A DNA stretch of 64,000 bases from an uncultured Gemmatimonadales bacterium (GTDB taxonomy: Bacteria > Gemmatimonadota > Gemmatimonadetes > Longimicrobiales > RSA9). Position 1 is the stretch's first letter, and the number at the start of each line of letters is the position of its first letter. The position numbers and the translations under genes were made by a program. The notes under the pieces are model-generated. The model did no database searches. It was not told where the DNA came from and saw only the letters and a list, made by a program, of their open reading frames with translations. Below are positions 1 through 64,000 of the stretch, one piece after another. Where the stretch lies: contig CAVUKA010000001.1 in assembly GCA_963741945.1 (NCBI GenBank), positions 32,001-96,000 of the forward strand, in the 5' to 3' direction.

Positions 1-292
1 TCTCCAGCTCATCGCGCAGCACCACCTCCGCGTGGGCGGTGGCCGTATTGCACGCGATCACCAGCAGCTTGATGTCCCGCGCCAGGAGAAAGCGGGCGGC
101 CTCGCGGGCGAAGCGCCGGACGGTGGCGGGAGACTTGGATCCGTACGGTACGCGGGCAGTGTCGCCGAAGTAGAGGATCGACTCGTGCGGCAGCCGGTGC
201 ACCAGCGCCTGCACCACCGTGAGGCCGCCGAACCCCGAATCGAACACGCCAATGGGCCGGTCACCGTCGACGGCCTCGTGGAGCGAGCTCAT
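1..292 (-). CDS. murI: glutamate racemase (5' part; runs off the left edge)
   Basis: Manual translation from ATG at 292: [26 protein letters not shown]...[14 protein letters not shown]...LVIACNTA, matching the MurI DSGxGG, YGxKS and CNTA motifs. ATGA overlap with the upstream gene. Absent from the ORF track. Confidence 0.95.
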
Positions 293-945
293 GGTCGCCT
301 CCGGGGCACGGCAAGGCGCACTCCCACGGAAACGGCGCGGTAGCCGGCGGGCTCGACGTCGATCGTCGCCGGGAAATCGGAGAGCTGCGCGTTCACGTAC
401 GCGTCCACCCCGGACGCCAGGACCCAGAAGATGGACCACGCGATCCAGTCCTGGCGTTGCTGCTTGCGGCCGCGCACCAGCTTGCGCAGGTCGTTCCCCG
501 TGGAGTCGGCCCGCACGGCCGTGTCGACGACGTTCGGGAACGAGTCGATCTGGGCCCGCATGGAATCGGGGTCCGGCGCAGCGGCGACCAGCGAGTCCAC
601 GATCTCGGAGCGTCGCCGATCGAAGAGCTCCTCGGCGGTGTGGATGCGCACCGCGTTGCGGAAGTTCATGTACCAGTTCCCCGCCCAGCCGGCGAAATAG
701 ATGCCACCGCGGAAGTTGGAGCCGAACGCGGCCTGGCCCCAGCCGGGGACGAGCATGGACCGGATCATCGCATCGCGCGGCGCCATCGGTCGGACGGTGT
801 CGCCGGCCGCCGGTTCCACCTCGACGGTGGTCTCGGGGGTGACGATGACGGAGTCCACCGGCACCTGCGAGGTGTCGCCGACCTGTGCGCGGAGCGGCGA
901 GGCGGCGAGGAGCAGGAGGGCGGCGGGGAGAAGCCAGCGGCTCAT
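289..945 (-). CDS. DUF5683-like exported/membrane protein
   Basis: Signal peptide [21 protein letters not shown]; '[14 protein letters not shown]' and '[11 protein letters not shown]' motifs typical of DUF5683; ATGA overlaps at both ends. Confidence 0.7.
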
Positions 946-1877
946 CCCGGACCGGGGCCGACGAGGATGGGGAGCGCGGCCGGGACCAGCCGCAGGGAGA
1001 GTCGGCGCAGGCCGGGCGGCTCGTGCAGCTCCCCGTCCAGCTGGAAGAAGATCGGGTCGGGTCCGAGCGCCTCGATGTCGACGGTCGTGGCGCGGAACAT
1101 CTCCACCTCCGGGTGCTGCTCGTGCTTGCCGCGCATGATCTGCGGGAGGGCGCGCATGGCGCCGAAGAACGAAAGCTCGTTGACGATACAGATCTCGAAC
1201 ACACCGTCCCCAGGTTCCGCGCTCGGGCAGATCCAGAATCCGCCCCCGATGCACCGGCCGTTCGCCACCGCGATGATCATCGTGTCCCGCTCGATGACCT
1301 CGTCGTCCATGCGGATGCGGAACGGGATGGCGCGATAGCTCACGAGCGAGCGCAGGACCGCGGCCAGGTACTTCGTGATGGCCGGGCTCGGCCGCCCCCG
1401 TCGGCGCTGCACCTGCCGGACCACTTCCACGTCGATCCCCGTCCCTGCCGCATTGACGAACCACTGAGATCGCCCCTCCCACTCGGCGACCGCGGCGTCG
1501 AAGCGGCGGAGGTCGTGGGCGGCGATGATGTCGAGGGACGCCTCCAGGTCACCGAGCGGGCCGATGAGCTTGGCAAAATCGTTGCCGGTGCCCACGGGCA
1601 GCACGGCCAGGACGGGCCCATCCACCCCCTGGGCCAGCGCCTTGAGCAGGCCGTTGGCGACTTCGTGAATCGTGCCGTCTCCGCCCGCAGCGATGATGAT
1701 GTCGTAGCGGGCGCGAGCGGACTCCAGCCCGAGCGTCACCGCCTCGCGCGGCCCCGTGGTGGAGACGATGTCCGCCTCGATCCCGCGGCGCTCGAGGCCC
1801 ACGAGGATCCGCTCGGCAGCGGTGCCGGCCCGGCCATCCCCGGCCGTGGGGTTCAGAATCACGCGTGCTCTGGGCAT
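942..1877 (-). CDS. diacylglycerol/lipid kinase family protein (YegS/DagK-like)
   Basis: [37 protein letters not shown] and QLDGE motifs. Confidence 0.9.
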
Positions 1878-1909
1878 GCGCCGGATGGTACGCGGGGCCG
1901 CGCGGCCGG

Positions 1910-2572
1910 TCAATCGCCCAGGACGCGGCCCAGCGCGTCCCGGATGGCGTCGGGCGCGAAGCCGCGGCGCGCCAGGTGCCCGTAGAGCCGATGTCGTGCC
2001 CGGGCCGCGTCGTCCCGCGACGCCCGGGCCGCCTCCACCACCCGGGCGTTCCGCCGCAGCCACGCCTCGGCCGCGTCCGTGGCCAGAGCGAGCTCGTCCA
2101 CGTCCTCGGCGTCGAGGACCCGCTCGATGGCCGACGCGGCCACGTCCCGGGCCACACCCTTCTTCCTGAGCTCCTGGAGCAGCCCCACGCGACCGCGGGG
2201 ACGGAGGCGGAGGCGATCGCGGATGAACGCGTCCGCGAACGCGTCGTCGTCCAGGTAGCCTCGCTCGTCCAGCCAGCCCATGGCCTGCTCGATGGCGCCG
2301 CCGCTCAGCGATTTCCGCTCCAGCCGCCGGCGCAGCTCCGCCCGCGAACGCGCACGATGTGAGAGGAGTGAGAGGGCGGCATCGCGCGCGCGGAAGATCT
2401 CGTCCTCCCGCTCCAGCCGCTCGAGGTCGGCGGCATCCAGCTCTGCGCCCACGCGCAGCCCGTGGGAGGCCACCAGCTCCAGCGCGAGCTCGGCCACGGG
2501 CGCGTCCTGGCCGGCCACATGGAGGCGGACCCGCTCGCGGCGGGGGTGGCGCTTGAGGGAAGTGATGCGCAT
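1910..2572 (-). CDS. recX: regulatory protein RecX
   Basis: 'ALSLLSHRARSRAELRRRL', 'GYLDDDAFA', 'ELRKKGV', 'LARRGF'. Confidence 0.88.
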   Translation of the reverse strand: MRITSLKRHPRRERVRLHVAGQDAPVAELALELVASHGLRVGAELDAADLERLEREDEIFRARDAALSLLSHRARSRAELRRRLERKSLSGGAIEQAMGWLDERGYLDDDAFADAFIRDRLRLRPRGRVGLLQELRKKGVARDVAASAIERVLDAEDVDELALATDAAEAWLRRNARVVEAARASRDDAARARHRLYGHLARRGFAPDAIRDALGRVLGD

Positions 2573-2738
2573 GCGGGGAAAGGAAAGGAGGGAGTCGGGG
2601 CGGCGCAATGGGAAACCGGGAACCGGCGCCGTGCGCCGTCGCCGGCGCGCACCGCGCGTCGTTCGGATCGGGGGAGGCGGGCGCCCGGGGTGGGGCGTAT
2701 CTTGGAAAGGTCGTGGACCGATCCAATGGAGAGACCTC

Positions 2739-3503
2739 GTGAGACACGCTGCCGTGCTGCTGTTCCTGGGAACGATCGCCACCGGGTGCGCCACCGCATC
2801 GCCGCCCGCGTCCGCCGGACCGGCGCCCGTGGCGGCGCCCGAGTCGCCGAGCGCGGAGAACGCGGCACAGCGACACCTGGAAGTCCACTGGGTTCGGAGC
2901 TCGGCGGAGTACCGTGCCCTCACGTTCCAGGTCTACCGGGACGCGGGCGCGCGGATCGAAGCGCTGGCGCCCGGACTCGGGACGGGCGACTGGGCGGTGG
3001 CGCTGGACGCGGACGAAACGGTGCTGGACAACAGCGAGTTCGAGCGTCGCCTGGCCGAGAGCGGCGAGGCGTTCGAGGAGCGCATGTGGGACGAGTGGGT
3101 CAACGAGGAAGCGGCGGGAGCCGTGCCCGGTGCGGTGGAGTTCATCCACCTGGTCCAGAGCCTCGGCGGCCGCGTGGTGATCGTGACCAACCGGGACCAG
3201 CGCCTGTGTCCGGCCACGAAGCGGAACCTGGTCGCCCTGGGCGTTCGACCCGCCGTGGTGCTGTGCGAGACGGACACGGGTGAGAAGGAGCCGCGCTACC
3301 GCATGGTGGAGCGCGGGACCGCGGCGCCGGACCTCCCGCCGCTGGACATCGTGATGTGGGTGGGGGACAACATCAAGGACTTCCCGGGGCTCGACCAGTC
3401 GGTGCGCGATGCCCCGCCGGAAGCGCTGGCCGCGTTCGGGCGAAGCTTCTTCATCCTCCCGAACCCCATGTACGGCAGCTGGATCGGCAACGCCTGGCGC
3501 TGA
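2739..3503 (+). CDS. 5'-nucleotidase/acid phosphatase lipoprotein, e(P4) family (HAD)
   Basis: GTG start after GGAGAG; lipobox IATGC; DADETVLDN, VTNR, VGDNIKDF and LPNPMYGSW motifs. Confidence 0.88.
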   Translation: MRHAAVLLFLGTIATGCATASPPASAGPAPVAAPESPSAENAAQRHLEVHWVRSSAEYRALTFQVYRDAGARIEALAPGLGTGDWAVALDADETVLDNSEFERRLAESGEAFEERMWDEWVNEEAAGAVPGAVEFIHLVQSLGGRVVIVTNRDQRLCPATKRNLVALGVRPAVVLCETDTGEKEPRYRMVERGTAAPDLPPLDIVMWVGDNIKDFPGLDQSVRDAPPEALAAFGRSFFILPNPMYGSWIGNAWR

Positions 3504-3509
3504 CGCGGG

Positions 3510-3606
3510 TGGCGGGAGCGTGTGGGAATCGAACCCACCAGCCGGGGTTCAGCCCCGGCTCAACGCTTTTGAAGAGCGCGCCAGCCACCAGACCAGATCC
3601 GCCCCC
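3510..3606 (-). tRNA. selC: tRNA-Sec (anticodon UCA)
   Basis: Minus strand folds as GGGGGCGG AU CUGGUC-UGGU-GGCUGG C GCGCU-CUUCAAA-AGCGU UG AGCCGGGG-CUGAA-CCCCGGCU G GUGGG-UUCGAUU-CCCAC ACGCUCCC G CCA: 8/5 fold, 6-bp D stem, long variable arm, G discriminator, encoded CCA. Confidence 0.95.
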
Positions 3607-3633
3607 TCGCTCCGCGTCCACCCTTCCCGGCCA

Positions 3634-3663
3634 AGGCTAACGCCCGTCGGGAAGGTCCGGCAA
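3634..3663 (-). promoter_or_regulatory. candidate sigma70 promoter for selC
   Basis: TTGCCG-N18-TAGCCT on the minus strand, ~28 nt upstream of the mature tRNA 5' end. Confidence 0.4.
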
Positions 3664-3678
3664 GCCGTTCGGGCCCCG

Positions 3679-4833
3679 CTACACCGCGGCGGCCAGCGCA
3701 TCCCGCAGCGCGGCGATGTCGTCGGCGTCGTTGTACACGTTGGGCGACACCCGCACGGCGCTCCCCCGGAGCGAAACGTAGACGGACCGCTGCTCGAGCG
3801 CCGCCCGCACTTCCTCGTTGTCCAGTGCCCCGGTGGCGCGGAGCCCGAACAGGTGGGCGGCGCGGCCGGCCTCTTCGTCCGCCTCGAACCCGAGCTCCGG
3901 CACGGCGGCGAACAGGTCGGCCGTGAGGGCGCGGCAGTACGCCTCGATGGCCGCCGGGCTCCAGGCCGTGACCTGCTCCAGCGCCGCGATCGCCATGGGC
4001 ATGAGCGCGAAGTTGCTGCGCCCGCCCACGTCGTAGCGTGCGGCGGCCGGCCGGTAGGCATCGTTGTAGGCGACGAGGTTCCTGAAATCTTCGCTCCCCT
4101 CCCGCGCCAGCCACGTCTCCTCCAGCGGCGTCCCACCGTCGTAGCGCGGTCCGAACCAGCCGAAGCCCACGGAGTACGGGCCCAGCAGCCACTTGTACGC
4201 CGCGCACACCAGCGCGTCCGGGCGGACCACCTCCACATCGAACGGCGCGGCGCCGACCAGCTGTGTGCCGTCCACCACGAACGCCGCTCCCTGTTCCCTG
4301 GCCCGCGCGCCGATGGAAACCAGGTCGAACACGGTGCCATCCGTCCAGTGCACCGGGGCGAGCGCCACCACGGCCGTGTCCGCGTCGATGGCCTCGAGGA
4401 GGCGGGCGCTCCAGGAGCGACTCCGACCCCGGACTTCCGCGGGAGCGGCCACCACCCTCAGCTCGGCGCCGCTCTCCCGGGCCAGGCGCCGCCATGGCAG
4501 CGCGTTGCTCGGGAACTGACCCTCCGCCATGATGATGTTCTGGCCCGGGGAAACGGGTGTATTCCTGGCCGCCACCGAGATCCCGTACGACACCGCCGGG
4601 AGGATCGCCACGCGCTCCGGCTCGGCCGACCCCACCAGCCCCGCGAACAGCCGCCTCGCCTCGTCCGCACCCGCGAAGAAATCGCGCGTGCTGACGTCCA
4701 TGGGGAAACGCTTTCGCACCACCGCCGCGAGCCCGGCCGCCTCCACTCGCTTCGGCAGCGGCGACATGTACGCGCCATTCAGGTAGTGCGCGCCATCGGG
4801 GAGGGAGAACGCGTGTTTCTGGCAGTCGAGCAT
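3679..4833 (-). CDS. aminotransferase class V-fold PLP-dependent enzyme
   Basis: YLNGAYMSP, VDGTQLVGA, PLP lysine in AAYKWLLGP, C-terminal VRVSPNVYN; no SufS/IscS catalytic Cys motif visible. Confidence 0.88.
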   Translation of the reverse strand: MLDCQKHAFSLPDGAHYLNGAYMSPLPKRVEAAGLAAVVRKRFPMDVSTRDFFAGADEARRLFAGLVGSAEPERVAILPAVSYGISVAARNTPVSPGQNIIMAEGQFPSNALPWRRLARESGAELRVVAAPAEVRGRSRSWSARLLEAIDADTAVVALAPVHWTDGTVFDLVSIGARAREQGAAFVVDGTQLVGAAPFDVEVVRPDALVCAAYKWLLGPYSVGFGWFGPRYDGGTPLEETWLAREGSEDFRNLVAYNDAYRPAAARYDVGGRSNFALMPMAIAALEQVTAWSPAAIEAYCRALTADLFAAVPELGFEADEEAGRAAHLFGLRATGALDNEEVRAALEQRSVYVSLRGSAVRVSPNVYNDADDIAALRDALAAAV

Positions 4834-5011
4834 GGAGCGATCCCGGGCAACGGGTGACGGGTGACGGGCGCGCGCAGCCCACGCCCGCGTCCGGCAGACT
4901 ACGACCCCGTCGCCCGCAACGGCAAGATGACTCCGCGGCCGGGCGGCCCCTGTTGGCTGGCGCGACGGCGGGATACGTTCGGCGCGGCGCGGGACGCATA
5001 CGGGGGAAAGC

Positions 5012-5902
5012 ATGTCGGAGCGGGCTGCAGAAGGGGCGGGCGGGCGGGCGTTGATCCCGGCGGGGATCCGGTTCATGGCGGGCGCCGCGTTCTTCTTCAG
5101 CATCATGAGCCTGCTGGTGAAGACGGCGGGCCAGCGGCTGCCGGTCCAGGAAGTGGTGCTGGCGAGGTCGGCGGTAGGCGCCGGCCTGAGCTGGTGGTAC
5201 CTGCAGCGCCGAGGGATCCCGGCGCGCGGGACGCGCCGCGGGCTCCTCTTCCTGCGCGGGCTTCTGGGCTATGGCGCGTTGAGCTGCTTCTTCTTCGCCG
5301 TGGTGCACCTGCCGCTGGCCGACGCCACGGTCATGCAGTACACGAACCCGGTCTTCACGGCCGTGCTGGCGGCGATCTTCCTCTCGGAAGCGCTCCGAAT
5401 CCGGGACGTGGGCCTGGTCCTCCTGAGCCTCATGGGCGTCGTTCTGATGATGCGGCCCGGGTTCCTGTTCGGGGGCGGTGGCGTGCGACTGGACCCGGTG
5501 GCAGTCGGGATCGCGCTCCTCGGCGCGCTTTTCAGCGCCACCGCCTATGTGGTGGTCCGGCACCTGACGCGGACCGAAGACCCGCTGGTGATCGTCTTCC
5601 ATTTCGCCATTGTGGCCACGGTCGCGTCCATTCCCTTCACGATCGCGCACGCTACCCCGCCCACGGCCGTGGAGTGGCTCGCGCTGATCGGGATCGGCGT
5701 GGTCACGCAGGTCGCGCAGATCTTCCTGACGCGCGGGCTCCGGGAGGAGCGTGCCGGCCGGGCCATGACGGTGGGGTACCTGCAGATCGTGTTCGCGGCG
5801 GCGTGGGGCGTGCTGTTCTTCCACGAAGTGCCGGACGCGTGGGCGTTCGCCGGTGCGGGCTTGATCGTGATCGGTACCGCTGGGGTGGCGCGCAGCCACT
5901 GA
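5012..5902 (+). CDS. DMT/EamA family transporter
   Basis: ~10 hydrophobic segments in two repeats; 'LPLADATVMQYTNPVFTAVLAAIFLSE'. Confidence 0.9.
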   Translation: MSERAAEGAGGRALIPAGIRFMAGAAFFFSIMSLLVKTAGQRLPVQEVVLARSAVGAGLSWWYLQRRGIPARGTRRGLLFLRGLLGYGALSCFFFAVVHLPLADATVMQYTNPVFTAVLAAIFLSEALRIRDVGLVLLSLMGVVLMMRPGFLFGGGGVRLDPVAVGIALLGALFSATAYVVVRHLTRTEDPLVIVFHFAIVATVASIPFTIAHATPPTAVEWLALIGIGVVTQVAQIFLTRGLREERAGRAMTVGYLQIVFAAAWGVLFFHEVPDAWAFAGAGLIVIGTAGVARSH

Positions 5903-5960
5903 TCGGCATGCATCCTGCCCCGATCGTCGCGTCGCGGACGCGAACGGCGGGGGGCGACCG

Positions 5961-7310
5961 GTGGGACTCGACAAGCTGACGGCGCTGTGGAACCGGGCGA
6001 AGGACAGCCTGTGGTTCGTCCCCGCCATGATGACTCTGGCGGCGGGCGGCCTCGCGTACGCGGCGGTCTGGCTCGATCTGGCCGGGGTGCTCCCCCGCTC
6101 GCAGGCCAGCATCTGGATCTTCAGCGGGAGCGCGTCGGGCGCCCGCGGTGTGCTGACCGCCATCGCATCGGGGTTCATCACGGTGACCGGCGTGGTGTTC
6201 TCCGTCACGATCGTCGCGCTCCAGCTGGCGTCCACACAGTTCACCCCGCGCATCCTCCGCAACTTCATGGCGGACCGCGGCAACCAGGTGGTGCTGGGCG
6301 CGTTCATCGGGACGTTCACGTACGCGCTGCTGGTGCTCCGCGTGGTGCGCGGCGGCGACGGGTCCGGCGCGCTGGCTGGCGGGAGCGCGGAGTCCACCGC
6401 GTTCGTTCCCAATATCGCGGTCACGGGCGCGGTGGTGCTGGCCATCGTGAGCATCGGGCTGCTCATCTACTTCATCGACCACTCGGCCCGCTCGGTGCAG
6501 GCGTCCTCCATCATCCACAGGGTCACGGACGACGGCATGCGCGCGCTCCAGCGACTCCTGCCGGAGACCGTGGGCGTGCCCACGCACGATGAAGTGGAGT
6601 CGGTCATCCCGGCGTCGCTGGGGAACGTGATCGTTGCGGAGCGAAGCGGCTACGTGCAGGGGCTGGATCACAGTGCGCTGCTGGAGCTCCTGGACCGTGG
6701 CAGCCTCACGATCCGGATCGAGCGACGCGTGGGCGACTTCCTCCTCCCGGGCACCGCGGTGGCCACGGTCTGGCCAGCGGGAACCGACATCGACGGCGAC
6801 GGCACGGTGGACACAGTGCGTGACGCTTTCATCGTGGGCCGACAGCGAACGCCGCACATGGACCTCGAGCTGGCGCTGATCGAGCTCGTGGACGTGGCCG
6901 TGAAGGCGCTCTCGCCCGGCATCAACGACCCGACCACGGCCACGTTGTGCGTCGATCGGATCATCGAGCTGCTCCTCGCCTTCGCACAGCGCACCCTCCC
7001 GGGCCGCGTCCGCCGCTCCGATCACGGCCGCGGCGCTCTCGTTCTCCCGCGCCCCGAGTTCGGCAGCCTCATGACCGTGTCGTTCGATCAGATCCGTCAT
7101 TTCGGCGCCGGCAACCCGCGCTTCGCCATCACGCTGCTGGACCGGCTGGAGCAGCTGGGGACCCTGGTGCCCCACGGGCATCGCCCGACGGTGGCACGCC
7201 ACGCGGCCGCCACGCTCCGGACCGCATCCACCCGCGTGGAAGAAGGATCGGATCGGGCGCAGCTGCGCCGCACCGGTGAGCGGGTCCTGGCCGCGCTGTC
7301 ACCTCCCTGA
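5961..7310 (+). CDS. DUF2254 family membrane protein
   Basis: 'VFSVTIVALQLASTQFTPRILRNF', 'SGYVQ', 'KALSPGINDPTTA'. Confidence 0.88.
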   Translation: MGLDKLTALWNRAKDSLWFVPAMMTLAAGGLAYAAVWLDLAGVLPRSQASIWIFSGSASGARGVLTAIASGFITVTGVVFSVTIVALQLASTQFTPRILRNFMADRGNQVVLGAFIGTFTYALLVLRVVRGGDGSGALAGGSAESTAFVPNIAVTGAVVLAIVSIGLLIYFIDHSARSVQASSIIHRVTDDGMRALQRLLPETVGVPTHDEVESVIPASLGNVIVAERSGYVQGLDHSALLELLDRGSLTIRIERRVGDFLLPGTAVATVWPAGTDIDGDGTVDTVRDAFIVGRQRTPHMDLELALIELVDVAVKALSPGINDPTTATLCVDRIIELLLAFAQRTLPGRVRRSDHGRGALVLPRPEFGSLMTVSFDQIRHFGAGNPRFAITLLDRLEQLGTLVPHGHRPTVARHAAATLRTASTRVEEGSDRAQLRRTGERVLAALSPP

Positions 7311-7372
7311 GCGCGCGGTGGCGCGGGCATCGTCGTTGCCAGCGACTGCCGCGCCGCTATCTTTCGGGCGTC

Positions 7373-9169
7373 ATGAAGATCCGCTACCTGGACGGCGACC
7401 GCCTGCGCCGCGCCCTGATCGCCGCGTGCGACCACGCGCGTCGGGGGAAGTCCGAGCTGAACCGGATCAACGTGTTCCCGGTTCCGGACGGCGATACGGG
7501 CACGAACCTGGCCCTGACCGTCTCCTCGGTCTCCGACGAGCTCAGGCGCAACACGGACTTCGGCGTGGGCGCCGTGGCGAAGGCGGCCGCCGAGGCGGGC
7601 GTTCTCGGCGCGCGCGGCAACTGCGGGATGATCCTGTCGCACTGGCTGATCGGCCTCTCCGAATCGTTCCGCGAACGGGGCCGCGTGCACGTGGACGAGC
7701 TGAAGACGGCGCTGCGCCGCGCGGCCGACCACATCTACGCGTCCCTCGACAAGCCGGTGGAAGGGACCATGCTGACGGTGATGCGGGCGGCGGCGGACGC
7801 GGCGGAAGAGTGCACGAGCCCGGATCTGGCCGAGCTCCACAGCCGCATCCTGACCCGGGCGCGCGAGGCGCTGGCCCGCACGCCGGACATGCTGCCGGCG
7901 CTCAAGAGGGCGGGCGTGGTCGATGCCGGCGCGAAAGGGTTCGTCCAGTGGCTGGAAGGGATCGGTGAGCTGCTGGAAGGTCAGCCCATCCAGCCCATCG
8001 AGCCCGCGCCCGACTACGGCGATGCCGAGCCCGTGGCCGCGGCCGAGTTTCCCGCCCATGACAGCCGCTACCGCTTCTGCACTGAAGCGCTCGTTCGCGG
8101 CAATGCGGTGCCGGCGGAAGCGGTGGTCCGGTCGGTCCTGCGCGAGCACGGCGATTCGCTGATCGTGATCCGCGGCGAGGACCTGCTGAAAGTCCACGTC
8201 CACACGGATGACCCGGAGCGCGTGTTCGCCTATCTGCGGACCGTGGGTCGCCTGGAGTCGCACAAGGCGGAGGACATGGAAGCGCAGCACCGGGCGGTCG
8301 GTCGGGGGACCGGCCTGGCCCGGCGCCCCGTCACCGTGGTGACCGACAGCGGCGCCGACCTGCCGGAAGCCGTGGTCCGCGCGCACGGCATCCACGTCGT
8401 GCCCCTCTCGCTGGTCTACGACACGCGCGTGCTGCGGGACGGGATCGACATCGACCCGGACACGTTCGTGGAGCGGCTCCGGCGCGACGAGCACCCCACC
8501 ACCTCACAGCCCCCGCCCGCCGCGTTCTTCGAGTCCTACGACCGCGCGGCCGCGGACGGGGAAGCGATCGTGGCGGTGCTGCTGGCCTCGAGACTGTCGG
8601 GGACGTTCGCGTCGGCGCAGACGGCCGCCCGGCAGTTCGAGGGTGCCCGCGTCCACCTCGTGGATTCGCGCTCCGCGTCCGTTTCGGAGGGGCTGCTGAC
8701 CATGAAGGCCGCAGAGCTCGCCGAGCTGGGGTGGGAGCCGGCAGACATCGTGACGGAGCTGAATCGTGTCCGCGACCAGTCCGGCATCCTCTTCACCGTG
8801 GACACATTCGACCGGCTGATCGCATCCGGCCGCGTGAGCCGCGGGCGGGCGTGGCTGGGGGGCCTGCTGGACATCAAGCCGATCCTGTACGTGGACCTCG
8901 AGGGCGCGGTTAAGCCGCTGGCAAAGGTCCGCGGCGCCGATGCGCTGCTCCCGCGCGTGCTGGGGATCCTGGAGGAGCGAATCGGGGACGCACGCCAGTT
9001 CCGCTTCGGCGTGGTCCACGTGGACGCGGCCGAGATGGCCGAGCGCGTACGGGAATCGCTCCGCGCGCGGTTCGGCGACCGTGATATCCTGCTTTCCCCC
9101 GCCACGCCCGTGATCGCCACGCACATCGGTCGGGGTGCGTGGGCGGTGGCCTACCAGGTGGAGGACTGA
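7373..9169 (+). CDS. DAK2 (FakA-like) - DegV (FakB-like) fusion, putative fatty acid kinase
   Basis: N-terminal NVFPVPDGDTGTN, GARGN and VVDAGAKG; middle FCTE...KVHVHTDDP; C-terminal DegV motifs VVTDSGADLP, TTSQP, SGTFASA, VIATHIG. Confidence 0.88.
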   Translation: MKIRYLDGDRLRRALIAACDHARRGKSELNRINVFPVPDGDTGTNLALTVSSVSDELRRNTDFGVGAVAKAAAEAGVLGARGNCGMILSHWLIGLSESFRERGRVHVDELKTALRRAADHIYASLDKPVEGTMLTVMRAAADAAEECTSPDLAELHSRILTRAREALARTPDMLPALKRAGVVDAGAKGFVQWLEGIGELLEGQPIQPIEPAPDYGDAEPVAAAEFPAHDSRYRFCTEALVRGNAVPAEAVVRSVLREHGDSLIVIRGEDLLKVHVHTDDPERVFAYLRTVGRLESHKAEDMEAQHRAVGRGTGLARRPVTVVTDSGADLPEAVVRAHGIHVVPLSLVYDTRVLRDGIDIDPDTFVERLRRDEHPTTSQPPPAAFFESYDRAAADGEAIVAVLLASRLSGTFASAQTAARQFEGARVHLVDSRSASVSEGLLTMKAAELAELGWEPADIVTELNRVRDQSGILFTVDTFDRLIASGRVSRGRAWLGGLLDIKPILYVDLEGAVKPLAKVRGADALLPRVLGILEERIGDARQFRFGVVHVDAAEMAERVRESLRARFGDRDILLSPATPVIATHIGRGAWAVAYQVED

Positions 9170-9227
9170 GGACGCGACCCCGGCAGCGGGCACGGCCCCC
9201 ACTCGCGGCGCGCTCGCCGCTGCGGCC

Positions 9228-9614
9228 TCACGCCGTGGTCGCGATCGCGTCGATCTCCACCCGCACCCCCTTGGGCAGCGCGCTCACCTCGACGGTGGAG
9301 CGAGCGGGCTTGTGGGCGTCGAAGAACCGGCCGTAGACCTCGTTCATGGCCGCGAAATCACCGATCTCGGTCAGGTAGACGGTGGTCTTGAGCACGGAAT
9401 CGAGGCTGGTGCCAGCCTCCTCCAGGATGGCCCGCAGGCTGCGCAACACGCGCTCGGTCTGCTGCGCCACATCGCCATCGATCACCTGCATGGTGGCCGG
9501 GTCGAGGGCGATCTGACCCGCGGTGAAAACCAGGTCGCCGAACCTGAGCGCCTGACTGTACGGCCCGATGGCCTGCGGCGCCGAGTCCGTGTGGACCGTC
9601 TTGATATCCGCCAT
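9228..9614 (-). CDS. ridA: RidA/YjgF family enamine deaminase
   Basis: APQAIGPYSQA, AGQIALDP, KTTVYL, PARSTVEVSALPKGVRVEID; RBS GAGGAG. Confidence 0.93.
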   Translation of the reverse strand: MADIKTVHTDSAPQAIGPYSQALRFGDLVFTAGQIALDPATMQVIDGDVAQQTERVLRSLRAILEEAGTSLDSVLKTTVYLTEIGDFAAMNEVYGRFFDAHKPARSTVEVSALPKGVRVEIDAIATTA

Positions 9615-9637
9615 TTCGTTTCTCCTCGATCAGTCGT

Positions 9638-10642
9638 TCACGCAGATGCGCCGGCGCTCCGCAGGTCGCGGACGCTCGCCTCGATCTCCGACGGTGCGAC
9701 GGTGACCACGCCCGCCTTCCCCACTTCCACACCCGCCGCGTGCGTTGCCAGCAGCGCGCCCTCCTCCACCGTGCCACCGGCCGCGAGCGTTGCGGCAATG
9801 ACGGCCACGACCGTATCGCCGGCTCCCGAGACGTCGTAGACGGACCGGGCCACGGCGGGAACGCGCATGTGCACGCCCTCGCCCGTCATCAGCGCCATGC
9901 CTTCGGAGCCGAGTGTCACCAGCAGGTTCTCGCAGCCGAGGTGCTTGCGCGTCCGATCCATCCACTCCGGATCTCCGGCCTGGACGCGGGCACGAAGCGC
10001 GTCACCCAGCTCCGCACGGTTCGGCTTGAAAACCGTGCTCCCGCCATAGCTGAAGAAGTGCTTCGCCTTCGGGTCCACCACCACGGGTATGTCCCGGCGC
10101 CGCGCCACATCCATCGCCGCATCGATCACCCCGGGGACCAGCACCCCCTTGTCGTAGTCCTCGAGGACCACGGCCCCCGCGCCCGCTGCAAGCGATTCGA
10201 CGCGCTCGCACAGAAGGCTCACCGCTTCCGCTCCCAGCTCCCCGTCCTCTTCCCGGTCGTAGCGCGCCACCTGCTGATGGCCCACGAGCACGCGTGTCTT
10301 CATGGTGGTGGGCCGCCCCGGCACCTCCACCACGCCACTCGCCTCGATCCCCTGTGCTTCCGCCTCCTCGCGGAGCGTACGGCCGGCGGCATCGTCGCCG
10401 ACCACGCCAAGCATGGCGGCGTGCGCCCCCAGCGCCTCCAGGTTCGCCGCCACATTCGCCGCGCCGCCAAGCGCGCGCCACTCGTCCCGCACCCGGACCA
10501 CGGGAACGGGCGCTTCAGGGGAGATGCGCGACGCGCCCCCACGCAGGTACACGTCGAGCATCAGGTCGCCCACCACGAGGACGTGGACCGACCGGATCCT
10601 GCCGAGGAGATCCCTGGCTCTGTCGAGACTCAAACGGTGCAT
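9638..10642 (-). CDS. rfaE1: D-glycero-beta-D-manno-heptose-7-phosphate kinase (stand-alone HldE kinase domain)
   Basis: VGDLMLDVY...RISPEAPVPVV, GGAANVA, DYDKG, VDPK, DVSGAGDTV. Confidence 0.92.
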   Translation of the reverse strand: MHRLSLDRARDLLGRIRSVHVLVVGDLMLDVYLRGGASRISPEAPVPVVRVRDEWRALGGAANVAANLEALGAHAAMLGVVGDDAAGRTLREEAEAQGIEASGVVEVPGRPTTMKTRVLVGHQQVARYDREEDGELGAEAVSLLCERVESLAAGAGAVVLEDYDKGVLVPGVIDAAMDVARRRDIPVVVDPKAKHFFSYGGSTVFKPNRAELGDALRARVQAGDPEWMDRTRKHLGCENLLVTLGSEGMALMTGEGVHMRVPAVARSVYDVSGAGDTVVAVIAATLAAGGTVEEGALLATHAAGVEVGKAGVVTVAPSEIEASVRDLRSAGASA

Positions 10643-10765
10643 TCGGCCACAAACGTGGGCACGGAACTTGTGTCTGCGAGACCCGGCTTCCGGGCCGCCG
10701 GAAACGTACGCCGGCCCGCGGGGCGTGTAAAGAAACGGCGCCCCTTGCAACAGCGCTGGAGACAC

Positions 10766-11581
10766 ATGGACGGCATTGTCGCCAGAGCGGACAATTGGAT
10801 GCGGAGCACCGCGGCCGGTGTGCAGGAGTACTTCACGCTTGGCACGCGGGCGTCGCGCTTCGTCTTTGCGCGGCCGTTCTACTGGCGCGACACGCTCACG
10901 CAGATGGACCGCATGGGGGTGGGCTCGGTTCCGATCCTGCTGCTGACGGGGCTGTTCACGGGGATGGTGCTCGCGCTGCAGAGCGCGGTGTCGCTGCAGC
11001 GGTTCGGGGCGGACATCTACGTGGGAGCGCTGGTGAGCGCGTCCATGGTCCGGGAGCTGGGCCCGGTGCTGGCCGCGCTCATCTTCGCCGGGCGCGTGGG
11101 CTCGGGGATCGCCGCGGAGCTCGGGGCGATGCGGGTCACGGAGCAGATCGATGCGCTGCAGAGCTTCGGCACGGATCCGATCAAGAAGCTGGTGACGCCG
11201 CGGATCCTGGCCGGACTGATCATGGTCCCGCTGCTCACGGTGATGACGGACGCCGTGGGGATTTTCGGCGGACTGCTGGTATCGGTGTACCGGATCCAGG
11301 TCCCCGCCGACGCCTATCTGCGCGGCGTCTGGTCCACGCTGGCGCAGTCCGGGTTCCTTGTGGGAGTGTTCCCGCGGGACTTCGTGAGCGGGCTTGTGAA
11401 GCCGCTGGTGTTCGGCGGGCTCATCGCACTGACGGGCTGCTATTACGGGCTTTCGGCGGAGGGCGGCACCGAGGGAGTCGGAACGGCGACAACACGGGCG
11501 GTGGTGACCGCGTCCATCCTGGTCCTGGCGGTGGACTATTTCCTGACGCAGCTGCTGTTCATCCTTGTCCCGCTCCGTTGA
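10766..11581 (+). CDS. mlaE: MlaE family ABC permease
   Basis: RELGPVLAALIFAGRVGSGIAAELGAM..TEQIDAL; GGTEGVGTATTRAVV. Confidence 0.92.
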   Translation: MDGIVARADNWMRSTAAGVQEYFTLGTRASRFVFARPFYWRDTLTQMDRMGVGSVPILLLTGLFTGMVLALQSAVSLQRFGADIYVGALVSASMVRELGPVLAALIFAGRVGSGIAAELGAMRVTEQIDALQSFGTDPIKKLVTPRILAGLIMVPLLTVMTDAVGIFGGLLVSVYRIQVPADAYLRGVWSTLAQSGFLVGVFPRDFVSGLVKPLVFGGLIALTGCYYGLSAEGGTEGVGTATTRAVVTASILVLAVDYFLTQLLFILVPLR

Positions 11582-12453
11582 TGATGCGGGGCGCGGCGGA
11601 CCGGCTGGGTGACGAGAGCCACGAGGGTGAGCCGCTGGAGCGCGAGATCCTGAGGCGATCGATCCGGGCGGAGCTGGCCACGGACGAAGCGCGGGCCCCG
11701 GGTCCGGTGGCGCCGGGTCGGCCGGTGATCGAGCTGGAGGGGATCGACCTTTCGTTCGGGGACCTCCAGGTCCTGGAGGATTTCTCCCTGACGGCGAGAG
11801 AGGGGGAAACGCTCCTGGTGCTGGGCGAGTCGGGAATCGGCAAGTCCACCCTGCTGAAGCTGATCCTGCGCCTCCTGGTGCCGGACAAGGGGTGCATCCG
11901 GGTGTTCGGGAAGGAGATCACGGACCTGAGCTTCAAGGCGGCGCTGGAGCTGCGCCGGAGCATCGGCATGGTGTTCCAGAACGCAGCGCTGTTCGACTCG
12001 ATCCCCGTCTTCGACAACGTGGCGTATCCACTGCGGGAGAACACGAAGATGACGGACGCGGAGATCGAGGAAGTGGTCCGCGAGCGGCTCCGGTTCGTGG
12101 ACCTGGACCCTGACCGCGTGAGCCCGCAGCTGCCCGGCGAGCTGTCGGGCGGGATGAAGAAGCGGGTGGGCCTGGCGCGGGCGATCGCCACGGATCCGGA
12201 CGTGGTCCTCTATGATGAGCCCACTGCGGGGCTGGATCCGCTCACGGTGGGGACGATCGGCGATCTGATCCGGAAGCTGCAGCGGGAACGCGGCGTGACG
12301 TCGATCGTGGTTACCCACGATATCCGGGCGGGGTTCCGGGTGGCCACGCGCGTCAACCTGATCCGCAGTGGCCAGGTGGCTTTCGACGGCACACCGGAAG
12401 AAATGATCGCGCAGGACGACCGGTATATCCAGCGCTTTCTGGCGCTGAGCTGA
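11581..12453 (+). CDS. mlaF: MlaF family ABC ATPase
   Basis: Walker A GESGIGKS, MVFQNAALFDS, LSGGMKKRV, YDEPTAGLDP, VTHD; TGATG overlap with mlaE. Confidence 0.92.
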   Translation: MMRGAADRLGDESHEGEPLEREILRRSIRAELATDEARAPGPVAPGRPVIELEGIDLSFGDLQVLEDFSLTAREGETLLVLGESGIGKSTLLKLILRLLVPDKGCIRVFGKEITDLSFKAALELRRSIGMVFQNAALFDSIPVFDNVAYPLRENTKMTDAEIEEVVRERLRFVDLDPDRVSPQLPGELSGGMKKRVGLARAIATDPDVVLYDEPTAGLDPLTVGTIGDLIRKLQRERGVTSIVVTHDIRAGFRVATRVNLIRSGQVAFDGTPEEMIAQDDRYIQRFLALS

Positions 12454-12464
12454 GGGGGAACGGG

Positions 12465-13481
12465 ATGGAACGGGGGAAGCTGAACCGCGGGGGGCAGACG
12501 GCGCGTCGCGTGCGCGTGGGCATCCTGGCCGTCGTCTCCCTGCTCATCCTCGGCTACGGCATCTACGAGGTCGGGCGGCTGTTCGACGTCTTTGCCGAAC
12601 GCTACCCGCTCTACGCCATGGTCGAGAACTCCGGCGGGCTCATTGCCGGTGCGCCAGTGACGCTGGCCGGGCAGCGGATCGGCCAGGTGGACGCGATCAG
12701 GTTCATCCCCGTGGAGGAGCGGTCCGGAAATGCCAACATCAGCGTGCGCATCAGCGTGAGCGATGCGGTTCGCGACCAGATCCGCGAGGACAGTCGGGCC
12801 ACGCTCCGGACGCAGGGCCTGCTGGGGGACCGGTACGTGGACATCGCCCCCGGGAGCGCCAGCTCACCCATCCTCGGTCCCGGGGACACGGTTCCGACGG
12901 AGCCAGCCGTGGACTACGAGGAAGTGCTGCAGACGGCGTCGCAGGCGCTGGACCGGCTGCAGGGGATCATGGCGAACGTGGACACGCTGACGGCGCGGCT
13001 GACGCACGGAGAAGGGACGCTGGGCTCACTCATGACCGACGACCGGCTGTACGAGCGTATGGTCACGGCCACTACCGAGATGAGCGGACTGCTCCGAACC
13101 GTGAACCGCTCCGACGGGACCGTGAGCCGCCTCATCCGCGACCCGACACTCTACGACCGACTGGATGGGTCGCTGGCGCGATTCGACACTCTGCTTTCCA
13201 CGGTCACCGCGGGGCGTGGCACGCTGGGGCGGCTGGTGCGGGACGATTCCCTGTACCTGGAAGCGGCAGGCCTCCTGAGCCGGGCCGACTCGACGCTGTC
13301 GGGGGTGCAGGGATTCGTGGGCCAGCTCGGTCGCAGCAACGGAACGGTGGCCCGTCTCCTGGACGATCCGGCGCTGTACGACCAGCTGCTGAAGATGGTG
13401 GTGGACCTGCAGGGGCTGGTGGCTGAGATCCGGGCCGACCCGTCGAAGATCCGGCCCGAGGTCAAAGTGGACGTGTTCTAG
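12465..13481 (+). CDS. mlaD: MlaD/MCE family protein with long helical C-terminus
   Basis: N-terminal TM; MCE motif GLIAGAPVTLAG..IGQV and GLLGDRYVDI; four 'GT(L/V)xxLxxDxxLY' repeats. Confidence 0.88.
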   Translation: MERGKLNRGGQTARRVRVGILAVVSLLILGYGIYEVGRLFDVFAERYPLYAMVENSGGLIAGAPVTLAGQRIGQVDAIRFIPVEERSGNANISVRISVSDAVRDQIREDSRATLRTQGLLGDRYVDIAPGSASSPILGPGDTVPTEPAVDYEEVLQTASQALDRLQGIMANVDTLTARLTHGEGTLGSLMTDDRLYERMVTATTEMSGLLRTVNRSDGTVSRLIRDPTLYDRLDGSLARFDTLLSTVTAGRGTLGRLVRDDSLYLEAAGLLSRADSTLSGVQGFVGQLGRSNGTVARLLDDPALYDQLLKMVVDLQGLVAEIRADPSKIRPEVKVDVF

Positions 13482-14878
13482 TCCGCCGGGACAGCTGGCG
13501 GAAGGATCAGGGAGAAGGTGGAGCCGCGGCCGATCTCGGACTCCAGCTCGATCTCGCCGCCCAGAAGACGCGCCATCTCGCGGCTGATGGCCAGCCCCAG
13601 GCCGCTGCCCGGGCCATCGCGGCCGATGCGCTCGAACTCGTCGAAAATGCGGTCACGATCATCCATGGCGATCCCGGGGCCGGTATCGGAGACGGAGATC
13701 CGTGCCCCGCCCCGGTGTCGCCCGCCGGACGTCTCGAGCGGCTGCAGTTTGAGGCGGACGAGGCCGCCTGATGGCGTGTAGCGGATGGCGTTGGTGAGCA
13801 GGTTGCCCACCACCTCCCGGGCACGGCGCGGATCGGTGCGCCCGCGCACCGGCTCGGCGGGGAGCAGCAGCTCGAAACGCAGCCCGTGAGCCTCCGCCTC
13901 CGTACGGGTCTCCTCGGCGATCTCCTCCACCAGCCGCGAGAAGTCCACGTCCTTGGGCTCCACGGGGACTTCCCCCCGCTCGGCCCGGGCCAGGTGGAGG
14001 AGGTCGTCGATCAGCCGAACGGTGCTGCGGACGGAGCGCCGGATCGCCCGGAGCGACGATCGCTGCTCCTCACCCAGCGGCCCCTTGATTCCCGCTTCCA
14101 GCAGCTCCGCGTGGGCGTCGGCCGCGCCGAGCGGGTTCTTCAGGTCATGGCTGATGCCCCGTATGAGGCGGGCTCGCCGGGCGAGCTCGTGCTGCAGCTC
14201 CGCGTGATTCGTCTCCGCCGCCTCCACGAGATCCCGCAGCTGTCGACCCAGGATCGCGAGAGCGATGGCAGCGAGCGCAGCCAGCAGGATCATCATGCGG
14301 TTGACCCAGATCTCGGCCCGCTCCGCCCCCGCGATGTCGCTCCGCCGGAGGCGCTCCAGGAGCTGGATCGAGCGCCGAAGGCTGGCCGCCTCCTCCAGCA
14401 CGGCTTCCGGCAGCCCCTGGTCGCGCAGGAGCGCCGTCACGGAATCCTGCCTTGCGCCGGACGCGAGAGCAGCCCGGGCACCCACGTCCCATTCCTGCTC
14501 GCGCTCCACCAGCAGGCTCGCCTGGTGCTGAACTTCCACATCGAGCTGCATGGCGAGGGTGCGCAGCCGCCCTTCCGCCCGCCGCTCGGCCGTATCCAGG
14601 TGCCGGTACTCCGTCAGGAAGCTGGTGTCGCCCAGCAACGCATAGCCTCGCAGCGCCGCCAGCTGAAGCGCCACCGTTCTCTCGATCTCGGCCAGTGTGG
14701 CGATGGTCGGCTCGGCGACCTCGGTGATCTCGCTGCGGAGGGCGCGCGTCCGGACGGACACCACCACGGGGGTCACGGCCAGGGCGGCCAGGGCGACGGC
14801 GAGCGCAGCAATGGCCAGCCGAACGCGTCCGGTGACATGGGCACTCGTGGCCGGGGGCTTTCGCTGCCTGTTGGGCAC
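13478..14878 (-). CDS. membrane-bound sensor histidine kinase (orphan)
   Basis: Two TM segments; H-box ISHDLKNPL, N-box NLLTNAIRYT, DTGPGI, GSGLGLAI, GRGSTF. Start uncertain (GTG 14878 chosen). Confidence 0.88.
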   Translation of the reverse strand: MPNRQRKPPATSAHVTGRVRLAIAALAVALAALAVTPVVVSVRTRALRSEITEVAEPTIATLAEIERTVALQLAALRGYALLGDTSFLTEYRHLDTAERRAEGRLRTLAMQLDVEVQHQASLLVEREQEWDVGARAALASGARQDSVTALLRDQGLPEAVLEEAASLRRSIQLLERLRRSDIAGAERAEIWVNRMMILLAALAAIALAILGRQLRDLVEAAETNHAELQHELARRARLIRGISHDLKNPLGAADAHAELLEAGIKGPLGEEQRSSLRAIRRSVRSTVRLIDDLLHLARAERGEVPVEPKDVDFSRLVEEIAEETRTEAEAHGLRFELLLPAEPVRGRTDPRRAREVVGNLLTNAIRYTPSGGLVRLKLQPLETSGGRHRGGARISVSDTGPGIAMDDRDRIFDEFERIGRDGPGSGLGLAISREMARLLGGEIELESEIGRGSTFSLILPPAVPAD

Positions 14879-14964
14879 GGCTCGATTCCGGATCTGTAAA
14901 TCCTCATAAAGGTCATGGCTGCGCGCGCGATTTGCAACCTCCAGCGGTGCGCCGGAGCGTGCCC

Positions 14965-17508
14965 TCAGCGCCCGACCATGCCCCGCATGCCACCGCTCAC
15001 GAGCGTGGCGACATTGGTGAGGACGCGAGGAAGCGCAAGACCGCCGGGGGAGGCGATGTAGCGGGGCTCCCAGACCGGACCGAACTTCTCCTTGTACTCG
15101 CGCAGCCCTTCGAAGTTGTAGAACTGCTCGCCGTGGTGGAACAGCGCGGCCCCGAGGCGTGCCCAGAGCGGTGCCAGGTGACGGTCCTCGAGTCCGGCGA
15201 GCGGCGCCATTCCGAGGCTGAACCATTCGAAGCCCGTCTTCTGTCCCCAGAGCAGGAGCTGGACGAACAGGAACTCCATGGTGCTGGGCGGGGCGCCTGC
15301 GGCATAGCGCATGAGGTCGACCGACAGCTCGTGGCGGTCCGCGCCCTGGAGGACGTTGGCGAACGCGACGATCTCGGAATCGACCTCCACGACGGCCACG
15401 TTGGTGGCCTGCAGGTACTCGGGCTGGAAGAAGCCGAGGGAAAAGCCTTTCTCCCGGGTGGCCTTGCCCTCGAGCCAGTCGTCGGAGATCGCGCGGAGCC
15501 GCGGCAGGACCGAGGGCACCTCGTCGGGCGGGAGGACGCGGAAGGCGCCCCCCCTCTCCTCCATCTTGCGGACGGTATAGCGCATCCCCTTGCGCCGCCC
15601 TCCCTCGAGGGAGAAGGAGGCGAGTGGAACGCGAGCCTCCTCGCCGATCTTGGTGAGCGCGAGTCCGAGGTCGATGTAGAGCGGCAGGTGCCCGGGCTCG
15701 ACCTGATAGAAGACGGGGTAGTCGCCGTGGCGATGCGCCTGCTCCAGGAACTGCCAGGCCAGCTCGCGCGCGGCCGGCGCGGGTCCGACGGGGTCGCCCA
15801 TGGCCACCCAGCTCCGGCCTTCCACGCCGTACATGACGAACGCGGTCCGATGGTCGTCGAACAGGAAGTGCTTGTCCCCGAGCAGGGCGAGCTGGGCATA
15901 GGCCCGTGGCGAAGCGCGAGCGATGCGGGTGGCCGTGTCCACGTCATCGGGGAGCGGGAGCAGCGCCGCCGGCCGCGCGGGGGTCAACAGCCTGGCGAGC
16001 GCGAACGTGCCCACGGCCGTGAGCGTGCCGACGGTGGCGCGAAGGAAGCGGGGTGCGTCGGCATCGCGGGCGAACCTCCACCAGAGCGCGTCGGTGTAGA
16101 CCACGTTCTTGTAGGCGAGGAGCCCGAGCCCGACCGTGGCGATGAGAGCGCCCACCACTGCGGCGGCCCAGGTGGCCGTGAACGGCTCTGCCATGAGCGA
16201 AGCGCGGCGATAGAACTCGCCCCGGCTGGCCACCAGGGCAGCGGTCGTGATGGCCAGAAAGATGGCCTCCTCGTAGTCCAGCCCCTTCAGGAGCGTGAAC
16301 ACGATCCCGGTGACCATCAGCGTCACCGCGAGGTGGTAGGCCGCGTCGAGCCGGCGCTGGATGCCCCAGGCCAGGACGAGCAGCCCGCCACCGGCCACGC
16401 TGGCAAGGAAGTGGGACGCCTCGATGAGTCCGAGCGGGAACACGTCGTTCAGCCAGCGCAGCCGTCCACCCATGGCGGGCGTGGAGCCTGAAAACAGGAG
16501 CACCAGCCCCGCCACGAAAGTGGCAATGGCCATGGCCTGCGGCACGACCACGGCCAGACCGCGGCCGACCACGCCCGCGGCGCGACCGATCTCCCGCCTC
16601 CGTCGTCCGGCTTCGAAAGCGCCGAGGGCTGCGACGGCGGCCAGGAGGGGCAGGAGGTAGTAGACGGCACGGTACACGAGGAGGGAGCCGAGGAGCGCGC
16701 CGTGCCCGATGTCGTCCGGAAGGAGCGTGAGGATCACGGCCTCGAAGACGCCGAGCCCTCCGGGCACGTGGCTGACGAGGCCAGCCACCTGCGCCAGGAG
16801 GAAGATCCCCAGGAAGCCGGGGTAGCTGAGGCCCGTGTGGGGAGGGAGGATCACGAAGAGAACGGCGGCGGCGGCCGCCCAGTCCGCCATGGAGACCACC
16901 AGCTGCGCCAGGGTCAGCGCGGGGCCGGGCGGCGAGATGCGCCATCCTCCCACCTGCATCCCGCCGCGTCCCCACACGCCCCAGAGGACGTACGCGGCAG
17001 CGAGGAGTGCGAAGACGATGCCGAGGGGGCGGGTGGGGAGGCCGAGCAGGCGCGGCAGGTGGACGGGCGAGAGGAACAGGGCCACGCCGCCGAGCGCCAG
17101 GAATCCGATCCAGAACGAGGCCGTGTAGAAGGCGACCAGGTCACGGATGCGGGCGGCTTCGACCTCCCAGGCGGTGTAGAGGCGGTAGCGGACGGGAGCC
17201 CCGGTGAGCAGCGGGAATCCGAGGGCATTGCTGAAGGCGTAGCCGATGAACGACGCGAGCGCGGTGCGGGCGTAGCGGAGCGGGTGCCCCGCGTAGCGGA
17301 GGCCGAGGGCGTCGTAGGTGCTCAGGATGAGGAAGCTTCCGATGGTGAGCAGGACCGCGAGCACCACGTGGCCGGCGGGGAGCGCGGCCACGGCCGTGCG
17401 GACCTCCGACCACCGGAACTCCCGCATCTCGTGATGGATGGCCAGGACCGCGACGACCAGGAACGGGAGCGCCAGCAGCGGTTCGAAACGCTTCCACCAC
17501 GACTTCAC
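14965..17508 (-). CDS. mprF: bifunctional aminoacyl-phosphatidylglycerol flippase/synthase
   Basis: Polytopic N-terminus with SHVPGGLGVFE; C-terminal DUF2156 domain with MGDPVG, KIGEEA, EKGFSLG, VDLMRY, FSLGMAPL, YNFEGLREYKEKF. Confidence 0.95.
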   Translation of the reverse strand: MKSWWKRFEPLLALPFLVVAVLAIHHEMREFRWSEVRTAVAALPAGHVVLAVLLTIGSFLILSTYDALGLRYAGHPLRYARTALASFIGYAFSNALGFPLLTGAPVRYRLYTAWEVEAARIRDLVAFYTASFWIGFLALGGVALFLSPVHLPRLLGLPTRPLGIVFALLAAAYVLWGVWGRGGMQVGGWRISPPGPALTLAQLVVSMADWAAAAAVLFVILPPHTGLSYPGFLGIFLLAQVAGLVSHVPGGLGVFEAVILTLLPDDIGHGALLGSLLVYRAVYYLLPLLAAVAALGAFEAGRRRREIGRAAGVVGRGLAVVVPQAMAIATFVAGLVLLFSGSTPAMGGRLRWLNDVFPLGLIEASHFLASVAGGGLLVLAWGIQRRLDAAYHLAVTLMVTGIVFTLLKGLDYEEAIFLAITTAALVASRGEFYRRASLMAEPFTATWAAAVVGALIATVGLGLLAYKNVVYTDALWWRFARDADAPRFLRATVGTLTAVGTFALARLLTPARPAALLPLPDDVDTATRIARASPRAYAQLALLGDKHFLFDDHRTAFVMYGVEGRSWVAMGDPVGPAPAARELAWQFLEQAHRHGDYPVFYQVEPGHLPLYIDLGLALTKIGEEARVPLASFSLEGGRRKGMRYTVRKMEERGGAFRVLPPDEVPSVLPRLRAISDDWLEGKATREKGFSLGFFQPEYLQATNVAVVEVDSEIVAFANVLQGADRHELSVDLMRYAAGAPPSTMEFLFVQLLLWGQKTGFEWFSLGMAPLAGLEDRHLAPLWARLGAALFHHGEQFYNFEGLREYKEKFGPVWEPRYIASPGGLALPRVLTNVATLVSGGMRGMVGR

Positions 17509-17568
17509 GGATCACGCCTCCGGTGTGGGATCAGGAGGGCCCCAATATGCGCAAGCGACGCGGCCGCG

Positions 17569-18885
17569 TCATCCCTGCCGGCCTGGCCGTCGCGAGCCGC
17601 GGCCTCCCACCTCACGCCAGACAGGGAGCAGGTCCTCCCGGACCACGTCCGCCCAGGTGGGCCAGATGCGCTCGATCCGCCGGCGGGCCGCAGCCCCGGC
17701 CGCCGCGCGGCGCGCTTCGTCCACGAGGAGCGGGCGCAACGCGGCCTCCCATGCTTCCACGGTGTCCTCCTCGACGATCACGCCCGCCGCCACCACGCCG
17801 ACCCGACCGGCACCGGCCACCCGCTCGGCGCAGGACGTCCCGGCCGCGACCACTGCCGGAAGACCGGAAGACAGCGCCTCGATGACCACGTTGCCGACCG
17901 TCTCGGAGCGGGATGGGAAGGCGAAGACATCGGCCGCGGAATACAGTTCGGCGAGGGCCTGCTGCGTGAGCACACCGAGGCACGACACGTCGCTTCCGAG
18001 CAGCGCTTCCAGGTCGGGCACCCGGGTTCCTTCTCCGGCCACCACGAAGTGAACCGAAACGCCCGTGTCCCGCAGCCGCCGGACCGCGCGGCCGGCCAGC
18101 ATCACGCCCTTGCTGTCGTCCACACGCCCCGCGAACAGGACCAGGGGAGAATCGGGGAGGCCATGGCGCTCGCGCACGGCCGCGGTGGCATGCGGGCGGG
18201 GTTGGAACCGGTCCCGGTTGACGCCCCGGCGAAGGCGGCGGATGCGGTCGGCCGGCACCACGTCCGCCGCCCAGCGGCGGTCGCGCGCATTGGACACGTA
18301 GATGATGCGGCTGTCGCGCATGATCCTCTCCACCCCCCGCCGCGTCGCGCGCGCCGCACGCTCGTGCAGCCGCAACCGGTCGAGGGCGAGATGGTCCAGC
18401 CGCAGGCGACCCGCGAGGCCATGCCCCAGGGCCCGGGTGATGATCCGCCGGGCATACACGCGAGTGAAGCGCGGGAGGTGCGTGTGCAGGGAGAAGACCA
18501 GGGGCAGCCCGGTGCGTGAGGCAATGCGGCGGGCCGTCCGTCCGAACGCGAAGGAATCGGTGGCATGGAGAACGTCGTGGCTCGGGAGGGCGCGCGCGAG
18601 GGCGGCGTGGTGCGGTGCGAGGTCCGTGTCCCCCGCGCCCTGCCTCAGGAGCGCGAATCGGTTGGTGCCGAGCCGGGGCGGGAGCGTGATGTAGCGGGTG
18701 GAGGGCCCGAGCGGCTCGGTGTCTTCGTGGTCGCCCAGGAAGTAGACGGTGAGGTCCAGCCCGGGCTCATCCACGGCCGCTTCGGCGAACCGCTCCCAGC
18801 ACTTGACGTGCCCGCCCGCCTCGGGTCCCCGCTGCAGCGTCACGAGCACCCCCACGGAAATGGGCAAGGGGGCGCGGGTGTTCAC
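17569..18885 (-). CDS. glycosyltransferase, GT4 (GT-B) family
   Basis: LFAGRVDDSKG, ADVFAFPSRSETVGNVVIEALSSGLP (EX7E). GTG start overlaps the squalene synthase stop (GTGA). Confidence 0.88.
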   Translation of the reverse strand: MNTRAPLPISVGVLVTLQRGPEAGGHVKCWERFAEAAVDEPGLDLTVYFLGDHEDTEPLGPSTRYITLPPRLGTNRFALLRQGAGDTDLAPHHAALARALPSHDVLHATDSFAFGRTARRIASRTGLPLVFSLHTHLPRFTRVYARRIITRALGHGLAGRLRLDHLALDRLRLHERAARATRRGVERIMRDSRIIYVSNARDRRWAADVVPADRIRRLRRGVNRDRFQPRPHATAAVRERHGLPDSPLVLFAGRVDDSKGVMLAGRAVRRLRDTGVSVHFVVAGEGTRVPDLEALLGSDVSCLGVLTQQALAELYSAADVFAFPSRSETVGNVVIEALSSGLPAVVAAGTSCAERVAGAGRVGVVAAGVIVEEDTVEAWEAALRPLLVDEARRAAAGAAARRRIERIWPTWADVVREDLLPVWREVGGRGSRRPGRQG

Positions 18886-19838
18886 GCGGGGCGGAAGGCC
18901 GGCGCGTCGTCCTGCTGGAGGCGGATGACGGGCCGTCCGAGGCGGAGGTCTGCCTTGAGACGCGCCATGATGGCCCACACCCTGGTGCGCGAGATCTTGC
19001 TTCCCGGTCCGTCCTCCTCCACACGGTCGAGCGTAGCCATCGCCAGGAGCACTGGCAGGGCATTGAAGGCCACGATCCCATCGGCGGCGCCGGCGGCCTG
19101 GAGAGCCAGCGTGTACTCGGCCGCCTGCCGGAGGTCGCCGCGCGCGAGCCTGAACAGCTCACCCCGCGCCACGGACTCCGGGACCAGGGCCCTGCCCTCG
19201 CGTACGTCCGCGGAGGCGTCCCGGAGCACGTTCACCAGCTGGAGCGCTTCACCGAACGCGCGCGCCCTGCGCCGGAGCCTGGGTCCGAGGCCATCATCGG
19301 CGCAATCGAGCAGGAAGAGCTCGGTCAGCATCTCGCCGACGATGCCCGCCACGGCGTAGCAGTACGCGCGCAGCTCCTCGAGATCGCGCAGGCGCAGGAC
19401 GCCATCGGCGTCGGCGCGCCGAAGGAAGGAGGCCATGCCGCGGCACGTGCGGACCGTGTGGCTCGCGATGATGTGGGCGGCATCCTCCCGCGTCTCCGCG
19501 AGCGCTTCGAAAACGATGGGGGCTTCCCGGAGCAGGTGCAGGTAGCCGTCGTGCTCCACGGGCGCGTTCTCGCTCCATGCGCGGGCGAGCGCCCGCATGC
19601 GGAGCGGCCCCGCATCCGTTTCCAGGGCGCGGGCCATCCGCTCGAGAGCATCGATCCGCTCCTGGACGGGCCACCGGGTGGAGTCCTCGAACGTATCGGC
19701 GATGCGGAAGAGAAGGTACGCTTCCGTGACTTCGGTACAGAGAGGGTCGGGAAGCAGCGGGATCGCCAGTGCGAACGTGCGACTGGTCTCCTCCAGGAGC
19801 GACTGCAGCTGCTCGGCGCGGGGGGTTGCAGTGTTCAT
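18882..19838 (-). CDS. squalene synthase (single-enzyme farnesyl-diphosphate farnesyltransferase type)
   Basis: TSRTFALAI, YLLFRIADTFED, YCYAVAGIVG, LQLVNVLRDASAD; lies in the shc operon. Confidence 0.85.
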   Translation of the reverse strand: MNTATPRAEQLQSLLEETSRTFALAIPLLPDPLCTEVTEAYLLFRIADTFEDSTRWPVQERIDALERMARALETDAGPLRMRALARAWSENAPVEHDGYLHLLREAPIVFEALAETREDAAHIIASHTVRTCRGMASFLRRADADGVLRLRDLEELRAYCYAVAGIVGEMLTELFLLDCADDGLGPRLRRRARAFGEALQLVNVLRDASADVREGRALVPESVARGELFRLARGDLRQAAEYTLALQAAGAADGIVAFNALPVLLAMATLDRVEEDGPGSKISRTRVWAIMARLKADLRLGRPVIRLQQDDAPAFRPA

Positions 19839-19863
19839 GGCTCTCCCGGTGCACGGAACGTTG

Positions 19864-20688
19864 TCATGGCACCACGATCGTGCCGGACACGGGGGCACCC
19901 GCCAGGAGGCGGTCCAGTACACCCGGCGCGGCGCCCTGGCCGATCCACGACGGGATGCCGGCGCGGGCGAGGCCCAGGGCCGCATCCACACGGTGCCGCA
20001 TGCCTCCCGTCACATCCGGCGCGTCCGCGCCGCCAGCCGCCTGGAGCAGGAGATCGGCGTCCCCTACGGGGATCCGCTCCAGGACATCACCCTGCTGCGA
20101 CAGGACGCCGGCCGTGGCTCCGAGCCAGAGACAGCGACGAACGTGCCAGCCGGCCGCGCTCAGGGAGTCGGCCACAGCCCCCAGCGCCGTCTCGGTGGAG
20201 CAGATCGAGGCGCCCCGGACCCGGTCCAGCACGACATCGCCGTAGACAACGGGCATGAAGCCCCGCTCGAGAGCCATGCGAACGGTTCCGTCGTGGAAAT
20301 GCTCGATCCGTCCGTCCGAGGCCACAGCGATGGCCGAGGGCGGGATGGAGAAGGGCGCAGCGCCAGCCGAGAGCAGCGAATCCACCACGATCCTGTGGAG
20401 CTCGGCCGCCGCTCGCTGCACGCGGGCGACGTCGGCGGGGAGCGCCGGGGTGTCTCCGGGGCCGCCCTCGAGACCGCGAAGTCCGGCGTGCACGGCTTGC
20501 GGGTGCCCGAACGACCCGCTGCCGTGCCCCACCACGAGATGGTGCCCCGCGTCCCGGGCGCGGGCCAGCTGTTCGGCAAGGCGCCGGATGACGGCCGGGC
20601 GTGGCGTGCCCGGCGTCCGCTTGTCGGTGATCAGGCTGCCACCGAGCTTGACCAGGATGAGGTCCCGATCCACGTCTCCCCCCGTCAC
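19864..20688 (-). CDS. ipk: isopentenyl phosphate kinase (amino-acid kinase family)
   Basis: LVKLGGSLITDK, HGSGSFGH (IPK-diagnostic His), PVVYGDVV, ICSTE, DVTGGM. Confidence 0.88.
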   Translation of the reverse strand: MTGGDVDRDLILVKLGGSLITDKRTPGTPRPAVIRRLAEQLARARDAGHHLVVGHGSGSFGHPQAVHAGLRGLEGGPGDTPALPADVARVQRAAAELHRIVVDSLLSAGAAPFSIPPSAIAVASDGRIEHFHDGTVRMALERGFMPVVYGDVVLDRVRGASICSTETALGAVADSLSAAGWHVRRCLWLGATAGVLSQQGDVLERIPVGDADLLLQAAGGADAPDVTGGMRHRVDAALGLARAGIPSWIGQGAAPGVLDRLLAGAPVSGTIVVP

Positions 20689-21716
20689 AACAGGTGCTCC
20701 ACGGAGCCGGCGGGACCCTCGCCGACACGATCGCGGATGACGCGCTGCACACCCGCCACCCCCGCGAGACGGCGAGCCACGACGTCCTCCGCGTCCTGCT
20801 CGCAGAGAACGTGCACGTTCGGCCCCGCGTCCAGCGTGCTGAACGCGGGGACGCCATCGCGGCGGAGCGCCTCGACAGCTTCGAGCACGGCTACCGTGGC
20901 CGGACGCCAGTAGCGGATCGGTGGCCGCGAGGACATGGCAATGAGGTGGAGGTCCATCGCCTCCTCTTCCAGCATTTCGCCCAGCTGCGGGAAATCGCGC
21001 TGCCGGATGGCGTCGCGCACGCGAGACAGCCGACCATCCAGGAGCGCGAGGCGACGCTCAAAGTAGGGGCTGGTGAACGCGCGGCGGTGACCCTCGCGGG
21101 ATGAGACTTTCTTGGGCGCCGGATCGGCGATCGCGATCACGTCGGAGATTGCCCAGTGCGACGCGGGGGCCAGCAGCTCCAGCTCGGTGGCGCCCTGCGC
21201 GGACCCCGGCCGCCATTCCACGAAGCCGCCGACGACCGATCGGGCGGCGGAGCCGGAGCCGGAGGCGCGGGCCAGATCCGAGAGCCGGTCGGTATCCAGG
21301 TCCAGTCCGAATGCCTGCGTCGCCGCGTGCGTCACGGCGGCGAAGATCGCCGATGACGACGCCAGGCCGGCGGCCACCGGGAAGTCCACCCCTACGGCCA
21401 CGTCCGCCCCGCCCGCCCCGCCCGCGCGCTCCACGATGCCCCGGACGTGGGCGGCCACGGGGTCGCGCAGCGGGGGCGGGGCGTCGGTGAGCGGGTTTGC
21501 GCTGGATCGCCGGTGGCGGAAGATGCGAATGGATCCCCCCTGGCGGGGGCGCACCGTGCAGGTGGCGGTGCATTCGGTCAGCGTCATGGAGATGGACGGA
21601 TTGAGCGGCAGCCCTGCCCCGGGATCCCGTGATCCCCAGTACTTGATGAGCGCAATGTTGGCGGGAGCGGTCCACGTCGACACCTGGAGTGCGGGGCGTG
21701 CGCTCACGCCGCTCAT
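20685..21716 (-). CDS. mvaD: mevalonate (di)phosphate decarboxylase, probably mevalonate-5-phosphate specific
   Basis: APANIALIKYWG, PLNPSISMTL, GLASSS, SGSAARS, STLDAGPNVH. Confidence 0.9.
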   Translation of the reverse strand: MSGVSARPALQVSTWTAPANIALIKYWGSRDPGAGLPLNPSISMTLTECTATCTVRPRQGGSIRIFRHRRSSANPLTDAPPPLRDPVAAHVRGIVERAGGAGGADVAVGVDFPVAAGLASSSAIFAAVTHAATQAFGLDLDTDRLSDLARASGSGSAARSVVGGFVEWRPGSAQGATELELLAPASHWAISDVIAIADPAPKKVSSREGHRRAFTSPYFERRLALLDGRLSRVRDAIRQRDFPQLGEMLEEEAMDLHLIAMSSRPPIRYWRPATVAVLEAVEALRRDGVPAFSTLDAGPNVHVLCEQDAEDVVARRLAGVAGVQRVIRDRVGEGPAGSVEHLL

Positions 21717-22825
21717 GCGACCTCCAGCCCGGGGCCCCCGAACGCGGCATCGACCGGCCTGATGTCGCGCAGGAAGTCCCAGCCGGCAATGCGCCGCGGG
21801 TCCTCATGATGCACGAGGATCATCCCCGCCCCCAGGGCGCCATCGGTTCCGTCGCACAGGCCGCCCGCGCCGGAGACCTTGGCCGCGCCACCCTCGGCCT
21901 CGACCCGCCGGATGATTCGGGTGGCCGCGGGCGGGACCACACCCAGCGCTTCGAGGGCCGACTCGAACGACCTGACGGCCGCGCCCACGGCGGCCGGGTC
22001 GTGGCCCGTGGCGAGGCCGTTCGCGAATCCGCGGGCCAGCTCACCCATTCGCTCGAGCTCGGCCTCGAGCCCGCGGTCCGCTTCAAGGCGACGGCGGACC
22101 GCCGCCACCACCTCACCCGTCCCGTGCGCCGGGCAGCCGCTGTCGTACGCCCGGAAGTGGGCGAGAGCGCGCGGGTCCGCGGCCAGGGGGCGGAAGCGCA
22201 GCCTGGCCCCCGGCTCCGCCGCCTCGGCGCGAATGACGCCGCCCCGGAGGACCGTCGCCCCATCGATCCCGGAAGGCGACCCGTGCTGCCGCCGCTCGAC
22301 CTCATGCGCCGCCGCTTCGAGGTCGGACGAGGGCGGATCCACACCGGCGGCGGCGCACACCGCGGCGATCAGGGAGAGGGCCAGCGCGGCGGAGCTGCCC
22401 ATGCCGTGGCCCACGGGGATATCGCTGTCCACCAGCACCTCCAGCGGCGGCGGGGTCCGCCCGAGGAGGTCGACGGCCGTCCCCAACGCGACCAGGGCGA
22501 GGTAGTGCCCGTCGCCCGCGCTCCGGGCGTCGCCCGGACCAGCCTCTCCGGCGGTGCGCGCCGCCTCCGTCCAGGTGAGCGTGACCGGGCGTCCACCGGG
22601 CAGCCTCAGGACCAGGACCGCCTCGGCCGCGGCCGTCGCACTGGCGATGGGCCTGGCGCGAACGCGCAGGCGGCGCTGCACGGCGGCGGCCACGGCCGGG
22701 TGGCCGTAGACCACCGAATGCTCGCCCATGAGGATGAGCTTGCCTGGCGCGGACGCGGAGGCGTCGCGCGGGACGCCGGTGAGGCCAACCGGGTCGCGAC
22801 CGGACGCGGTCACCGGAGCGGTCAT
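21713..22825 (-). CDS. mvk: mevalonate kinase
   Basis: APGKLILMGEHSVVYG, PVGHGMGSSAA, HGSPSGID, KVSGAGG. Confidence 0.92.
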   Translation of the reverse strand: MTAPVTASGRDPVGLTGVPRDASASAPGKLILMGEHSVVYGHPAVAAAVQRRLRVRARPIASATAAAEAVLVLRLPGGRPVTLTWTEAARTAGEAGPGDARSAGDGHYLALVALGTAVDLLGRTPPPLEVLVDSDIPVGHGMGSSAALALSLIAAVCAAAGVDPPSSDLEAAAHEVERRQHGSPSGIDGATVLRGGVIRAEAAEPGARLRFRPLAADPRALAHFRAYDSGCPAHGTGEVVAAVRRRLEADRGLEAELERMGELARGFANGLATGHDPAAVGAAVRSFESALEALGVVPPAATRIIRRVEAEGGAAKVSGAGGLCDGTDGALGAGMILVHHEDPRRIAGWDFLRDIRPVDAAFGGPGLEVA

Positions 22826-22826
22826 C

Positions 22827-24185
22827 TCATCCGGCCAATTCCGCTTCCGCGGCCGTGCCCGCCCTGCCCAGGCGCTCGTGCGCCCTCGCCAGGTCGCGAG
22901 ACGTGAGGGCGGCCAGCAGCGAGAGCTCGCCCGCCAGGACGGTGGCGCCCAGCGCTTCGGCGAGCCGGAGCGCTCCGACTCCTGGATTGTCAGGATCGGG
23001 CAGAGCGCCGATCAGGGCGAGGGCCTCGTTCTGCGTGGCCAGCCCGGTGCCACCACCCACCACGCCCACGGGGGCATCGGGCATGGAGATGGACACATAG
23101 ACGGCATCGTCGCCGCGCGGCTCGATGCACGTGATCCCCAGCGCGGCTTCGGCCACCTGCGCGGGGTCCTGCCCCGTGGCAATGAACAGCGCGGCCGCCA
23201 GATTGGCGTAATGGGCGTTGAAGCCGAGGGAGCCGGCGGCCGCGGAGCCCAGCAGGTTCTTGCGATACTGCACCTCGACCAGCGGCGCGGCGCTCGTCTT
23301 CAGGTAGCGCTGCAGGATCTCGCCGCTCAGGACCACTTCGGCGAAAATCCGTTTCCCCCGTCCTTCCCGGGCGTTGATGGCGGACGGCTTCTTGTCCACG
23401 CCGTAGTTCCCGGACAGAGAAACGCACTCGGCGCCCGTGGCGGGCTCGATGAGCTCGGTCACGATCCGATCCGTGGCGATTGTGGCCATGTTCATCCCCA
23501 TGGCATCGGCCGTGGAGAAGCGGAAGCGGAGAAAGAGAGAGCTGCCCACGGCCTGGGAGCGCACATCCAGGAGTTGGATGTAGCGGCTGTCGCGCTCCGC
23601 CACCGCGCGCATCTCTTCGAGGTGGGACTCCACCCATGCTTCCACCCGGCGTGTGTGCTCGATGCCGTGGGTCCGGAACACGGGGGCCCGGGTCATGCCG
23701 ACGTCCTCGACCTCCACGGTGGCTCCGCCCGCGGCGCGGATCGCGGCGCAACCGCGGTTGGTGCTGGCGAGGAGGGCCCCTTCGGTGGTGGCGAGGGGGA
23801 CGAAGAGCGGCTCGCCGCGGCCGCGGATCGGCAGCGGCCCGACCACGCCCACGGGCACCTGCGCGACGCCCACGAAGTTCTCGCAGTTGTACCTGGCCGC
23901 GCGCTCGGCATCGAGGCTGTAGTGGCCCGTGTGGTCGAGCCTCACGCCCGTCATCCGGGTGAGAGCCTGACGGCGCAGATCGGCGGCGGTGGCGGCATCC
24001 ACGGTATCGGGGAGCCGGTGGAGCGCCCGCTTGCCTGTCGCCATGTCGTGGACGAGCGCTTCCTCGGCGGGGTGCCGCCTTTCCGGGCGGCGGCCGTTTC
24101 CATTGCCGTTGCCGTTTCCGTTTCCTGAGCCGTTGCGCAGGTGCGCCTCGGGCGGAGTCTTCGATACGGGAGTCCGTCGCTTCAT
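22827..24185 (-). CDS. hmgA: hydroxymethylglutaryl-CoA reductase, class I (NADPH)
   Basis: CENFVG, PLATTEGALLAS.NRG, DAMGMNM, SGNYGVDKKPS, ATGQD.AQ, GELSLLAAL..LARAH. Confidence 0.93.
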   Translation of the reverse strand: MKRRTPVSKTPPEAHLRNGSGNGNGNGNGNGRRPERRHPAEEALVHDMATGKRALHRLPDTVDAATAADLRRQALTRMTGVRLDHTGHYSLDAERAARYNCENFVGVAQVPVGVVGPLPIRGRGEPLFVPLATTEGALLASTNRGCAAIRAAGGATVEVEDVGMTRAPVFRTHGIEHTRRVEAWVESHLEEMRAVAERDSRYIQLLDVRSQAVGSSLFLRFRFSTADAMGMNMATIATDRIVTELIEPATGAECVSLSGNYGVDKKPSAINAREGRGKRIFAEVVLSGEILQRYLKTSAAPLVEVQYRKNLLGSAAAGSLGFNAHYANLAAALFIATGQDPAQVAEAALGITCIEPRGDDAVYVSISMPDAPVGVVGGGTGLATQNEALALIGALPDPDNPGVGALRLAEALGATVLAGELSLLAALTSRDLARAHERLGRAGTAAEAELAG

Positions 24186-25219
24186 GGCTGTACTTCCTTC
24201 CGGATGGCAATTCGGCTCAGTGCGCCCAGGTCCCCGGCGCCGCTGCAAAGCATGGCTACACGCAATTCCTGCACGATACGGCGGATCCGGTCTTCCACGG
24301 CGGCCGCGGACTCCCGGGCAGGTCCCAGGAACGGCTGGGCGAGTCCGGCGAGGGAAGCGCCCAGGGCCACGGCCTTGGCCACGTCAATGCCAGTGCGCAC
24401 ACCGCCACTGCCGATCACCGTGAGGCCCTCGATGGCGGCCACCTGTCGGATGGCGTCGGGCGTGGGAATTCCCCAGCCGGCGAAGCGCTCCCCGAGCTCC
24501 GCGTCGGGCGCGCGCCGGCTCTCGATGCGCGCCCAGCTGGTGCCGCCGAGACCGGCCACGTCCACGACAGTGACGCCCGCCTGCTGGAGCCGGGCCGCGA
24601 CGGGGCCGGAGATGCCGCAGCCGATCTCCTTGGCGATCACCGGGACATCGAGTCCGTCCACGACCTCGGCGATGCGGTCCAGGAGCCCGGTAAAATCCGT
24701 GTCTCCCTCGGGCTGGATCGCTTCCTGTAGGACATTCAGGTGGAGCACGAGGGCGTCCGCGCCGATCATCTCCACGGCCGCGCGGCACTCGTCCACGCCG
24801 TAGCCGTGGTTGAGCTGGACGGCGCCGAGGTTGGCGAGCAGCGGCACGTCCGGCGCCACGGCCCGGACCTGGAACGTCCACGCGAGCGATGGGTCCTCCA
24901 CGGCGGCGCGCTGGGAGCCCACGCCCATGGCAACGCCAGCGGCCTGGGCGGCGGCGGCCAGGTTGCGGTTGATCGAGCCGGCCTCCTCGGTGCCGCCGGT
25001 CATGCACGAGATCACCAGAGGGGCACGCAGAGGTCGACCGAGGAAGGTGGTGCTCGTGTCCACCCCGTTCAGCGCCAGGTCGGGCAGCGCGTCGTGCTCC
25101 AGCCGCCACTGGTCGAAGTAATGGGTCCCCAGCTGATTCCGTCCATCCTGCGCGAGGCGGAGATGCTCCGCCTTCCGCTGCGATGTCGCGGGCTGGAGGT
25201 CCTGCTCCACAGTACTCAT
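24182..25219 (-). CDS. fni: type 2 isopentenyl-diphosphate delta-isomerase
   Basis: RKAEHL, ISCMTGG, GVGSQR, NLGAVQL, HLNVLQEAIQPEGD, KEIGCG, GGTSWA, SGGVRTG. Confidence 0.95.
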   Translation of the reverse strand: MSTVEQDLQPATSQRKAEHLRLAQDGRNQLGTHYFDQWRLEHDALPDLALNGVDTSTTFLGRPLRAPLVISCMTGGTEEAGSINRNLAAAAQAAGVAMGVGSQRAAVEDPSLAWTFQVRAVAPDVPLLANLGAVQLNHGYGVDECRAAVEMIGADALVLHLNVLQEAIQPEGDTDFTGLLDRIAEVVDGLDVPVIAKEIGCGISGPVAARLQQAGVTVVDVAGLGGTSWARIESRRAPDAELGERFAGWGIPTPDAIRQVAAIEGLTVIGSGGVRTGIDVAKAVALGASLAGLAQPFLGPARESAAAVEDRIRRIVQELRVAMLCSGAGDLGALSRIAIRKEVQP

Positions 25220-25950
25220 GCTCGCTTTCCGCTCAGGCTTTCTTCTGTCCCGACAGCCGGTGCGGCTGCCGCAACGATCTTCGGGATGGCTCTGGCCAGC
25301 GCCCGGCCCCCGGCGCGGGCCCGGCGCGCCAGTCCCAGGAGTGCCGGGATGCGGCCGGGGTGACGCAGGGCGCCGAAGGCCACCGCGGACCGGGAAACCG
25401 CCCCATCCCCACCCTGCGGGGCCTCCAGCCACACGGGGAGGTAGTCATCCACCCCGTCGCTCACCGCCCGCACGGCCAGCCATGGTACACCCTCACCCTC
25501 CGCCGCGTCCACACACGCGGCGGTCTCCAGGTCCACCAACCCCGTAGCGGCGACAGGGATCCCCACGAGCCGGCGCATACGGTCCCGCTCCAGCGGCGTC
25601 CGCGCAAGACCGGTGGCGCTGACCAGAATGGCGTCGGCGAAGCCGGCGCGCCGCGCCCGGTCCAGGATCTCCGCTTCTGGCCGCCGAACGGGCCCGGCCA
25701 CGCGCCGGAGCTCACGGACCACCCGCACCTCCCCGGCGGCCACGGTCCGGGTAAGAGCGCCGGCCAACCCCGCCACCACGAGCAGTCGCGGCCGGTGCTC
25801 GGACAGCAGCCGGCGAGTGCTCGCGGCGGCGGCCCCCGCCCCGTCGCCCGTGGTCGCGACCACGATGTCCCGGTTCGCGCGGAGGGCCCGGCGCACGGGC
25901 CGGGCTTCCTCCGGCAGGGCGGTCACCACGAGCACCGGTCCCGGGGTCAT
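25216..25950 (-). CDS. hpnG: hopanoid-associated nucleoside phosphorylase (HpnG-like)
   Basis: PNP/MTAN motifs ALPEEA, GLAGAL, VDLETAA, VRAVSD; follows hpnH-hpnA; ATGA overlaps at both ends. Confidence 0.8.
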   Translation of the reverse strand: MTPGPVLVVTALPEEARPVRRALRANRDIVVATTGDGAGAAAASTRRLLSEHRPRLLVVAGLAGALTRTVAAGEVRVVRELRRVAGPVRRPEAEILDRARRAGFADAILVSATGLARTPLERDRMRRLVGIPVAATGLVDLETAACVDAAEGEGVPWLAVRAVSDGVDDYLPVWLEAPQGGDGAVSRSAVAFGALRHPGRIPALLGLARRARAGGRALARAIPKIVAAAAPAVGTEESLSGKRA

Positions 25951-26942
25951 GACGCATACCCCCGCTCCCGGAACCACTGGACCGCCCGCGCGGCGGCATC
26001 CTCCACCGGGTGCTGCGGCAATCCCAGCTCCCGCACGGCGCGGCTCGCGTCGAAGTACATGGGAAGCGCGGACATGCGCACCGCCTCCGCGGTGAGGCGT
26101 GGCTCCCGGCCGCGCACATTCGCCAGGGCGGTCTCGGCGTGGGCGGCCATGAGCGGCATCCAGCGCGGCACTCGCACCCGCGGCGGCTCGAGGCCGGCCA
26201 CCCGGGCCAGCATGGCGAACAGTTCCCGGAACGTGAAGTTGCGCGCGCCCAGAATGTAGCGGCGTCCGGGCGCGCCGTGCTCCTCGGCGAGAATGTGGCC
26301 AGCGGCAACATCCTTCACGTCCACCACATTCAGCCCACCTTCGACGTACGCGGGAATGCGGCCGTTGAGGAAGTCCACCACCATCCTGCCGGTGGGCGTC
26401 GGCTTGGCGTCCCACTCCCCGATCGGCGTGGACGGCGAGACGATGACCACGGGCAGGCCGCGGCGGTTCCAGGCCTCGGCAACCCGCTCCGCCTGGTACT
26501 TGCTCCGCTTGTACGCACCGACGAGCTCGTCGGGATCGGGAAGCGATTCCTCGTCGGCGGGCGACGCGGGCGTCTCGCCTCCCGCGAGCGCGCCCACGGA
26601 GCTCGTGTACACGACGCGCTTCACGCCGGCATCCGCGGCAGCCGCGAGCAGGGCGGCGGTCCCGTCCACGTTGGTGCGGAACACCTCGCGGGCGAGATGC
26701 GCGCCGAAGCGGTAGTCGGCGGCGCAGTGGAAGACGGTGCGCGCCCCGCTCACCGCCGGCGGCAGCGTCTCCGGGCGCGTGAGGTCGCCCTCGACCAGCT
26801 TGACGGGGAGCCCTTCCAGCGCCTCGCGGCTGCTGCCCGGGCGCACCAGGCAGCGCACCGGGTCGCCGCGGTCGACGAGCGCTCGCACCACGTGGGTTCC
26901 GATGAACCCTGTGCCGCCGGTTACGAAGACTGGGGCGGTCAC
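25947..26942 (-). CDS. hpnA: hopanoid-associated NAD-dependent epimerase/dehydratase
   Basis: VTGGTGFIG, FHCAADYR, YTSSV, YKRSK, PSTPIGEWDAKPTPTG. Confidence 0.9.
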   Translation of the reverse strand: MTAPVFVTGGTGFIGTHVVRALVDRGDPVRCLVRPGSSREALEGLPVKLVEGDLTRPETLPPAVSGARTVFHCAADYRFGAHLAREVFRTNVDGTAALLAAAADAGVKRVVYTSSVGALAGGETPASPADEESLPDPDELVGAYKRSKYQAERVAEAWNRRGLPVVIVSPSTPIGEWDAKPTPTGRMVVDFLNGRIPAYVEGGLNVVDVKDVAAGHILAEEHGAPGRRYILGARNFTFRELFAMLARVAGLEPPRVRVPRWMPLMAAHAETALANVRGREPRLTAEAVRMSALPMYFDASRAVRELGLPQHPVEDAAARAVQWFRERGYAS

Positions 26943-26948
26943 GTCGGC

Positions 26949-27950
26949 TCAAGCAGAGATCTGCCAGAGCGCCATCCTGGCGATGTCACGAGGGCTCCTG
27001 GACACCTCGCGCACGGCGGACGCTTCGAAGCCCGAGTGCATCTTGCAGTTCTGGCACCGGCGGTCCTGTCGCGACTCCCAGTACTCCCAGTCGGTGTTGT
27101 TCCAGAACTCGTCGAAATCGTCGTAGTAGTCCTGCCCGATCAGGTAGCAGGGCGCCTTCCAGCCGCGCGGCGTGTAGGTCACCGTGCTCCACGGCGAGCA
27201 GTCCAGGTCACGCAGGCCGGCGGCGAACTCCATGAAGACGGGCGTGGAGGTGATGGGGTAGCGATCGGCGAACTCGCGCACGCGCTTGAACTTCTCCTCG
27301 ATCTCCTGCCGCGTCATGAAGACGTCCTTCTCCACCGATTCGTAATGGTAACCCGGTGCGATCATCATCCCGTCCACGCCAAGGCTCGTGCACAGCTCGC
27401 AGAGCTCCTCGACCTCATCCACGTCCGTCTGCTTGTAGATCGTGGTGTTGGTCAACGTGTGATAGCCGCGCGCCTTGGACTCCTTGATCATCTCGATGGC
27501 ATGATCGAACACGCCTTCCCGATCCGTCACGAAGTCGTGGGTCTTCCGCATCCCGTCCAGGTGGATATCAATGCTCAGCCGCTTGTTGGGCGGGATCTTG
27601 TCGAAGACCTTGTCCAGCCGCAGCGCGTTCGTGCACAGGAAGATGTGTCGCTTCCGGTCGATGATGCCCTCGATCAGCTCCGGCAGCTCAGGATAGAGCG
27701 TGGGCTCGCCGCCGATCACGGAGACCGCAGGCGCGCCGCTGTCGTCCACAGCCTTCAGCGCCCGGTCCACGGACATGCGATCGGAAAGCTTGCCCGTGTG
27801 CCGCTCGAGGGCACACCCCACACACGCGAGATTGCAGGTGTAGAGCGGTTCGAGCATCAGCACGGATGGATAGCGCTTGTTCCTCTTCAGCGCATTGGAC
27901 ATCTGGTGCTTGATGTTGTCGGCGATCATGTGAGGCGGAAATCGCATCAT
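26949..27950 (-). CDS. hpnH: adenosyl-hopene transferase, radical SAM
   Basis: YPSVLMLEPLYTCNLACVGC (CxxxCxxC), GGEPT, CTNAL, CSPWS..TP.GWKAPCY, CQNCKMHSGFE. Confidence 0.92.
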   Translation of the reverse strand: MMRFPPHMIADNIKHQMSNALKRNKRYPSVLMLEPLYTCNLACVGCALERHTGKLSDRMSVDRALKAVDDSGAPAVSVIGGEPTLYPELPELIEGIIDRKRHIFLCTNALRLDKVFDKIPPNKRLSIDIHLDGMRKTHDFVTDREGVFDHAIEMIKESKARGYHTLTNTTIYKQTDVDEVEELCELCTSLGVDGMMIAPGYHYESVEKDVFMTRQEIEEKFKRVREFADRYPITSTPVFMEFAAGLRDLDCSPWSTVTYTPRGWKAPCYLIGQDYYDDFDEFWNNTDWEYWESRQDRRCQNCKMHSGFEASAVREVSRSPRDIARMALWQISA

Positions 27951-30025
27951 CGGTACTCCTCGGGTTCAACGGATGCCCACCGGGCGAGCGCCAGCAGGGG
28001 GAAATAGTCGTCGTACATGTGGTACTGCAGGTAAAAGACCTTCGGGAACCCGGTCGCGGTCCACGGCTCGTCGTGCCACGATCCGTCCTCGCGCTGTGTG
28101 CGCAGCAGGTAGGCCAGCCCGGCGCGCGCGGAAGCGGAGCCACGGTCTCCGGCGGCGTGCAGCGCCAGGAGCGCCCAGGCGGTCTGTGCGGCGGTGCTGG
28201 GTCCCACACCCCGCCTGCTCCGGTCCCAGTAGGAGGCCTGCGTCTCACCCCAGCCCCCGTCCTCGTTCTGCCGCTCCCGGAACCAGCACCGGCAGCGCGC
28301 CACCGGGCCTGTCTCCACGTCCTCGCCGGCCGCGGCCAGGCCGGTCAGGGCCAGCCAGCTGCCGTAGATGCGGTTGCACCCCCAGCGTCCGTACCAGGTG
28401 CCATCGCTGTCCTGGCGGTCCAGGATGAACGAGACCGCGCGACGGATCACCGGGTGCTGCGGATCCATCCCGTTCGTCACGAGCATGTCGATGATCCGGC
28501 CGGTGATATCGACCGAGCTCGGGTCGAGCATGGCGTTGTGGTCCGCGAAGGGGACGTGGACGAGGGGGCGGAAATCGCAACTGCGGTCGAACGCGCCCCA
28601 CCCCCCGTCGTCGTTCTGCATGGTCAAAAGCCATTCCAGCCCACGGCGGCGGGCGGCGCTGATCCGGTGGACGTCCCCCACCCCGGCCTGATCGAGAGGG
28701 CGGAGCGCTTCCAGCACCTCAGCGGTGTCATCACAATCAGGGTAGAACTCGTTGGCGTACTCGAAATACCATCCGCCGACGGGTCCATCGGGATTGCCGT
28801 AGCGCCAGTCACCGGCGGCCGTCACCTCCCGGTCCAGGAGCCACTCGCTGGCGCGAAGGAGCGCGGGATGGTCCGGCCGGACGCCCGCGGCGCTGAGGGC
28901 GGCCATCGTCTGGGCGGTGTCCCAGACGGGCGAAAGTGATGGCTGCAGCTGGAGCGTGTCGCCGTGGTCGACCTCCAGCTTCTCCATGGCCGCGTGCTGG
29001 GCGGCCAGTGCCGGGTGGTCATCGTCGTAGCCGAGGCAGCGCATGGCCATGATGACATTGGCAATGGACGGGAAGACGGCGCCGAGTCCGTCCGTGCCCT
29101 CGATCCGCTCCAGCATCCAGCTCTCCGCGGCGTCCAGCGCCCTCTGCCGCAGGGGCGTGAAGCGAGCCCGCTCGATCCTTCGAAGGCCCGCGTCCGCCGC
29201 CCGGAAGAACACGCCCCACGCGCGGGCACCGACGCCGAAGTCGGCGTGGATGTCCACGGCCGCGTCGTCGCCATCGGGGTCGTCCGGGTGGGACGGCACG
29301 GTGTCGAGCGCCGGTTCGGCGCCGCCGGTGCGGATGTCGTGGAGCTCCGCGGCGGCCGGGATCGCCACGCGCGGCCGGAACGCCCAGATCACGGAAAGAG
29401 GGACGAAGATGGAGCGGCTCCAGGACGACATCCGGTCCACGTGGAAGGGGAACCAGCGCGGCAGGAGCATCATCTCCGGAGGGATGGCGGGACAGCGATC
29501 CCAGTCCCACTGCCCGAACATGGCCAGGTAGACGTGCGTGTACGTGTTGGCCGCCGGAATCCCGCCCAGCGCCCGGATGACCCCGCGAGCCGTGCGCATG
29601 TGCGGGGCGTCCGGATCCTCACCCTCCAGCTTGAGCGCGAAGTACGCCTTGATGGACGCGCTCACGTCCGGTGGACCGCCGGGGTACATCGCCCAGCCAC
29701 CGTCCTCGGTCTGGAGTCCGCGCAGGCGACGCACCGCCTTCCGGGCCTTCGGTCCACCCCCGCGCCCCAGGAAGTGCTGCATCAGCACGTACTCGGACTC
29801 GAGGATGCTGTCCCCCTCCAGAACGCCGCACCAGTGTCCGTCCGGCTGCTGCTCGCGCAGCAGGTTGTCCCGCGCCCGGCCCACCGCGCTCTCGATCGCG
29901 TCCGCTGCGTCAGTGCCGGCGCGGCTCGCCGTCGCGACCCCGGTCCGCGGCATGGACCACGCGCGGGATCGCTCGACGCCGCCCGGGCGTTCAGTCCGAG
30001 TCTTCTGCACCCGGCGTGAAGCCAT
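27947..30025 (-). CDS. shc: squalene-hopene cyclase
   Basis: Several QW repeats (QQPDGHW, QTEDGGW, QNDDGGW, QDSDGTW, QNEDGGW, QREDGSW), SPVWDTA, catalytic YPDCDDTA (DxDD, SHC type), TGFPKVFYL; RBS GAGGA before ATG 30025. Confidence 0.96.
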   Translation of the reverse strand: MASRRVQKTRTERPGGVERSRAWSMPRTGVATASRAGTDAADAIESAVGRARDNLLREQQPDGHWCGVLEGDSILESEYVLMQHFLGRGGGPKARKAVRRLRGLQTEDGGWAMYPGGPPDVSASIKAYFALKLEGEDPDAPHMRTARGVIRALGGIPAANTYTHVYLAMFGQWDWDRCPAIPPEMMLLPRWFPFHVDRMSSWSRSIFVPLSVIWAFRPRVAIPAAAELHDIRTGGAEPALDTVPSHPDDPDGDDAAVDIHADFGVGARAWGVFFRAADAGLRRIERARFTPLRQRALDAAESWMLERIEGTDGLGAVFPSIANVIMAMRCLGYDDDHPALAAQHAAMEKLEVDHGDTLQLQPSLSPVWDTAQTMAALSAAGVRPDHPALLRASEWLLDREVTAAGDWRYGNPDGPVGGWYFEYANEFYPDCDDTAEVLEALRPLDQAGVGDVHRISAARRRGLEWLLTMQNDDGGWGAFDRSCDFRPLVHVPFADHNAMLDPSSVDITGRIIDMLVTNGMDPQHPVIRRAVSFILDRQDSDGTWYGRWGCNRIYGSWLALTGLAAAGEDVETGPVARCRCWFRERQNEDGGWGETQASYWDRSRRGVGPSTAAQTAWALLALHAAGDRGSASARAGLAYLLRTQREDGSWHDEPWTATGFPKVFYLQYHMYDDYFPLLALARWASVEPEEYR

Positions 30026-30130
30026 GGATCCTCGTCTTTCCGCCTGGAGATCCGCTGATGGCAACTGGTCCTTCGTTCCTGGCCGGCCCCGTCGGCCGGC
30101 TCCACCGGCTCCCAGGGCTCGGCCGACTCC

Positions 30131-30170
30131 AAAAAAAAACGGCGTCCGCGTGGAACACGCCCAGACGCCG
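30131..30170 (-). terminator. intrinsic terminator-like hairpin plus U9 upstream of shc
   Basis: Minus strand CGGCGUCU-GG-GCGUG-UUC-CACGC-GGACGCCG followed by nine U. Confidence 0.75.
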
Positions 30171-30294
30171 GGGATCGCGGCGCGCCGCCCGTGGGGGGCT
30201 GTCGCGATTTCTGTCACTTCGGAGGCGTGTCAATGCAAGCAGCACGCCAGAAGGCCCTGCCTCGGGACGCGCCCGGATGGATCGGCCTTACCAG

Positions 30295-30651
30295 TCAGGA
30301 CGCGGTCGCCGGGACGAGCACCTGCCACTCCTGGTCGCCGATGGGGAAGAGGAGCTGGTCATAGGGCATGGTTGCGTCCGCGGGCGCGTAGAGCTGCATG
30401 CCTTCGAACTGGCCCACGGGCACGACACTGGGCTGGTGCACGGGCGCTCCCGACGGCAACCACTGGCGGCCGTTGAACTCGACCATCCTCCCCTGCTGCA
30501 CCCACTGGAGCGTGTCGGGGTCGTACGTCTTCACGGCTTCCCCACCGACGGTGGCGTCCGTCGGCCGGGTGTCGCCAGCCTGCTCACGATCACACCCCAC
30601 AACCGCCAGGGCCGTGAGCCCGAGTGCCAGCACACTGGACGTTCGCATCAT
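30295..30651 (-). CDS. small hypothetical lipoprotein
   Basis: Strong RBS GGAGGAG; signal peptide with lipobox AVVGC. Confidence 0.75.
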   Translation of the reverse strand: MMRTSSVLALGLTALAVVGCDREQAGDTRPTDATVGGEAVKTYDPDTLQWVQQGRMVEFNGRQWLPSGAPVHQPSVVPVGQFEGMQLYAPADATMPYDQLLFPIGDQEWQVLVPATAS

Positions 30652-30740
30652 GTCTCCTCCCTGGAGTTTCGTCGGCGACGAACCCCGCGCAGCTTCCATA
30701 CCGCCGGGGCCGGTACGCTGCGAGGCGGGAGTCTGACGCT

Positions 30741-31229
30741 TCAGACCACGCGCTCGAAGATGCCGGTTTCCCGGTTCTTGCGAACGGCATCCCAGTCGAA
30801 CACGCGCCCGTTCATGACCACATAGACGCCGGCGGGCAGGACCTGTACCGCCGTGAGCGCGCCCCCGAGGTTGAACAGTCCGTCGGAGCTGCCGAACGCG
30901 ATCGGAATCATGGCGCCCGTCAGAACGATGGTCTTATCCGGGACGGAGCGGGCGAGCGCGGCGCCGGTCTCCACCATCGTGTCCGTGCCGTGCGTGACCA
31001 CGATGCGATCCTCCGGACAGTCGCGGCACTGCCGCGCAATGATCTCGCGGTCGCTCTCGGACATGTCGAGCGAGTCCACCATCATGAGCGTCCGGATCTC
31101 CACGTCCACCCTGCACCGCCCCATTTCCAGCATCTCGGGCAGGTGGGTGTCATGGAAGAAGAGACGCCCCCGGATCTCGTCGTATTCCTTGTCGAACGTG
31201 CCGCCGGTCACAAAGAGTCTGATCGCCAT
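30741..31229 (-). CDS. short asparaginase N-terminal-domain protein
   Basis: TGGTFDK, DSLDM, VTHGTDTM, VLTGAM. Confidence 0.88.
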   Translation of the reverse strand: MAIRLFVTGGTFDKEYDEIRGRLFFHDTHLPEMLEMGRCRVDVEIRTLMMVDSLDMSESDREIIARQCRDCPEDRIVVTHGTDTMVETGAALARSVPDKTIVLTGAMIPIAFGSSDGLFNLGGALTAVQVLPAGVYVVMNGRVFDWDAVRKNRETGIFERVV

Positions 31230-31360
31230 GCGGCGGAAGGTAGGCGGGCGCGGCGAGGGTCACAACGGACGTTGATCGCGCTCGCGGGGCCCGAGGCGGT
31301 CCCGGGGATCTGAGGGACCTCACTGGCGGCTCTCCCACACCCGCGGGGACCGCCGGCGGG

Positions 31361-33829
31361 CTACTCCTGGTGGAGGGCATGGACGGGGTCGGTGGCGGCG
31401 GCGCGGTGGGCGGGCAGCCAGCTGGCGAGGACGGCCACGGCTGCCAGGAGGGTGGCCACGGCGAAATACGTGATCGGGTCGACGGGGGCCACGCCGTGGA
31501 GGAGCGAGCGCATGAAGCGGGTGAGCGCCACGGCGGCGGCGGCGCCGAGGACCAGGCCGGTGGCGACGAGGACCATGCCCTCCCGCACCACCATGCGGCT
31601 GACATCGGCGGACGCGGCGCCCAGGGCCATCCGGACGCCGATCTCGCGCGTGCGCTGCGTGACGGAGTAGGAGACCACGCCGTACAGCCCCACGGCCCCC
31701 AGCAGCAGGGCGACGGCGGCGGTGAGGGCGAGCATCACGAGCGTGAACGTCGTCCGGGCGAGCGAGCGCTCGAGCACGCGGCTCATGGGGCGCGGTTCGG
31801 CGAGCGGGAGGTTGGGGTTCACCGTCCAGACGGCCTTCTGCACGCGCGGGAGCAGCCCCGGCATGGCGTCGGCGCGAGCGCGCACCGTATAGACGAGCGA
31901 CGTGGGCACCAGAAGCGGCTGGTCCCAGTAGTCGTTCATCGCCATCGGCCAGTAGACGACGGCCACGGGGTCCTGCTCGAGGCCGTCGTCCCGCACCTCG
32001 CCGATGACGCCCACGACCTCCCGCCACGTCCGCTCCCCCATGGTGCCGGAGCCGATGTAGCGGCCCACGGCCGCGGCGGGGCTGTCCCAGTACTCCCGCG
32101 CGAAATCGGCGGTCACCACTGCCACGGGGGCGCGTGTCGCTACATCGGCCCAGGTCATGGCGCGGCCGGCCAGGACGCGCATTCCCATGGCGTCGAAATA
32201 CCCCGGCGCTGCCCACTTCAGGCGGCGCACGGCGGGCAGCTGCCCTTCCTCCACGGGGAAGTCGCGCACCCAGACAGGGTCACTGGTGCCGGAGCCGCTG
32301 AGCGGGAGGGAGGACACGGCCCCGACGGCCTCGACGCCGGGGATCCCTTCGAGCTGGTGAACGATCTGCTCGTGGGTGAGCGCCACCTGCGCGGGATCGT
32401 CCACGAGCCCCTCGGGGATGTTGATGCCGAAGGTGAACACGCGCGCGGGATCGCGGAAGCCGGGATCCACCTCGCGGAGCGACCGGAAGGTCCGAATCAT
32501 GAGCCCGGACGCCACGAGGAGCACCAGCGCCAGCGCCACCTGGGCCACGACGAGGGCGTTGCGGGCGCGGCTGCGTCCCCGACCGGCACCGCCGCCTCGC
32601 CCGGCCTCCTTGAGCGACCCCGCGAGGTCCGGTCGTCCGAAGCGCAGCAGGGGGATCAGCCCGAAGAGGAACCCGGCCAGGAGGGAGACCCCCAGGGCGA
32701 AGCCGAGCACGGCCGGGTCGAGACCGATCTCGTGCACGCGCGGGAGGTTCCCGGAGGGCACGAGGGCCAGGAGCAGCCGCAAACCGCCCCACGCCAGGAG
32801 CAGACCCAGCGCTCCACCCGCGAGCCCCAGGACCACGCTCTCGGTCAGGAAGTGGGAAGCGAGGCGGCCGCGGCCCGCGCCGAGCGCCGAGCGGACCGCG
32901 ACCTCGTGGGCCCCGCCCTCCGCCCGGACGAGGAAGAGGTTGGCGACGTTGGCGCAGGCGATGAGGAGGACCATGCCCACCGTCGCAAGCAGGATCCACA
33001 GCACCGTGCGGACGTTGCCCACCACCGACTCCTTCAACGGCCGGACCAGGCTCGCGAGCCGCGCCTGGTCCATCATCGACTGCGTCAGAGGGCCCGGAAA
33101 GCGCTGCGTGGCTACGGGGAGCAGCGCATCCACTTCCGCCGCCGCCTGCCCGGGCGTGACGCCGGGCTTCAGCCGGGCCACGCCCTGATAGGAGAAGTTC
33201 CCCATGAACACGTCCGCCGGATCGAACTGTAGGGGATACAGCACCGCCGGGTCGTAGCTCCGGAAGTGGAAGTCGCGGGGGAGGACGCCGATGATCTCCC
33301 GCGGCTCCCCGTTCACGTTCAGGGAGCGCCCCAGGACGTCGGGGGCGCCGCCGAACGCGCGCTGCCAGTAGCCCCAGCCGAGGATGACCGTGAGCGGAGC
33401 GCCGGGAGCGTCATCTTCGCGGGTGAACGCGCGGCCCAGGATCGGGCGGACGCCGAGGATCGGGAGCAGACCGTCCGTGACCGCGAGCGTCTCCACCCGC
33501 TCCGGCCGCTCGAGTCCCGTGATGGAGGCACGGGAGTCGAAGTAGAGCGCGAGATCGTCCAGGAGATCCGCGTCGGAGCGAAGCGTGAAGTACACGGCCG
33601 GCGATTCGGGGAGGTCGTGGAATCCGAGCCCCGGCGCGGTGTTCCGGACACTGACCAGCCGATCGGGATCCGGATAGGGGAGCGGCTTCAGGAGCACGCC
33701 GTTGACCACGCTGAAGATGGCCGTGTTGGCGCCGATCCCCACCGCCAGTGTGATCACCGCGGTGACCGTGAACAGGGGACTCCGGGCCAGCCGCCGGAGC
33801 GCGTACCGCATCTCGCCCAACCGTTCCAT
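31361..33829 (-). CDS. duplicated MacB/FtsX-type ABC permease (ADOP-like orphan permease)
   Basis: TLAVGIGANTAIFSVVNGVLL, LLIACANVANL, QRTREIGVRMALGA; two MacB-PCD/FtsX halves. Confidence 0.92.
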   Translation of the reverse strand: MERLGEMRYALRRLARSPLFTVTAVITLAVGIGANTAIFSVVNGVLLKPLPYPDPDRLVSVRNTAPGLGFHDLPESPAVYFTLRSDADLLDDLALYFDSRASITGLERPERVETLAVTDGLLPILGVRPILGRAFTREDDAPGAPLTVILGWGYWQRAFGGAPDVLGRSLNVNGEPREIIGVLPRDFHFRSYDPAVLYPLQFDPADVFMGNFSYQGVARLKPGVTPGQAAAEVDALLPVATQRFPGPLTQSMMDQARLASLVRPLKESVVGNVRTVLWILLATVGMVLLIACANVANLFLVRAEGGAHEVAVRSALGAGRGRLASHFLTESVVLGLAGGALGLLLAWGGLRLLLALVPSGNLPRVHEIGLDPAVLGFALGVSLLAGFLFGLIPLLRFGRPDLAGSLKEAGRGGGAGRGRSRARNALVVAQVALALVLLVASGLMIRTFRSLREVDPGFRDPARVFTFGINIPEGLVDDPAQVALTHEQIVHQLEGIPGVEAVGAVSSLPLSGSGTSDPVWVRDFPVEEGQLPAVRRLKWAAPGYFDAMGMRVLAGRAMTWADVATRAPVAVVTADFAREYWDSPAAAVGRYIGSGTMGERTWREVVGVIGEVRDDGLEQDPVAVVYWPMAMNDYWDQPLLVPTSLVYTVRARADAMPGLLPRVQKAVWTVNPNLPLAEPRPMSRVLERSLARTTFTLVMLALTAAVALLLGAVGLYGVVSYSVTQRTREIGVRMALGAASADVSRMVVREGMVLVATGLVLGAAAAVALTRFMRSLLHGVAPVDPITYFAVATLLAAVAVLASWLPAHRAAATDPVHALHQE

Positions 33830-33946
33830 GGCTTCCTCGCCGATGGGGAACCCTGGTGCTGCGCTGGCGCACCGTACGGGAAGGTGAGCGTCGGGGTTTC
33901 CGGCGACGGTCGACCGCGCTCGCTGCGCTCGGGCGGCCCCTGGGGC

Positions 33947-33994
33947 GGGGAGTCGAACCGGGGCGGACTTCGCCGCCCCGGTTCGAGACTCCCC
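33947..33994. terminator. long inverted repeat downstream of tricorn gene 1
   Basis: GGGGAGTC-GAACCGGGGCGG-acttcg-CCGCCCCGGTTC-ga-GACTCCCC; no clear U tract. Confidence 0.55.
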
Positions 33995-34020
33995 TGAATG
34001 ACGCCGGCCTGGCTACTACG

Positions 34021-37000
34021 CTAGTGGCCGGTCCGGTCGGGCGGCGTGGGCCGCGCGGGGAGGTGCTTCGGATGCGCCTTCATGTCCTCGAGCACTTCCT
34101 GAACGGCGCGCTCGAGCTGGGGGTCGCGGCCCTCCAGCACCGCCTTCGGGTCGTTCTCGACCACGATGTCCGGATCGACGCCGTGCCCCTCGATGATCCA
34201 GGAGCCGTCCACGCCGATGAAGCCGAACTCGGGGACGTTCACGGTCCCTCCGTCGATCAGGGTGCCGTGGTTGGTGATCCCGGTGACACCGCCCCACGAG
34301 CGCTTGCCGATGAGCGGGCCGAGGCCGGCCTGCTTGAACATGGCCGGGAAGATGTCGCCATCGGAAGCCGACGTCTCATCGAGCAGAGCCACGAGCGACC
34401 CGTAGAAGACCGGGCCGCGCGGGTACGTGGACGGGTAGTCGTTGTTGCGCGAGTACCCACTGGCCAGCAGCTCCTTGCTGAGCCGTTCGATGACCATGGA
34501 GGAGATGTTGCCGCCCCCGTTCCCGCGGTCATCGATGATGAAGCCCTGCTTGCGGATCTGCGGGTAGTACCACTTCACGAACTCGCGGATGCCGTCGGCG
34601 CCCATGTCCGGCAGGTGCATGTATCCCACCCTGCCCTCGGTCATCCGGGCCACGCGCTCGCGATTCCGCTTCACCCAGTCGTAGTAGATGAGCTTGCTCT
34701 CGGCCGTGCGCGGCTCGAACGCGACCTCGCGGGCGCCGTCCATGGTGGGGCGGCTGTTGAGCGTCAGCGTCACCGGGTGGTCGGCCCGGTTGCGGAGGAG
34801 CCGGTACGGGTTGTCGGGTGCCATCAGCTGCTGCCCGTCGATGGCCAGGACGTAATCGCCCACGCGGGCATCCACGCCCACCTGGGTGAGCGGCGACCGG
34901 TACTCGGGCTCCGCGTTGTCGCCCGGAAGGATCTCCGCGACCCGGTAGCGGCCCGCCGCCGGATCGAGCTCGAACCGGGCCCCGGGCAGAGCGACGTCGG
35001 CGCGGTCGGGGAGGTCGTGATCGCCGCCGGAGATGTACGTGTGGGAGTTGCTCAGCTCCGCGATCATCTCGTTCAGGACATAGTCCAGGTCGGAGCGGTC
35101 GCCCACGTACTGCAGGAGCGGCCGGTACTGCTCGCGCAGCGCCTTCCAGTCGTACCCGTTCATGTTGGCGACGTAGAAGAAGTCGCGGAACCGACGCCAG
35201 ACCTCGTCATAGATCTGGTTCCATTCCTGCTTCGGGACGATGTCCGCCTCGAGGCCATCCGTGGCCACGCTCTTCTTCGAGCTTTCGCCCTTGGCGACAT
35301 CGTAGAGCGTGTAGCCCCGCCCCTGGCGCGCCAGCAGCTTCGTGCCATCCGGCGAGAGCGCGTAGCCGCGCACGCCTTCGGCCAGCGTGCTGCTCTTCCG
35401 ATCCTTCAGGTCGAACGTGAGCAGCGCCGGCTCCTCACCCGAGCTCCGGCCGTAGAAGAACGCCGGGGTCCGCACGTACACGAGCTTCCCTTCCACCGCG
35501 GACAGGCTGGCGTAGTTGTCGGGCTCCACGGGCACCGGCGCGATGCGGTCCGCGAGGCCATCGAAGTCGATGCGGACGTCCGTCGGCGCCTCGTTCCTGT
35601 CCGGCGTGGCACTCCCGTCCTTGCCGGAGGACGCGTCCTCCGAGGCCACATCCACCTCGTCGCTCTGCGGCGGGAAGGGCGCGGGCACGTCCTTTCGGAG
35701 CGCCAGCGCGAAGATGCCCGTGCTCTTCGTGGTGGCGAAGTTCCACTCGTTCTGGCTGATCTGTGGCGCGTACTCCCGGTCGCTGAAGAAGTAGAGGTAG
35801 CGGCCGTCGGCGCCGAACACGGGCTCGTAGTCGTTGGTCAGGTCGCTGGTCACGCGACGCGGCGCGGCATCGCCGAGGCCCCAGATGTAGAGCGACCGGT
35901 AGCCGGCCGCGTCGCTCAGGGAGAACGCGAGCCAGCGCCCGTCCTTCGACCAGCTCTGGTCGGACATCTGGCCACTGGAGTCCCGGGCCACGAGCGTGCT
36001 CTTCCGGGTCCCGAGGTCCAGCACCCAGAGTCGACCGCGGGCATCCGAGAAGGAGAGCCGCTTGCCATCCGGCGCCCACTGGGGGCCGTAGCGCATGACA
36101 TCGCCGTCGGACGTGAGCTGCTCGGGCTGTCCGCTCCCGTCCTGATTGACGAGGTAGAGCTCCTCCTCGCCCGAGCGATCGGAGATGAACGCGATCCTGC
36201 GGCCGTCCGGCGACCACGCCGCGCCCTTCTCGTGAGATGTCGAGCTGTTGGTGAGGTTGCGCGTGGCGCCGTGCTCGATGGGGGCCGTGAAGAGGTCGCC
36301 GCGGGCGATGAAGACCGCGCGCTGCCCCTTCGGCGCCAGGCCGAAGTCCTCGATCCAGCGGGAGACGTTCTCGTGCACGGGGCGCCAGGCCACGCCGTCG
36401 TCGGGGACCGTGATGTCGAGCTTCCGGTCCGCCGACGACCCGGTGTCGAACACGTGCAGCTCGCCGGCCATCTCGTAGACGATCTGGCCATCGGCCGAAG
36501 CACTGGGCCAGCGTACGTCCCACCGGGTGCTGCTGGTCAGCCGCTTCAGGTCACTGCCATCCGGATTCATGGAGTAGAGGTTGAGCGTGCCCGTGCGATC
36601 GGAATCGAAATAGAGGCGGCCGCCGATCCACATGGGATCGCGGTCGGTGCGCACGTCGTCGGTGAGGTTCTTCGCCTCGTGGCTCGCCAGGTCGAACGTC
36701 CAGAGGTCCTCCGCCCACCCGCCCGAATAGCGCTTCCAGGCGCGGAAGTCCCGGAAGAGCGGAGAGTAGAACACCGACTTGCCGTCCGGCGACAGCGTTC
36801 CCGCGCCGGCCTTCGGCATGGGCAGCTGCTGCGGCAGTCCACCGTCGAGGGAGACCACGTAGAGGTGCTGGTTGGCCAGGTCCCAGCTGTCGCGCATGGA
36901 GCGGAACAGGATCCCCTTCCCGTCCGGGGTCCATCCGTAGACCTGGTTGTCGTAGCCCCAGCGAGGTGGGAGCGGCCCGGTCGCCGGGTAGTACGTCAGC

Positions 37001-37341
37001 TGCTTCGGCACGCCGCCGCCCGCCGGCATGACGTACACCTGCTCGTCGCCGTCGTACTGGCCGGTGAACGCGATCCAGCGGCCGTCCGGGGAGTACTTCG
37101 CGAACAGCTCCTGGCCCGGGTGCGCGGTGAGGCGCACGGCCGTGCCACCGTTCGCGCCGGCGCTCCAGAGGTCTCCCGCGTACGTGAAGACCACGTGGTC
37201 GCCCTGGATATCGGGGAAGCGGAGCAGCTTGGTCTGCGCCGCCAGTGAGCTCGCGGCGCCGAGCACCAGAAGCGCCGCCACGAGAAGCGGAGTCGCAGCG
37301 CCCCGGGGGCCCACGGCTCCGAACCGGTTCGACCTCATCAT
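34021..37341 (-). CDS. tricorn protease homolog 1 (S41; beta-propellers + PDZ), secreted
   Basis: Signal peptide; LLRFPDI..VVFTYAGDLW; PD40-type SPDG repeats; ELSNSHTY; DDRGNGGGN; catalytic SASDGD; WGGV; EGHGVDPD. Confidence 0.93.
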   Translation of the reverse strand: MMRSNRFGAVGPRGAATPLLVAALLVLGAASSLAAQTKLLRFPDIQGDHVVFTYAGDLWSAGANGGTAVRLTAHPGQELFAKYSPDGRWIAFTGQYDGDEQVYVMPAGGGVPKQLTYYPATGPLPPRWGYDNQVYGWTPDGKGILFRSMRDSWDLANQHLYVVSLDGGLPQQLPMPKAGAGTLSPDGKSVFYSPLFRDFRAWKRYSGGWAEDLWTFDLASHEAKNLTDDVRTDRDPMWIGGRLYFDSDRTGTLNLYSMNPDGSDLKRLTSSTRWDVRWPSASADGQIVYEMAGELHVFDTGSSADRKLDITVPDDGVAWRPVHENVSRWIEDFGLAPKGQRAVFIARGDLFTAPIEHGATRNLTNSSTSHEKGAAWSPDGRRIAFISDRSGEEELYLVNQDGSGQPEQLTSDGDVMRYGPQWAPDGKRLSFSDARGRLWVLDLGTRKSTLVARDSSGQMSDQSWSKDGRWLAFSLSDAAGYRSLYIWGLGDAAPRRVTSDLTNDYEPVFGADGRYLYFFSDREYAPQISQNEWNFATTKSTGIFALALRKDVPAPFPPQSDEVDVASEDASSGKDGSATPDRNEAPTDVRIDFDGLADRIAPVPVEPDNYASLSAVEGKLVYVRTPAFFYGRSSGEEPALLTFDLKDRKSSTLAEGVRGYALSPDGTKLLARQGRGYTLYDVAKGESSKKSVATDGLEADIVPKQEWNQIYDEVWRRFRDFFYVANMNGYDWKALREQYRPLLQYVGDRSDLDYVLNEMIAELSNSHTYISGGDHDLPDRADVALPGARFELDPAAGRYRVAEILPGDNAEPEYRSPLTQVGVDARVGDYVLAIDGQQLMAPDNPYRLLRNRADHPVTLTLNSRPTMDGAREVAFEPRTAESKLIYYDWVKRNRERVARMTEGRVGYMHLPDMGADGIREFVKWYYPQIRKQGFIIDDRGNGGGNISSMVIERLSKELLASGYSRNNDYPSTYPRGPVFYGSLVALLDETSASDGDIFPAMFKQAGLGPLIGKRSWGGVTGITNHGTLIDGGTVNVPEFGFIGVDGSWIIEGHGVDPDIVVENDPKAVLEGRDPQLERAVQEVLEDMKAHPKHLPARPTPPDRTGH

Positions 37342-37538
37342 CGGTTCTCCTGTGATTCGTGCGTCCGGCTGTGCGCAGCCGGTTCCGTCAATCTGGAGCC
37401 CTGCGCGCCGATGGTCCAGCGAAGAGCTCAACCGCGCGGGCGGAGACGGGAACGCCTCCGGGGGGATGCCCGCGCCGGGAGGATGTACGTCGGCCGATGC
37501 CGGATGTTCCAGCGCTCGTTCCAGGCCTCGGCACGCAT

Positions 37539-37583
37539 GTGCGCCTCACTCGCGTGCGCCTCACGCGCGTGCGGCTCACCCGC
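37539..37583. repeat. 3 x 15-bp imperfect tandem repeat across the pqiC stop
   Basis: gtgcgcctcactcgc / gtgcgcctcacgcgc / gtgcggctcacccgc. Confidence 0.6.
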
Positions 37584-38241
37584 CGACCGGCGGCGCCTCC
37601 GGGAGTGCGCTCACGACCATGTCGGCAAGGCGGGCGAGGGCCGCGCTCATGGCGTGCGCCACATCGGCCGCCGAGGAAGAGGCGGTGTCCACTTCGATGT
37701 GTGCATCGCGCGCGAGGAGGCTGCGCTGGGAGGCGTCGTCGACGATGGACCAGCGACCATCCAGGACCACGGTGCCGCCGGGACTGGCGGCGAACCGCTC
37801 CAGGGTGACGACGAGGAGCCGCATGTCCCCCGGCGGATCCGGCTGGCCGGGGAGCGCCACGCTGCCATCGGGGAGGCGGGCGGCCAGGTCGAAGGCGAGC
37901 GTCCGCCGGACCACGACGGCGAGGCCGGCGGGCCAGCGGACGGTGCCATCCACCTCGAGCCTGTTCTCGGCCGTGATCCGCACCAGCGCCGCGCGGTCCA
38001 GCCCGGGGGGCAGGGTGATCCGCCCCACCGCCAGCGGAGCGCTGGTCGCGGCGGGCGCGGCGCTGCGGGGCGAGATGGTGCTGAGGTCGACATAGCGCGT
38101 GGCGGGGCTGGACGCGCACCCGACCATGCCGAACGCGAGGAGAAGCAGGGGAAGACCGCGGGCCGCCGGGTGAGGCCAGCGGGGCGATGAACGTGGGGAA
38201 CGGCGTCGTCGCACGACCGGGGTGTGGAATCGAAGAGTCAC
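37576..38241 (-). CDS. pqiC: PqiC-like ABC auxiliary lipoprotein
   Basis: Lipobox GMVGC; 'ITLPPGLDRAALV', 'RW', 'LDGRWSI'; third gene of pqiAB. Confidence 0.82.
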   Translation of the reverse strand: MTLRFHTPVVRRRRSPRSSPRWPHPAARGLPLLLLAFGMVGCASSPATRYVDLSTISPRSAAPAATSAPLAVGRITLPPGLDRAALVRITAENRLEVDGTVRWPAGLAVVVRRTLAFDLAARLPDGSVALPGQPDPPGDMRLLVVTLERFAASPGGTVVLDGRWSIVDDASQRSLLARDAHIEVDTASSSAADVAHAMSAALARLADMVVSALPEAPPVGG

Positions 38242-39989
38242 GGTCCTGACCTCCCCTGTATCAGCGCTTCGGGGTGACGATCGAGGTAATCGGTGAGGGA
38301 GCGCAGGGAGCGGGCGGCGCGGGTCATCTCGTCGATCAGGTCCTGGAGATTGTGCTGGTCGCGCAGTGAGCCGCCGGAGAGCCCCTGGACCGCGTCGGCC
38401 GTGGAAGCCAGGTCGCTCATGGCCTGTCGGAGGTCGGAGAGCGCCGGCTGGAGCTGGCGGCGGGCGTCGGCGGTGAGCGTATCCGCGTTGGCCATGAGCC
38501 GGTCCAGGTGTTCCAGGGTCTGATTCAGCTCCGGCGATCGGACCAACGTGTCGAGCCCCGCGGTGAGGTTGCGCAGATTGCGCCCGATGGTCCGGATCGG
38601 GAGGGCGGCCACGGCGTCGGCCGCGCGACTGACCGACGACAGCGCGCTCTGGATTCCCCCGCCCGCGATGGCCGGGATCCCTGGCGGCTGCTGCTGCCGG
38701 TCGAGCCTCCGGCCCCGCTCGTCGGTCATCACCAGCGACGCCTGCTCGCCACCGAGCACGAGCCCGGCCTGCGCCAGCTGGGCGCGCATCCCGTGCCGGA
38801 CCAGCTGGTCTACCACGTCATAGAGCGGCCGGGGCGAATCGCCGGGGCCGCGCGGCGCGAGCCCGAACCGTTCCGGATACAGGTCGAGGATCACGGGCGT
38901 GCTGACCACCCCGCGATCCGGCCGCACGCGGAGCTGCACATCCGCCACTTCGCCCACGCGGATCCCGCGCAGTGTCACCGCCGCGCCCGGCTCCAGCCCG
39001 CCGACGGAGCCGGGGAAGTCGGCCGCGAAGCGGACCGGGCGTCCGGCCAGAGGCGAGCGCGCGTCCGTGGCGCTGGCGTAGAGCCGGTACGCGGAATCCC
39101 GCGTGCCCGCAGCGGACCGGGCGGCCCCCGGCTCCGCAGTCGACGCGCCCGCCGCGCCGGGGGACGGCGACCCGGCGGTGTCGGTGAACGTGTCGAACGC
39201 GACACAGCCGTTGAGGAGCCGGGGGATCGGCGGGAAGTGGACGTCCAGTCCGCCCCCGCCGGTGGACACGTCCAGGCCGCTGCAGCGCCAGAAGCGCGAC
39301 TGCGGCTGGACCAGCGTATCGAACGGCGGCCGGACCAGCACATGGAAGCGGACCTCGCCTGCGGACGGCCCCAGGGAGAGACCGAGCACGCGGCCCGCTT
39401 CAAGGCCGTGATAGATGACCTGCGCTCCACGGCCGATCCCGTGGGCGCGCGCGTCCACCAGCGTGACGGTGCGGCCCGGCTCGACATGGGCGTCGGGGGG
39501 CGGTGAAGTCAGACCCGTGAAGTGGTGGGTGGGCTCCCCCGCGCCGGGCTCCATGACCAGGTACGGTCCGGAGAGGAGGCTGGACAGGTCGCCGCTCAGA
39601 AGGCTGGGGCTCTGGATCCAGAAGCGCGTACCCGTGCGCAGCGCTTCCTGCATGCCATCATCCATTGCGAGGTGCATCACCACGCCGTTCAGCGAGTCCC
39701 CCAGCTCCACGGAAGAGACCTGGCCTACCTGCAGCCCGCGGTAGCGGACCGCCGTCGCCCCTTTCCCCGAGATCCCGTGCGCCGTCGGGAAGGTCACGGT
39801 CACGTTCGGGCCGCCCCCGAACACCGCCTTGAACCCCAGGTACCCCGCGACGAGCAGCGCGGCCAGCGGCACCGCCCAGATCCATCCTCGCCAGGACGAC
39901 TGCTGGATGCGCGCCCACGGCGGTCCCGTCTCGTTCTCGGCAGCCTCGCGGTCGGGGGCGTCGCGGTCGGGGGCGTCGCGGTCGGTCAT
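38238..39989 (-). CDS. pqiB: PqiB-like multi-MCE-domain protein
   Basis: WIWAVPL, VRYRGLQVGQV, GTRFWI, LLSGPYL, GLEPGAAVTLRGIRVGEV, C-terminal LRSLTDYLDRHPEALIQG. Confidence 0.9.
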   Translation of the reverse strand: MTDRDAPDRDAPDREAAENETGPPWARIQQSSWRGWIWAVPLAALLVAGYLGFKAVFGGGPNVTVTFPTAHGISGKGATAVRYRGLQVGQVSSVELGDSLNGVVMHLAMDDGMQEALRTGTRFWIQSPSLLSGDLSSLLSGPYLVMEPGAGEPTHHFTGLTSPPPDAHVEPGRTVTLVDARAHGIGRGAQVIYHGLEAGRVLGLSLGPSAGEVRFHVLVRPPFDTLVQPQSRFWRCSGLDVSTGGGGLDVHFPPIPRLLNGCVAFDTFTDTAGSPSPGAAGASTAEPGAARSAAGTRDSAYRLYASATDARSPLAGRPVRFAADFPGSVGGLEPGAAVTLRGIRVGEVADVQLRVRPDRGVVSTPVILDLYPERFGLAPRGPGDSPRPLYDVVDQLVRHGMRAQLAQAGLVLGGEQASLVMTDERGRRLDRQQQPPGIPAIAGGGIQSALSSVSRAADAVAALPIRTIGRNLRNLTAGLDTLVRSPELNQTLEHLDRLMANADTLTADARRQLQPALSDLRQAMSDLASTADAVQGLSGGSLRDQHNLQDLIDEMTRAARSLRSLTDYLDRHPEALIQGRSGP

Positions 39990-41245
39990 GTCGTGCTGCG
40001 GAGAGCCAGCCGTGTCCGGGCGTGTGTGGTGGTGGCGGCGCCGAGCCTTCCTTCCGCGGCATCCCAGAGCAGGCGCGTGTCGAACAGCCGGGCGGCCATC
40101 ATGGTGAACACCACGACCAGCGTGAACGGCACCGCGGCGATGTCGATGTGCACCAGGGCGGCGCCGGGGAAGGAGAGCAGCGGGATCGAGAACGCCTCGA
40201 TGAGCGGGTCGGTGGTGGACCAGCGACCGATGCCGTGGATCGTGCGGTGGATGTGCGTCTGGCGGCGCAGGTTCTCGGGGTGTGGGCTTCGCACGCGGAA
40301 GAGCAGCCAGGTCAGCCCCACCAGCTTCAGGAACGGCACGAGGATGCTGGCGATGATGATGATCACGGCCAGATACCAGAACCCGGCCTGGAACAGCTCT
40401 CGAACCCCGATGATGATCGTCCGATGCTTAACCCCGGTGGGCTGCATGGTGTAGCTCATCGGGAAATAGTACGAGGGGAAATAGAAGATGTAGCCGGCGG
40501 CCACGAGGGCGGCCGTGCGCGTGAGGGCGTTCAACTTCCGGATCCGCAGGCGCCGGCCGCACCGCGGACAGGGTTTCCCTTCCGCGGAGGCGGGGAGCAC
40601 GAGCATGCAGGCATCGCAGCCGAGCGCGTTTCCGTGCTCGGGCGCCTCGCGGTCCGGCTGAATGGCCTCCCAGACAGTGTGGTTAGTCACCACGCGGTTC
40701 AATACCAGGGAGAGCACGCCGGCGCCGGCGAGGCACCAACCGCCCGGCTCCACGTGGGCGGTGAGCTGCTCGGCCGTCCGCATGTAGATGACGAAGCCGG
40801 CCACGATCATGACCTCGGGCATGGCCCAGAGCCGGATGTTGTCGGCGTAGCGGTAGAGCCGCCCGAGCCAGCCGGGCCTCCAGCGCGTGCGTACGGCCGT
40901 GAGCACGAAGGTCAGCAGCGTGGCGCGTGCCACCGGGAGGAACATGACGAAGGCCGCGAGGATGAGGGCCAGCACGGGCCAGCCGTCGCCCCAGACGCCC
41001 ATGATCCCGGAGACGATCCAGGCCTTGTGCGTCCGTCCCAGTGCGGACGCAGACATGACGGGAAAGAGGTTGGCGAGGAGGAGGAGCACGAGCAGGGCCG
41101 CGGACCAGGCCAGACTCAGGGACAGGGTGAGGGACCGGTTGCGATCCAGGATCTGATCGCAGCGGAGGCACCTGGCCTCGGCTCCGGCCTCCACGACCGG
41201 GATACGCTGTATGGCTCCGCAACCCGAACACGCGACCGTCGACAC
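39986..41245 (-). CDS. pqiA: paraquat-inducible protein A (fused two-domain)
   Basis: Two CxxC...CxRC clusters, WAMPEV, ASILVPFLKL, IGRWS. Confidence 0.9.
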   Translation of the reverse strand: MSTVACSGCGAIQRIPVVEAGAEARCLRCDQILDRNRSLTLSLSLAWSAALLVLLLLANLFPVMSASALGRTHKAWIVSGIMGVWGDGWPVLALILAAFVMFLPVARATLLTFVLTAVRTRWRPGWLGRLYRYADNIRLWAMPEVMIVAGFVIYMRTAEQLTAHVEPGGWCLAGAGVLSLVLNRVVTNHTVWEAIQPDREAPEHGNALGCDACMLVLPASAEGKPCPRCGRRLRIRKLNALTRTAALVAAGYIFYFPSYYFPMSYTMQPTGVKHRTIIIGVRELFQAGFWYLAVIIIIASILVPFLKLVGLTWLLFRVRSPHPENLRRQTHIHRTIHGIGRWSTTDPLIEAFSIPLLSFPGAALVHIDIAAVPFTLVVVFTMMAARLFDTRLLWDAAEGRLGAATTTHARTRLALRSTT

Positions 41246-41339
41246 TACCCCGGCTCCCCTCGAACCAGTCCGTCAACCTGCCCGTACAAAGCTTCCGGAG
41301 GCCCGCACTGCAATTTCGGCTCCGGCGTGCCGCGCCGGT

Positions 41340-42347
41340 TCAGGCGGCCGGTTCGTCCTCCGGATGCACGAGGAGCACGGGAAGGCTCGCGGCCCGGATG
41401 ACCTTGTCACTGACGCTGCCCAGGATCAAGCGACGCACGCCGCCCCGGCCGCGCGTGGCCATGGCCACCAGGTCCGCTCCCGCGCTGGCGGCAGCGTCGA
41501 GGATGCCCTCGGCCACGGGTCCCACCCATACGAGCGGCTCCGCCACGGCGACGCCCTGCTCCCGGAGCCGCGCGGAAACGGACTCGAGGTATTCCCCGGC
41601 GGTGCGTCGTGCAGCGTTCACCTGCACCTCCGCCTCTTCCGCCATCTCCGGCATGTACGGCGACGCCACAGGCAGGGTAGGCGCGGTGACGCGGAAGGGA
41701 AGGATCTCGGCCTCCATGACCCGGGCGAGAGCGACGGCTGGAGGCAGGATGGCCTCCGACAGCGGGGAGCCATCGAGTGGCACGAGAAAGCGCCCGATCT
41801 TGGTCGAGCCGGCGGCCGCGACGCTCTGCGCTGCGCCGCCCCCTGCCCCGGCACCCGCCGCCTCCCCGGGGCGGACCAGCAGGATCGGCGTGCTCGACGT
41901 GCGGACCAGGCGATCCGCAACGCTGCCGAGCCACGCACGTTCGATGGGTCCTCTTCCGTGCGTGGACATGACCACGATACCCGGATCCGCTTCCCCGATT
42001 CGACGCGTGAGCTGGGCTTCGGCTGCGCCTTCCAGGACCACCGTGTCGACCTTGTCGATCCCGGCATCGCGAAGCCGCTGCTCGACGCGGTCGAGGTACG
42101 CGGCCCTGTCGCGGAGCAGCGATTCGCGGAGCGCGGCGGTCGAGCCGGTCGTGTCGGCGGGGATCTCCATGCCAATGTCCCAGGCGACGGGTGGCGTGGC
42201 TATGCCTCCGGCGGCCAGCGGAGCGGCGTCGACCACGGTGACGAGCTCCAGCGCGCCGTCGCAGGACCGCGCAATGGCCGTGGCCAGCGGGAGCGCGGCT
42301 TCCGCGAACCCGGATCCATCCAGTGGCACCAGAACGCGCTCGAACAT
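41340..42347 (-). CDS. universal stress protein (two USP domains)
   Basis: VLVPLDGS twice; MSTHGRG..LGSVADRLVR and MATRGRG..LGSVSDKVIR; RBS GGAGG. Confidence 0.93.
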   Translation of the reverse strand: MFERVLVPLDGSGFAEAALPLATAIARSCDGALELVTVVDAAPLAAGGIATPPVAWDIGMEIPADTTGSTAALRESLLRDRAAYLDRVEQRLRDAGIDKVDTVVLEGAAEAQLTRRIGEADPGIVVMSTHGRGPIERAWLGSVADRLVRTSSTPILLVRPGEAAGAGAGGGAAQSVAAAGSTKIGRFLVPLDGSPLSEAILPPAVALARVMEAEILPFRVTAPTLPVASPYMPEMAEEAEVQVNAARRTAGEYLESVSARLREQGVAVAEPLVWVGPVAEGILDAAASAGADLVAMATRGRGGVRRLILGSVSDKVIRAASLPVLLVHPEDEPAA

Positions 42348-42395
42348 GCATCCTCCCTTTGTTGCGCCGGAGACCCGCCTCGGAGACGGACGGGC

Positions 42396-42410
42396 GCAAG
42401 CCCCGTTCCC
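42396..42410 (-). promoter_or_regulatory. possible sigma54 (-24/-12) promoter upstream of the USP gene
   Basis: GGGAACGGGGCTTGC fits GG-N10-GC. Confidence 0.35.
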
Positions 42411-42412
42411 GC

Positions 42413-43201
42413 TCAGGCCGTGCCGTTCTCCCGGTCCGTCGGCGGTCCCGGAGGTCGCGGAGCTCCCGGGTCCGCACAGGCGACCCGGCCGATCTCGGGG
42501 CCCCACACGAGGGTTCGTACCTGGCCGGCGGCCTCGCTCCACGCGCCGTGCCAGCGGGCGCCGCCGGGGACCTGGACGATGAAGTCGTCGGCCCCGATCT
42601 CTTCGACCACCACGGCGCGGGTATCGAGCCGAAGCCCCGTTCGCAGCGCCTTCAGGGCGGCTTCCTTCGCCGCCCACGTGAGGTTGGCGAAAAGCGGCCG
42701 CTCGCCCGGCGCCGCCGCGCGCACGCGGGCCGCTTCCGCGGGCGTGAAATAGTCGTCGATGAAGCGCTCGCTTCGCGGCTCGATGGTCTCGAGGTCCACG
42801 CCCAGCTCGCCGCCCCCGAGCCGGGCAGCGGCCAACCCGTTTCCGCCGCTGTGGCTGATGGACACCGCCATGGCAATGAACTCGTCGGCAGCGACGATAC
42901 GGGGTTCCGGAGCGCCGTCGTCCGCCGGGAGCACCTCCACCATGTCGGGCCCGACCTCCCGCCCCGCCGCGGACAGCGCCAGGGCCACGGCGCGCTTCGC
43001 CGCCCAGCGCCCGATCCTCCAGTCGGCTCGCCGTCCGGGCACGCGGTACGCCATGAGCCTGGCCAGCTCCGCATCGGTCAGCCAGTCGCTCGCTTCCGGC
43101 ACCTCCGAGGCGGCCACCAGCACTTCGTGCACGCGCGGCGCGGGGTGCCCGCGCCGGCGCTGGTGGTGGGCGGTGCGCGGCCGGGGCGGCAAAGGTGTCA
43201 T
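42413..43201 (-). CDS. 4'-phosphopantetheinyl transferase (Sfp type)
   Basis: GR.AAK, SISHSG, LGVDLE, WAAKEAALKA; ATGA overlap with the PKS stop. Confidence 0.9.
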   Translation of the reverse strand: MTPLPPRPRTAHHQRRRGHPAPRVHEVLVAASEVPEASDWLTDAELARLMAYRVPGRRADWRIGRWAAKRAVALALSAAGREVGPDMVEVLPADDGAPEPRIVAADEFIAMAVSISHSGGNGLAAARLGGGELGVDLETIEPRSERFIDDYFTPAEAARVRAAAPGERPLFANLTWAAKEAALKALRTGLRLDTRAVVVEEIGADDFIVQVPGGARWHGAWSEAAGQVRTLVWGPEIGRVACADPGAPRPPGPPTDRENGTA

Positions 43202-46200
43202 GCCTTCTGTCGGAGCTCCGGGAACGGGCGCCCTTCCATGGTGGTGGGGAGGGCGGCGGTGCGGTAGCCACGCACCGAAGCCAGCACGGTGCCATCCTCC
43301 GCCACCACGTCCACGTCGTAGCCGGCTTCGGCATCGCCGCCGGCGAGCAGCGCCATGGAGCCTCCGGCGTCGCCCCGGGCCGGGTCGATCAGGTCGACGC
43401 GTTCCACGCTGTACGGCAGCCCCATGCGGGCCGCGTCCGCGATCTCGGCCAGGCCGGCGGTCTGGAACGCCAGCTCGACGAGGCGAGGCGCCGTGAGCAG
43501 CGTCCGCTCCGCGGGGACGTGGTTCGGCGGCAGCGCTTCGGCGAGCCGCCCGGCCAGGAGCGCGCCGGAGCGCCACGCCCGGCCCAGGACCCGGTACGCT
43601 GGGCCATGGAAATAGACATCGTAGATGGCGTCCGCGCCGATCCCGGGCCCGCTCCCGGGAAGATCGCGGCGGTGCGGAGCGTCGGGCGCGCTGGCGGTGA
43701 GCCTCACACGCGCCGTGAAATGCGTGGTCACTTCGGGCTCGGGGCGGCCGTGCAGCGTGCGGGCGCCGAGCAGCGCGCACTCCGCCACCACCTCGTCGCC
43801 ATCCTCGCCGTAGCGCACCCGGACGCTCACGGTGCGCGGCTCATCGCGGTAGAACTTGAACGGCGCGAGGAACGTGACGTCCTCCACGGCCGCGACCCGC
43901 AGCGCCGGGAACGGCAGCGCGGCGGCCTCCGCCATGGCTTCCATGCCCATGACGCCGGGGAGCACCGGGGTGCCGTCGATCCGGTGGTCGTCCAGGAACG
44001 GCTGGGCTTTCGGATCGAGCCGGGTTTCGACCAGGAGCCCGTCGTTCAGGCCGAGCTCCACCACCCGCTCGGCGACGACACCACCGGACCCGTCCGCGTC
44101 CGCCCGTACGCCGCCGCCGGGCGCCCGCGCATCGAGCATGGCGCCCAGCGCGCCGGCGATCACGACTTCGCCGCGGGTGCCGGCGGACAGCTCGCGCCGG
44201 ACGACGGGAACCCCCGCCGCGGGCTCGAGCATGTCAATGCCCGCGGCCTTCAGGATGGTCGGGATCGAGCCGCGGGTGGCCATGCCGATGCCTCCCCACG
44301 CGGTCCAGTCGATGGCTATGCCGCGGGAGGCCGACCTCCGACTGCGGAACGATGAGACCGCCTTGCAGAGCAGGTCGTTGGCCGCGCTGTAGTCGGCCTG
44401 GCCCGCGTTGCCGAAGCGGCCGGCGATGGAGCTGAAGACGACGGCGGCGCCCAGCGGGGCGTCGCCGAGCCCCGCCAGCAGGTTGAACCAGCCGTCGGTC
44501 TTCACGTCGAACACGAGGTCGAACTCTTCCGGCGACTTCTCCGGGATCGACCGGCTGACTTCGAGTCCCGCCGCGTGCACCAGAACGTCCAGCCTGCCCC
44601 GGGCGGCCACCACCTCGCGCATCACGGCCGCCACGGCATCGGCGTCGCGCAGGTCGACGGCGCGCCAGTGCGCGGTGCCACCGGCGGCCTCCACGGCGCG
44701 GATGGCGGCGAGTGCCGCGGCCGCCCGCTCGAGGCGGGCCAGCTGCTTCTCCACCAGCGCCGGCGTCGCCCGCTCGCCGCTGTCCTGGAGCCGCGCGAAG
44801 ATCTCCCGCTTCAGCCCGTCCCGATCGGAAGCGAGCCGCGCCAGGTCCGGGTCGGCCGGGTCGGGCTCCGGCGTCAGGTCCAGGAGCCAGAACTCGCCGC
44901 CCGTCGGGGCCAGGTCCGCGAGAATGGCCGACGTGATGCTCCCCGCCGCGCCCGTGACCACCCAGGCGGCGTCGGCGCCCGGCAGATCGTGCCCCGGCTC
45001 CACGGAACGCGTGTCGAGGCCGACCGTCCAGCGCCTGCCTCCGGCGTGGCCGACCTCCACCACGCCCGGGTCCCGCAGGGTCTCCTCGATGAGCAGGTCC
45101 GCCACTTCGGCCGTCCTCCGGCCCGGGGCGAAGTCCACCGCCTTCACGAGCGCGGCCGGCCGCTCGCGGGCGAACGACTTCACGAGCCCGGTGACGGCGC
45201 CACCGAGGACATCGGCGGCCCCTTCGGCGTCGTACCCGTGGCGGCCGCCGAGACGCGTGGCCGAAACCACGAACCCGCCCGCCGCGCCCACGTCGTCATA
45301 GAGCGAGCGGAGCAGTGCGTAGAGCGCTTTCACGCGGAGCTGGAGCGCCTCCCGCCGTTGCCGGGGCTCGAGCAGCGCGGCGTCGTCGAGGATGTCGAGC
45401 GCCGGAAGCCAGTACACCCCCCGGATCGGGCCTTCCGCCCGCCACCCAGCCAGCCGCTTCGCCAGCGCATCCGGGCTCGCCGCGTCCTCGAGCACCAGCG
45501 GCGCGACGCCGCGTTTCTCCAGCCGGCCCACGAGCGCTTTCGCGACCCCGCCGGTGTCGGGCATCACGACCACGCGGGCTCCCTTGCCCAGCGAGACGCC
45601 CGTTTCCCGGAAGAACGCGATGGGCGGACGCAGTCGCGGGACCGGAACGCGGCGCGGAACCGCCTGCGCGGCCGCCATGTCACTCGCCATGTCACCCGCC
45701 ATGTCACCCGCCATGGCGCGCGGGGCCACGTCGAGGCCGGGGGTCGGCGGCGTGTCCGGAGGCGCGGACCCGGGCTGCGGGGCTCCACCGGCCGCGGCGA
45801 TCGATGGTGCTTCGCCGGCGGCGGGCGCGAGGTCCGGTCGCTTCTCGTACACGAACTCGATGGCCCGCTTCAGCGTGGGGTAGTCCCGGAGCGCCAGCTC
45901 CTCGTCCCGCTCGATGCCGTACTCCTCGCGGATCGCCGCGAACATCTCCGCCTGCTTCACGGTGTCGATGCCCAGGTCCGCTTCCAGGTCCAGGTCCAGC
46001 TCCAGCATGTCCGGCGGGTAGCCGGTCTGCTCCGCCACGATCCCAAGGACGCGCGCGCGCACGGGGTCGCCGGGCGCTGCGCCCGGAGCGGGGGCTGCCG
46101 CGGCCGGGGCGGGTGGAGGGGAGGTGGTCGCGCCGGCGGCGGGTGCGAGGTCCGGGCGCTTCTCGTACACGAACTCGATGGCCCGCTTCAGCGTGGGGTA

Positions 46201-49200
46201 GTCCCGCAACGCCAGCTCCTCGTCCCGCTCGATGGCGTACTCCTCGCGGATCGCCGCGAACATCTCCGCCTGCTTCACGGTGTCGATGCCCAGGTCCGCT
46301 TCCAGGTCCAGGTCCAGCTCCAGCATGTCCGGCGGGTAGCCGGTCTGCTCCGCCACGATCCCCAGCACGCGCTCCCGGATCGGATCCGCGACCGCCACGG
46401 CCGCGGTGCCCGGGACAGCAGTCGTGTCCGGGGCCAGGCCCGCGCCGGGCTGCGGGCGCGCACCCGGGGCCGCGGCCGGCGCGCTCGGCACGGACGCCGT
46501 CGCCGGCAGGGGCATTGCCCCGGGGGCGGCCGGTGTCCCGGCCGGGGCGGGGGCGCCGTTGCGCAGCCGGAGCACGCGCTTCACCACTTCCAGCTCGCCC
46601 GGCCGCCCGCCAGCGATGTCCGCCAGCCACCGATCCCAGGCCGCGCGGTCGGCGATGCGGTGGTGGAATCCCACGCTGCCGGGCGCCCGGCGCGCGCCGT
46701 CGGGCGGCGGGGTCCAACGCAGGAGGCTCATGGCGATCTGCGAGCCGAAACCGGCGCCCAGCCGCAGCGCGTAGGTGACCGGCCGAGCGCCGCCGCGGGA
46801 CAGGTTGAGCTCGCCGAGCTCGGGATCGACGTCGCGGAAATTGGCCACCGGGGGGATCACGCCCGTCTCGAGCATGCGCACGGCCAGAGCGTCCTCGATG
46901 CCCACAGCCATCGGGTGGCCCGTGTGACCCTTGGTATTGGCGACGATGATGCGGTCCACCGCGTCGCCGAAGACGCTCCGCAGCGCCACGACTTCCGCCG
47001 ACGCGCTCCCGCCGCGCGCAGGCGTGTACGTCTCGTGGGAGACGAACACGGTGTCGCCGGCGATCTGGCGGCGGTCGATCCCCCATTCTCGCTCGGCATC
47101 GGAAACCAGGCGCTCCATCACGGCGGCGATGTGCTGCACGTCCAGGCGGCTGCCATGGAACGCGCTGTTCGCCACCGCGGTGCCGAGGATCTCACAGATC
47201 GGCGACAGCCCCCGCTCCGCGGCGGCGTCCAGCGCCTCCACCACGAGCGCCGCGCCACCCATCCCGATGATGAGACCATGACGGCGCCGATCAAACGGGA
47301 GCGCAGCGTCCTCCAGGCGCTCGTCGGTGGCCGCGGCTCCGGAGGCCAGGAACCCGCTGCCGAACCACGGAAGGAGGGCGTCGGTGGTGATGTCGTCCGC
47401 GGACAGGACAATGACGCGACGGCAGCGCCCGGCGGCGATCCAGTCCCGGGCGAGCGCCGTGGCCTGGGTGCCGCTGGCGCACGCTGCGTTGGTGCCGATG
47501 TTGGGGCCGCGCGCAACGATGTACTCGGCGAACTGGGCGTGGCCCATGCTGAGCACCTGGAACAGGAAGCGGCGGTCGAAGCGGAAGGGGTTGGCTGCCA
47601 GCTCGGTCTCCAGGGCGACGATCCGGGCGTCCACCTCCTCGATGGCAGACGCTTCCCCTCCCGCCGGCAGCTTCGCTCGCAGGGATCGGAGCTCCTCCAG
47701 CCGCTCGCGCCGGGCACGGTCCTCGTGGTAGCCCTCGATCACGCGCGCGAAGGAATCGTAGCCGGGGAAAGCGGACGCGAAGATGACACCGGTGTCGTCC
47801 CGCATCGATTCCGGGAGCGCCCAGCCGTCCGGGAGCTTCGATCCGGTGGTCGTGGTCTTGTGCCGCAGCACGAGCGGAATTCCGGCATCGCGCAGCGCGT
47901 CGAGCCCCGCGGCGATGGCGAGGCGGGTGACCCGGTCCAATGCGCCGAGCCGATCCTCCGGGAAGCCGTACTCCTCCACCAGGTCCACTGCCCCGCCGCG
48001 GCCAGCGAGCTTGATCACGTCCGCAGGGTCGTCGATGGTCTCGAAGCGCGCGTCCCCGTTCGACCCTTTCACCAGCCGGGTGATCCGGTGCCCGGCCATG
48101 GCTTCACGCAGCCCCTGCGGCACTGCGCCGATCAGCGCCTCTCCCGCGAGGATCCGCTCCAGGTTCCGCTCATCGAACACCCACTCCCCACCGGGGAGCC
48201 CGAGCGCCGCGCCCGTGATCCCCACCCGCACCGGGCGCGCGGCCCGGCCACCCGCCCAGGTCTCGAAGCTGCGCTCGAGGAAGTCGGAGAACATCCGGCC
48301 CAGCGCCAGGTGCCGGTCCTCGTCCCGTGTGGCGCCGGCGATGCGGGAACGCGTGGCTGACAGCGACGGGTCGGGCGCGGGGGTCGGCCAGGGCGTGTCG
48401 GGCGTGTCGGCCGTATCGCGCATGTGGGGCGCGGACAGCGCGGCGGCGGCGGGAGTCGCGGGCTGTGCCAGGCTGTGGGCGCGCGGCGATGGCGCGAGCG
48501 TCCGGGCCGCCCCGTGACCGGCGGCGTAGAGGCCGCAGAGCGCGCGGTTGAACGAGACGACGTCACCCGTCCTGGGGTGATTCGTGAAGAGGGTGGTCAC
48601 GTCCTCGCGGCCGCCGAGAACGTCTTCGGCGAAGCCGTAGAGGACGCGCTTCGGGCCCATCTCGATGAACACGCGGGCGCCGGCGTCGTACAGCGTCTCC
48701 AGCCCCCTGACGAACTGGACGGGGGAGCCGACCTGCCGGGCGAGGATGTCGCGCATGCGCTCCACCACGTCGCCCTCCGCCGGGTAGAACTGGCCATCCA
48801 CGTTGGCGACGATGGGGCGGTCGGGCGGCCGGAGCGACAGCGAGCTCAGCACCTGAACGAGCGGCTCCGAGGCCTGGGCCACGATCTCCGTGTGGAACGC
48901 GTGGCTGACGGGGAGCGGCTGCGCGCGCATGCCGGCTCCCCGCAGTGCTTCCATGGCCGCGGTCACAGCCGCGGTCGCGCCGCCGATGACGCACTCCTTC
49001 GTGCTGTTCAGGTTGGCAATGACCACATAGCCGTCCACGCCTCCGATCACGTCACGCACGCGCTCCACGTCGCCGAACACGGCAGCCATGAGCCCGTTGT
49101 CCTCCATGGCGAGGTGCGTCATGGCGTCCCCGCGCGCGGAGACGGCCCTGAGCGCGTCGGCGAACGACATGCCCGCGGCCGCGACGAGGGCGCCATACTC

Positions 49201-51270
49201 GCCGAGGCTGTGCCCCATGACCATGTCGGGCTCGATGCCGTACGCGACCATCAGCCGGGCCAGCGACGTGTCCACGGCCAGCATCGCGGGCTGGGTGATG
49301 GCCGTCTGCTTCAGCGCCTCCTCTGCGGCCGCCAGTGCAGTACCGTCCCCGGCGTCCACGAAGATCCGGGACGTGAGCGTGCTCCCGATGAGCGGCGCCA
49401 TGACCCCGTCCGCCTCGTCGAACGTGTCCGCCACCACCGGCTCCGTGTCGCGCAGCCCCCGCAGCATGTTGGCGTACTGGGAGCCCTGCCCCGTGAACAG
49501 GAACGCGACTCTCCCGGGCGCGCCCCGGCCCAGGAACACGCCCTTGTTCCGGAGCGCGCGCCAGCGGCCGGCATCGCCCGTGTCGAGCGCGGCGAGGGTC
49601 CTGGTGGCCAGGTCCGCCAGCTCGGCGGCGTCGCCGTAGTCGATGGCGAGGCGGACCGGCGCGTCGAGGTCGGCGCGGGCGGGCGGTGCGGGCGGCGGCG
49701 CGTCGCCGGCCTCCGCGGCCGCCTTCACCGCTTCCAGGCGACGCGCGATGTCCGCTTCCGACGCCCCGCCGATCACGAGCGCGCCCCGAAGGGGAGCCTT
49801 GAGCGGCATGGCCCCGGGTACGTGCGCCCGCGGCGCGGGTGAGGGCACGTACTCCTCCAGCACCACGTGGAAGTTCGTCCCGCCGAAGCCGAACGCGCTC
49901 ACGCCCGCCCTGCGCGGGCCGCCATCGGAGCGATGCGGCCAGTCGCGCATCTCGGCCACCACGGCCATCGTGGCGCGGCCGAAATCGATGCCGGGGTTCG
50001 GGCGCGCGAAGTTGATGCTGGCGGGGACAGCGCCATGGTGGAGCGAGAGGGCGGCCTTGAGCATCCCAACGGCGCCCGCAGCCCCCTTCAGGTGCCCGAT
50101 GTTCGACTTCACCGAGCCGAGCATGAGGGCGCCCGGCGCCAGCGCGGCCCCGGCGAACACCTCATCCATGCTCGCGACTTCCACGACGTCGCCCACGCGC
50201 GTCGACGTGCCGTGCCCCTCGATCAGGTCGCCCGCCGCGGGCACCAGGCCGGCGTTGGCCCACGCGCGCTCCACCGCCAGCTGCTGGCCGATGGGGTTCG
50301 GCGCCGTGATCCCCTTCCCTCGCCCGTCGCTGGAGCCACCCACCCCGCGGATGACGGCGTAGACGCGGTCGCCATCTCGCTCGGCGTCGGCCAGCCGCTT
50401 CAGCAGGAAGATCACCGCACCCTCGCCCATCACGAAGCCATCGGCCCCCTCCGCGTACGGCCGGGAGCCGGTGGCGCTGAGCGCGCCGATCTTGCAGAAC
50501 TTCACGAATGCGGACGGGCTCATGTTCGCGTCCGCGCCGCCCGCCAGGACCGCGTCGAAATCGCCATTCTCGAGACCGTCGATGGCGGCATAGAGGGCGG
50601 CCATGGCGGAGGCGCACGCGGCGTCCGTGACGAAATTGGGGCCGCGGAAGTCGTACAGCGCGGCAATGCGGCCGGCGGTGATGTTGGACAGCTCCCCCGG
50701 CATCGTGTCCTCGGTGATATCCGGGATCCGCCGGTTCACACCGGCCCGGAGCTCTTCGAGGACCGCGGCGCGCACGTCCTCCGGCAGGGCGCGGTAGGCG
50801 GGCGCCGCCCGGAGCTCCTCGGCCACTTCGGGGAAGAGGATGCGGGCGCCCGTCAGGAGGTGGTAGTCGCCACCCATCGCGTTGCCGAGAATCACGGCCG
50901 TGCGGTCGCCATCGAGCGGGCGATGGGGGTGTCCATAGTCGAGCAGCGCCTGCCTCGCCGCGGCGATGGCGTACTTCTGCGTGGGATCCATGGACGCCGC
51001 CACTTTCGGCGGGATCGGCATGCGCCACCCGAGCGGGTTCCACTCGTAGTCGGCGACCCACCCGCCGATCTTCGAGTACGTCCGGTCCGGCGCGCGCGGG
51101 TCCGGGTCGAAGTAGAGGTCCGCGTTCCAGCGCTCGCGGGGAACGTCGCGGATGCTGTTGCGTCCTTCCTTCAGGTTCTTCCAGAACGCGGCCACGTCGG
51201 GCGCGTCCGGGAGGACCGCCCCGACTCCCACGATGGCCACCGACCTGCTGCGCGCGCTGCTGTCCATCAT
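43198..51270 (-). CDS. iterative type I PKS/FAS, PfaA-like: KS-AT-KS-ACP-ACP-KR-DH
   Basis: KS1 DAACAS/HGTST/KSNIGH; AT GQGSQ/GHSLG/HAFH; KS2 NAACAS/SHETYT/TKGHTGH; ACP LGIDTVKQAE x2; KR TGAAGSI/QADYSAAN; DH DHRIDGTPVLPG. Confidence 0.93.
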   Translation of the reverse strand: MMDSSARSRSVAIVGVGAVLPDAPDVAAFWKNLKEGRNSIRDVPRERWNADLYFDPDPRAPDRTYSKIGGWVADYEWNPLGWRMPIPPKVAASMDPTQKYAIAAARQALLDYGHPHRPLDGDRTAVILGNAMGGDYHLLTGARILFPEVAEELRAAPAYRALPEDVRAAVLEELRAGVNRRIPDITEDTMPGELSNITAGRIAALYDFRGPNFVTDAACASAMAALYAAIDGLENGDFDAVLAGGADANMSPSAFVKFCKIGALSATGSRPYAEGADGFVMGEGAVIFLLKRLADAERDGDRVYAVIRGVGGSSDGRGKGITAPNPIGQQLAVERAWANAGLVPAAGDLIEGHGTSTRVGDVVEVASMDEVFAGAALAPGALMLGSVKSNIGHLKGAAGAVGMLKAALSLHHGAVPASINFARPNPGIDFGRATMAVVAEMRDWPHRSDGGPRRAGVSAFGFGGTNFHVVLEEYVPSPAPRAHVPGAMPLKAPLRGALVIGGASEADIARRLEAVKAAAEAGDAPPPAPPARADLDAPVRLAIDYGDAAELADLATRTLAALDTGDAGRWRALRNKGVFLGRGAPGRVAFLFTGQGSQYANMLRGLRDTEPVVADTFDEADGVMAPLIGSTLTSRIFVDAGDGTALAAAEEALKQTAITQPAMLAVDTSLARLMVAYGIEPDMVMGHSLGEYGALVAAAGMSFADALRAVSARGDAMTHLAMEDNGLMAAVFGDVERVRDVIGGVDGYVVIANLNSTKECVIGGATAAVTAAMEALRGAGMRAQPLPVSHAFHTEIVAQASEPLVQVLSSLSLRPPDRPIVANVDGQFYPAEGDVVERMRDILARQVGSPVQFVRGLETLYDAGARVFIEMGPKRVLYGFAEDVLGGREDVTTLFTNHPRTGDVVSFNRALCGLYAAGHGAARTLAPSPRAHSLAQPATPAAAALSAPHMRDTADTPDTPWPTPAPDPSLSATRSRIAGATRDEDRHLALGRMFSDFLERSFETWAGGRAARPVRVGITGAALGLPGGEWVFDERNLERILAGEALIGAVPQGLREAMAGHRITRLVKGSNGDARFETIDDPADVIKLAGRGGAVDLVEEYGFPEDRLGALDRVTRLAIAAGLDALRDAGIPLVLRHKTTTTGSKLPDGWALPESMRDDTGVIFASAFPGYDSFARVIEGYHEDRARRERLEELRSLRAKLPAGGEASAIEEVDARIVALETELAANPFRFDRRFLFQVLSMGHAQFAEYIVARGPNIGTNAACASGTQATALARDWIAAGRCRRVIVLSADDITTDALLPWFGSGFLASGAAATDERLEDAALPFDRRRHGLIIGMGGAALVVEALDAAAERGLSPICEILGTAVANSAFHGSRLDVQHIAAVMERLVSDAEREWGIDRRQIAGDTVFVSHETYTPARGGSASAEVVALRSVFGDAVDRIIVANTKGHTGHPMAVGIEDALAVRMLETGVIPPVANFRDVDPELGELNLSRGGARPVTYALRLGAGFGSQIAMSLLRWTPPPDGARRAPGSVGFHHRIADRAAWDRWLADIAGGRPGELEVVKRVLRLRNGAPAPAGTPAAPGAMPLPATASVPSAPAAAPGARPQPGAGLAPDTTAVPGTAAVAVADPIRERVLGIVAEQTGYPPDMLELDLDLEADLGIDTVKQAEMFAAIREEYAIERDEELALRDYPTLKRAIEFVYEKRPDLAPAAGATTSPPPAPAAAAPAPGAAPGDPVRARVLGIVAEQTGYPPDMLELDLDLEADLGIDTVKQAEMFAAIREEYGIERDEELALRDYPTLKRAIEFVYEKRPDLAPAAGEAPSIAAAGGAPQPGSAPPDTPPTPGLDVAPRAMAGDMAGDMASDMAAAQAVPRRVPVPRLRPPIAFFRETGVSLGKGARVVVMPDTGGVAKALVGRLEKRGVAPLVLEDAASPDALAKRLAGWRAEGPIRGVYWLPALDILDDAALLEPRQRREALQLRVKALYALLRSLYDDVGAAGGFVVSATRLGGRHGYDAEGAADVLGGAVTGLVKSFARERPAALVKAVDFAPGRRTAEVADLLIEETLRDPGVVEVGHAGGRRWTVGLDTRSVEPGHDLPGADAAWVVTGAAGSITSAILADLAPTGGEFWLLDLTPEPDPADPDLARLASDRDGLKREIFARLQDSGERATPALVEKQLARLERAAAALAAIRAVEAAGGTAHWRAVDLRDADAVAAVMREVVAARGRLDVLVHAAGLEVSRSIPEKSPEEFDLVFDVKTDGWFNLLAGLGDAPLGAAVVFSSIAGRFGNAGQADYSAANDLLCKAVSSFRSRRSASRGIAIDWTAWGGIGMATRGSIPTILKAAGIDMLEPAAGVPVVRRELSAGTRGEVVIAGALGAMLDARAPGGGVRADADGSGGVVAERVVELGLNDGLLVETRLDPKAQPFLDDHRIDGTPVLPGVMGMEAMAEAAALPFPALRVAAVEDVTFLAPFKFYRDEPRTVSVRVRYGEDGDEVVAECALLGARTLHGRPEPEVTTHFTARVRLTASAPDAPHRRDLPGSGPGIGADAIYDVYFHGPAYRVLGRAWRSGALLAGRLAEALPPNHVPAERTLLTAPRLVELAFQTAGLAEIADAARMGLPYSVERVDLIDPARGDAGGSMALLAGGDAEAGYDVDVVAEDGTVLASVRGYRTAALPTTMEGRPFPELRQKA
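45813..46372. repeat. near-identical direct repeat of the ACP-coding unit (45813-46054 and 46131-46372; period 318 bp)
   Basis: Direct comparison shows only a handful of substitutions over ~242 bp. Confidence 0.92.
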
Positions 51271-52955
51271 GCGGCTCCGTTCGTGTCACGGCCGTACAGT
51301 GCGTCGGCCACCTCGTCCATGTCCGCCACGAGTCCCGCCTGCGCCGCGTGGATCGGCCCGACGCGGAGCGACTGCTGGAAGCCCGCGAGATCCGGGAGCG
51401 GCACGCCATCGGCGCCCACGGCCCAGCGGATTCCCTCCGCCACGACCGCCGCCGCGGCCTCCCGCGCGTAGACACGGCTGGCCGCCGTGAGGGCGTCCGG
51501 TGCCAGGCGACGATCGGCTTTGGCCGGCAGCTCGCCCGCCGCGGCCCGCGCGGCCCGGCGAGTCAGCGCCGCCGCCGCTTCGACGCGGGCGATGAGGTCG
51601 CCGAACCGCAACAGGAGGTGCTGACTCCGCGTGAGGCGCTGGAGACGGGCGCGCTCCAGCAGCTCCGCCAGGGCGTGGGCGGCCAGAGCGACCGTGTCGG
51701 CCCCCACGCCGGGCGCCACGGCGGACACCTGCTCCAGCTTCACCGCCTCATCGTGGTAGTGCTGCCCGCGCGTCTTCAGATGCTGCTGCCAGCGGTCCCG
51801 TGCAATGGTCATCTCCATGATCTCCGACGTGCCCTCGTAGATCGTGGTGATGCGTACGTCGCGGCGGATCTTCTCCACCTCGTACTCCCGCACGTAGCCG
51901 TAGCCGCCCAGCGCCTGCATCGCCGCGTCCGCCGCCGCGTTCCCCGCTTCCGTGGCGATGTACTTGGCAATGGCGCCCTCCGTGTTCAGCGCGCCTTCGC
52001 CCGCGTCGATCCGCACCGCCGTCTCCTCGATGCACGCCCGCCCGGCTTCCAGACGGCAGGCGTGCGGCACGATCAGCTTGTGCGTGTAGCCCTGTTTCTC
52101 GGCAAGGGGACCGCCCGCCTGGATGCGCGTCCTCGAGTACGCGATGGCCCGATCCAGCGCCGCCCAGCCGGCGCCCAGGCCAAACGCGGCCACCATGAGC
52201 CGCGTGTAGCCGAACACCAGCTGCGCCTGTACGAGCCCCTGCCCCTCCACGCCGCCCACCAGGTCGGACGCCGGGACATACACGTCGTCGAAGGAAAGCG
52301 CGGCCGTATTGCTCGCCCGGATCCCGTGCTTGTCCTCCGGCTTCCCGTGGTCGAGCCCGTCCACCCCCTTCTCCAGCACGAACCACGTCGGCCCGCCCGG
52401 GGCAAGGGCGAGAACGCTGTAGAGGTCGGCGAACCCGCCGTTGCTGATCCACATCTTGGCGCCGTTGATGCGATAGCCGACCACCGCGCCGCCCTCCTCC
52501 ACCCGCTTCGCCACCGTCCGGAGCGCGCCCAGATCGCTTCCCGCTTCCGGCTCCGTGGCGCCGTACGCCATCAGCAATCCCTCTTCCGCGATCCGCCCCA
52601 GCCAGCGCGCCTTCTGCTCTTCCGTCCCACCCCAGAGGATCGGATCACTGCCCAGGAACGTGGCCAGAACCCCCGTCGCCACGCCGAGATCGATCGCCGA
52701 CAGCAGCTCGCACACGCGGTACACGTCGAACGCGCCCCCATCCATCCCGCCGTATGCCTCGGGGATGAAGAGGAGCTGCACGCCCAGCTCCCCGCACATG
52801 GCGCGGATCGTCTCCTCCGGGAACTCGTGGCTGGCGTCCAGCTCGAGCAGCCGCTCCCTGGGCAGGTGCTCGGCCGCGAAATCGCGGATCGAGGCGAGGA
52901 TCAGCTCCAGCGTCTCCCGGTCCAGACCGGCGTTCGGCGTCGCAACGATGGTCAT
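51267..52955 (-). CDS. acyl-CoA dehydrogenase family protein with C-terminal extension
   Basis: ATEPEAGSD, NGAKMWISNG, KHGIRAS.T, QALGGYGY, IYEGTSEI; ATGA overlap with the PKS start. Confidence 0.92.
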   Translation of the reverse strand: MTIVATPNAGLDRETLELILASIRDFAAEHLPRERLLELDASHEFPEETIRAMCGELGVQLLFIPEAYGGMDGGAFDVYRVCELLSAIDLGVATGVLATFLGSDPILWGGTEEQKARWLGRIAEEGLLMAYGATEPEAGSDLGALRTVAKRVEEGGAVVGYRINGAKMWISNGGFADLYSVLALAPGGPTWFVLEKGVDGLDHGKPEDKHGIRASNTAALSFDDVYVPASDLVGGVEGQGLVQAQLVFGYTRLMVAAFGLGAGWAALDRAIAYSRTRIQAGGPLAEKQGYTHKLIVPHACRLEAGRACIEETAVRIDAGEGALNTEGAIAKYIATEAGNAAADAAMQALGGYGYVREYEVEKIRRDVRITTIYEGTSEIMEMTIARDRWQQHLKTRGQHYHDEAVKLEQVSAVAPGVGADTVALAAHALAELLERARLQRLTRSQHLLLRFGDLIARVEAAAALTRRAARAAAGELPAKADRRLAPDALTAASRVYAREAAAAVVAEGIRWAVGADGVPLPDLAGFQQSLRVGPIHAAQAGLVADMDEVADALYGRDTNGAA

Positions 52956-53233
52956 GAGGCGTTCGGGGATGTAGAGATTGGACAGCGGGCGGAGCCCGGG
53001 CGCGATCGACGGCTACGACCCTCGCGCACGAAGGTCACGGCCCTGATGCACGGGATCCCGTGAGTTACCGCGGCCGGCCTGGCGACGAAAGGAGGCGATG
53101 CCGGAATCTGCGGCGGGGAGGTTCCGCACACCGCGCGTGGGGTATTTCCCTGCGACGGAATTCGCCGCGAAAGACGAGCGAGGGGCCTGCGATCACCGTC
53201 GCAAGCCCCTGGCCCCTGGCCGGCTCCCGTGCC

Positions 53234-53842
53234 TCAGTGGCGCGGTCCGGCGGGCGGGGACGCCTCCCGCTTGAACGCCGACGCCTCCTGCGCAGCGAAA
53301 TCGCGGTTCCGCTCCGCCTCCTCCTTCAGCACCTCGCGGTCGTGGGCCAGGTTGCGCCGCGCCCGCTCCAGTCGGAGCTCGCTCGCGTCCCGCATGTCGC
53401 GCGCTGCGCTGCCGGCGAAGATGGCGGCGGCGAGGGCGAGGGCAGCGCCTACGATCAGGCCGCCGGCCCAGAACGCCCCGCCCAGCAGGACGCCGATCCC
53501 GAGGATGGCGCCCGTGGTGAGGGCGAGGCCCGCCAGCAGGCCGAGTGAGAGCGCGACGCCCAGCTTGGTCAGGTCCTTCGCCAGAGTGCGCCCCGCGTCC
53601 TGCAGCTCGGCCGAGAAGGTGCCGGCCACCTCCCGCAGCTCGAGCTTCGCCAGCTCCAGCTCGTCGTGCACCAGCTGTGTCGCGTCGCGGTTCAGCCGGC
53701 CGAGGAGCTGCTTGAGATCGGCGCCGTCCCCGGCCGGGGCGCGGCCGGCACGGAGATACCCCGGGACGGGCTCGCGCAGCCGCTCGACGGACGGGCCGCC
53801 GGGTCTGGGCGTGCGCTCGGGCGTGTATTCGCCGGCGCTCAT
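53234..53842 (-). CDS. YqjE-like / actinobacterial holin-X family membrane protein
   Basis: 'LVHDELELAKLEL' followed by two TM helices; last gene of a three-gene unit. Confidence 0.75.
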   Translation of the reverse strand: MSAGEYTPERTPRPGGPSVERLREPVPGYLRAGRAPAGDGADLKQLLGRLNRDATQLVHDELELAKLELREVAGTFSAELQDAGRTLAKDLTKLGVALSLGLLAGLALTTGAILGIGVLLGGAFWAGGLIVGAALALAAAIFAGSAARDMRDASELRLERARRNLAHDREVLKEEAERNRDFAAQEASAFKREASPPAGPRH

Positions 53843-54870
53843 GCTCCCCTCCCCGGCTCGGTCATGGACCGATCCGCGGTCTGGCGATGGTCCTCACCGT
53901 CCGCCACGGGCCAGCTCTCGTCCACCGCCCGCCGCGCCGCCTCCCCGGCCTTCTCCCGGGCGACGTCGTGCGCGCGCCCGCTCATTCGCCGAGCCTGCTC
54001 CTCCGCCCGGTCCAGCACCCGGTCCCGCGTGCGACCGAAGAGCTCGTGCTCGCGCTGCGTCTCCGGCGCCATCAAGCCCGCGGCGAAGCCCAGTGCCGCC
54101 GCCACTGCGCCCGCGGCCAGCGGGTTCTCGCGCACCGCGTACTCGACCCTGTGCTCCGCCCGCATGGTCTGGTGCTCGGCCTCGTGCACCCACTCTCCCG
54201 CCCGCTCGCGGCCGTGTCGCACGCGGTCGGCGGCTTCGTCCGTCAGCTCCGACGCCTTCTCCCGGGCCGTGTCCGCGGCGTCGCTCGCCTTCTCCTGCAC
54301 CCGCGATGCCGCCTGCCGCACACGCTCCTTCGCCCCGGCCTCGGTGTCGTCGCCGGACTCGACGTCCCGGCTCTGCCGCAGCCGCGCCGCCTCGAGCTCC
54401 GAACCGGTGATGTAGCCGGCCGCGTACCGCTCCGCGTAAGGCTCCGCCGCGTAGCCGACGGCGTACCGTTCCACGTACGGGTCCGCCGGGCCGTAGCCGC
54501 CCCGGACCCGGGCCCGGCCCTGCAGGCGACGCGACCGCTCGTACTCGTCGTCGTCATGCCCGCCGCCGTTCGCCACCAGCCAGGCGAGCCCCACGCCCAC
54601 CATCGTGGCCGGGATCGGGTTCTCCTTGATGGTCTGCCACAGGCCCCGGCCGCCCTCCGACACCTCGTGCTCGACGTCCCTCATGGTGCTCCTCGCCTTC
54701 CGCTTCACCGTTCGCTTCCACTCGTCCACTTCACCCCGGGCCCGCGCCTTCAGCTCGCGCTGCAGCCGGTCCGGGTTCACGCGGGCGCCGATCTCCTCTA
54801 CCGTGTCCGCCATGCGGGCGCGCGTATCCTCGATCCGCTCACGGACCTCCCGTTCCGATTCCTCACGCAT
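53839..54870 (-). CDS. DUF3618-like protein with ElaB/YqjD-like repeats
   Basis: 'IEDTRARMADTVEEIGARVNP'; two 'ENP' + hydrophobic helix motifs; 'PETQREHELFG'. Confidence 0.75.
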   Translation of the reverse strand: MREESEREVRERIEDTRARMADTVEEIGARVNPDRLQRELKARARGEVDEWKRTVKRKARSTMRDVEHEVSEGGRGLWQTIKENPIPATMVGVGLAWLVANGGGHDDDEYERSRRLQGRARVRGGYGPADPYVERYAVGYAAEPYAERYAAGYITGSELEAARLRQSRDVESGDDTEAGAKERVRQAASRVQEKASDAADTAREKASELTDEAADRVRHGRERAGEWVHEAEHQTMRAEHRVEYAVRENPLAAGAVAAALGFAAGLMAPETQREHELFGRTRDRVLDRAEEQARRMSGRAHDVAREKAGEAARRAVDESWPVADGEDHRQTADRSMTEPGRGA

Positions 54871-55582
54871 AGCCGCCCTCCTCCTCGATCCGCTCCGCCG
54901 CCTCGCGCGGTGGGGCTTCCCGGCGATAGGGCGCCGACGGGCGGGACTCGCTGCGATACCCCCGCCCCGGCTCAGGGCCGTACACACCGCCATATCCCGC
55001 GGACGACTCGTAGCCCCGGCTCCCGGCGTAGCCACGGCCGGAATCGTACCCCCGGTCACGTCCGCCGCCCCGGGCCTCGGAGCCCGAGCTCTTCAGGAAA
55101 CGCGCGCCAGCCAGCCCCAGCGCGAACGCGCCACCAAGGAAGAGCGGCGCGTTGTCACGGGCGAAACGGCGCGCCTCGCGCGTCAGCCCATCCACGTCGC
55201 GCCGTTCCAGGTACCGCGACGCACCTTCCACGCGTTCCGCCACCGTCTCCAGGAAACGACTGTACTGCCGATCGTCTTCCGGCAGGTCCTCGCTCCCGCG
55301 CCGCAGCGCGTCCGCCACGGTCCGCATCCCGCCGGCGACCCGCTCCTTCTGCTCATCCGCACGTGAACGCGCCTCGCTCGCCGCTTCGTGCCCGAGATCC
55401 CGGGCCTTCTCCTTGCCCTCCTCCACCAGCTCGCGGCCACGGTCCCTGGCCTCCGCGGCGACGGCCTCGGCGCTCGACTCCGCCCGGTACACAGTGCTCC
55501 GCACCTTCTCCTTCGCCTTCCCGGTCGCGTTCTCCGGCTCCCGCCGCCGATGTCGTTCCGCCGACTCGTGTGATTCCGCCAT
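54863..55582 (-). CDS. hydrophilic helical stress-type protein (ElaB/YqjD-like)
   Basis: Charged helical N-terminus; 'FARDNAPLFLGGAFALGLAGARFLKSS'; RBS GGGAGA. Confidence 0.72.
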   Translation of the reverse strand: MAESHESAERHRRREPENATGKAKEKVRSTVYRAESSAEAVAAEARDRGRELVEEGKEKARDLGHEAASEARSRADEQKERVAGGMRTVADALRRGSEDLPEDDRQYSRFLETVAERVEGASRYLERRDVDGLTREARRFARDNAPLFLGGAFALGLAGARFLKSSGSEARGGGRDRGYDSGRGYAGSRGYESSAGYGGVYGPEPGRGYRSESRPSAPYRREAPPREAAERIEEEGGYA

Positions 55583-55717
55583 CTGATTCTCCCAGCTGGA
55601 TTTACATCGCCTGGCATGCGCGGCTCGCGGCCATGGGAAGGCGTGCGAGCCGTGTAAACATTTGATGCATTCGCTGTGCCGGACGCTCTGTCCGGAGCCG
55701 CCGGTGGGCGGGGGCGC

Positions 55718-57055
55718 TCAGTAGGCGTCGAAGCGCGGATTGACGATGGCGTTGTGGATGGAGCCGAACGTGTAGCTGAGGCCGACGGACAGGCGGTAGG
55801 TGAAGTCCGTCTGGAGCTCGGTGAGGCGGAGGAGGATCTCCTCGTTGGAAGCGCCCTCGGCGGGGAGTGAGATCTGGTCGTGGACGCGGCTGTAGCGGCC
55901 GCGGACATCGAGGGACAGCCCGCGCAGCAGGTTCACTTCGACATCACCGCGCCAGGTGATGCGGTACTTGGCGGCATCGGCCTGCGCCTGCGCCTCCGGC
56001 GTGGGCGCGTCGGGTGTCCAGTGGAGGATCTGCCGTCCCTCCACGGAGGAGTAGATGCTGCCCCAGGGCTGTCGCAGGGAGAGGGCGACGTTGAGCGTGT
56101 GGTCGAGGAGGCGGTCCCGCGTCTTGCCGTACAGCGTGACTTCGTCGTACGTGCGGTAGGCGGGGCCGAGGGTGTAGAGGATGGTGAGCTGGCGGCGGGT
56201 GGACTCGTCGTAGGGGAAGACGTCATACTCGATCCCGGGCGCCACGCGAGCGGCGAGGGAGATGTTGGAGTAGGTGGACGAGCTGAGGGAGCCGACCAGG
56301 CCTGCGGACCAGTGGGCGCCGAGCGCCTTGACGTTCATCCCGTCGAGGCGGTAGGAGCGCTGCACGGCGCGGGTGGTGGATCCGTCCTCGAGGGTGTAGC
56401 GGCTGTCGTCGTAATTCGACTCCAGGCCGAGCTCGGTCTTCCACTCGGGGGTGACGCGGTTCACGTCGACGCTCCCCTCGAGGGAGGTGCTCTTCTGGAG
56501 CGACTCGCCCTCGAGGCTGGTGCCGGCGCGCAGCCGGAAGACCCAGGCGTTCCAGGGATCGACCGCGACACCCGTGGCGGCGCCCGCGTGGATGTCTCCG
56601 GTGTAGGCCACGTCGAGGCCGGGTGCGAGAGCCGTACGGGCGACGAAGGGGACGAGCCCGATGCGGAGCCAGCGAGCGAAGCGCTGGCGATTCTCGTCGT
56701 CCGTGGTCGACGGGGGCGAGGAGAAGTGCAGGGTGTCCGCCCGCCCGAGGAACCCGTTCCGACCGATGAGCCTCATGGTGTAGGCGCGCCCGCCGCCGCC
56801 GGTCTCGTCGGTGGTGACGAGGACGTGGACGGCGGCATCCTGCCGGTTCCGGACCCATTCGATCCAGTCCATCTCGGTGCGCAGGTAGTCGAAGTCGCAC
56901 CCGGGCACCCGGTCCTGGCAGTCGAGATAGACGCGGAGACCGGCGGGCTCCGGCTGCTGCGCGGCGGCGCCGCGCGGCGCGAGACCGGCCCCGATGACGA
57001 GGAGGAGAGCAATGCCCAGGCGGCCCGGGCCGCCACGCGCGCCGATTCGATCCAT
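55718..57055 (-). CDS. hypothetical exported protein, probable outer-membrane beta-barrel
   Basis: Signal peptide ending AAAQ; N-terminal VYLDC..C domain; alternating amphipathic strands rich in Y/S/T/G; ends LSYTFGSIHNAIVNPRF. Confidence 0.7.
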   Translation of the reverse strand: MDRIGARGGPGRLGIALLLVIGAGLAPRGAAAQQPEPAGLRVYLDCQDRVPGCDFDYLRTEMDWIEWVRNRQDAAVHVLVTTDETGGGGRAYTMRLIGRNGFLGRADTLHFSSPPSTTDDENRQRFARWLRIGLVPFVARTALAPGLDVAYTGDIHAGAATGVAVDPWNAWVFRLRAGTSLEGESLQKSTSLEGSVDVNRVTPEWKTELGLESNYDDSRYTLEDGSTTRAVQRSYRLDGMNVKALGAHWSAGLVGSLSSSTYSNISLAARVAPGIEYDVFPYDESTRRQLTILYTLGPAYRTYDEVTLYGKTRDRLLDHTLNVALSLRQPWGSIYSSVEGRQILHWTPDAPTPEAQAQADAAKYRITWRGDVEVNLLRGLSLDVRGRYSRVHDQISLPAEGASNEEILLRLTELQTDFTYRLSVGLSYTFGSIHNAIVNPRFDAY

Positions 57056-57250
57056 GAACTCCGCTGGGTACGTATCCCTTGGGTCGGGGCTCGCAAGATG
57101 AACCCCGGGCGCTCCGCCCGCAAACACACCGGGCCCGGGCCCGGACCGTCATGCCCCGCCCGGCTTCTGCCCACCGCTTTCCGGGGCCGGGCGCAGGCCT
57201 TATCCTCCGATGTTCAACCGAACACTCATCCCGAATCCAGGAACCCGCCC

Positions 57251-60200
57251 ATGTCGCGGCTCACGGTGCCCGCCGTCCTGCTGATGGCGCTCTCGTCCGT
57301 CCCCTGCTTCGCGTCCGCCCAGTCCACGCGGCTCCTTCGTCAGCCCGATGTCAGCGACCGCTACGTGGCGTTCGCCTACGCGGGCGACATCTGGCTGGCG
57401 CCCAGAGCGGGCGGAGAGGCGAGGCGTGTGACGTCATCGCCGACAGTGGAGAGCGATCCGCACTTCTCGCCGGACGGCAAATGGCTGGCGTTCACGGGCG
57501 AGTACGGCGGCAACCCGGACGTCTACGTGGAGCCGGTGGCGGGCGGCGAGCCGCGTCGCCTGACGTGGCACCCGGGGCCCGACCAGGTGCGCGGCTGGAC
57601 GCCGGATGGCAGGAAAGTGGTGTTCGTCTCCACGCGCACGGGCGTGCCGGACGCGGAGCCGAAGCTGTGGACGGTGGCCGTGGACGGCGGGATGCCGGAA
57701 GCGATGGTGGTGCCGCGGGCGCAGGCCGGGGACGTGTCGCCGGACGGACGCTTCGTCGCCTACCAGATGGTGCGGCCGTGGGAGAACGAGTTCCGGAACT
57801 ACCGGGGCGGTCAGAACCAGCCGATCCGGGTGCTGGACCTGAAGGACCACTCGATGACGAAGGTCCCGTGGACGGACAGCCGGGACCAGCAGCCGGCCTG
57901 GCTCGGCAGCACGATCTACTTCATCTCCGACCGGGACTGGACCAACAACGTCTGGGCGTACGACACGCAGACAAAGCAGCTGAAGCAGATCACGCGCTAC
58001 CCCGACTTCGAGGTGGAGAGCGTGAACGCGGGCGCGGGCGCCGTGGTGTACGAGCAGGCGGGCGACATCCACCTGTTCGACCCCGCTGACGGTAGCGATA
58101 CCAAGCTCGACATCCGCGCCACCGGCGACTTCCCGTGGGCCATGCCGCACGCGGCGGAGGTGGGTGCGGACCTCACGGAGCCGCAGCTCTCGCCCACGGG
58201 CGTGCGCGCCGTGTTCGAAGCGCGCGGCGACATCTTCACGGTGCCGGCGGACAAGGGCACCTGGCGGAACCTGACCCGCTCCTCCGGAGTGGCCGACCGC
58301 ACCCCCGTGTGGTCGCCCGACGGGGAGCGAGTGGGGTGGTTCAGCGATCAGGATGGCGAGTACCGGTTCATGGTCGGCCCGCAGGACGGCACCAGCGCGC
58401 CGCGCGCGTACGATATCCCGCGGCCGACCTATTTCTACTCCCCGGCGTGGTCGCCGGACGGGACGCGGATCCTGTTCACCGACGCGGCCGTGCGGCTGCG
58501 GGTCCTGGACCTGGCATCGGGGAAGGTCACGGACGTGGACCAGGACACCTACACGTGGCCGGACCGGGACCTGGCGCCCACCTGGGCGCCGGACTCCCGC
58601 TGGATCGCGTACCAGAAGCGGCTGCCCGGCTCGCAGTACCACGCCATCTTCGTCTATTCCCTCGACGATGGCGCCACGCACCAGGTGACCGACGGGATGG
58701 CCGACGCCATCCACCCCGCGTGGGATCGGAGCGGCAAATACCTCCTCTTCCTCTCGTCCACCGACTGGGCGCTGAACACGGGCTGGCTGGACATGAGCTC
58801 GTACGAGCGCCCGGTGAGCCGCGGCGTCTACCTGGCCGTACTGCCGAAGGACGAGCCGTCGCCGATCCTCCCGGAAGCGGGCGACGAGCCGGGCGACAGC
58901 GCCACGCCGGGCACCGCTCGAGGCGGCGGCCGCGGCAAGGGCGCCGGCGAGGGGAACGGAGAATCGGCGGCGGACGCCTCGCCCCCCTCCGTTCGGATCG
59001 ACTTCGACGGCCTTTCGCAGCGGATCCTGGCGCTGGACGTGCCGAACCGGGACTACCGCCGTCTGCAGGCGGGGACGGCCGGGAAGTTCTTCTGGCTGGA
59101 GCGGGTCCCGAACCAGGGGATCATCCTGCACCGCTACGACCTCCAGGAGCGGAAGCTCGAGGACTTCGTCGCCTCGGCCGCCGCGCAGTACGCCCTCTCC
59201 GCCGACGGCAAGAAGCTGCTCTACCAGGCCGCGAACGAGCAGGGCCGGCCCACGCACCGGTGGTTCGTGGTGGACGCCACCGCGGCGCCGCCCTCCGGCG
59301 GCAAGGGCGCGCTGGCCACGCAGGGGATCGAGGCGCAGATCGACCCGCAGGCGGAGTGGCGGCAGATCTTCCGCGAAGCCGGGCGCATCGAGCGCGACTA
59401 CCTGTACGTGAAGAACCTCCACGGCGCCGACTGGCCGGCGATCCAGAAGGACTATGCCACGCTCCTGCCGTACGTGCGGCACCGCGCCGACCTGAACCAA
59501 CTGCTGGACCAGCTCCAGGGCGAGCTGGCCATCGGCCACAGCTTCGTGGGCGGCGGCGACATCCCGCGCGCCGACGCCTCGCCCGCCGGTCTCCTCGGCG
59601 CTGACATGGCCGTGGACCACGGCCGCTACCGGATCGCGAAGATCTACACGGGGGAGAACTGGAACCCGGAGCTGCAGGCCCCGCTCTCCGCGCCCGGCGT
59701 GAACATCCACGAGGGCGACTACATCCTGGCGGTCAATGGCGAGGCCATCACGCCGCCCGCGAACTTCTACGCACCGTTCGTGGGGACCGTGGGGCGCCAG
59801 GTGAAGCTGCTGGTGAACGGCCGCCCGAGCGAGGACGGCGCCCGCCTGGTCACCGTCGTTCCGATCCCCAACGAGGGCGGGCTGCGGACGCGGGACTGGG
59901 TCGAAGCCAATCGTCGCAAGGTGGACGAGCTTTCCGGCGGGAAGCTGGCGTACGTGTACGTCCCGAACACGGGACAGGGCGGCTACACCAGCTTCAACCG
60001 CTACTACTTCGCGCAGCAGGAGAAGCAGGGCGCGGTCATCGACGAGCGCTTCAACCACGGCGGGAGCATCGCCGACTACATGGTGGACGTCATGAGCCGC
60101 AAGCTCCACGGCTACTTCAACCAGCGCCTGGGCGACCACTACAGCGCCGTGACCGCCCCCGCCGCCGCCGTCTGGGGGCCGAAGGTGCTCATCATCAACG

Positions 60201-60574
60201 AGATGAGCGGCTCCGGCGGCGACATGTTCCCCTACATGTTCCACCAGATGAAGATCGGCCCCATGGTCGGGACCCGGACCTGGGGAGGCCTGGTGGGCCA
60301 CGGGGGGGAGCCCGACTTCATCGACGGCGGCCACATGTCGGCGCCCAGCACGGGCTTCTACGACCCGGATGGGAAGTGGGCCGTGGAGAACGAGGGCGTG
60401 CCGCCCGACATCGAGGTGGAGCAGACGCCCGCCGACGTCATCGCCGGCCACGATCCGCAGCTGGAACGCGCCGTGGCGGAGGCCATGAAGATGCTGCGGG
60501 AGAACCCGACGGTGCTGAAGCCGCAGCCGCCGGATCCCGTGCGGGTCCGGCCCCGGGGGGAGGCGCGGAGGTAG
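57251..60574 (+). CDS. tricorn protease homolog 2 (S41), secreted
   Basis: Signal peptide; LLRQPDVS..VAFAYAGDIW; ELAIGHSF; DERFNHGG; catalytic SGSGGD; TWGGLVG; ENEGVPPD. Confidence 0.93.
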   Translation: MSRLTVPAVLLMALSSVPCFASAQSTRLLRQPDVSDRYVAFAYAGDIWLAPRAGGEARRVTSSPTVESDPHFSPDGKWLAFTGEYGGNPDVYVEPVAGGEPRRLTWHPGPDQVRGWTPDGRKVVFVSTRTGVPDAEPKLWTVAVDGGMPEAMVVPRAQAGDVSPDGRFVAYQMVRPWENEFRNYRGGQNQPIRVLDLKDHSMTKVPWTDSRDQQPAWLGSTIYFISDRDWTNNVWAYDTQTKQLKQITRYPDFEVESVNAGAGAVVYEQAGDIHLFDPADGSDTKLDIRATGDFPWAMPHAAEVGADLTEPQLSPTGVRAVFEARGDIFTVPADKGTWRNLTRSSGVADRTPVWSPDGERVGWFSDQDGEYRFMVGPQDGTSAPRAYDIPRPTYFYSPAWSPDGTRILFTDAAVRLRVLDLASGKVTDVDQDTYTWPDRDLAPTWAPDSRWIAYQKRLPGSQYHAIFVYSLDDGATHQVTDGMADAIHPAWDRSGKYLLFLSSTDWALNTGWLDMSSYERPVSRGVYLAVLPKDEPSPILPEAGDEPGDSATPGTARGGGRGKGAGEGNGESAADASPPSVRIDFDGLSQRILALDVPNRDYRRLQAGTAGKFFWLERVPNQGIILHRYDLQERKLEDFVASAAAQYALSADGKKLLYQAANEQGRPTHRWFVVDATAAPPSGGKGALATQGIEAQIDPQAEWRQIFREAGRIERDYLYVKNLHGADWPAIQKDYATLLPYVRHRADLNQLLDQLQGELAIGHSFVGGGDIPRADASPAGLLGADMAVDHGRYRIAKIYTGENWNPELQAPLSAPGVNIHEGDYILAVNGEAITPPANFYAPFVGTVGRQVKLLVNGRPSEDGARLVTVVPIPNEGGLRTRDWVEANRRKVDELSGGKLAYVYVPNTGQGGYTSFNRYYFAQQEKQGAVIDERFNHGGSIADYMVDVMSRKLHGYFNQRLGDHYSAVTAPAAAVWGPKVLIINEMSGSGGDMFPYMFHQMKIGPMVGTRTWGGLVGHGGEPDFIDGGHMSAPSTGFYDPDGKWAVENEGVPPDIEVEQTPADVIAGHDPQLERAVAEAMKMLRENPTVLKPQPPDPVRVRPRGEARR

Positions 60575-60903
60575 CGGAGAACGGCAACAGCATCTCACGC
60601 GGAGACGCGGAGAGCGCGGAGAACGGCAACAGCATCTCACGCGGAGACGCGGAGAGCGCGGAGAACGGCAACAGCATCTCACGCGGAGACGCGGAGAGCG
60701 CGGAGATCGGCAACAGCATCTCACGCGGAGACGCGGAGAGCGCGGAGATCGGCAACAGCATCTCACGCGGAGACGCGGAGAGCGCGGAGATCGGCAACAG
60801 CATCTCACGCGGAGACGCGGAGAGCGCGGAGAACGGCAACAGCATCTCACGCGGAGACGCGGAGAGCGCGGAGAACGGCAACAGCATCTCACGCGGAGAC
60901 GCG
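60574..60903. repeat. tandem repeat, 42-bp unit, 7 full copies + 36 bp
   Basis: Unit GCGGAGA(A/T)CGGCAACAGCATCTCACGCGGAGACGCGGAGAGC at 60574, 60616, 60658, 60700, 60742, 60784, 60826 and 60868; copies 4-6 share an A>T variant. Confidence 0.97.
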
Positions 60904-60979
60904 AGCTGGCGCGGGCGAGGGGGGGCGGACAGCATTACTGTTTCGGATTGACCACGCCACTCTCGCCGGGAGGACCCGC

Positions 60980-62149
60980 GTGACGTCCCGATCGCACGAA
61001 GCGACGGCGCGCCGGCGGGCGGAAGCCGCCTTCCACCAGGCGCACGGACAGCCGCCGGAGCTCCTGGTCCGGGCGCCCGGTCGGGTCAACGTCATTGGCG
61101 AGCACACGGACTACAACGAGGGGTTCGTCCTCCCGGCGGCCATCGATCGCGAGCTGTGGATCGCGCTCCGTGGCCGCCCGGACGCGCGAGTCGGGATCCG
61201 CTCGGTGGAGCTCGGTGCCGGGGGGACGTTCGATCTGACCCGGGTCGACCGCGGGGGCGGTGCAGACTGGATCGAGTACGTGAAAGGGGCGGCCTGGGTG
61301 CTGCAGGACGGTGGCCGCCGCCTGCGCGGCTGGGACGGCGTGGTGGCGAGCGACGTGCCGGTGGGCGCGGGGCTGTCGTCGTCCGCTGCGCTGGAGATGG
61401 CCGTGCTGTGCGCGTTCTCCGAAGTGTCCGCGCTGCCGTGGGCGGAGGCGGAAGCAGCGTCGCTCGGGAAGCGCGTGGAGAACGAGTGGATCGGCGTGTG
61501 GTCGGGGATCATGGACCAGCTGGCTGTGGCGGCCGGGCGTCGCGACCATGCTCTTCTCATCGACTGCAGGTCGCTCGAGGTCGAGCCCGTCGGGCTCCCG
61601 CCCGGCGTCTGCCTCGTGGTGCTGGACACCGGGACCCGGCGGGGCCTCGTGGGGTCGGCGTACAACGAGCGCCGTCAGCAATGCGACGAGGCCGCCCGTC
61701 AGCTCGGCGTTCCCGCCCTGCGCGATGCCGCCCCCCCGCTCCTCGAGGCGAGGCGGGGCGCACTCGACCCGGTGGTGCACCGGCGCGCCCGTCACGTGGT
61801 CACCGAGAACGCGCGCACGCTCGAGGCCGCCGCAGCGCTGCGCGCTGGCGACGTCGCCCGCCTGGGCGCGCTCATGGATGCCAGCCATGCCAGCCTCCGC
61901 GACGATTTCGAAGTGAGCACGGACGCACTCGACACCATGGTCGAGCTCGCGGGCGCGCAGGATGGCTGCCTCGGCGCGCGGATGACGGGCGCGGGATTCG
62001 GCGGGTGCGCCATCGCGCTGGTCGAGAAGGATCTCGCGGGGGTGCTCACCGCCGAGGTGTCGCGTGGTTACCGGGACGCAACCGCGCTGCAGCCCACCGC
62101 TTACGTCTGCCGCGCCGCCGACGGCGTATCCGTGGAGCGGCGGAGATGA
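60980..62149 (+). CDS. galK: galactokinase
   Basis: APGRVNVIGEHTDYNEGFVLP, PVGAGLSSSAALE, GIMDQ, ARMTGAGFGG. Confidence 0.95.
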   Translation: MTSRSHEATARRRAEAAFHQAHGQPPELLVRAPGRVNVIGEHTDYNEGFVLPAAIDRELWIALRGRPDARVGIRSVELGAGGTFDLTRVDRGGGADWIEYVKGAAWVLQDGGRRLRGWDGVVASDVPVGAGLSSSAALEMAVLCAFSEVSALPWAEAEAASLGKRVENEWIGVWSGIMDQLAVAAGRRDHALLIDCRSLEVEPVGLPPGVCLVVLDTGTRRGLVGSAYNERRQQCDEAARQLGVPALRDAAPPLLEARRGALDPVVHRRARHVVTENARTLEAAAALRAGDVARLGALMDASHASLRDDFEVSTDALDTMVELAGAQDGCLGARMTGAGFGGCAIALVEKDLAGVLTAEVSRGYRDATALQPTAYVCRAADGVSVERRR

Positions 62150-62171
62150 CGCCACGCCGGCCCTGACACGG

Positions 62172-62723
62172 TCATTGCGTGAAGGCGTCCGAGAACTCGC
62201 TCCGGTCCCCGAATTCGTTCCGCGCGTCTTCGACGAGCGCCTTCAGATAGGGCCGGCCCTCTTCGCTCACGGCTCCCTCATCCAGCGCCCGGAGCGCCGC
62301 ACGGCAGCTCCGCGCGAGGTTCTCCAGTGCTTCACGCAGCGCATTGCGCCGGCGCCGGACGACGCTGTAGGCGTGCACCACCAGCGCAATGCCGGCGGCC
62401 AGGGCCACGCCGAGCCCGATCCAGATCATCAGCCCCGCCTGGCCGGGCGCAACGAATCGGAATCCGACGACGAGCAGGGCCACCACCGCGGAGCCGATCA
62501 CGCGACTCCACAGCTGGCGAAGACTGTCGCCGTACTCTTTCACCGCGGTCTCCGCATCGGTCGTGCGAATCACCACGGCGTCCACTGCCCGGTCGTCCAC
62601 GCCGGCGCTCGTCCTTTCGTGCTCGCTCGCGCCAACCCTGCCGGTACGGCTCACGCGACGGTGATCTCCCGGGCCTGGTACACCTCCCGGATCGGGGTCA
62701 GGAGCCGGATCCCCACGGGCCAC
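62172..62723 (-). CDS. hypothetical membrane protein (2 TM)
   Basis: Two hydrophobic helices; co-oriented with the upstream GGDEF gene; start uncertain. Confidence 0.55.
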   Translation of the reverse strand: MARGDPAPDPDPGGVPGPGDHRRVSRTGRVGASEHERTSAGVDDRAVDAVVIRTTDAETAVKEYGDSLRQLWSRVIGSAVVALLVVGFRFVAPGQAGLMIWIGLGVALAAGIALVVHAYSVVRRRRNALREALENLARSCRAALRALDEGAVSEEGRPYLKALVEDARNEFGDRSEFSDAFTQ

Positions 62724-62783
62724 AGGGAGTCCCGAAGGCTGCAGAATGCGTTCCGCGCAGGAGCGAGCTGCGCGGGTGCCGGG

Positions 62784-64000
62784 CTACTCGCCGCCTGCCG
62801 CCACGGCCGGAGCGGCGGCTGTGGCCGGGACCTGCGGATCGACTTCGATCGTGCGGTCGAGCAGGTCCCGCACCTTTCTGAGGAAAGGCTTCATCTCCAG
62901 CGGCTTGCCCAGGAACGCCTTGGGCTCGCCAGGGACCGAGGACCAGGGGATCTCGCTGCGGTCGTACCCCGAGATGTAGAGCGCGGGGATGGAGCCCCGG
63001 CTCCTTTCGATCATCTCCACCAGGGCGAACCCGTTCATCCCGGGCATGACCAGGTCCACCACCACCAGGTCCACGCCGCCCAGGTGCTCGCGCGCCAGCC
63101 GCTCCGCCTGCTCGGGGGTGCTGGCGGAGAGCGCGCGGTAGCCGGCGCGGCGAAGCATCGGGACGAGGACGCGCAGAACGCCCGCGTCGTCGTCCACCAC
63201 CAGGACCGTCTCCCCCGCCCCGAATCCGGCCTCCTTCGCAGCCCGGCGCGGGTGCCGACCGCCGTTCCGATCCACCGCGGGGCCGGTGTCGGCGCGCTCC
63301 AGCACCAGCGTGCGGTCTCCACCCCGGGTCTTCGCCCGGTACAGCGCCTCCTCGGCCTTGGCCAGGAGCACGTCGGGATGCGTCATCCCGGATTCGTACT
63401 CCGCCAGGCCCGCGCTCGCCGAGATGGGGCCCCAGGGCGCGTCGGCTTTCCGCAGGCGATCGAGGACCCGCTCCGCGAACACCTCCGCGCCCTTCATGTC
63501 GATGCTGTCGAGGATCGAGACGAACGTTCCGCCATCCAGCCGCGCGGACAGGTGCATCTCCCGCGTCAGCTCCGAGAGCGTGCGGACGAACGCCCGGAGC
63601 GCGTCGTCGCCGGCGCCCCGACCCCAGCGATCGTTGACCTGACCGAGGTTATCGAGGTTGAACAGCACCAGGGTCAGGGGCGCTCCCCGCTCCGCCGCCG
63701 CGAACGCCCGGTCCAGGTGCAGCATGGCGAAGCGGAGGTTCGGCAGCCCCGTGGCCGCATCGGTCAGCGCCATCTGCTCCGTTTCCCTGAGCTTCCCCTT
63801 CAGGACTGCGGCCAGTATCCCGGCGCCCAGCGACACCGCGATGAGCGAAACGGTGACGCCGAAGAGCACCACCACCGGTGGCGGCGGGGCGTCCCGCTGG
63901 ATGACCACCACCTGCGCCAGCGCGTACGCGGCCATGGCCCCGGCGAGGGCGGTGGAAGCCCCTTTCCAGCCGCAATGATAGGAGAGCAGGAATGGCGGCA
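62784..64000 (-). CDS. membrane-anchored degenerate GGDEF + C-terminal receiver domain protein (5' end off the right edge)
   Basis: Frame stays open to the window edge (..PFLLSYHCGWKGASTALAGAM); TDAATGLPN, VNDRWG..AGD, signature ARLDGGTF; REC domain VLVVDDD, VVDLVMPGMNG, ISGY, KP. Confidence 0.85.
   Translation of the reverse strand, partial: PPFLLSYHCGWKGASTALAGAMAAYALAQVVVIQRDAPPPPVVVLFGVTVSLIAVSLGAGILAAVLKGKLRETEQMALTDAATGLPNLRFAMLHLDRAFAAAERGAPLTLVLFNLDNLGQVNDRWGRGAGDDALRAFVRTLSELTREMHLSARLDGGTFVSILDSIDMKGAEVFAERVLDRLRKADAPWGPISASAGLAEYESGMTHPDVLLAKAEEALYRAKTRGGDRTLVLERADTGPAVDRNGGRHPRRAAKEAGFGAGETVLVVDDDAGVLRVLVPMLRRAGYRALSASTPEQAERLAREHLGGVDLVVVDLVMPGMNGFALVEMIERSRGSIPALYISGYDRSEIPWSSVPGEPKAFLGKPLEMKPFLRKVRDLLDRTIEVDPQVPATAAAPAVAAGGE

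Follow-up and report, generated by a model that had tools for sequence, protein, structure and literature searches.

A predicted MVK-PMD-IPK mevalonate cassette within a hopanoid gene cluster of an uncultured Gemmatimonadota bacterium

Results

The window, a stretch of 64,000 nucleotides from the genome of an uncultured Gemmatimonadota bacterium, carries eleven genes on its minus strand between 30025 and 17569, in the order shc-hpnH-hpnA-hpnG-fni-HMGR-mvk-mvaD-ipk-sqs-GT4. An initial annotation had described this gene content and a tight packing, and both are borne out, with all eleven genes recovered in place. Start codons were chosen from Pfam coverage and purine-rich stretches upstream, and they agree with the gene ends given in that annotation. 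The features are as follows.

30142..30158, minus strand: possible 5′ boundary of the unit, a T8 run preceded by a hairpin, in the intergenic space that separates shc from the gene upstream
27947..30025, minus strand: shc, squalene-hopene cyclase, 692 aa from the ATG at 30025 (TIGR01507, 636 bits, cut-off 431; both SQHop_cyclase Pfam domains)
26949..27950, minus strand: hpnH, radical-SAM adenosylhopane synthase (TIGR03470, 355 bits, cut-off 225; Radical_SAM and DUF3463)
25947..26942, minus strand: hpnA, hopanoid-associated SDR/epimerase-like protein (TIGR03466, 418 bits, cut-off 368)
25216..25950, minus strand: hpnG-like nucleosidase of the PNP_UDP_1 family, named by position (TIGR03468, 62 bits, cut-off 187; PF01048, 36.6 bits)
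24182..25219, minus strand: fni, type 2 IPP:DMAPP isomerase, first gene of the cassette (TIGR02151, 383 bits, cut-off 281)
22827..24185, minus strand: class I HMG-CoA reductase, HMGR (PF00368, 381 bits; TIGR00533, 428 bits, narrowly below the cut-off of 442)
21713..22825, minus strand: mvk, mevalonate kinase of the GHMP family (TIGR00549, 149 bits, cut-off 163; PF00288)
20685..21716, minus strand: mvaD, predicted phosphomevalonate decarboxylase, PMD (TIGR01240, the diphosphomevalonate decarboxylase or MDD model, 189 bits, cut-off 171)
19864..20688, minus strand: ipk, isopentenyl phosphate kinase (NF040647, 130 bits, cut-off 120)
18882..19838, minus strand: sqs, divergent Sqs-type squalene synthase, 318 aa (PF00494, 118 bits; TIGR01559, 83 bits, cut-off 287)
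17569..18885, minus strand: GT4 glycosyltransferase (Glycos_transf_1 and Glyco_transf_4; 4-bp overlap with the sqs stop)

Seven of the ten junctions are 4-bp ATGA or GTGA overlaps, including that between shc and hpnH, and at the remaining three the genes are spaced, hpnH and hpnA by 6 bp, HMGR and mvk by 1 bp, and ipk and sqs by 25 bp. Past GT4, a 60-bp gap precedes a co-directional MprF-like gene (17508-14965). No terminator-like site was seen on the coding strand from 30025 to 17569, which is a weak test, and the five such sites found in the region are not above chance (4.2 expected). The row of genes is probably co-transcribed as one tightly packed unit. All eleven frames are open, their GC3 of 0.83-0.90 resembles the remainder of the window, and motif inspection finds the catalytic motifs of the cluster genes intact. 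GT4 is a non-conserved member of the cluster, its sole match among 80 loci being a gene at 27% identity on the opposite strand of the closest relative (L001). Several products score below their curated cut-offs (Sqs, 83 versus 287 bits; HpnG, 62 versus 187; MVK, 149 versus 163), which we count against the explanation offered below.

The shc product, the only SHC encoded in the genome, has DCDDTA at residue 430, matching the DxDDTA protonation motif, and the CNLACVGC sequence of HpnH fits the CxxxCxxC pattern expected of the HpnH of an hpn cluster. Relatives have the hpnG-like gene at the matching position, with 26-57% identity. A search for an HpnN-like exporter found none, the best match reaching 32 bits where the cut-off is 752, which we likewise count against that explanation. 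For sqs, squalene synthases lead the PDB matches (56 and 44 bits), with a phytoene synthase (34 bits) and dehydrosqualene synthases behind them; Asp-rich motif 1 (DTFED) is intact, and motif 2 is DASAD, compared with DVRED in the solved squalene synthase 7wgh aligned to it. Only two SQS_PSY genes are present in the genome, this one and a CrtB in a carotenoid cluster, and neither HpnC nor HpnD is encoded there; by these matches the cluster gene is the only candidate squalene synthase of the genome.

The cassette from fni to ipk would convert HMG-CoA to isoprenoid precursors. The best solved relative of its reductase is the HMG-CoA reductase 6hr7 (357 bits). For mvaD the closest solved chain is 6n0x (226 bits), the PMD of A. 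thermophila with MVA5P bound (PMC9254496, legend of Fig. 5), and the best MDD scores 155 bits. Ser29 stands at the position of a Lys listed as conserved in MDDs by Dellas et al. in their 2013 work on MPD and IPK of Roseiflexus castenholzii (PMC3857490), and Lys occurs there in none of 70 related loci. His210 and Asp296 are retained, the former being the residue of the wild-type PMD chain at which the variant chain 6n0z has Met. The sequence favors a predicted PMD rather than an MDD; pointing the other way, the score against the curated haloarchaeal PMD model NF040704 is 128 bits, with a cut-off of 475, and the MDD model TIGR01240 clears its own cut-off. The seven best PDB matches of the ipk product are IPKs or an IPK-like protein, and its His-bearing GSGSFGH motif is present. 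The genome, which is 96.7% complete, holds five GHMP-family genes (mvk, mvaD, ispE, galK and a galK-like gene), and no phosphomevalonate kinase (PMK) was found among them; a search with PF04275, the animal-type PMK family, was blank for the controls too and is uninformative. Because the mvaD product is PMD-like and no PMK was found, the predicted route is the MVK-PMD-IPK pathway of haloarchaea and Chloroflexi, which decarboxylates first and phosphorylates second. The initial description of the pathway as archaeal-style holds in this narrow sense and probably not for the main archaeal anhydromevalonate route: judged against the excerpted text of PMC9254496, the DMD/PMD homologue in the cassette points away from the trans-anhydromevalonate 5-phosphate pathway.

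The initial annotation had singled out MEP genes elsewhere in the genome as informative, and they are there: dxs (788 bits), dxr (424), ispG (390) and ispH (235) all score above their cut-offs, as does ispE, and the genome contains both isoprenoid pathways. A candidate FPP synthase gene, ispA-like, lies 131 bp upstream of dxs on a contig other than that of the cluster, which has none; we count this linkage too against the explanation below. The upper mevalonate pathway is complete, with HMGR in the cluster and HMG-CoA synthase (HMGS; TIGR00748, 501 bits, cut-off 353) and thiolase encoded together with a DUF35-like gene 1.2 Mb away (C1:1254425-1257090). Of 151 Gemmatimonadota genomes, 22 have an archaeal-type HMGS; 21 of these lack IPK, and none was found in one cassette carrier (G086). 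The trio is therefore not tied to this pathway, and HMG-CoA may come from elsewhere, which we also count against the explanation below; leucine breakdown could be such a source.

Hopanoid genes, cassette and sqs occur together in 17 of the 61 related loci with enough flank, across two phyla, and the shared gene order is far beyond chance. Among Gemmatimonadota loci 10 of 11 have the layout, and among acidobacterial loci 7 of 47. The closest relative retains ten of these genes at 57-83% identity. Cassette and sqs are together in 41 of 44 acidobacterial loci, the fni-to-ipk plus sqs module stands without upstream hopanoid genes in 40 of 47, and two genomes (G144, G110) have shc-hpnH-hpnA-hpnG-sqs without the cassette. 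Among the 151 sampled Gemmatimonadota genomes IPK exceeds its cut-off in only two (G000 and G086), which are exactly those in which shc adjoins HMGR. The initial annotation had named documented frequency in the lineage as grounds against its reading. At the genome level the arrangement is indeed frequent there (10 of 11 loci in Gemmatimonadota), and it has appeared once in print, in passing, as far as the excerpts of PMC5462960 describe it.

Discussion

We interpret the locus as a three-module membrane-lipid unit in which the cassette lifts IPP supply by being co-expressed with squalene and hopanoid synthesis and feeds a shared pool, a reading to which we assign a probability of about 0.55. 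In the first module, shc-hpnH-hpnA-hpnG, squalene would be converted to hopene, adenosylhopane and ribosylhopane; in the second, fni-HMGR-mvk-PMD-ipk, HMG-CoA would yield IPP and DMAPP; the third would make squalene with a single Sqs-type enzyme. HMG-CoA would most likely come from the archaeal-type thiolase/HMG-CoA synthase/DUF35 trio 1.2 Mb away, and FPP from a prenyl synthase encoded outside the cluster. Since the MEP pathway is also present, the cassette most likely boosts IPP in step with hopanoid synthesis, and its product would enter the shared pool rather than a private channel. Any hopanoids made by this organism would then probably be derived wholly or partly from mevalonate.

It is also possible, although we consider it unlikely, that the cassette is a general IPP route whose position reflects history only, the block having been inherited or transferred whole and the lineage of the window being in transition from MEP to mevalonate. 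The presence of ispH in 148 of 151 Gemmatimonadota genomes makes MEP look ancestral, and most cassette carriers appear without ispG and ispH. In nine of the eleven Gemmatimonadota genomes with the full cluster ispH and full-length ispG were not found (G158 and G166 have ispG as short fragments only), which would make the cassette the sole IPP route there, although in the MAGs G151-G171 these genes are to be read as not found rather than absent. In five large acidobacterial cassette genomes ispH is found in none and a true SHC in one. The nine cassette-linked Gemmatimonadota SHCs form one clade (SH-aLRT 99) and monophyly of the Gemmatimonadota HMGRs is not rejected (AU p = 0.214), also consistent with this account. 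However, the MEP markers tested are all full length in the genome of the window and in its closest relative, and the persistence of close overlaps with shc and sqs in two phyla suggests that co-expression is selected for.

A strictly dedicated supply, in which the cassette serves squalene and hopanoids only and MEP provides for quinones, carotenoids and bactoprenol as in Streptomyces clusters, is less probable still. The presence of MEP makes a division of labor possible, and the cassette lies physically between hpnG and sqs. Gemmatimonadota cassettes of the IPK type occur with hopanoid genes in 10 of 11 loci and in both carriers of the phylum sample, and ispG and ispH are kept in 5 of the 6 acidobacterial genomes in which hopanoid genes are joined to the cassette. 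IPP and DMAPP are soluble, however, the ispA-like gene sits beside dxs, and in the nine genomes discussed above the cassette would have to serve all isoprenoids. The dedicated module proposed initially is unsupported as stated: the cluster contains no FPP synthase, HMG-CoA synthase or thiolase, and in most relatives the cassette either would be the only source of IPP or, as in the 40 acidobacterial loci, stands without hopanoid genes. It is highly improbable that the cassette, or the block as a whole, was acquired and now serves no function, being silent or in decay, for although it is dispensable in principle given MEP and some members score below cut-offs, its open frames, window-like GC3, intact motifs and the ten genes conserved in the closest relative argue against decay.

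Beyond the preferred reading of co-expressed supply into a shared pool, we tentatively raise, while holding it doubtful, the idea that the hopanoid-squalene block was the vehicle that brought the PMD/IPK pathway into Gemmatimonadota, where it then displaced MEP, with the genome of the window and its closest relative as survivors of a dual-pathway transition in which cassette, shc and sqs share a transcript. If so, hopanoids of the abundant soil Gemmatimonadota and of Thermoanaerobaculia would bear a mevalonate-type isotope and labeling signature, setting them apart from the MEP-type one that bacterial hopanoids are assumed to have. The main interest of the locus lies in its natural dual-pathway state.

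Comparison with known systems

In MEP-bearing Streptomyces, mevalonate clusters accompany terpenoid gene clusters; they follow the classical PMK/MDD route and supply secondary metabolites. The locus shares with them an MEP-bearing host and an extra mevalonate set beside the genes for one terpenoid end product, and differs in its predicted PMD/IPK route and in a product that would be a membrane lipid. The available text of a review of dual-pathway bacteria (PMC13001223) contains no occurrence of Gemmatimonadota or Acidobacteriota.

The cassette resembles the haloarchaea/Chloroflexi-type pathway of R. castenholzii (PMC3857490) and Anaerolinea thermophila (6n0x) in its MVK, PMD-like decarboxylase, IPK and type 2 isomerase and in having no PMK, the decarboxylase being nearest to a solved PMD and without the MDD lysine. 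Unlike that pathway it lies inside a probable hopanoid operon and in a genome that also has MEP, and its host is a member of the Gemmatimonadota, whereas among bacteria the literature searched, in excerpts of PMC6107057, places the PMD/IPK route in Chloroflexi only. Two Chloroflexi marker positions also differ, with Gly for the listed Arg/Thr and Ser for the listed Ala.

The locus has the core of shc, hpnH, hpnA and an hpnG named by position in common with canonical clusters, namely the hpn clusters of Zymomonas, Rhodopseudomonas palustris and Burkholderia and the acidobacterial ispA-shc-hpnH and hpnA-hpnG blocks. Precursor-supply genes are likewise carried by those clusters (ispA or ispH, in the excerpted PMC5462960), and a second ispH lies 2-6 kb from shc in G084, G110 and G144. 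Here, in contrast, precursors would be supplied by a mevalonate cassette of five genes rather than by MEP genes, squalene would come from one Sqs-type enzyme in place of HpnCDE, and no hpnN was found.

The nearest precedent is the SD22 acidobacterial MAG 'Mor1' (Sinninghe Damste et al. 2017, PMC5462960), which, according to excerpts of that paper, has shc and hpnH, an Sqs-type-like gene and no HpnCDE, with most mevalonate-pathway genes on the gene map together with the hopanoid genes (legend of Fig. 7), and whose BHP synthesis its authors describe as proceeding 'in a completely different way'. In gene content the locus described here shares these features, in a different phylum and in a genome with MEP genes, which are reported as lacking in Mor1; those excerpts do not describe a PMD/IPK route, operon packing or the spread of the layout. 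In sum, the layout is a genuine and useful find rather than a unique one, being an under-described arrangement seen in many relatives and printed once in passing.

Organization of the cluster

The source genome G000 (4.09 Mb in 8 contigs, 70% G+C, 96.7% complete), of which the window is C1:32001–96000, carries eleven minus-strand open reading frames from 30025 down to 17569 whose third-position G+C of 0.83–0.90 is high, as in real genes. Profile searches identify them as a hopanoid module (shc-hpnH-hpnA-hpnG), a five-gene mevalonate cassette (fni-HMGR-mvk-mvaD-ipk), a putative Sqs-type squalene synthase gene (sqs) and a GT4 glycosyltransferase gene.

Genes of the cluster, window 30025 to 17569, in order, with profile scores
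minus strand, squalene-hopene cyclase (shc), TIGR01507, 636 bits versus a cut-off of 431
minus strand, HpnH, 355 bits versus a cut-off of 225
minus strand, HpnA, 418 bits versus a cut-off of 368
minus strand, hpnG-like nucleosidase, PNP_UDP_1 family, weak HpnG match of 62 bits versus a cut-off of 187
minus strand, type 2 IPP isomerase (fni), 383 bits versus a cut-off of 281
minus strand, class I HMG-CoA reductase (HMGR), PF00368, 381 bits
minus strand, mevalonate kinase (mvk), 149 bits versus a cut-off of 163
minus strand, MvaD-type decarboxylase, TIGR01240, 189 bits versus a cut-off of 171
minus strand, isopentenyl phosphate kinase (ipk), 130 bits versus a cut-off of 120
minus strand, sqs, divergent squalene/phytoene-synthase family member, top model squalene synthase at 83 bits versus a cut-off of 287
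minus strand, GT4 glycosyltransferase, last of the eleven, overlapping the sqs stop by 4 bp

Start codons were picked by profile coverage, and the resulting ends equal those of the initial annotation. With these starts, 4-bp overlaps of the ATGA or GTGA type join the genes at 7 of 10 junctions, the remaining gaps being 6, 1 and 25 bp, and the motifs DCDDTA (SHC), CNLACVGC (HpnH), DTFED (Sqs) and GSGSFGH (IPK) are intact. The genes, coordinates and tight packing first described are correct. The order in which the genes stand is conserved and selected. Between shc and its upstream gene sits a hairpin with a T8 run; the promoter and terminator scan carries little weight, with no promoter-like sites and terminator-like sites at chance level (5 versus 4.2 expected).

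A gene for an MprF-like aminoacyl-phosphatidylglycerol synthase lies 60 bp past GT4 on the same strand (the two together at window 14965–18885, minus), which suggests a wider membrane-lipid operon in G000 alone. A role of GT4 as a hopanoid glycosyltransferase found no support and was rejected, and the gene is not conserved across the compared loci. The window is otherwise rich in lipid genes at 9740–13481 (plus), 37576–41245 (minus) and 43198–52955 (minus), including MlaE/MlaD-like genes and a trio of PqiA, MlaD-domain and ABC-auxiliary-lipoprotein genes. It also encodes a 2690-residue KS-AT-ACP-KR-DH synthase (PUFA/PKS-like) adjoining an acyl-CoA dehydrogenase, and two large tricorn-like proteases (34021–37431, minus; 55880–60574, plus), both with PD40, Tricorn_C1, PDZ_Tricorn and Peptidase_S41 domains.

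Isoprenoid genes elsewhere in the genome

The initial annotation, which read the cluster as a hopanoid operon with its own dedicated mevalonate pathway, had proposed a check of the genome for dxs, dxr, ispG and ispH, and the outcome changes the picture: all four are present above cut-offs (788, 424, 390 and 235 bits, respectively), together with ispE. By gene content, the organism has both the MEP and a predicted mevalonate pathway. An archaeal-type HMG-CoA synthase (HMGS; 501 bits versus 353), with a thiolase and a DUF35-like gene after it, lies 1.2 Mb from the window (L081 5425–8091, equal to G000:C1:1254425–1257090).

There is one SHC in the genome. Its two SQS_PSY genes are the cluster sqs and the CrtB of a carotenoid cluster; hence there is no HpnC or HpnD, and the cluster Sqs is the sole candidate squalene synthase. 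None of the three prenyl synthases falls within the window, and one is 131 bp upstream of dxs. The genome search did not find an HpnN-like exporter. A prenyl diphosphate synthase and CrtB occupy a single 810-residue reading frame (L084 3794–6226, equal to G000:C5:95793–98225) that adjoins CruF-like and CarH-like genes, and the locus resembles a carotenoid cluster under light regulation, in which the frame may encode a fusion protein.

Type of mevalonate route

The whole-genome search for GHMP kinases returned five genes (mvk, mvaD, ispE, galK and a galK-like gene), and no phosphomevalonate kinase is found in the cassette or among these five; a search with PF04275, the animal-type enzyme, gave no match anywhere but is uninformative, its controls being blank too. 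MvaD scores 226 bits to PDB 6n0x, its top score to a diphosphomevalonate decarboxylase (MDD) being 155 bits; 6n0x is, according to a figure legend (PMC9254496, Fig. 5), the phosphomevalonate decarboxylase (PMD, or MPD) of Anaerolinea thermophila with mevalonate 5-phosphate bound. The lysine of the YWGK motif is listed among the residues that MDDs conserve and MPDs replace (Dellas et al. 2013, Table 4, PMC3857490). The window MvaD has serine at this position, and lysine occurs there in 0 of 70 related loci. All 67 sequences that cover the site have the histidine matching wild-type 6n0x, where the variant chain 6n0z carries methionine, and the catalytic aspartate is retained in 66 of 66. The Table 4 positions were mapped through motifs, without alignment to the S. 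epidermidis enzyme, and MvaD differs from the 'Chloroflexi' residues of Dellas et al. at two positions; for both reasons we limit the assignment to PMD-like by sequence. A locus in a Pseudomonas fluorescens record (L017 10001–13300) encodes an HMGR of 59% identity with mvk and mvaD akin to those of the cassette; no fni or ipk match is found at this locus, and the decarboxylase, again without the MDD lysine, has methionine in its place.

Distribution and history of the cassette

A scan with the HMGR protein, at one genome per species, yielded 80 loci: 65 in Acidobacteriota (mostly Thermoanaerobaculia and Holophagales), 12 in Gemmatimonadota, one in Pseudomonas and two unlabelled. The closest relative, at 75% identity, is a Gemmatimonadota MAG (locus L001 of G156). 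All five cassette genes occur in window order at 62 of the 80 loci, contig ends cutting most others, and where enough flank is available sqs lies downstream at 50 of 55 loci. Upstream, shc and/or hpnH is present at 17 of 61 such loci, comprising 10 of 11 in Gemmatimonadota and 7 of 47 in Acidobacteriota. The layout is therefore common in the lineage. One locus, L010, stands for a Gemmatimonadales group in which it alone was checked; here hpnG and fni are separated by a prenyl diphosphate synthase gene (4189–5388), and ipk and sqs by one for an MMPL/HpnN-like transporter (10792–13542), a version more self-contained than that of the window.

Among 151 evenly sampled Gemmatimonadota genomes (G000 counted; G057 and G097 are flagged as unpublished, and no claim made by name depends on either), IPK is above cut-off in two, G000 and G086, and the cluster layout of G086 is that of the window. 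Full-length SHC matches occur in six, namely these two, G084, G110, G144 and, weakly, G071. A contiguous shc-hpnH-hpnA-hpnG-sqs cluster in G144 (L087 11137–16730) and G110 (L088 11791–17381) is the window cluster minus the five-gene fni-to-ipk cassette, and G084 has the order sqs-shc-hpnA-hpnH with no match for hpnG. In these three genomes a second ispH copy lies 2–6 kb from shc, at about 6 kb in G144 and G110.

Pfam HMGR matches, in 20 of the 151 genomes, were rejected as a measure of mevalonate-pathway frequency, since nine of ten fetched neighbourhoods hold a solitary HMGR only 36–41% identical to that of the window. No mvk, mvaD, ipk, fni or sqs was found within about 10 kb of these nine class I homologues (L091–L097, L099 and L100, in G132, G106, G016, G122, G053, G138, G045, G083 and G104), nor IPK anywhere in the nine genomes. 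IPK is the better cassette marker. Archaeal-type HMGS was likewise rejected as a marker, being present in 22 genomes, 21 of them without IPK, and not found in G086; the HMGS-positive and HMGR-positive sets share G000 and G018 only, and the enzyme may have a role outside the mevalonate pathway.

In the SHC tree (20 rows) a single clade (SH-aLRT 99) unites the nine Gemmatimonadota cyclases linked to the cassette, and those of the cassette-less G110 and G144 fall outside it. The HMGR tree (82 rows) pairs the window with L001 at a support of 100, apart from other Gemmatimonadota, on a poorly supported backbone; Gemmatimonadota monophyly is not rejected (AU test, p = 0.214), and a claim of separate histories for shc and HMGR was dropped on these grounds. 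Taken together, the SHC clade and the HMGR results make the block look old within a Gemmatimonadota sublineage, rather than recently imported into G000.

Discussion

Whether the cassette is dedicated to hopanoids can be judged from the MEP markers of its carriers. Across the sample, ispH was detected in 148 of 151 Gemmatimonadota genomes and not in the cluster-bearing G086.

MEP markers in three genome groups (a missing marker in these MAGs means not found, rather than absent)
Gemmatimonadota with the full cluster, n = 11: full ispG and ispH in G000 and G156 (L001) only; nine with neither
Acidobacteriota in which the cassette adjoins hopanoid genes, n = 6: ispG and ispH both in five
Large Acidobacteriota with the cassette and no adjacent shc, n = 5: ispH in 0 of 5; true SHC in 1 of 5

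From these three groups, the cassette must, as far as gene content can tell, be the general IPP route in most carriers. In G000 and L001 it stands alongside MEP, and the sequence gives no sign of a private channel to squalene. The interpretation first offered is half right: the locus is a probable hopanoid operon into which a mevalonate cassette of the PMD-like and IPK type is set, in a genome that has MEP as well, and the 'dedicated' pathway is weakened by the comparative data. Two Gemmatimonadota MAGs that bear the cassette, and in which ispG and ispH are otherwise not found, hold short N-terminal pieces of ispG (G158:C113:1903–2136; G166:C166:1502–1591 and C168:3–92), which may be remnants of an MEP pathway since lost or artefacts at contig ends.

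As biomarkers of bacteria, hopanoids are of major importance, and their carbon and hydrogen isotope patterns vary with the C5 source, MEP or mevalonate. Soils and sediments commonly contain Gemmatimonadota and Thermoanaerobaculia. If the hopanoids of these groups are mevalonate-derived, the customary assumption that a bacterial hopanoid means MEP does not hold for some of the hopanoids in the environment. The genomes also form a natural series, with both pathways (G000), the cassette only (most cluster-bearing relatives) or a hopanoid cluster without the cassette (some), that offers a way to study the replacement of one essential pathway by another; G000 is a dual-pathway test case of moderate value.

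The arrangement is frequent in the lineage, and its kind, although under-described, was already glimpsed in print, in the one relevant paper found. As presented by Sinninghe Damste et al. 2017 (PMC5462960), the SD22 acidobacterial MAG 'Mor1' is without MEP genes, has most mevalonate genes, coloured in the gene map of Fig. 7, and has shc, hpnH and a gene resembling Sqs-type squalene synthases; the authors wrote of BHP synthesis 'in a completely different way'. The main text of Hoshino and Gaucher 2018 (PMC6107057) gives the MPD route as confirmed in halobacteria and Chloroflexi only and leaves Gemmatimonadetes, Acidobacteria and hopanoids unmentioned, and neither Gemmatimonadota nor Acidobacteriota is named in the available text of a review from 2026 that deals with dual-pathway bacteria (PMC13001223). 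Our results widen the 'decarboxylate-first' route, at the level of sequence, to two further bacterial phyla, the literature searched placing it, among bacteria, in Chloroflexi only. The predicted pathway of the window is of the haloarchaeal and Chloroflexi type, unlike the anhydromevalonate route described as the main one in archaea (PMC9254496).

Follow-up and report, generated by a model that had tools for sequence, protein, structure and literature searches.

Our analysis reveals a three-gene operon in which a VLCAD-type acyl-CoA dehydrogenase (ACAD), a megasynthase, and a phosphopantetheinyl transferase (PPTase) are translationally coupled. The operon lies on the minus strand of the window, that is, the whole 64,000-nucleotide stretch of Gemmatimonadales DNA that was analyzed. 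Its central protein is a PfaA-like secondary-lipid synthase of Type R, an architecture that is widespread and has been known since 2011. On balance, we favor a reading in which the operon would encode an iterative machine resembling a fatty acid synthase (FAS) of type I, with the ACAD acting as an enoyl reductase in trans and with a long, largely saturated chain as its output.

The first gene (51267..52955, minus strand) encodes the ACAD, a protein of 562 amino acids (P0122) with the Pfam domains Acyl-CoA_dh_N/M/1. Its stop codon overlaps the start of the synthase gene (43198..51270, minus strand), and the stop of the latter overlaps the ATG of the gene for an Sfp/HetI-type 4'-phosphopantetheinyl transferase of 262 amino acids (42413..43201, minus strand; PF01648 at 1e-18; TIGR00556), both junctions being 4-nt ATGA overlaps. 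A preliminary description of this DNA spoke of three genes without naming the flanking ones, which are these ACAD and PPTase genes, and it left a possible contribution of the dehydrogenase unconsidered. The synthase reading frame is uninterrupted across 2,690 amino acids, and searches with Pfam and NCBIfam gave the domain order KS1-AT-KS2-ACP-ACP-KR-DH, with all domains on the minus strand. Specifically, a ketosynthase of the PfaA/PKS type (KS1, residues 1-481, of which Pfam covers 9-481; 49828..51270; PF00109, PF02801, PF16197) is followed by a malonyl-type acyltransferase (AT, residues 590-885, 48616..49503; PF00698; fabD TIGR00128), a second ketosynthase (KS2, residues ~1015-1553, 46612..48228), two carrier domains, the catalytic subdomain of a ketoreductase (KR, residues 2181-2326, 44293..44730; PF08659), and a PKS-type dehydratase (DH, residues 2404-2675, 43246..44061; PF21089, PF14765). 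Judging by sequence, every catalytic domain looks intact. In KS1, C219, H353, K388, and H393 are invariant across 28/28 aligned orthologues (motifs DAACAS at 216, HGTST at 353, and NIGH at 390). The AT carries GHSLG at 686 and HAFH at 790, and 101/101 full-length homologues keep GHS[LQIVM]G together with HAFH. The KR residues Ser2281, Tyr2294, and Asn2298 are likewise invariant in 101/101 full-length homologues, as are His2429 (in HRIDGTPVLP) and Pro2438 of the DH.

Both the architecture and the downstream PPTase gene place the synthase in Type R. The main text of Shulse and Allen (2011, PLoS One 6:e20146; PMC3098273) describes this type as a single pfaA homologue, KS-MAT-CLF-ACP(3-6)-KR, with a PPTase gene behind it; its members there include Koribacter versatilis, Solibacter usitatus, Elusimicrobium minutum, and Roseiflexus spp., and their product is left uncharacterized. 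The likeness covers the KS, the MAT, the second KS-like domain, the tandem ACPs, the KR, and the PPTase gene directly downstream, along with an acetyl-CoA carboxylase (ACC) gene between synthase and PPTase in some members and a scattered occurrence across phyla. In its passages on Type R, however, that paper gives the second domain the name "CLF," includes no DH in the layout, and says nothing of an acyl-CoA dehydrogenase gene upstream; its main text contains neither "serine" nor "threonine," so the carrier-site Thr considered below is not noted there. Our sequence comparison with Type R was made via the locus of a Korobacteraceae MAG (L029), the named type strains being matched by description. 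At that locus, KS2 is 61% identical to ours and a single-chain ACC gene follows the synthase, as the main text of PMC3098273 reports for Koribacter. The architecture is thus not new, contrary to what the preliminary description had implied, and no characterized product of a Type R synthase was found in the searchable literature.

The synthase also resembles the polyunsaturated fatty acid (PUFA) synthases PfaA/PfaC/PfaD of Shewanella and Moritella. Its KS1, AT, tandem ACPs, KR, and PKS-type DH are PfaA-like, there are two ketosynthases per iterative system, and relatives in the Anaerolineae employ an enoyl reductase (ER) of the PfaD family. Yet its top NCBIfam match, PfaA TIGR02813, reached 855.7 bits and missed the cut-off of 1010.1. 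PfaB, PfaC, and the FabA-type DH/isomerase are absent, which leaves no obvious path to cis double bonds. Furthermore, KS2 is FabF-like, sits in the same chain, and keeps the Cys that is lost in the CLF of PfaC, and the putative ER partner is an ACAD. As the preliminary description had reported for the neighborhood, searches of the 27.9-64 kb portion of the window found no pfaB, pfaC, pfaD, thioesterase, or reductase domain for release, and no ketosynthase gene of pfaC size was found in the whole host genome.

Textbook carrier domains have a Ser at the phosphopantetheine site, and a Thr at that site is reported to block modification of E. coli ACP. In this family, the site is occupied by Thr in 181/181 carrier motifs. 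Within carrier domain 1 (46153..46371, minus strand; PF00550), Thr1664 (codon 46279-46281) of the motif DLGIDTVK aligns with the Ser of the AcpP and PigH ACPs, and the domain is entirely devoid of Ser; in carrier domain 2 (residues 1740-1806, 45853..46053, minus strand; PF00550) the corresponding residue is Thr1770 (codon 45961-45963). We infer that phosphopantetheine is attached to the Thr, and the co-encoded PPTase would serve both domains. A PPTase orthologue was detected in 46 of 81 sources (80 loci plus the window), and in 25/150 representatives the synthase itself ends in a fused PPTase domain.

Pfam detected no ER domain in the megasynthase. The ACAD is probably the missing enoyl reductase, because an orthologue lies immediately before the synthase in 53 of the 61 loci whose upstream sequence spans 1.7 kb or more, because ACAD and PfaD are mutually exclusive (together in 0/80 loci), and because other branches of the family have, by sequence, a fused FabK-like domain. 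PfaD-family genes adjoin the synthase in four Anaerolineae loci (L060, L063, L066, and L074; 630 bits, cut-off 449). An NMO-family domain forms the N terminus of 13/80 N-terminally complete representatives, with FabK as the best match in one of them (P0198). Counting against this assignment, neither reductase was found within 3.8 kb downstream at one Anaerolineaceae locus (L048). The catalytic Glu374 (YEGT) of the ACAD is invariant in 21/21 orthologues, whose mean column identity is 70%. Its AF2 model (pLDDT 85) matches human VLCAD (7s7g/3b96), ACAD9, and the enzymes of B. anthracis (3owa) and T. thermophilus (2z1q) over its full length, including the extra C-terminal helical domain (TMq 0.75-0.79). 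Unlike those enzymes, the operon's ACAD is translationally coupled to a megasynthase and strongly conserved alongside it, with 55-77% identity across phyla, and it is proposed to work reductively by analogy with the enoyl-CoA reductases Bcd, AcrC, and CarC. Its best NCBIfam match is AcrC, at 240 bits and below the cut-off.

A less probable account, to which we still give appreciable weight, is that the synthase works without enoyl reduction and that its product is a specialized lipid, conjugated or unsaturated in part, formed in the manner of the enediyne PKSE (KS-AT-ACP-KR-DH-PPTase). The ACAD, passing electrons to ETF, would then be a tailoring desaturase or the maker of a 2-enoyl starter. 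The missing ER domain fits this account, as does the fact that ACADs of natural-product pathways usually oxidize carrier-bound acyl groups. In aerobes, ETF normally takes electrons from ACADs, and EtfA genes occur upstream of the ACAD in 6/80 loci, with a weak, opposite-strand EtfA-like match in a seventh (L070); this linkage is compatible with dehydrogenation as well as with reduction. In addition, ACAD-type clusters were seen in genomes that also have a type II FAS (G000, G201-G204) and PfaD-type clusters in genomes without one, so the two partners may mark different products rather than one shared step. The distribution of these ACAD-type clusters is also patchy, as is typical of accessory metabolism: sampling 201 genomes of the phylum yielded 2 that carry one. 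The PKSE is likewise iterative, PfaA-related, and ER-less, and some Type R representatives also carry their PPTase in cis. But the PKSE works with a single KS and a single ACP, and a dedicated thioesterase frees its polyene, whereas such a thioesterase and the enediyne cassette are absent at the Type R locus. Against an unreduced product, sister branches carry bona fide PfaD-family or FabK-like enoyl-reductase modules in place of the ACAD and in no case alongside it, and the frequent linkage of acyl-CoA carboxylase genes to the synthase (24/80 loci) suggests bulk lipid flux. Finally, Anaerolineae seem to have no FAS besides these close relatives of the PfaD type. A search of Levilinea saccharolytica (G205) for FabF-family proteins at the default threshold matched nothing but the two KS domains of the synthase; FabZ/FabA was not found, and a FabH-like match was weak. 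With a threshold of E <= 1e-20, FabF-family matches in four further Anaerolineae genomes were likewise confined to the synthase. Because no ketosynthase beyond those of the Type R synthase was found in these five genomes, whose completeness is unstated, the family acts as a type I FAS would, and the same result speaks for ordinary iterative elongation.

KS2 is FabF-like and, by sequence, derives from a FabF-type rather than a PKS-type ketosynthase. Scanned alone, it matched PF00109 (1e-12) and PF02801 (4.6e-6), and its best NCBIfam match was fabF TIGR03150 (125.8 bits, below the cut-off of 493.75). It scored 95 bits against the FabF of its own host genome versus 34 bits against KS1. The top Foldseek matches of its AF2 model (pLDDT 87.3) are FabF structures (TMt 0.85-0.88). 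Phmmer alignments with solved FabF structures match Cys1264 (codon 47479-47481), His1412 (47035-47037), Lys1447 (46930-46932), and His1452 (46915-46917) to the catalytic Cys, His, Lys, and His of FabF, and these residues are invariant in 121/121 and 37/37 homologues. The Cys of NAACASG (1261) is exactly where the preliminary description had put it. That description also relied on the His residues of SHETYT (1411) and KGHTGH (1447), which holds for His1412 and for the second His of KGHTGH, His1452; the first, His1449, is variable (A 78, Y 19, F 15, H 5, and S 2; n=121). KS2 is strongly conserved: across comparable sets of phyla, mean column identity reached 65% for it and 61% for KS1. The earlier picture of a self-contained synthase in which both ketosynthases look active is borne out, and KS2 would be catalytic. 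Compared with FabF/KAS II (P. aeruginosa 4b7v, E. coli 1kas), KS2 has the whole fold and the Cys-His-Lys-His set, but its identity is only ~20-24% in Foldseek structural alignments, it sits within a megasynthase, and it has HETYTP in place of HGT(S/G)TP. The Glu of this motif, which is invariant where canonical ketosynthases have Gly, could signal different chemistry. KS2 also bears a charged cap insertion of ~56 residues (1171-1226, 47593..47760, minus strand), previously noted as coiled-coil-like and predicted by AF2 to be a helical hairpin (helices 172-201 and 208-227 in model numbering) within a segment (136-240) that phmmer aligns with FabF residues ~96-140.

These unusual features, alongside the complete catalytic set and the lack of a thioesterase or reductive release domain, could suit the suggestion of the preliminary description that KS2 condenses two acyl chains head to head, or releases the product by condensation. 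If it did so with long chains in the manner of Pks13 or OleA, the resulting membrane lipid would be branched or of very great length. Mycolate condensation consumes carboxylated acyl-CoA, and the carboxylase genes linked in 24/80 loci might be read in the same light. We nevertheless consider this quite improbable. The AT is of the malonyl type throughout the homologues; no FAAL/FadD32-like gene, N-terminal (second) loading ACP, or thioesterase was found; and the Pks13 model NF040607 matches KS1 only (419.7 bits, cut-off 2100). Moreover, the linked single-chain carboxylases have the ACC_central domain of acetyl-CoA carboxylases, and the Anaerolineae, whose reported fatty acids are ordinary, appear to depend on the Type R synthase alone.

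We modeled KS1 and KS2 as a canonical heterodimer. Three runs gave ipSAE values of 0.86, 0.85, and 0.86 (best control, 0.00), a mark attained by 116/157 solved complexes and 2/215 mismatched pairs. The runs share at least 80% of contacts, with a partner pLDDT of at least 84. The predicted interface is the canonical dimer strand (KS1 206-218 against KS2 253-264), and of the hairpin only its first residue (172) belongs to it. The model is indistinguishable from homodimers of KS1 or KS2, and its success may mirror resemblance to the KS dimers and KS-CLF pairs whose structures have been solved. Arguably, KS2 is able to work without KS1 as partner, since variants with a KS-KS' tandem and KS2 exist. 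The confident dimer model, the position behind KS-AT, and the "CLF" label in the main text of PMC3098273 would suit a noncondensing KS2 that only pairs with KS1, perhaps also priming the system by decarboxylation of malonyl-ACP. We hold this to be just as improbable as head-to-head condensation. What defines a CLF is that its active-site Cys has been lost, whereas KS2 keeps its Cys, both His, and Lys across phyla; it is no less conserved than KS1, its sequence and fold are those of a FabF-like enzyme, and it coexists in two variants (P0257 and P0272) with a separate, truly His-less KS'.

Under the favored reading of an iterative, type I FAS-like machine, the malonyl-specific AT would load the two tandem carrier domains at their Thr sites. 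KS1 and KS2, probably as a pseudo-dimer, would divide the elongation cycles, with KS1 responsible for priming and early rounds and KS2 for later, longer chains, by analogy with the PfaA-KS and the PfaC-KS/CLF of PUFA synthases; a precedent for two ketosynthases splitting chain lengths is described in PMC12895367. The KR and DH would then yield a trans-2-enoyl thioester, which the ACAD-family flavoprotein would reduce in trans in place of the PfaD-family or FabK-like reductase of other branches. The long, largely saturated acyl chain expected from such cycles might be off-loaded via the AT. The genome of this host encodes a complete type II FAS besides the Type R synthase, and here the system would act as an accessory lipid supply.

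The synthase gene (43198..51270, (-)) lies in a window of ~71% G+C and comprises 2,690 open codons. Pfam searches recovered a PKS-type ketosynthase (KS1, residues 9-481), an acyltransferase (AT, residues 590-885), two PP-binding domains forming a tandem ACP, a KR (residues 2181-2326), and a PKS-type DH (residues 2404-2675). When residues 1000-1560 were scanned alone, a second ketosynthase-like domain (KS2) was found, with matches to PF00109 (1e-12) and PF02801 (4.6e-6); the ACPs sit between KS2 and the KR. The motifs reported in the preliminary description were all located where it had placed them, including the KS2 Cys in codon 47479-47481. Across the homologues, the Ser, Tyr, and Asn of the KR and the His and Pro of the DH were invariant (101/101 in each case), and the malonyl-type motifs of the AT were present in all 101. 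Judged by these residues, the KR, DH, and AT all look intact.

This architecture has a place in the literature. The main text of Shulse & Allen 2011 (PMC3098273) describes Type R, a class of secondary lipid synthase, as one pfaA homologue with the order KS-MAT-CLF-ACP(3-6)-KR and, after it, a PPTase gene. The same account lists Type R from Koribacter, Solibacter, Elusimicrobium, and Roseiflexus, places an ACC gene between the synthase and PPTase genes of Koribacter, and leaves the product uncharacterized. By Pfam, the synthase studied here has the Type R order (KS-MAT-second KS-like-tandem ACP-KR) with two ACPs, and directly downstream lies a PPTase gene (42413-43201, (-); PF01648, 1e-18) of 262 aa, the start of which overlaps the synthase stop at ATGA. 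As a proxy for the named type strains we used a Korobacteraceae MAG locus (L029), whose KS2 shares 61% identity and whose synthase gene is followed by an ACC gene, as reported for Koribacter. The synthase is a further member of the already catalogued, uncharacterized Type R family, and its novelty was overrated in the preliminary description, since the architecture was catalogued in 2011. Our literature searches returned only Shulse & Allen 2011 on the architecture, and neither a later characterization nor a product.

The family is large and widely distributed. KS2, used as the query of a word-indexed search, matched 3,666 of the 8,000 candidates scored; the best 120 of these had 63-100% KS2 identity, and the full-length ones among them had identical Pfam content. 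An exhaustive HMMER search with KS2 yielded 677 clusters (50% identity) at E <= 1e-30. We compared 80 related genomic loci (L numbers; G numbers denote genomes, and P numbers denote proteins or cluster representatives). By record label, these loci come from Gemmatimonadota, Actinomycetota, Acidobacteriota, Chloroflexota, Calditrichota, Krumholzibacteriia, and Saprospiraceae, as well as from Myxococcales and other "deltaproteobacterial" MAGs, with one locus each from records labeled Burkholderiaceae and "uncultured bacterium." Loci L041 and L053 look fragmentary and were left out of interpretation. Within the window's own phylum the distribution is patchy, the family occurring in 2 of 201 sampled genomes with the window's genome counted.

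Upstream of the synthase gene, and overlapping its start at ATGA, is a gene (51267..52955, (-)) for a 562-aa protein that is predicted to be a VLCAD-type acyl-CoA dehydrogenase (ACAD). It matches acyl-CoA dehydrogenase families in Pfam, its catalytic Glu374 (YEGT) is invariant among orthologues, mean column identity is 70%, and Foldseek aligned its structural model over the full length with VLCAD, ACAD9, and 3owa, C-terminal helical domain included. An ACAD gene holds the same position in 53 of the 61 loci that extend 1.7 kb or more upstream of KS1; the eight loci without it are six from Anaerolineae and two that are fragmentary. In four Anaerolineae loci (L060, L063, L066, and L074), a convergent gene for a PfaD-family enoyl reductase follows just after the PPTase gene. 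Three of these (L063, L066, and L074) lack the ACAD and keep 2.6 kb or more of sequence downstream, and the fourth (L060) is cut at its upstream end. The L066 PfaD scored 630 bits versus a TIGR02814 cut-off of 449. L048 has neither ACAD nor PfaD reductase nearby, and the two occur together in 0 of the 80 loci.

A reductase may also be part of the synthase polypeptide. The N-terminus is intact in 80 of the best 150 cluster representatives, of which 13 start with an NMO-family domain and the remaining 67 with KS1; a fused ACAD was found in none of these 80. In P0198, the N-terminal NMO-family domain has FabK as its best match, below the FabK cut-off. In the 80 loci, queries with P0198 and P0257 detected no NMO domain fused to the synthase, and a metagenome search with P0198 found no relatives of this ER-fused form. 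The stand-alone PfaD genes came to light when the Levilinea genome was searched with Pfam. Because a query with the Levilinea PfaD did not match the fused NMO domains of the representatives, the stand-alone and fused reductases represent separate branches of the NMO superfamily.

Almost everywhere, then, the synthase comes with a flavoprotein from a class capable of enoyl reduction, and these classes appear to take each other's place. What the ACAD does in this setting can be read in two ways. It may act as a desaturase or tailoring enzyme, given the EtfA neighbors in some loci and the oxidative direction that is usual for ACADs. The EtfA-like genes, which bear on the direction of ACAD electron flow, are found on the same strand, 2-3 kb upstream of the ACAD, in six actinobacterial loci (L014, L016, L017, L026, L028, and L075), with confirmation by the family model in one (L028), and L070 has a weak EtfA-like match on the opposite strand. 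On the other side stands the apparent mutual replacement of the reductase classes, which is our main, if indirect, argument that the ACAD would supply the enoyl reduction lacking in the synthase, with a flavoprotein reductase acting in trans on the chain that the synthase makes.

The gene neighborhood also bears on the role of the synthase. Acyl-CoA carboxylase genes adjoin it in 24 of the 80 loci. In Actinomycetota and Acidobacteriota, the carboxylase is a single-chain, ACC_central-containing protein encoded downstream of the synthase. This eukaryote-like enzyme of ~1,850 aa (BC-BCCP-ACC_central-CT) is encoded directly downstream in L013, L014, L016, L017, L022, L028, L029, L037, L070, and other loci, and in L079 a PPTase domain follows the single-chain carboxylase in the same reading frame. 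In Anaerolineae, the carboxylase takes the form of CT, BC, and BCCP genes upstream of the synthase.

Five Anaerolineae genomes provide a closer view of what the synthase might do for its host. The genome of Levilinea saccharolytica (G205) yielded no FabF-family matches other than the two KS domains of the synthase; its only FabH-like match was weak (66.9 bits), and we found neither a FabZ/FabA-family match nor an ACAD match at E <= 1e-40. In G206-G209, the genomes of L074, L063, L060, and L048, only the synthase KS domains matched at E <= 1e-20, and no stand-alone FabF/FabB-type ketosynthase was found in any of G205-G209. In all five, CT-BC-BCCP carboxylase genes and a PPTase gene are adjacent to the synthase, with PfaD in four of the five. 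Because no other ketosynthases were found and the carboxylase and PPTase genes lie alongside, Type R looks like a fatty acid synthase (FAS) of type I that is self-sufficient, and judging by gene content it looks like the only fatty acid synthase of these five genomes. The genome of our window has fabH, fabD, and fabF on contig 8, as well as fabZ; with these type II FAS genes present, the operon is probably accessory here.

KS2 is an active-looking ketosynthase of the FabF type, KAS II-like in fold and catalytic residues and probably not a FabF orthologue. A phmmer alignment with solved FabF structures matched Cys1264, His1412, Lys1447, and His1452 to the FabF catalytic residues, in agreement with the preliminary description, which had reported that KS2 keeps its active-site residues. 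Of the two His residues that it had noted in KGHTGH, the second (His1452) is conserved and catalytic, and the first (His1449) is variable. The Cys-His-Lys-His set was invariant in 121/121 proteins (the query plus its best 120 matches) and in 37/37 sequences across phyla at 51-72% identity, and it was kept in distant variants at 37-44% identity (41-44% by BLAST). Mean column identity was 65% for KS2 versus 61% for KS1, which makes KS2 no less conserved than KS1. Modeled with AlphaFold2 on the 37 sequences (pLDDT 87.3, pTM 0.89), residues 1000-1560 show a complete KAS II fold with FabF as its best Foldseek matches (E ~6e-31, TMt 0.85-0.88). The best NCBIfam model was likewise fabF (TIGR03150), at 125.8 bits relative to a cut-off of 493.75. 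Two features are signatures of the family: an invariant Glu and Tyr in SHETYTP, versus the HGT(S/G)TP of canonical KSs, and an extra helical hairpin (residues 1171-1226) in the segment aligned to FabF residues ~96-140, which we take to include the acyl-pocket residue Ile108.

These properties are not those of a CLF, which has a KS-like fold minus the active-site Cys and usually also minus the His residues. KS2 retains Cys1264, His1412, and His1452 in all 121 proteins of the one set and all 37 of the other. Some relatives do carry a CLF-like domain, in a different place. P0257 and P0272, which have an NMO-family reductase domain at the N-terminus, contain an extra KS1-derived domain between KS1 and the AT that keeps the Cys and has lost both His residues. 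Because this His-less middle domain coexists with an intact KS2, a CLF-like role and KS2 are to be kept apart. P0216 has an extra KS in the same position with the full catalytic set. A duplication of KS1 is ruled out as the source of KS2, which scored 34 bits against KS1 versus 95 bits (31% identity) against the genome's own FabF.

Structural modeling is consistent with the two ketosynthases forming one unit. Complex models of KS1 (1-480) with KS2 (1010-1525) gave ipSAE values of 0.86, 0.85, and 0.86 (best control, 0.00), passing a mark that 116 of 157 solved complexes attain, as do 2 of 215 mismatched pairs, and this pass may reflect likeness to solved KS dimers and KS-CLF pairs. The three runs shared at least 80% of contacts, with partner pLDDT of at least 84, and the modeled interface is the canonical ketosynthase dimer interface. 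The KS-KS'-AT-KS2 variants suggest that KS2 can pair otherwise too. For two KSs that split chain lengths, there is precedent in what PMC12895367 relates of PUFA synthases.

The carrier domains provide a further departure from expectation, one that was absent from the preliminary description. In canonical ACPs (PF00550), phosphopantetheine is held on the conserved Ser of a D-S-(L/I) motif. Here, the residue that aligns with the phosphopantetheine Ser of the AcpP and PigH ACPs is a Thr in both domains, each with the motif DLGIDTVK: Thr1664 in the first (codon 46279-46281, (-)) and Thr1770 in the second (codon 45961-45963, (-)). The carrier domain sequence contains no serine anywhere. Thr occupies this position in 181/181 motifs from the window and the 80 loci, those of Anaerolineae among them, and in the best 120 homologues it does so in 378 of 386 motif matches. 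The eight exceptions comprise six EAGIDML, one ERGVDVL, and one DLGIDMV, and most of them seem to be fortuitous matches that fall outside the carrier domains. Among diverse representatives with the motif, 115 of 119 have Thr only; the other four have Ser, one of them mixing Ser and Thr. The position has therefore been kept as a hydroxy residue, as expected of a used attachment site, and a dedicated PPTase is always close to the synthase or fused to it. From these patterns we infer that phosphopantetheine is linked to Thr. Narrow literature searches found no Thr-linked cofactor, which may be described elsewhere, and the words "serine" and "threonine" do not occur in the main text of Shulse & Allen 2011 (PMC3098273).

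The synthase differs from canonical pfaABCDE PUFA synthases in score, at 855.7 bits for PfaA (TIGR02813) relative to a cut-off of 1010.1, and in partner genes, with no pfaC-sized KS gene in the window's genome and no NMO/PfaD-type gene near the window's locus. Systems that condense head to head, such as Pks13, use a loading ACP, a FAAL partner, an AT that accepts a long carboxyacyl unit, and also a TE. The head-to-head condensation raised in the preliminary description finds nothing specific in its favor: the Pks13 model (NF040607) scored 419.7 versus a cut-off of 2100 and matched KS1 only, the AT has malonyl-type motifs, and neither a FAAL nor a TE was found in the window.

A tandem-Usp ORF (41340-43334) was ruled out as the third gene of the cluster, being found in 0 of 80 loci; the true neighbor is the PPTase gene, in another frame. 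The tandem universal stress protein gene itself (41340-~42300, (-)) lies directly downstream of the PPTase gene and is absent from all 80 loci. Also downstream is a lipid-transport-type set of PqiA, PqiB (MlaD-domain), and an ABC_trans_aux lipoprotein (37576-41245, (-)); PqiA/MlaD genes were in none of the conserved neighbor clusters of related loci. The same is true of the stress-type genes upstream of the ACAD (53234-55059, (-)), one encoding a Holin-X-like membrane protein (PF07332), the other a DUF3618/DUF883/LEA-like protein. Two large tricorn-protease-like genes (34021-37431, (-), and 55880-60574, (+)), with PD40 repeats, Tricorn_C1, PDZ_Tricorn, and Peptidase_S41, flank the region, and a squalene-hopene cyclase gene (27947-30217, (-); PF13243 and PF13249) lies ~13 kb from the operon.

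Most likely, the synthase works iteratively in the manner of a FAS, its two ketosynthases cooperating to build a long acyl chain and a flavoprotein reductase acting in trans. We go further only tentatively, to a reading that is possible but rather doubtful as it stands: that Type R is a distinct, self-sufficient type I FAS, in which two active KSs of different origin (PfaA-type and FabF-type) would share one condensing core, the ER slot would be filled by a PfaD-family, a FabK-like, or, here, a reverse-running VLCAD-type ACAD, and a dedicated, co-evolved PPTase would attach phosphopantetheine to Thr. Such an enzyme would be the primary FAS in Anaerolineae, whereas in Gemmatimonadota, Acidobacteriota, and Actinomycetota it would supply long acyl chains in an accessory role. 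The family spans major soil and sediment phyla and has no known product 15 years after it was catalogued; as a whole it makes an attractive and very tractable target for experiments, for which a single operon of three genes and ~10.5 kb would serve. If our reading is true, then the label of "CLF" that the literature gives to the KS2 domain would be wrong, and a VLCAD-type flavoprotein would be the enoyl reductase of a megasynthase. The carrier domains would be a natural, family-wide exception to the rule, given in textbooks, that Ser bears the cofactor of carrier proteins. In Anaerolineae, an entire class, membrane fatty acids would be made by a Type R enzyme, and not by a type II FAS.

Follow-up and report, generated by a model that had tools for sequence, protein, structure and literature searches.

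Both acyl carrier protein (ACP) domains of a PfaA-like megasynthase encoded in the window (the whole stretch of 64,000 nucleotides analysed here) carried threonine at the position of the phosphopantetheine-bearing serine, and Thr was conserved there throughout the synthase family. As a candidate reading, drawn from comparison of sequences, this Thr is fairly probably the phosphopantetheine (Ppant) site itself, served by a phosphopantetheinyl transferase (PPTase) whose gene is coupled to that of the synthase. The conservation of Thr, together with the presence of a separate PPTase subfamily, points to an undescribed mode of cofactor attachment. To our knowledge there is no documented instance of phosphopantetheinyl-threonine, and all characterised carrier proteins known to us have Ser as the cofactor-bearing residue. 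In fatty-acid, polyketide and non-ribosomal peptide biosynthesis, the Ser of the carrier motif is taken to be universal, and domain predictors and textbooks depend on this rule; the family described here breaks it at scale.

The synthase was translated from a single open reading frame of 2690 aa on the minus strand (43198..51270), with two PP-binding domains (PF00550) in the order KS-AT-KS2-ACP-ACP-KR-DH; all features of the operon given below lie on the same strand. The first ketosynthase (KS1, residues 9-480, 49831..51246; PF00109/PF02801/PF16197) had Cys219, His353 and His393, and the acyltransferase (AT, residues 590-885, 48616..49503; PF00698) had the GHSLGE motif at G686-E691. The second ketosynthase-like domain (KS2, approximately residues 990-1520, 46711..48303), recognised as a second ketoacyl-synt stretch and by homologue search, kept Cys1264, His1412 and His1452. 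The ketoreductase core (KR, residues 2181-2326, 44293..44730; PF08659) was followed by a PKS-type dehydratase (DH, residues 2404-2675, 43246..44061; PF21089, PF14765). In an alignment of 20 sequences, where identity to homologues across phyla was 58-80%, every catalytic residue of the two KS domains (Cys/His/His), AT (GHSLGE), KR and DH fell in an invariant column, bearing out the original prediction that the other catalytic domains were intact. Upstream was a gene of the acyl-CoA dehydrogenase (ACAD) family (562 aa, 51267..52955; Pfam Acyl-CoA_dh_N/M/1), the stop codon of which overlapped the synthase start codon as ATGA; a homologue occupied this position in 79 of 80 related loci. Downstream was a gene for an Sfp-type 4'-phosphopantetheinyl transferase (262 aa, 42413..43201; PF01648), and the ATGA coupling of its start codon to the TGA of the synthase was present as predicted. 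Pfam assigned the five open reading frames that flank the operon, two beyond the ACAD gene and three beyond the PPTase gene, to holin-like, DUF3618, USP, PqiA and MlaD-domain proteins.

This operon is the uncharacterised 'Type R secondary lipid synthase' of Shulse & Allen 2011 (PLoS One 6:e20146, PMC3098273). The available text of that paper describes a pfaA homologue (KS-MAT-(CLF/KS2)-tandem ACP-KR) followed by a PPTase gene, in some members with an acetyl-CoA carboxylase gene in between, and distributed over unrelated phyla. The KS-AT-KS2-ACPx2-KR-DH order of the window protein agrees with its KS-MAT-CLF-ACPn-KR arrangement, but the ACP number (3-6 in the paper) was two in the window and 1-7 among the relatives collected here, and the domain termed CLF in the paper has an invariant active-site Cys here. 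The new aspect of an operon already known as Type R is the Thr at the ACP Ser position, which goes undescribed in the available text of PMC3098273, since the words threonine and serine are absent from it. Among NCBIfam families the best match of the window protein was PfaA (TIGR02813), with a score of 855.7 bits that fell below the cut-off of 1010.1. PfaA of PUFA synthases comes together with pfaB, pfaC and pfaD; the neighbours of the present operon are those listed above. The likeness comprised KS-AT, tandem ACP and KR, as well as a near-identical ACP context (DLGID-x-[IV]K). However, PfaA ACPs carry Ser (DLGIDSIKRVEIL), reading LGIDS as originally stated, where the window ACPs have Thr, and the window protein adds KS2 and a C-terminal DH, and has an ACAD-family partner.

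Both ACP domains read DLGIDTVKQAEMF, within the longer context LEADLGIDTVKQAEMFAAIRE. Translation placed the substituted residue at Thr1664 in ACP domain 1 (46141..46404; codon 46279-46281) and at Thr1770 in ACP domain 2 (45823..46086; codon 45961-45963; best PF00550 stretch 1740-1806), precisely as predicted. The PF00550 match was secure (60 bits against a gathering threshold of 20.8, in two stretches), but in place of the conserved Ser of (D/H)S(L/I) by which ACPs are recognised there was Thr in both domains. The claim that Ser was missing in or near the motif proved true of the entire 88-residue domain, which contained no Ser, no Cys and three Thr in each copy; across 379 full domains from the family there was no other conserved Ser or Cys. 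A phmmer comparison of the ACP didomain with PDB sequences gave no match at E values up to 1. In a profile built from 30 Thr-type ACPs, the column holding Thr fell on the Ppant Ser of ACPs with solved structures, namely PigH (DLGVDSI/DLGIDSV) and AcpPs (DLGADSL). In an AF2 model of the ACP (pLDDT 87.8), Thr was residue 42 and opened helix II; the top Foldseek matches of this model were all ACPs, with target-normalised TM of about 0.8-0.87 in the top ranks. It is very improbable that Ppant is attached to another residue, for example Thr21 or Thr71, with Thr42 merely structural. Both residues are likewise conserved (among 379 domains, position 21 is Thr in 369 and Ser in 10, and position 71 is Thr in all 379), but all of the profile-aligned solved ACPs have their attachment site at the start of helix II, in the place of Thr42, and the one Ser-bearing homologue (P0220, below) has its Ser at position 42.

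The genome contained six PP-binding matches: the two Thr-ACPs and four with Ser. Of the latter, AcpP is encoded on contig C8 and the other three, NRPS/PKS carriers, at C1:922-930 kb; each lay outside the cluster, which agreed with the prediction that it had no stand-alone ACP. There were three PPTases and three carrier sets in the genome, and Thr was found in the Type R ACPs only.

A homologue search with residues 980-1520 (the KS2 region) as query produced 383 ACP motifs. The sequences behind them were the query itself, its twin in the database and 119 homologues; five homologues were truncated and lacked an ACP region. Thr was present in 382 of the 383 motifs, the lone exception being Met. 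Among full ACP domains (n = 379) there were 378 Thr, one Met and no Ser. Similarly, in 80 genome loci from about ten phyla, chosen by peptide patterns lying outside the ACP, Thr occupied 257/257 motifs. Its codons varied (ACG 112, ACC 111, ACT 22, ACA 12), and in 40 of 76 loci the ACPs of a single locus used more than one of them. A single base change separates these codons from Ser, yet Ser occurred in none of the 257 motifs. Tandem ACP number ranged from one to seven per locus, Thr-type ACPs were present in several megasynthase layouts, and species-representative genomes contained at least 571 confirmed relatives. Lipid-building synthases of this kind occur in many soil bacteria. As judged from these alignments, Thr was shown to be fixed by selection across phyla, and a chance substitution was dismissed because Thr is fixed across the family. 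The original prediction had allowed that close homologues might all have Ser; the reverse was found. A dead gene, in which duplication copied a Thr that arose by strain-specific mutation or assembly error, is therefore refuted by the Thr of the homologues and retains a negligible probability. ACP domains 1 and 2 are indeed identical at 243/264 bases, but Thr recurs in homologues across about ten phyla, the reading frame is uninterrupted and no catalytic residue varies.

Ser was seen in one homologue, P0220 (KS-AT-KS2-ACPx5-KR-DH), which had it at position 42 in all five ACPs. P0220 was nested deep within the Thr clade (SH-aLRT 99-100), and a tree uniting 32 Thr rows without P0220 was rejected (delta lnL 153.7, p-AU 0.0002), this group having been named after the tree was seen. 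On this phylogeny, P0220 appears to be a Ser revertant within the Thr clade, which suggests that Thr and Ser are interchangeable. When metagenomes were scanned for the P0220 locus, the sole match was a relative with 26% identity.

The proposed co-occurrence of Thr-ACPs with this PPTase was also observed. Where the 3' end of the synthase was complete (61 loci), a PPTase from one subfamily lay no more than 10 kb downstream in 57 cases; of the four others, three were cut by a contig end and the fourth belonged to a genome with the PPTase elsewhere (E = 9e-77). Among 352 sampled genomes, 10 had both Thr-ACPs and the PPTase, 342 had neither and none had one alone, although these genomes are related and the counts are not independent. 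In the window's phylum (151 genomes), both partners were confined to the same two genomes, G000 and G024, where the subfamily PPTase scored 236 and 230 bits; the next best score was 76 bits. In the phylum of locus L015, labelled Acidobacteriota (201 genomes), the same eight genomes carried both, with PPTase scores of at least 249 bits against a next best of 99.5. Eleven genomes from both samples had lower-scoring ACP arrays; all of these had Ser-type motifs and none (0/11) had the subfamily PPTase. G186 and G340 have tandem-ACP systems of Ser type, which were considered as close sisters and rejected, having a different architecture and a separate ACP protein. Within the window's own genome, the subfamily HMM gave 233.7 bits for the operon's PPTase and 46.4 and 17.3 for the other two.

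Loading of Thr by a dedicated PPTase was favoured because of this strict co-occurrence, the alignment of Thr with the Ppant Ser and the nested Ser homologue. Of the two alternatives originally offered, this one was thus supported by the comparative evidence, and the other, that the ACPs are non-catalytic and the enzyme uses CoA thioesters or a trans ACP, became less likely. In its full form the latter holds that the ACP-like domains are never phosphopantetheinylated and act as scaffolds or docking modules, that the synthase uses CoA thioesters or AcpP in trans and that the PPTase serves something else. This is unlikely. ACAD-family enzymes classically use CoA thioesters rather than ACP-bound ones, and the presence of an ACAD-family operon partner was therefore counted against Ppant on Thr. 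A search of the literature for Thr-linked Ppant, the Thr motif or a characterised Type R synthase, with most subscription journals outside its scope, found nothing relevant. Furthermore, E. coli ACP S36T, which likewise has Thr at the Ppant position, is reported to be unable to receive 4'-PP and to be non-functional (PMC3340395). On that evidence the canonical machinery rejects Thr, which in Type R is the selected, family-wide state. However, the PPTase subfamily is confined to genomes with Thr-ACPs, almost always in the same operon and with no other carrier near; a non-reactive residue would be unlikely to stay Thr (257/257, 382/383) amid such codon drift; and P0220 has Ser there in 5/5 copies. 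PUFA synthases multiply their working ACPs in tandem (PMC3098273), and the variation from one to seven copies matches this habit, which was counted in favour of working Thr-ACPs.

Under Thr loading, the two domains would function as acyl carriers in an iterative, PfaA-like lipid or polyketide synthase, in which the 4'-phosphopantetheine arm would be esterified to the hydroxyl of Thr in place of Ser. The Sfp-type PPTase encoded directly downstream would install this arm, and generic PPTases would not load the Thr-ACPs. The holo-ACPs would then serve the synthase's own KS, AT, KS2, KR and DH and, probably, also the ACAD-family flavoenzyme encoded upstream. A wider proposal, somewhat short of an even chance, is that O-phosphopantetheinyl-threonine is a natural, widespread modification, the product of Sfp-type PPTases from a clade adapted to Thr. 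Carrier and PPTase would then form a naturally orthogonal pair, with selection against Ser and with the Thr-ACPs left untouched by housekeeping AcpS and by generic Sfp-type enzymes. The reason for keeping Thr may be that its phosphodiester resists ACP phosphodiesterase or beta-elimination, or that it shields the synthase from the other PPTases of the cell. If Thr is loaded, both the protein modification and the PPTase specificity are new, a ready orthogonal tag and enzyme pair becomes available for protein labelling and pathway engineering, and there is an explanation for the possible failure of such synthases in heterologous hosts that provide Sfp alone. If it is not, then a very common megasynthase operates without tethered thioesters, which would be equally unexpected.

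The AF2 model of the PPTase (pLDDT 88.9) had its best fold matches in AASDHPPT, Sfp and PptT/PptAb, and showed the two-domain pseudo-dimer fold of the group (2CG5, 4MRT, PptAb/PptT; target-normalised TM 0.64-0.71). The enzyme shares fold and catalytic residues with Sfp/PCP and other group II pairs (PDB 4MRT, 1QR0, 2CG5, PptT/PptAb), but those enzymes act on Ser while the only carriers in this operon have Thr. Profile alignment to 1QR0/4MRT showed that equivalents of all five Sfp residues H90, D107, E109, E151 and K155 were conserved, and D136, E138, E180 and K184 of the Type R enzymes were invariant in 35 sequences; this PPTase alignment (A3) excluded references L039 and L089, which had internal stops. 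DGAP and SISHS corresponded to motifs P1a x(G/D)xP and P1b' hShxH, which are given for Type R PPTases, along with the lack of P0, in PMC3098273. The catalytic motifs were ordinary-looking, and no clear structural adaptation of the Type R PPTase to a secondary alcohol was found.

The enzyme nonetheless belongs to a subfamily separate from Sfp, with an invariant Glu141 that aligns with Sfp Lys112. Such subfamily-specific residues, and the strict preference for Thr over Ser, which a plain Ppant site would not obviously need, are consistent with Thr functioning without a Ppant thiol arm, through direct O-acyl (oxoester) tethering or some other phospho-linked group from a non-CoA donor. This is quite improbable, given that the enzyme conserves every CoA-binding, Mg-binding and catalytic residue of Sfp, that the clade includes a Ser revertant, and that the KS, AT, KR and DH are of standard type, which act on thioesters. 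Returning to Ppant on Thr, the residue at the Glu141 position was Gly or Ala in two Ser-associated PPTases and Asp in the genome's other Sfp-type enzyme; with few comparators, Glu141 as a putative signature of Thr acceptance is a lead only. A predicted complex of PPTase, ACP, CoA and Mg, counted neither for nor against binding, had a score of 0.68, and a control in which the PPTase was replaced had 0.58.

Three genes on the minus strand of the window were linked by ATGA stop/start overlaps: an acyl-CoA dehydrogenase (ACAD) family gene (51267-52955, 562 aa), a megasynthase gene (43198-51270, 2690 aa), which overlapped a neighbour at both ends, and a PPTase gene (42413-43201, 262 aa). According to Pfam, the synthase domains were ordered KS, AT, a second KS-like domain, two PP-binding domains, KR and PKS dehydratase. 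The original prediction, that both ACPs carry Thr in place of the phosphopantetheine Ser, was borne out in translation, which read LEADLGIDTVKQAEMFAAIRE in both carrier domains, with the Thr codons at the predicted positions (46279-46281 and 45961-45963). Neither Ser nor Cys occurred in either 88-residue domain, the two copies being identical at 243 of 264 bases, and the four other carriers of the genome (AcpP plus three NRPS/PKS carriers) all had Ser.

The operon corresponds to what Shulse & Allen named the Type R secondary lipid synthase in 2011 (PMC3098273). The text of that paper describes a pfaA homologue with the layout KS-MAT-CLF-ACP(3-6)-KR and a PPTase downstream, reported in Koribacter, Solibacter, Elusimicrobium and Roseiflexus; an ACC gene sometimes lies between the pfaA homologue and the PPTase, the product is given as unknown, and the words 'threonine' and 'serine' are absent from that text. 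The second KS-like domain is named there as a chain-length factor, whereas the window synthase keeps a Cys/His/His triad in this domain (46711-48303, minus strand); the triad (Cys1264/His1412/His1452) was invariant, an unusual SHETYTPARGG motif was found where HGTGT is usual, and the domain may be an active second ketosynthase. Against the NCBIfam PfaA model the synthase scored 855.7 bits, below the cut-off of 1010.1, so that this model does not class it as a PfaA. A literature search, with most subscription journals outside its scope, produced nothing relevant on Thr-linked phosphopantetheine, the motif string or a characterised Type R enzyme. To our knowledge, modification catalogues hold no Ppant-threonine entry.

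The Thr occupies the phosphopantetheine-Ser position of the ACP. When profile A2, comprising 30 Thr-type ACP domains, was searched against PDB sequences, its Thr column fell on the Ser that is modified in the two PigH ACPs (DLGVDSI and DLGIDSV) and in several AcpPs (DLGADSL). In an AlphaFold2 model of the ACP (pLDDT 87.8) helix II started exactly at the Thr, and the best Foldseek matches in the PDB, at the top ranks, were acyl carrier proteins only (target-normalised TM about 0.8-0.87).

Conservation was evaluated in two sets of homologues, both picked without regard to the ACP motif. To build set A, a database was queried with the KS2 region, and the best 120 of 3742 matches (E up to 0.001) were taken; five of the proteins were truncated and lacked the ACP region. 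The query, its twin in the database and the 119 homologues together had Thr in 382 of 383 motif instances and Met in the other. Set B was obtained by scanning species-representative genomes for two peptide patterns that lie outside the ACPs, one in each ketosynthase domain; 571 relatives were confirmed and 80 loci kept, assigned by record title to Acidobacteriota, Gemmatimonadota, Actinomycetota, Calditrichota, Bacteroidota, Myxococcota, Chloroflexota, Binatia, KSB1 and Woeseiaceae. All 257 motifs in these loci had Thr, four truncated loci being without motifs. Conservation of the GIDT motif was thus found in both sets, and a strain-specific change with Ser in close homologues, which the original prediction had named as its refutation, is contradicted. 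The Thr-ACPs genuinely depart from a textbook invariant across the whole family, and their synthase class has been catalogued but is uncharacterised; that the Thr is an artefact is scarcely credible.

Over 379 complete domains, the attachment column comprised 378 Thr, one Met and no Ser, and no second conserved Ser or Cys was present elsewhere in the domain; attachment of phosphopantetheine at a residue other than the Thr is considered highly improbable. The Thr codon itself varied among the set B loci (ACG 112, ACC 111, ACT 22, ACA 12), and 40 of 76 loci used more than one Thr codon among their own ACPs. Since the codon drifts, yet Ser, which lies one base step from Thr codons, was never observed in the set B motifs, codon usage indicates that Thr itself is under selection.

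The downstream enzyme was characterised from an alignment of 35 downstream PPTases (mean identity 37%), from which another two candidates, carrying internal stops, were excluded. The GxDxE and W-S-x-K-E-x-x-K motifs were invariant, and comparison of the profile with Sfp (1QR0/4MRT) showed that the equivalents of H90, D107, E109, E151 and K155 were conserved. An AlphaFold2 model of the window PPTase (pLDDT 88.9) best matched human AASDHPPT, Sfp, PptAb and PptT; alignment and model together mark it as an Sfp-type enzyme whose catalytic core is normal. A profile HMM built from these 35 proteins gave 233.7 bits to the in-cluster enzyme, 46.4 bits to the other Sfp-type PPTase of the genome and 17.3 bits to AcpS, and by profile score the Type R PPTases form a distinct subfamily. 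The first ~22 residues of the window PPTase (42413-43201, minus strand) were an Arg/Pro-rich N-terminal extension of low pLDDT, missing from most relatives; the abstract of PMC9813960 describes such an N-terminus as crucial in another in-cluster Sfp-type PPTase.

Where the 3' end of the synthase was complete, a PPTase of this subfamily lay within 10 kb downstream in 57 of 61 loci, either straight after the synthase or beyond an intervening 1863-aa fused acetyl-CoA carboxylase. Three of the remaining four loci stopped at a contig edge, while the genome of the fourth carried the subfamily PPTase elsewhere (E 9e-77). Among 151 sampled genomes of the window phylum, Thr-type ACPs were found in two (G000 and G024), and these two alone had the Type R PPTase, at 236 and 230 bits, the next score being 76 bits. 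Among 201 genomes of a second phylum, that of locus L015, Thr-ACPs and the PPTase occurred in the same eight genomes (at least 249 bits; next best 99.5 bits). Eleven genomes with weaker ACP matches had Ser-type arrays throughout (DLGIDSIKRVEIL and similar), and none of the eleven had a Type R PPTase. In sum, ten genomes had both components, none had just one and 342 had neither; the scores were cleanly bimodal, and no test statistic is attached to these counts because related genomes are not independent. The expected association of GIDT with this PPTase was therefore confirmed, and Thr-ACPs are co-inherited with a private PPTase clade; catalytic residues were intact. Beside the co-inheritance, it seems unlikely that the ACPs are unmodified scaffold domains and that the synthase uses CoA or trans-ACP substrates.

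To survey the wider family, the ACP profile was run exhaustively with HMMER against 1.84 billion representative proteins (6975 matches at E up to 0.001), and among the best 150 of these matches several layouts carried Thr-type ACPs. Of 57 representatives of at least 2000 aa, 42 were Thr-type and 15 Ser-type; a KS2 domain was present in 39 of the 42 Thr-type proteins, versus one of the 15 Ser-type. This lone exception, P0220 (KS-AT-KS2-ACPx5-KR-DH), read TGYP...LEADLGIDSVK in all five ACPs, which are clearly derivatives of the Thr-type domain, but with Ser. A tree of the KS-AT region from 51 proteins placed P0220 deep in the Thr clade (SH-aLRT 99-100), and an AU test rejected a grouping of 32 Thr rows without it (delta lnL 153.7, p = 0.0002), this group having been named only after the tree was seen. 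Since P0220 is so nested, and at least three switches are needed over the tree, the phylogeny indicates that Ser and Thr replaced each other at this residue inside one enzyme family. Such interchange is the expected outcome if both serve as attachment point; that the Thr bears another group or undergoes direct O-acyl chemistry is very unlikely. Probably, the coupled PPTase would move phosphopantetheine from CoA onto the ACP Thr hydroxyl, and the holo-ACPs would then act as in PUFA synthases. We infer the Ppant-Thr adduct itself, the enzyme making it and any exclusivity. As speculation, Thr could be favoured over Ser because it insulates the synthase from other PPTases, or because its phosphodiester is more stable.

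Three other proteins had unusual combinations at the site: in P0203, a 534-aa fragment, two Thr-type ACPs came after a single Ser-type one; P0145 had Ala in its last ACP-like domain; and P0097 had Met in the first of four ACPs. A different lipid-synthase layout was seen at L107 and L109 (G186:C4 and G340:C1), in the phylum of L015, where a large AT-KS-KS-KR-DH protein was followed by a PPTase and then by a separate protein with 2-3 tandem Ser-type ACPs (DLGIDSVKLGEVF); this PPTase was ordinary and scored about 50 bits with the Type R model.

An enoyl reductase domain is missing from the synthase, and so the ACAD flavoenzyme may fill the enoyl reductase step, or desaturate the ACP-bound chain. 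A homologue of this gene (51267-52955, minus strand) was kept upstream in 79 of 80 loci, and ~170 of the 562 residues of the protein, outside the ACAD domains, had no Pfam match. The fused, eukaryote-style acetyl-CoA carboxylase (BC-BCCP-central-CT, 1863 aa) lay between synthase and PPTase in ~43 of 80 loci (e.g., L010:18273-23864); it was absent from the window genome, which had only two biotin-carboxylase matches elsewhere. The neighbours of the operon (55880-60574, plus strand, and 38238-42380, minus strand), namely a 1564-aa Tricorn-like protease (PD40 repeats, Tricorn C1/PDZ, S41), a tandem-USP protein, PqiA and an MlaD-domain protein, appear unconnected with it. The operon was patchy (2 of 151 genomes in the window phylum, 8 of 201 in that of L015), yet its proteins were 58-80% identical across phyla, which suggests that it has spread horizontally.
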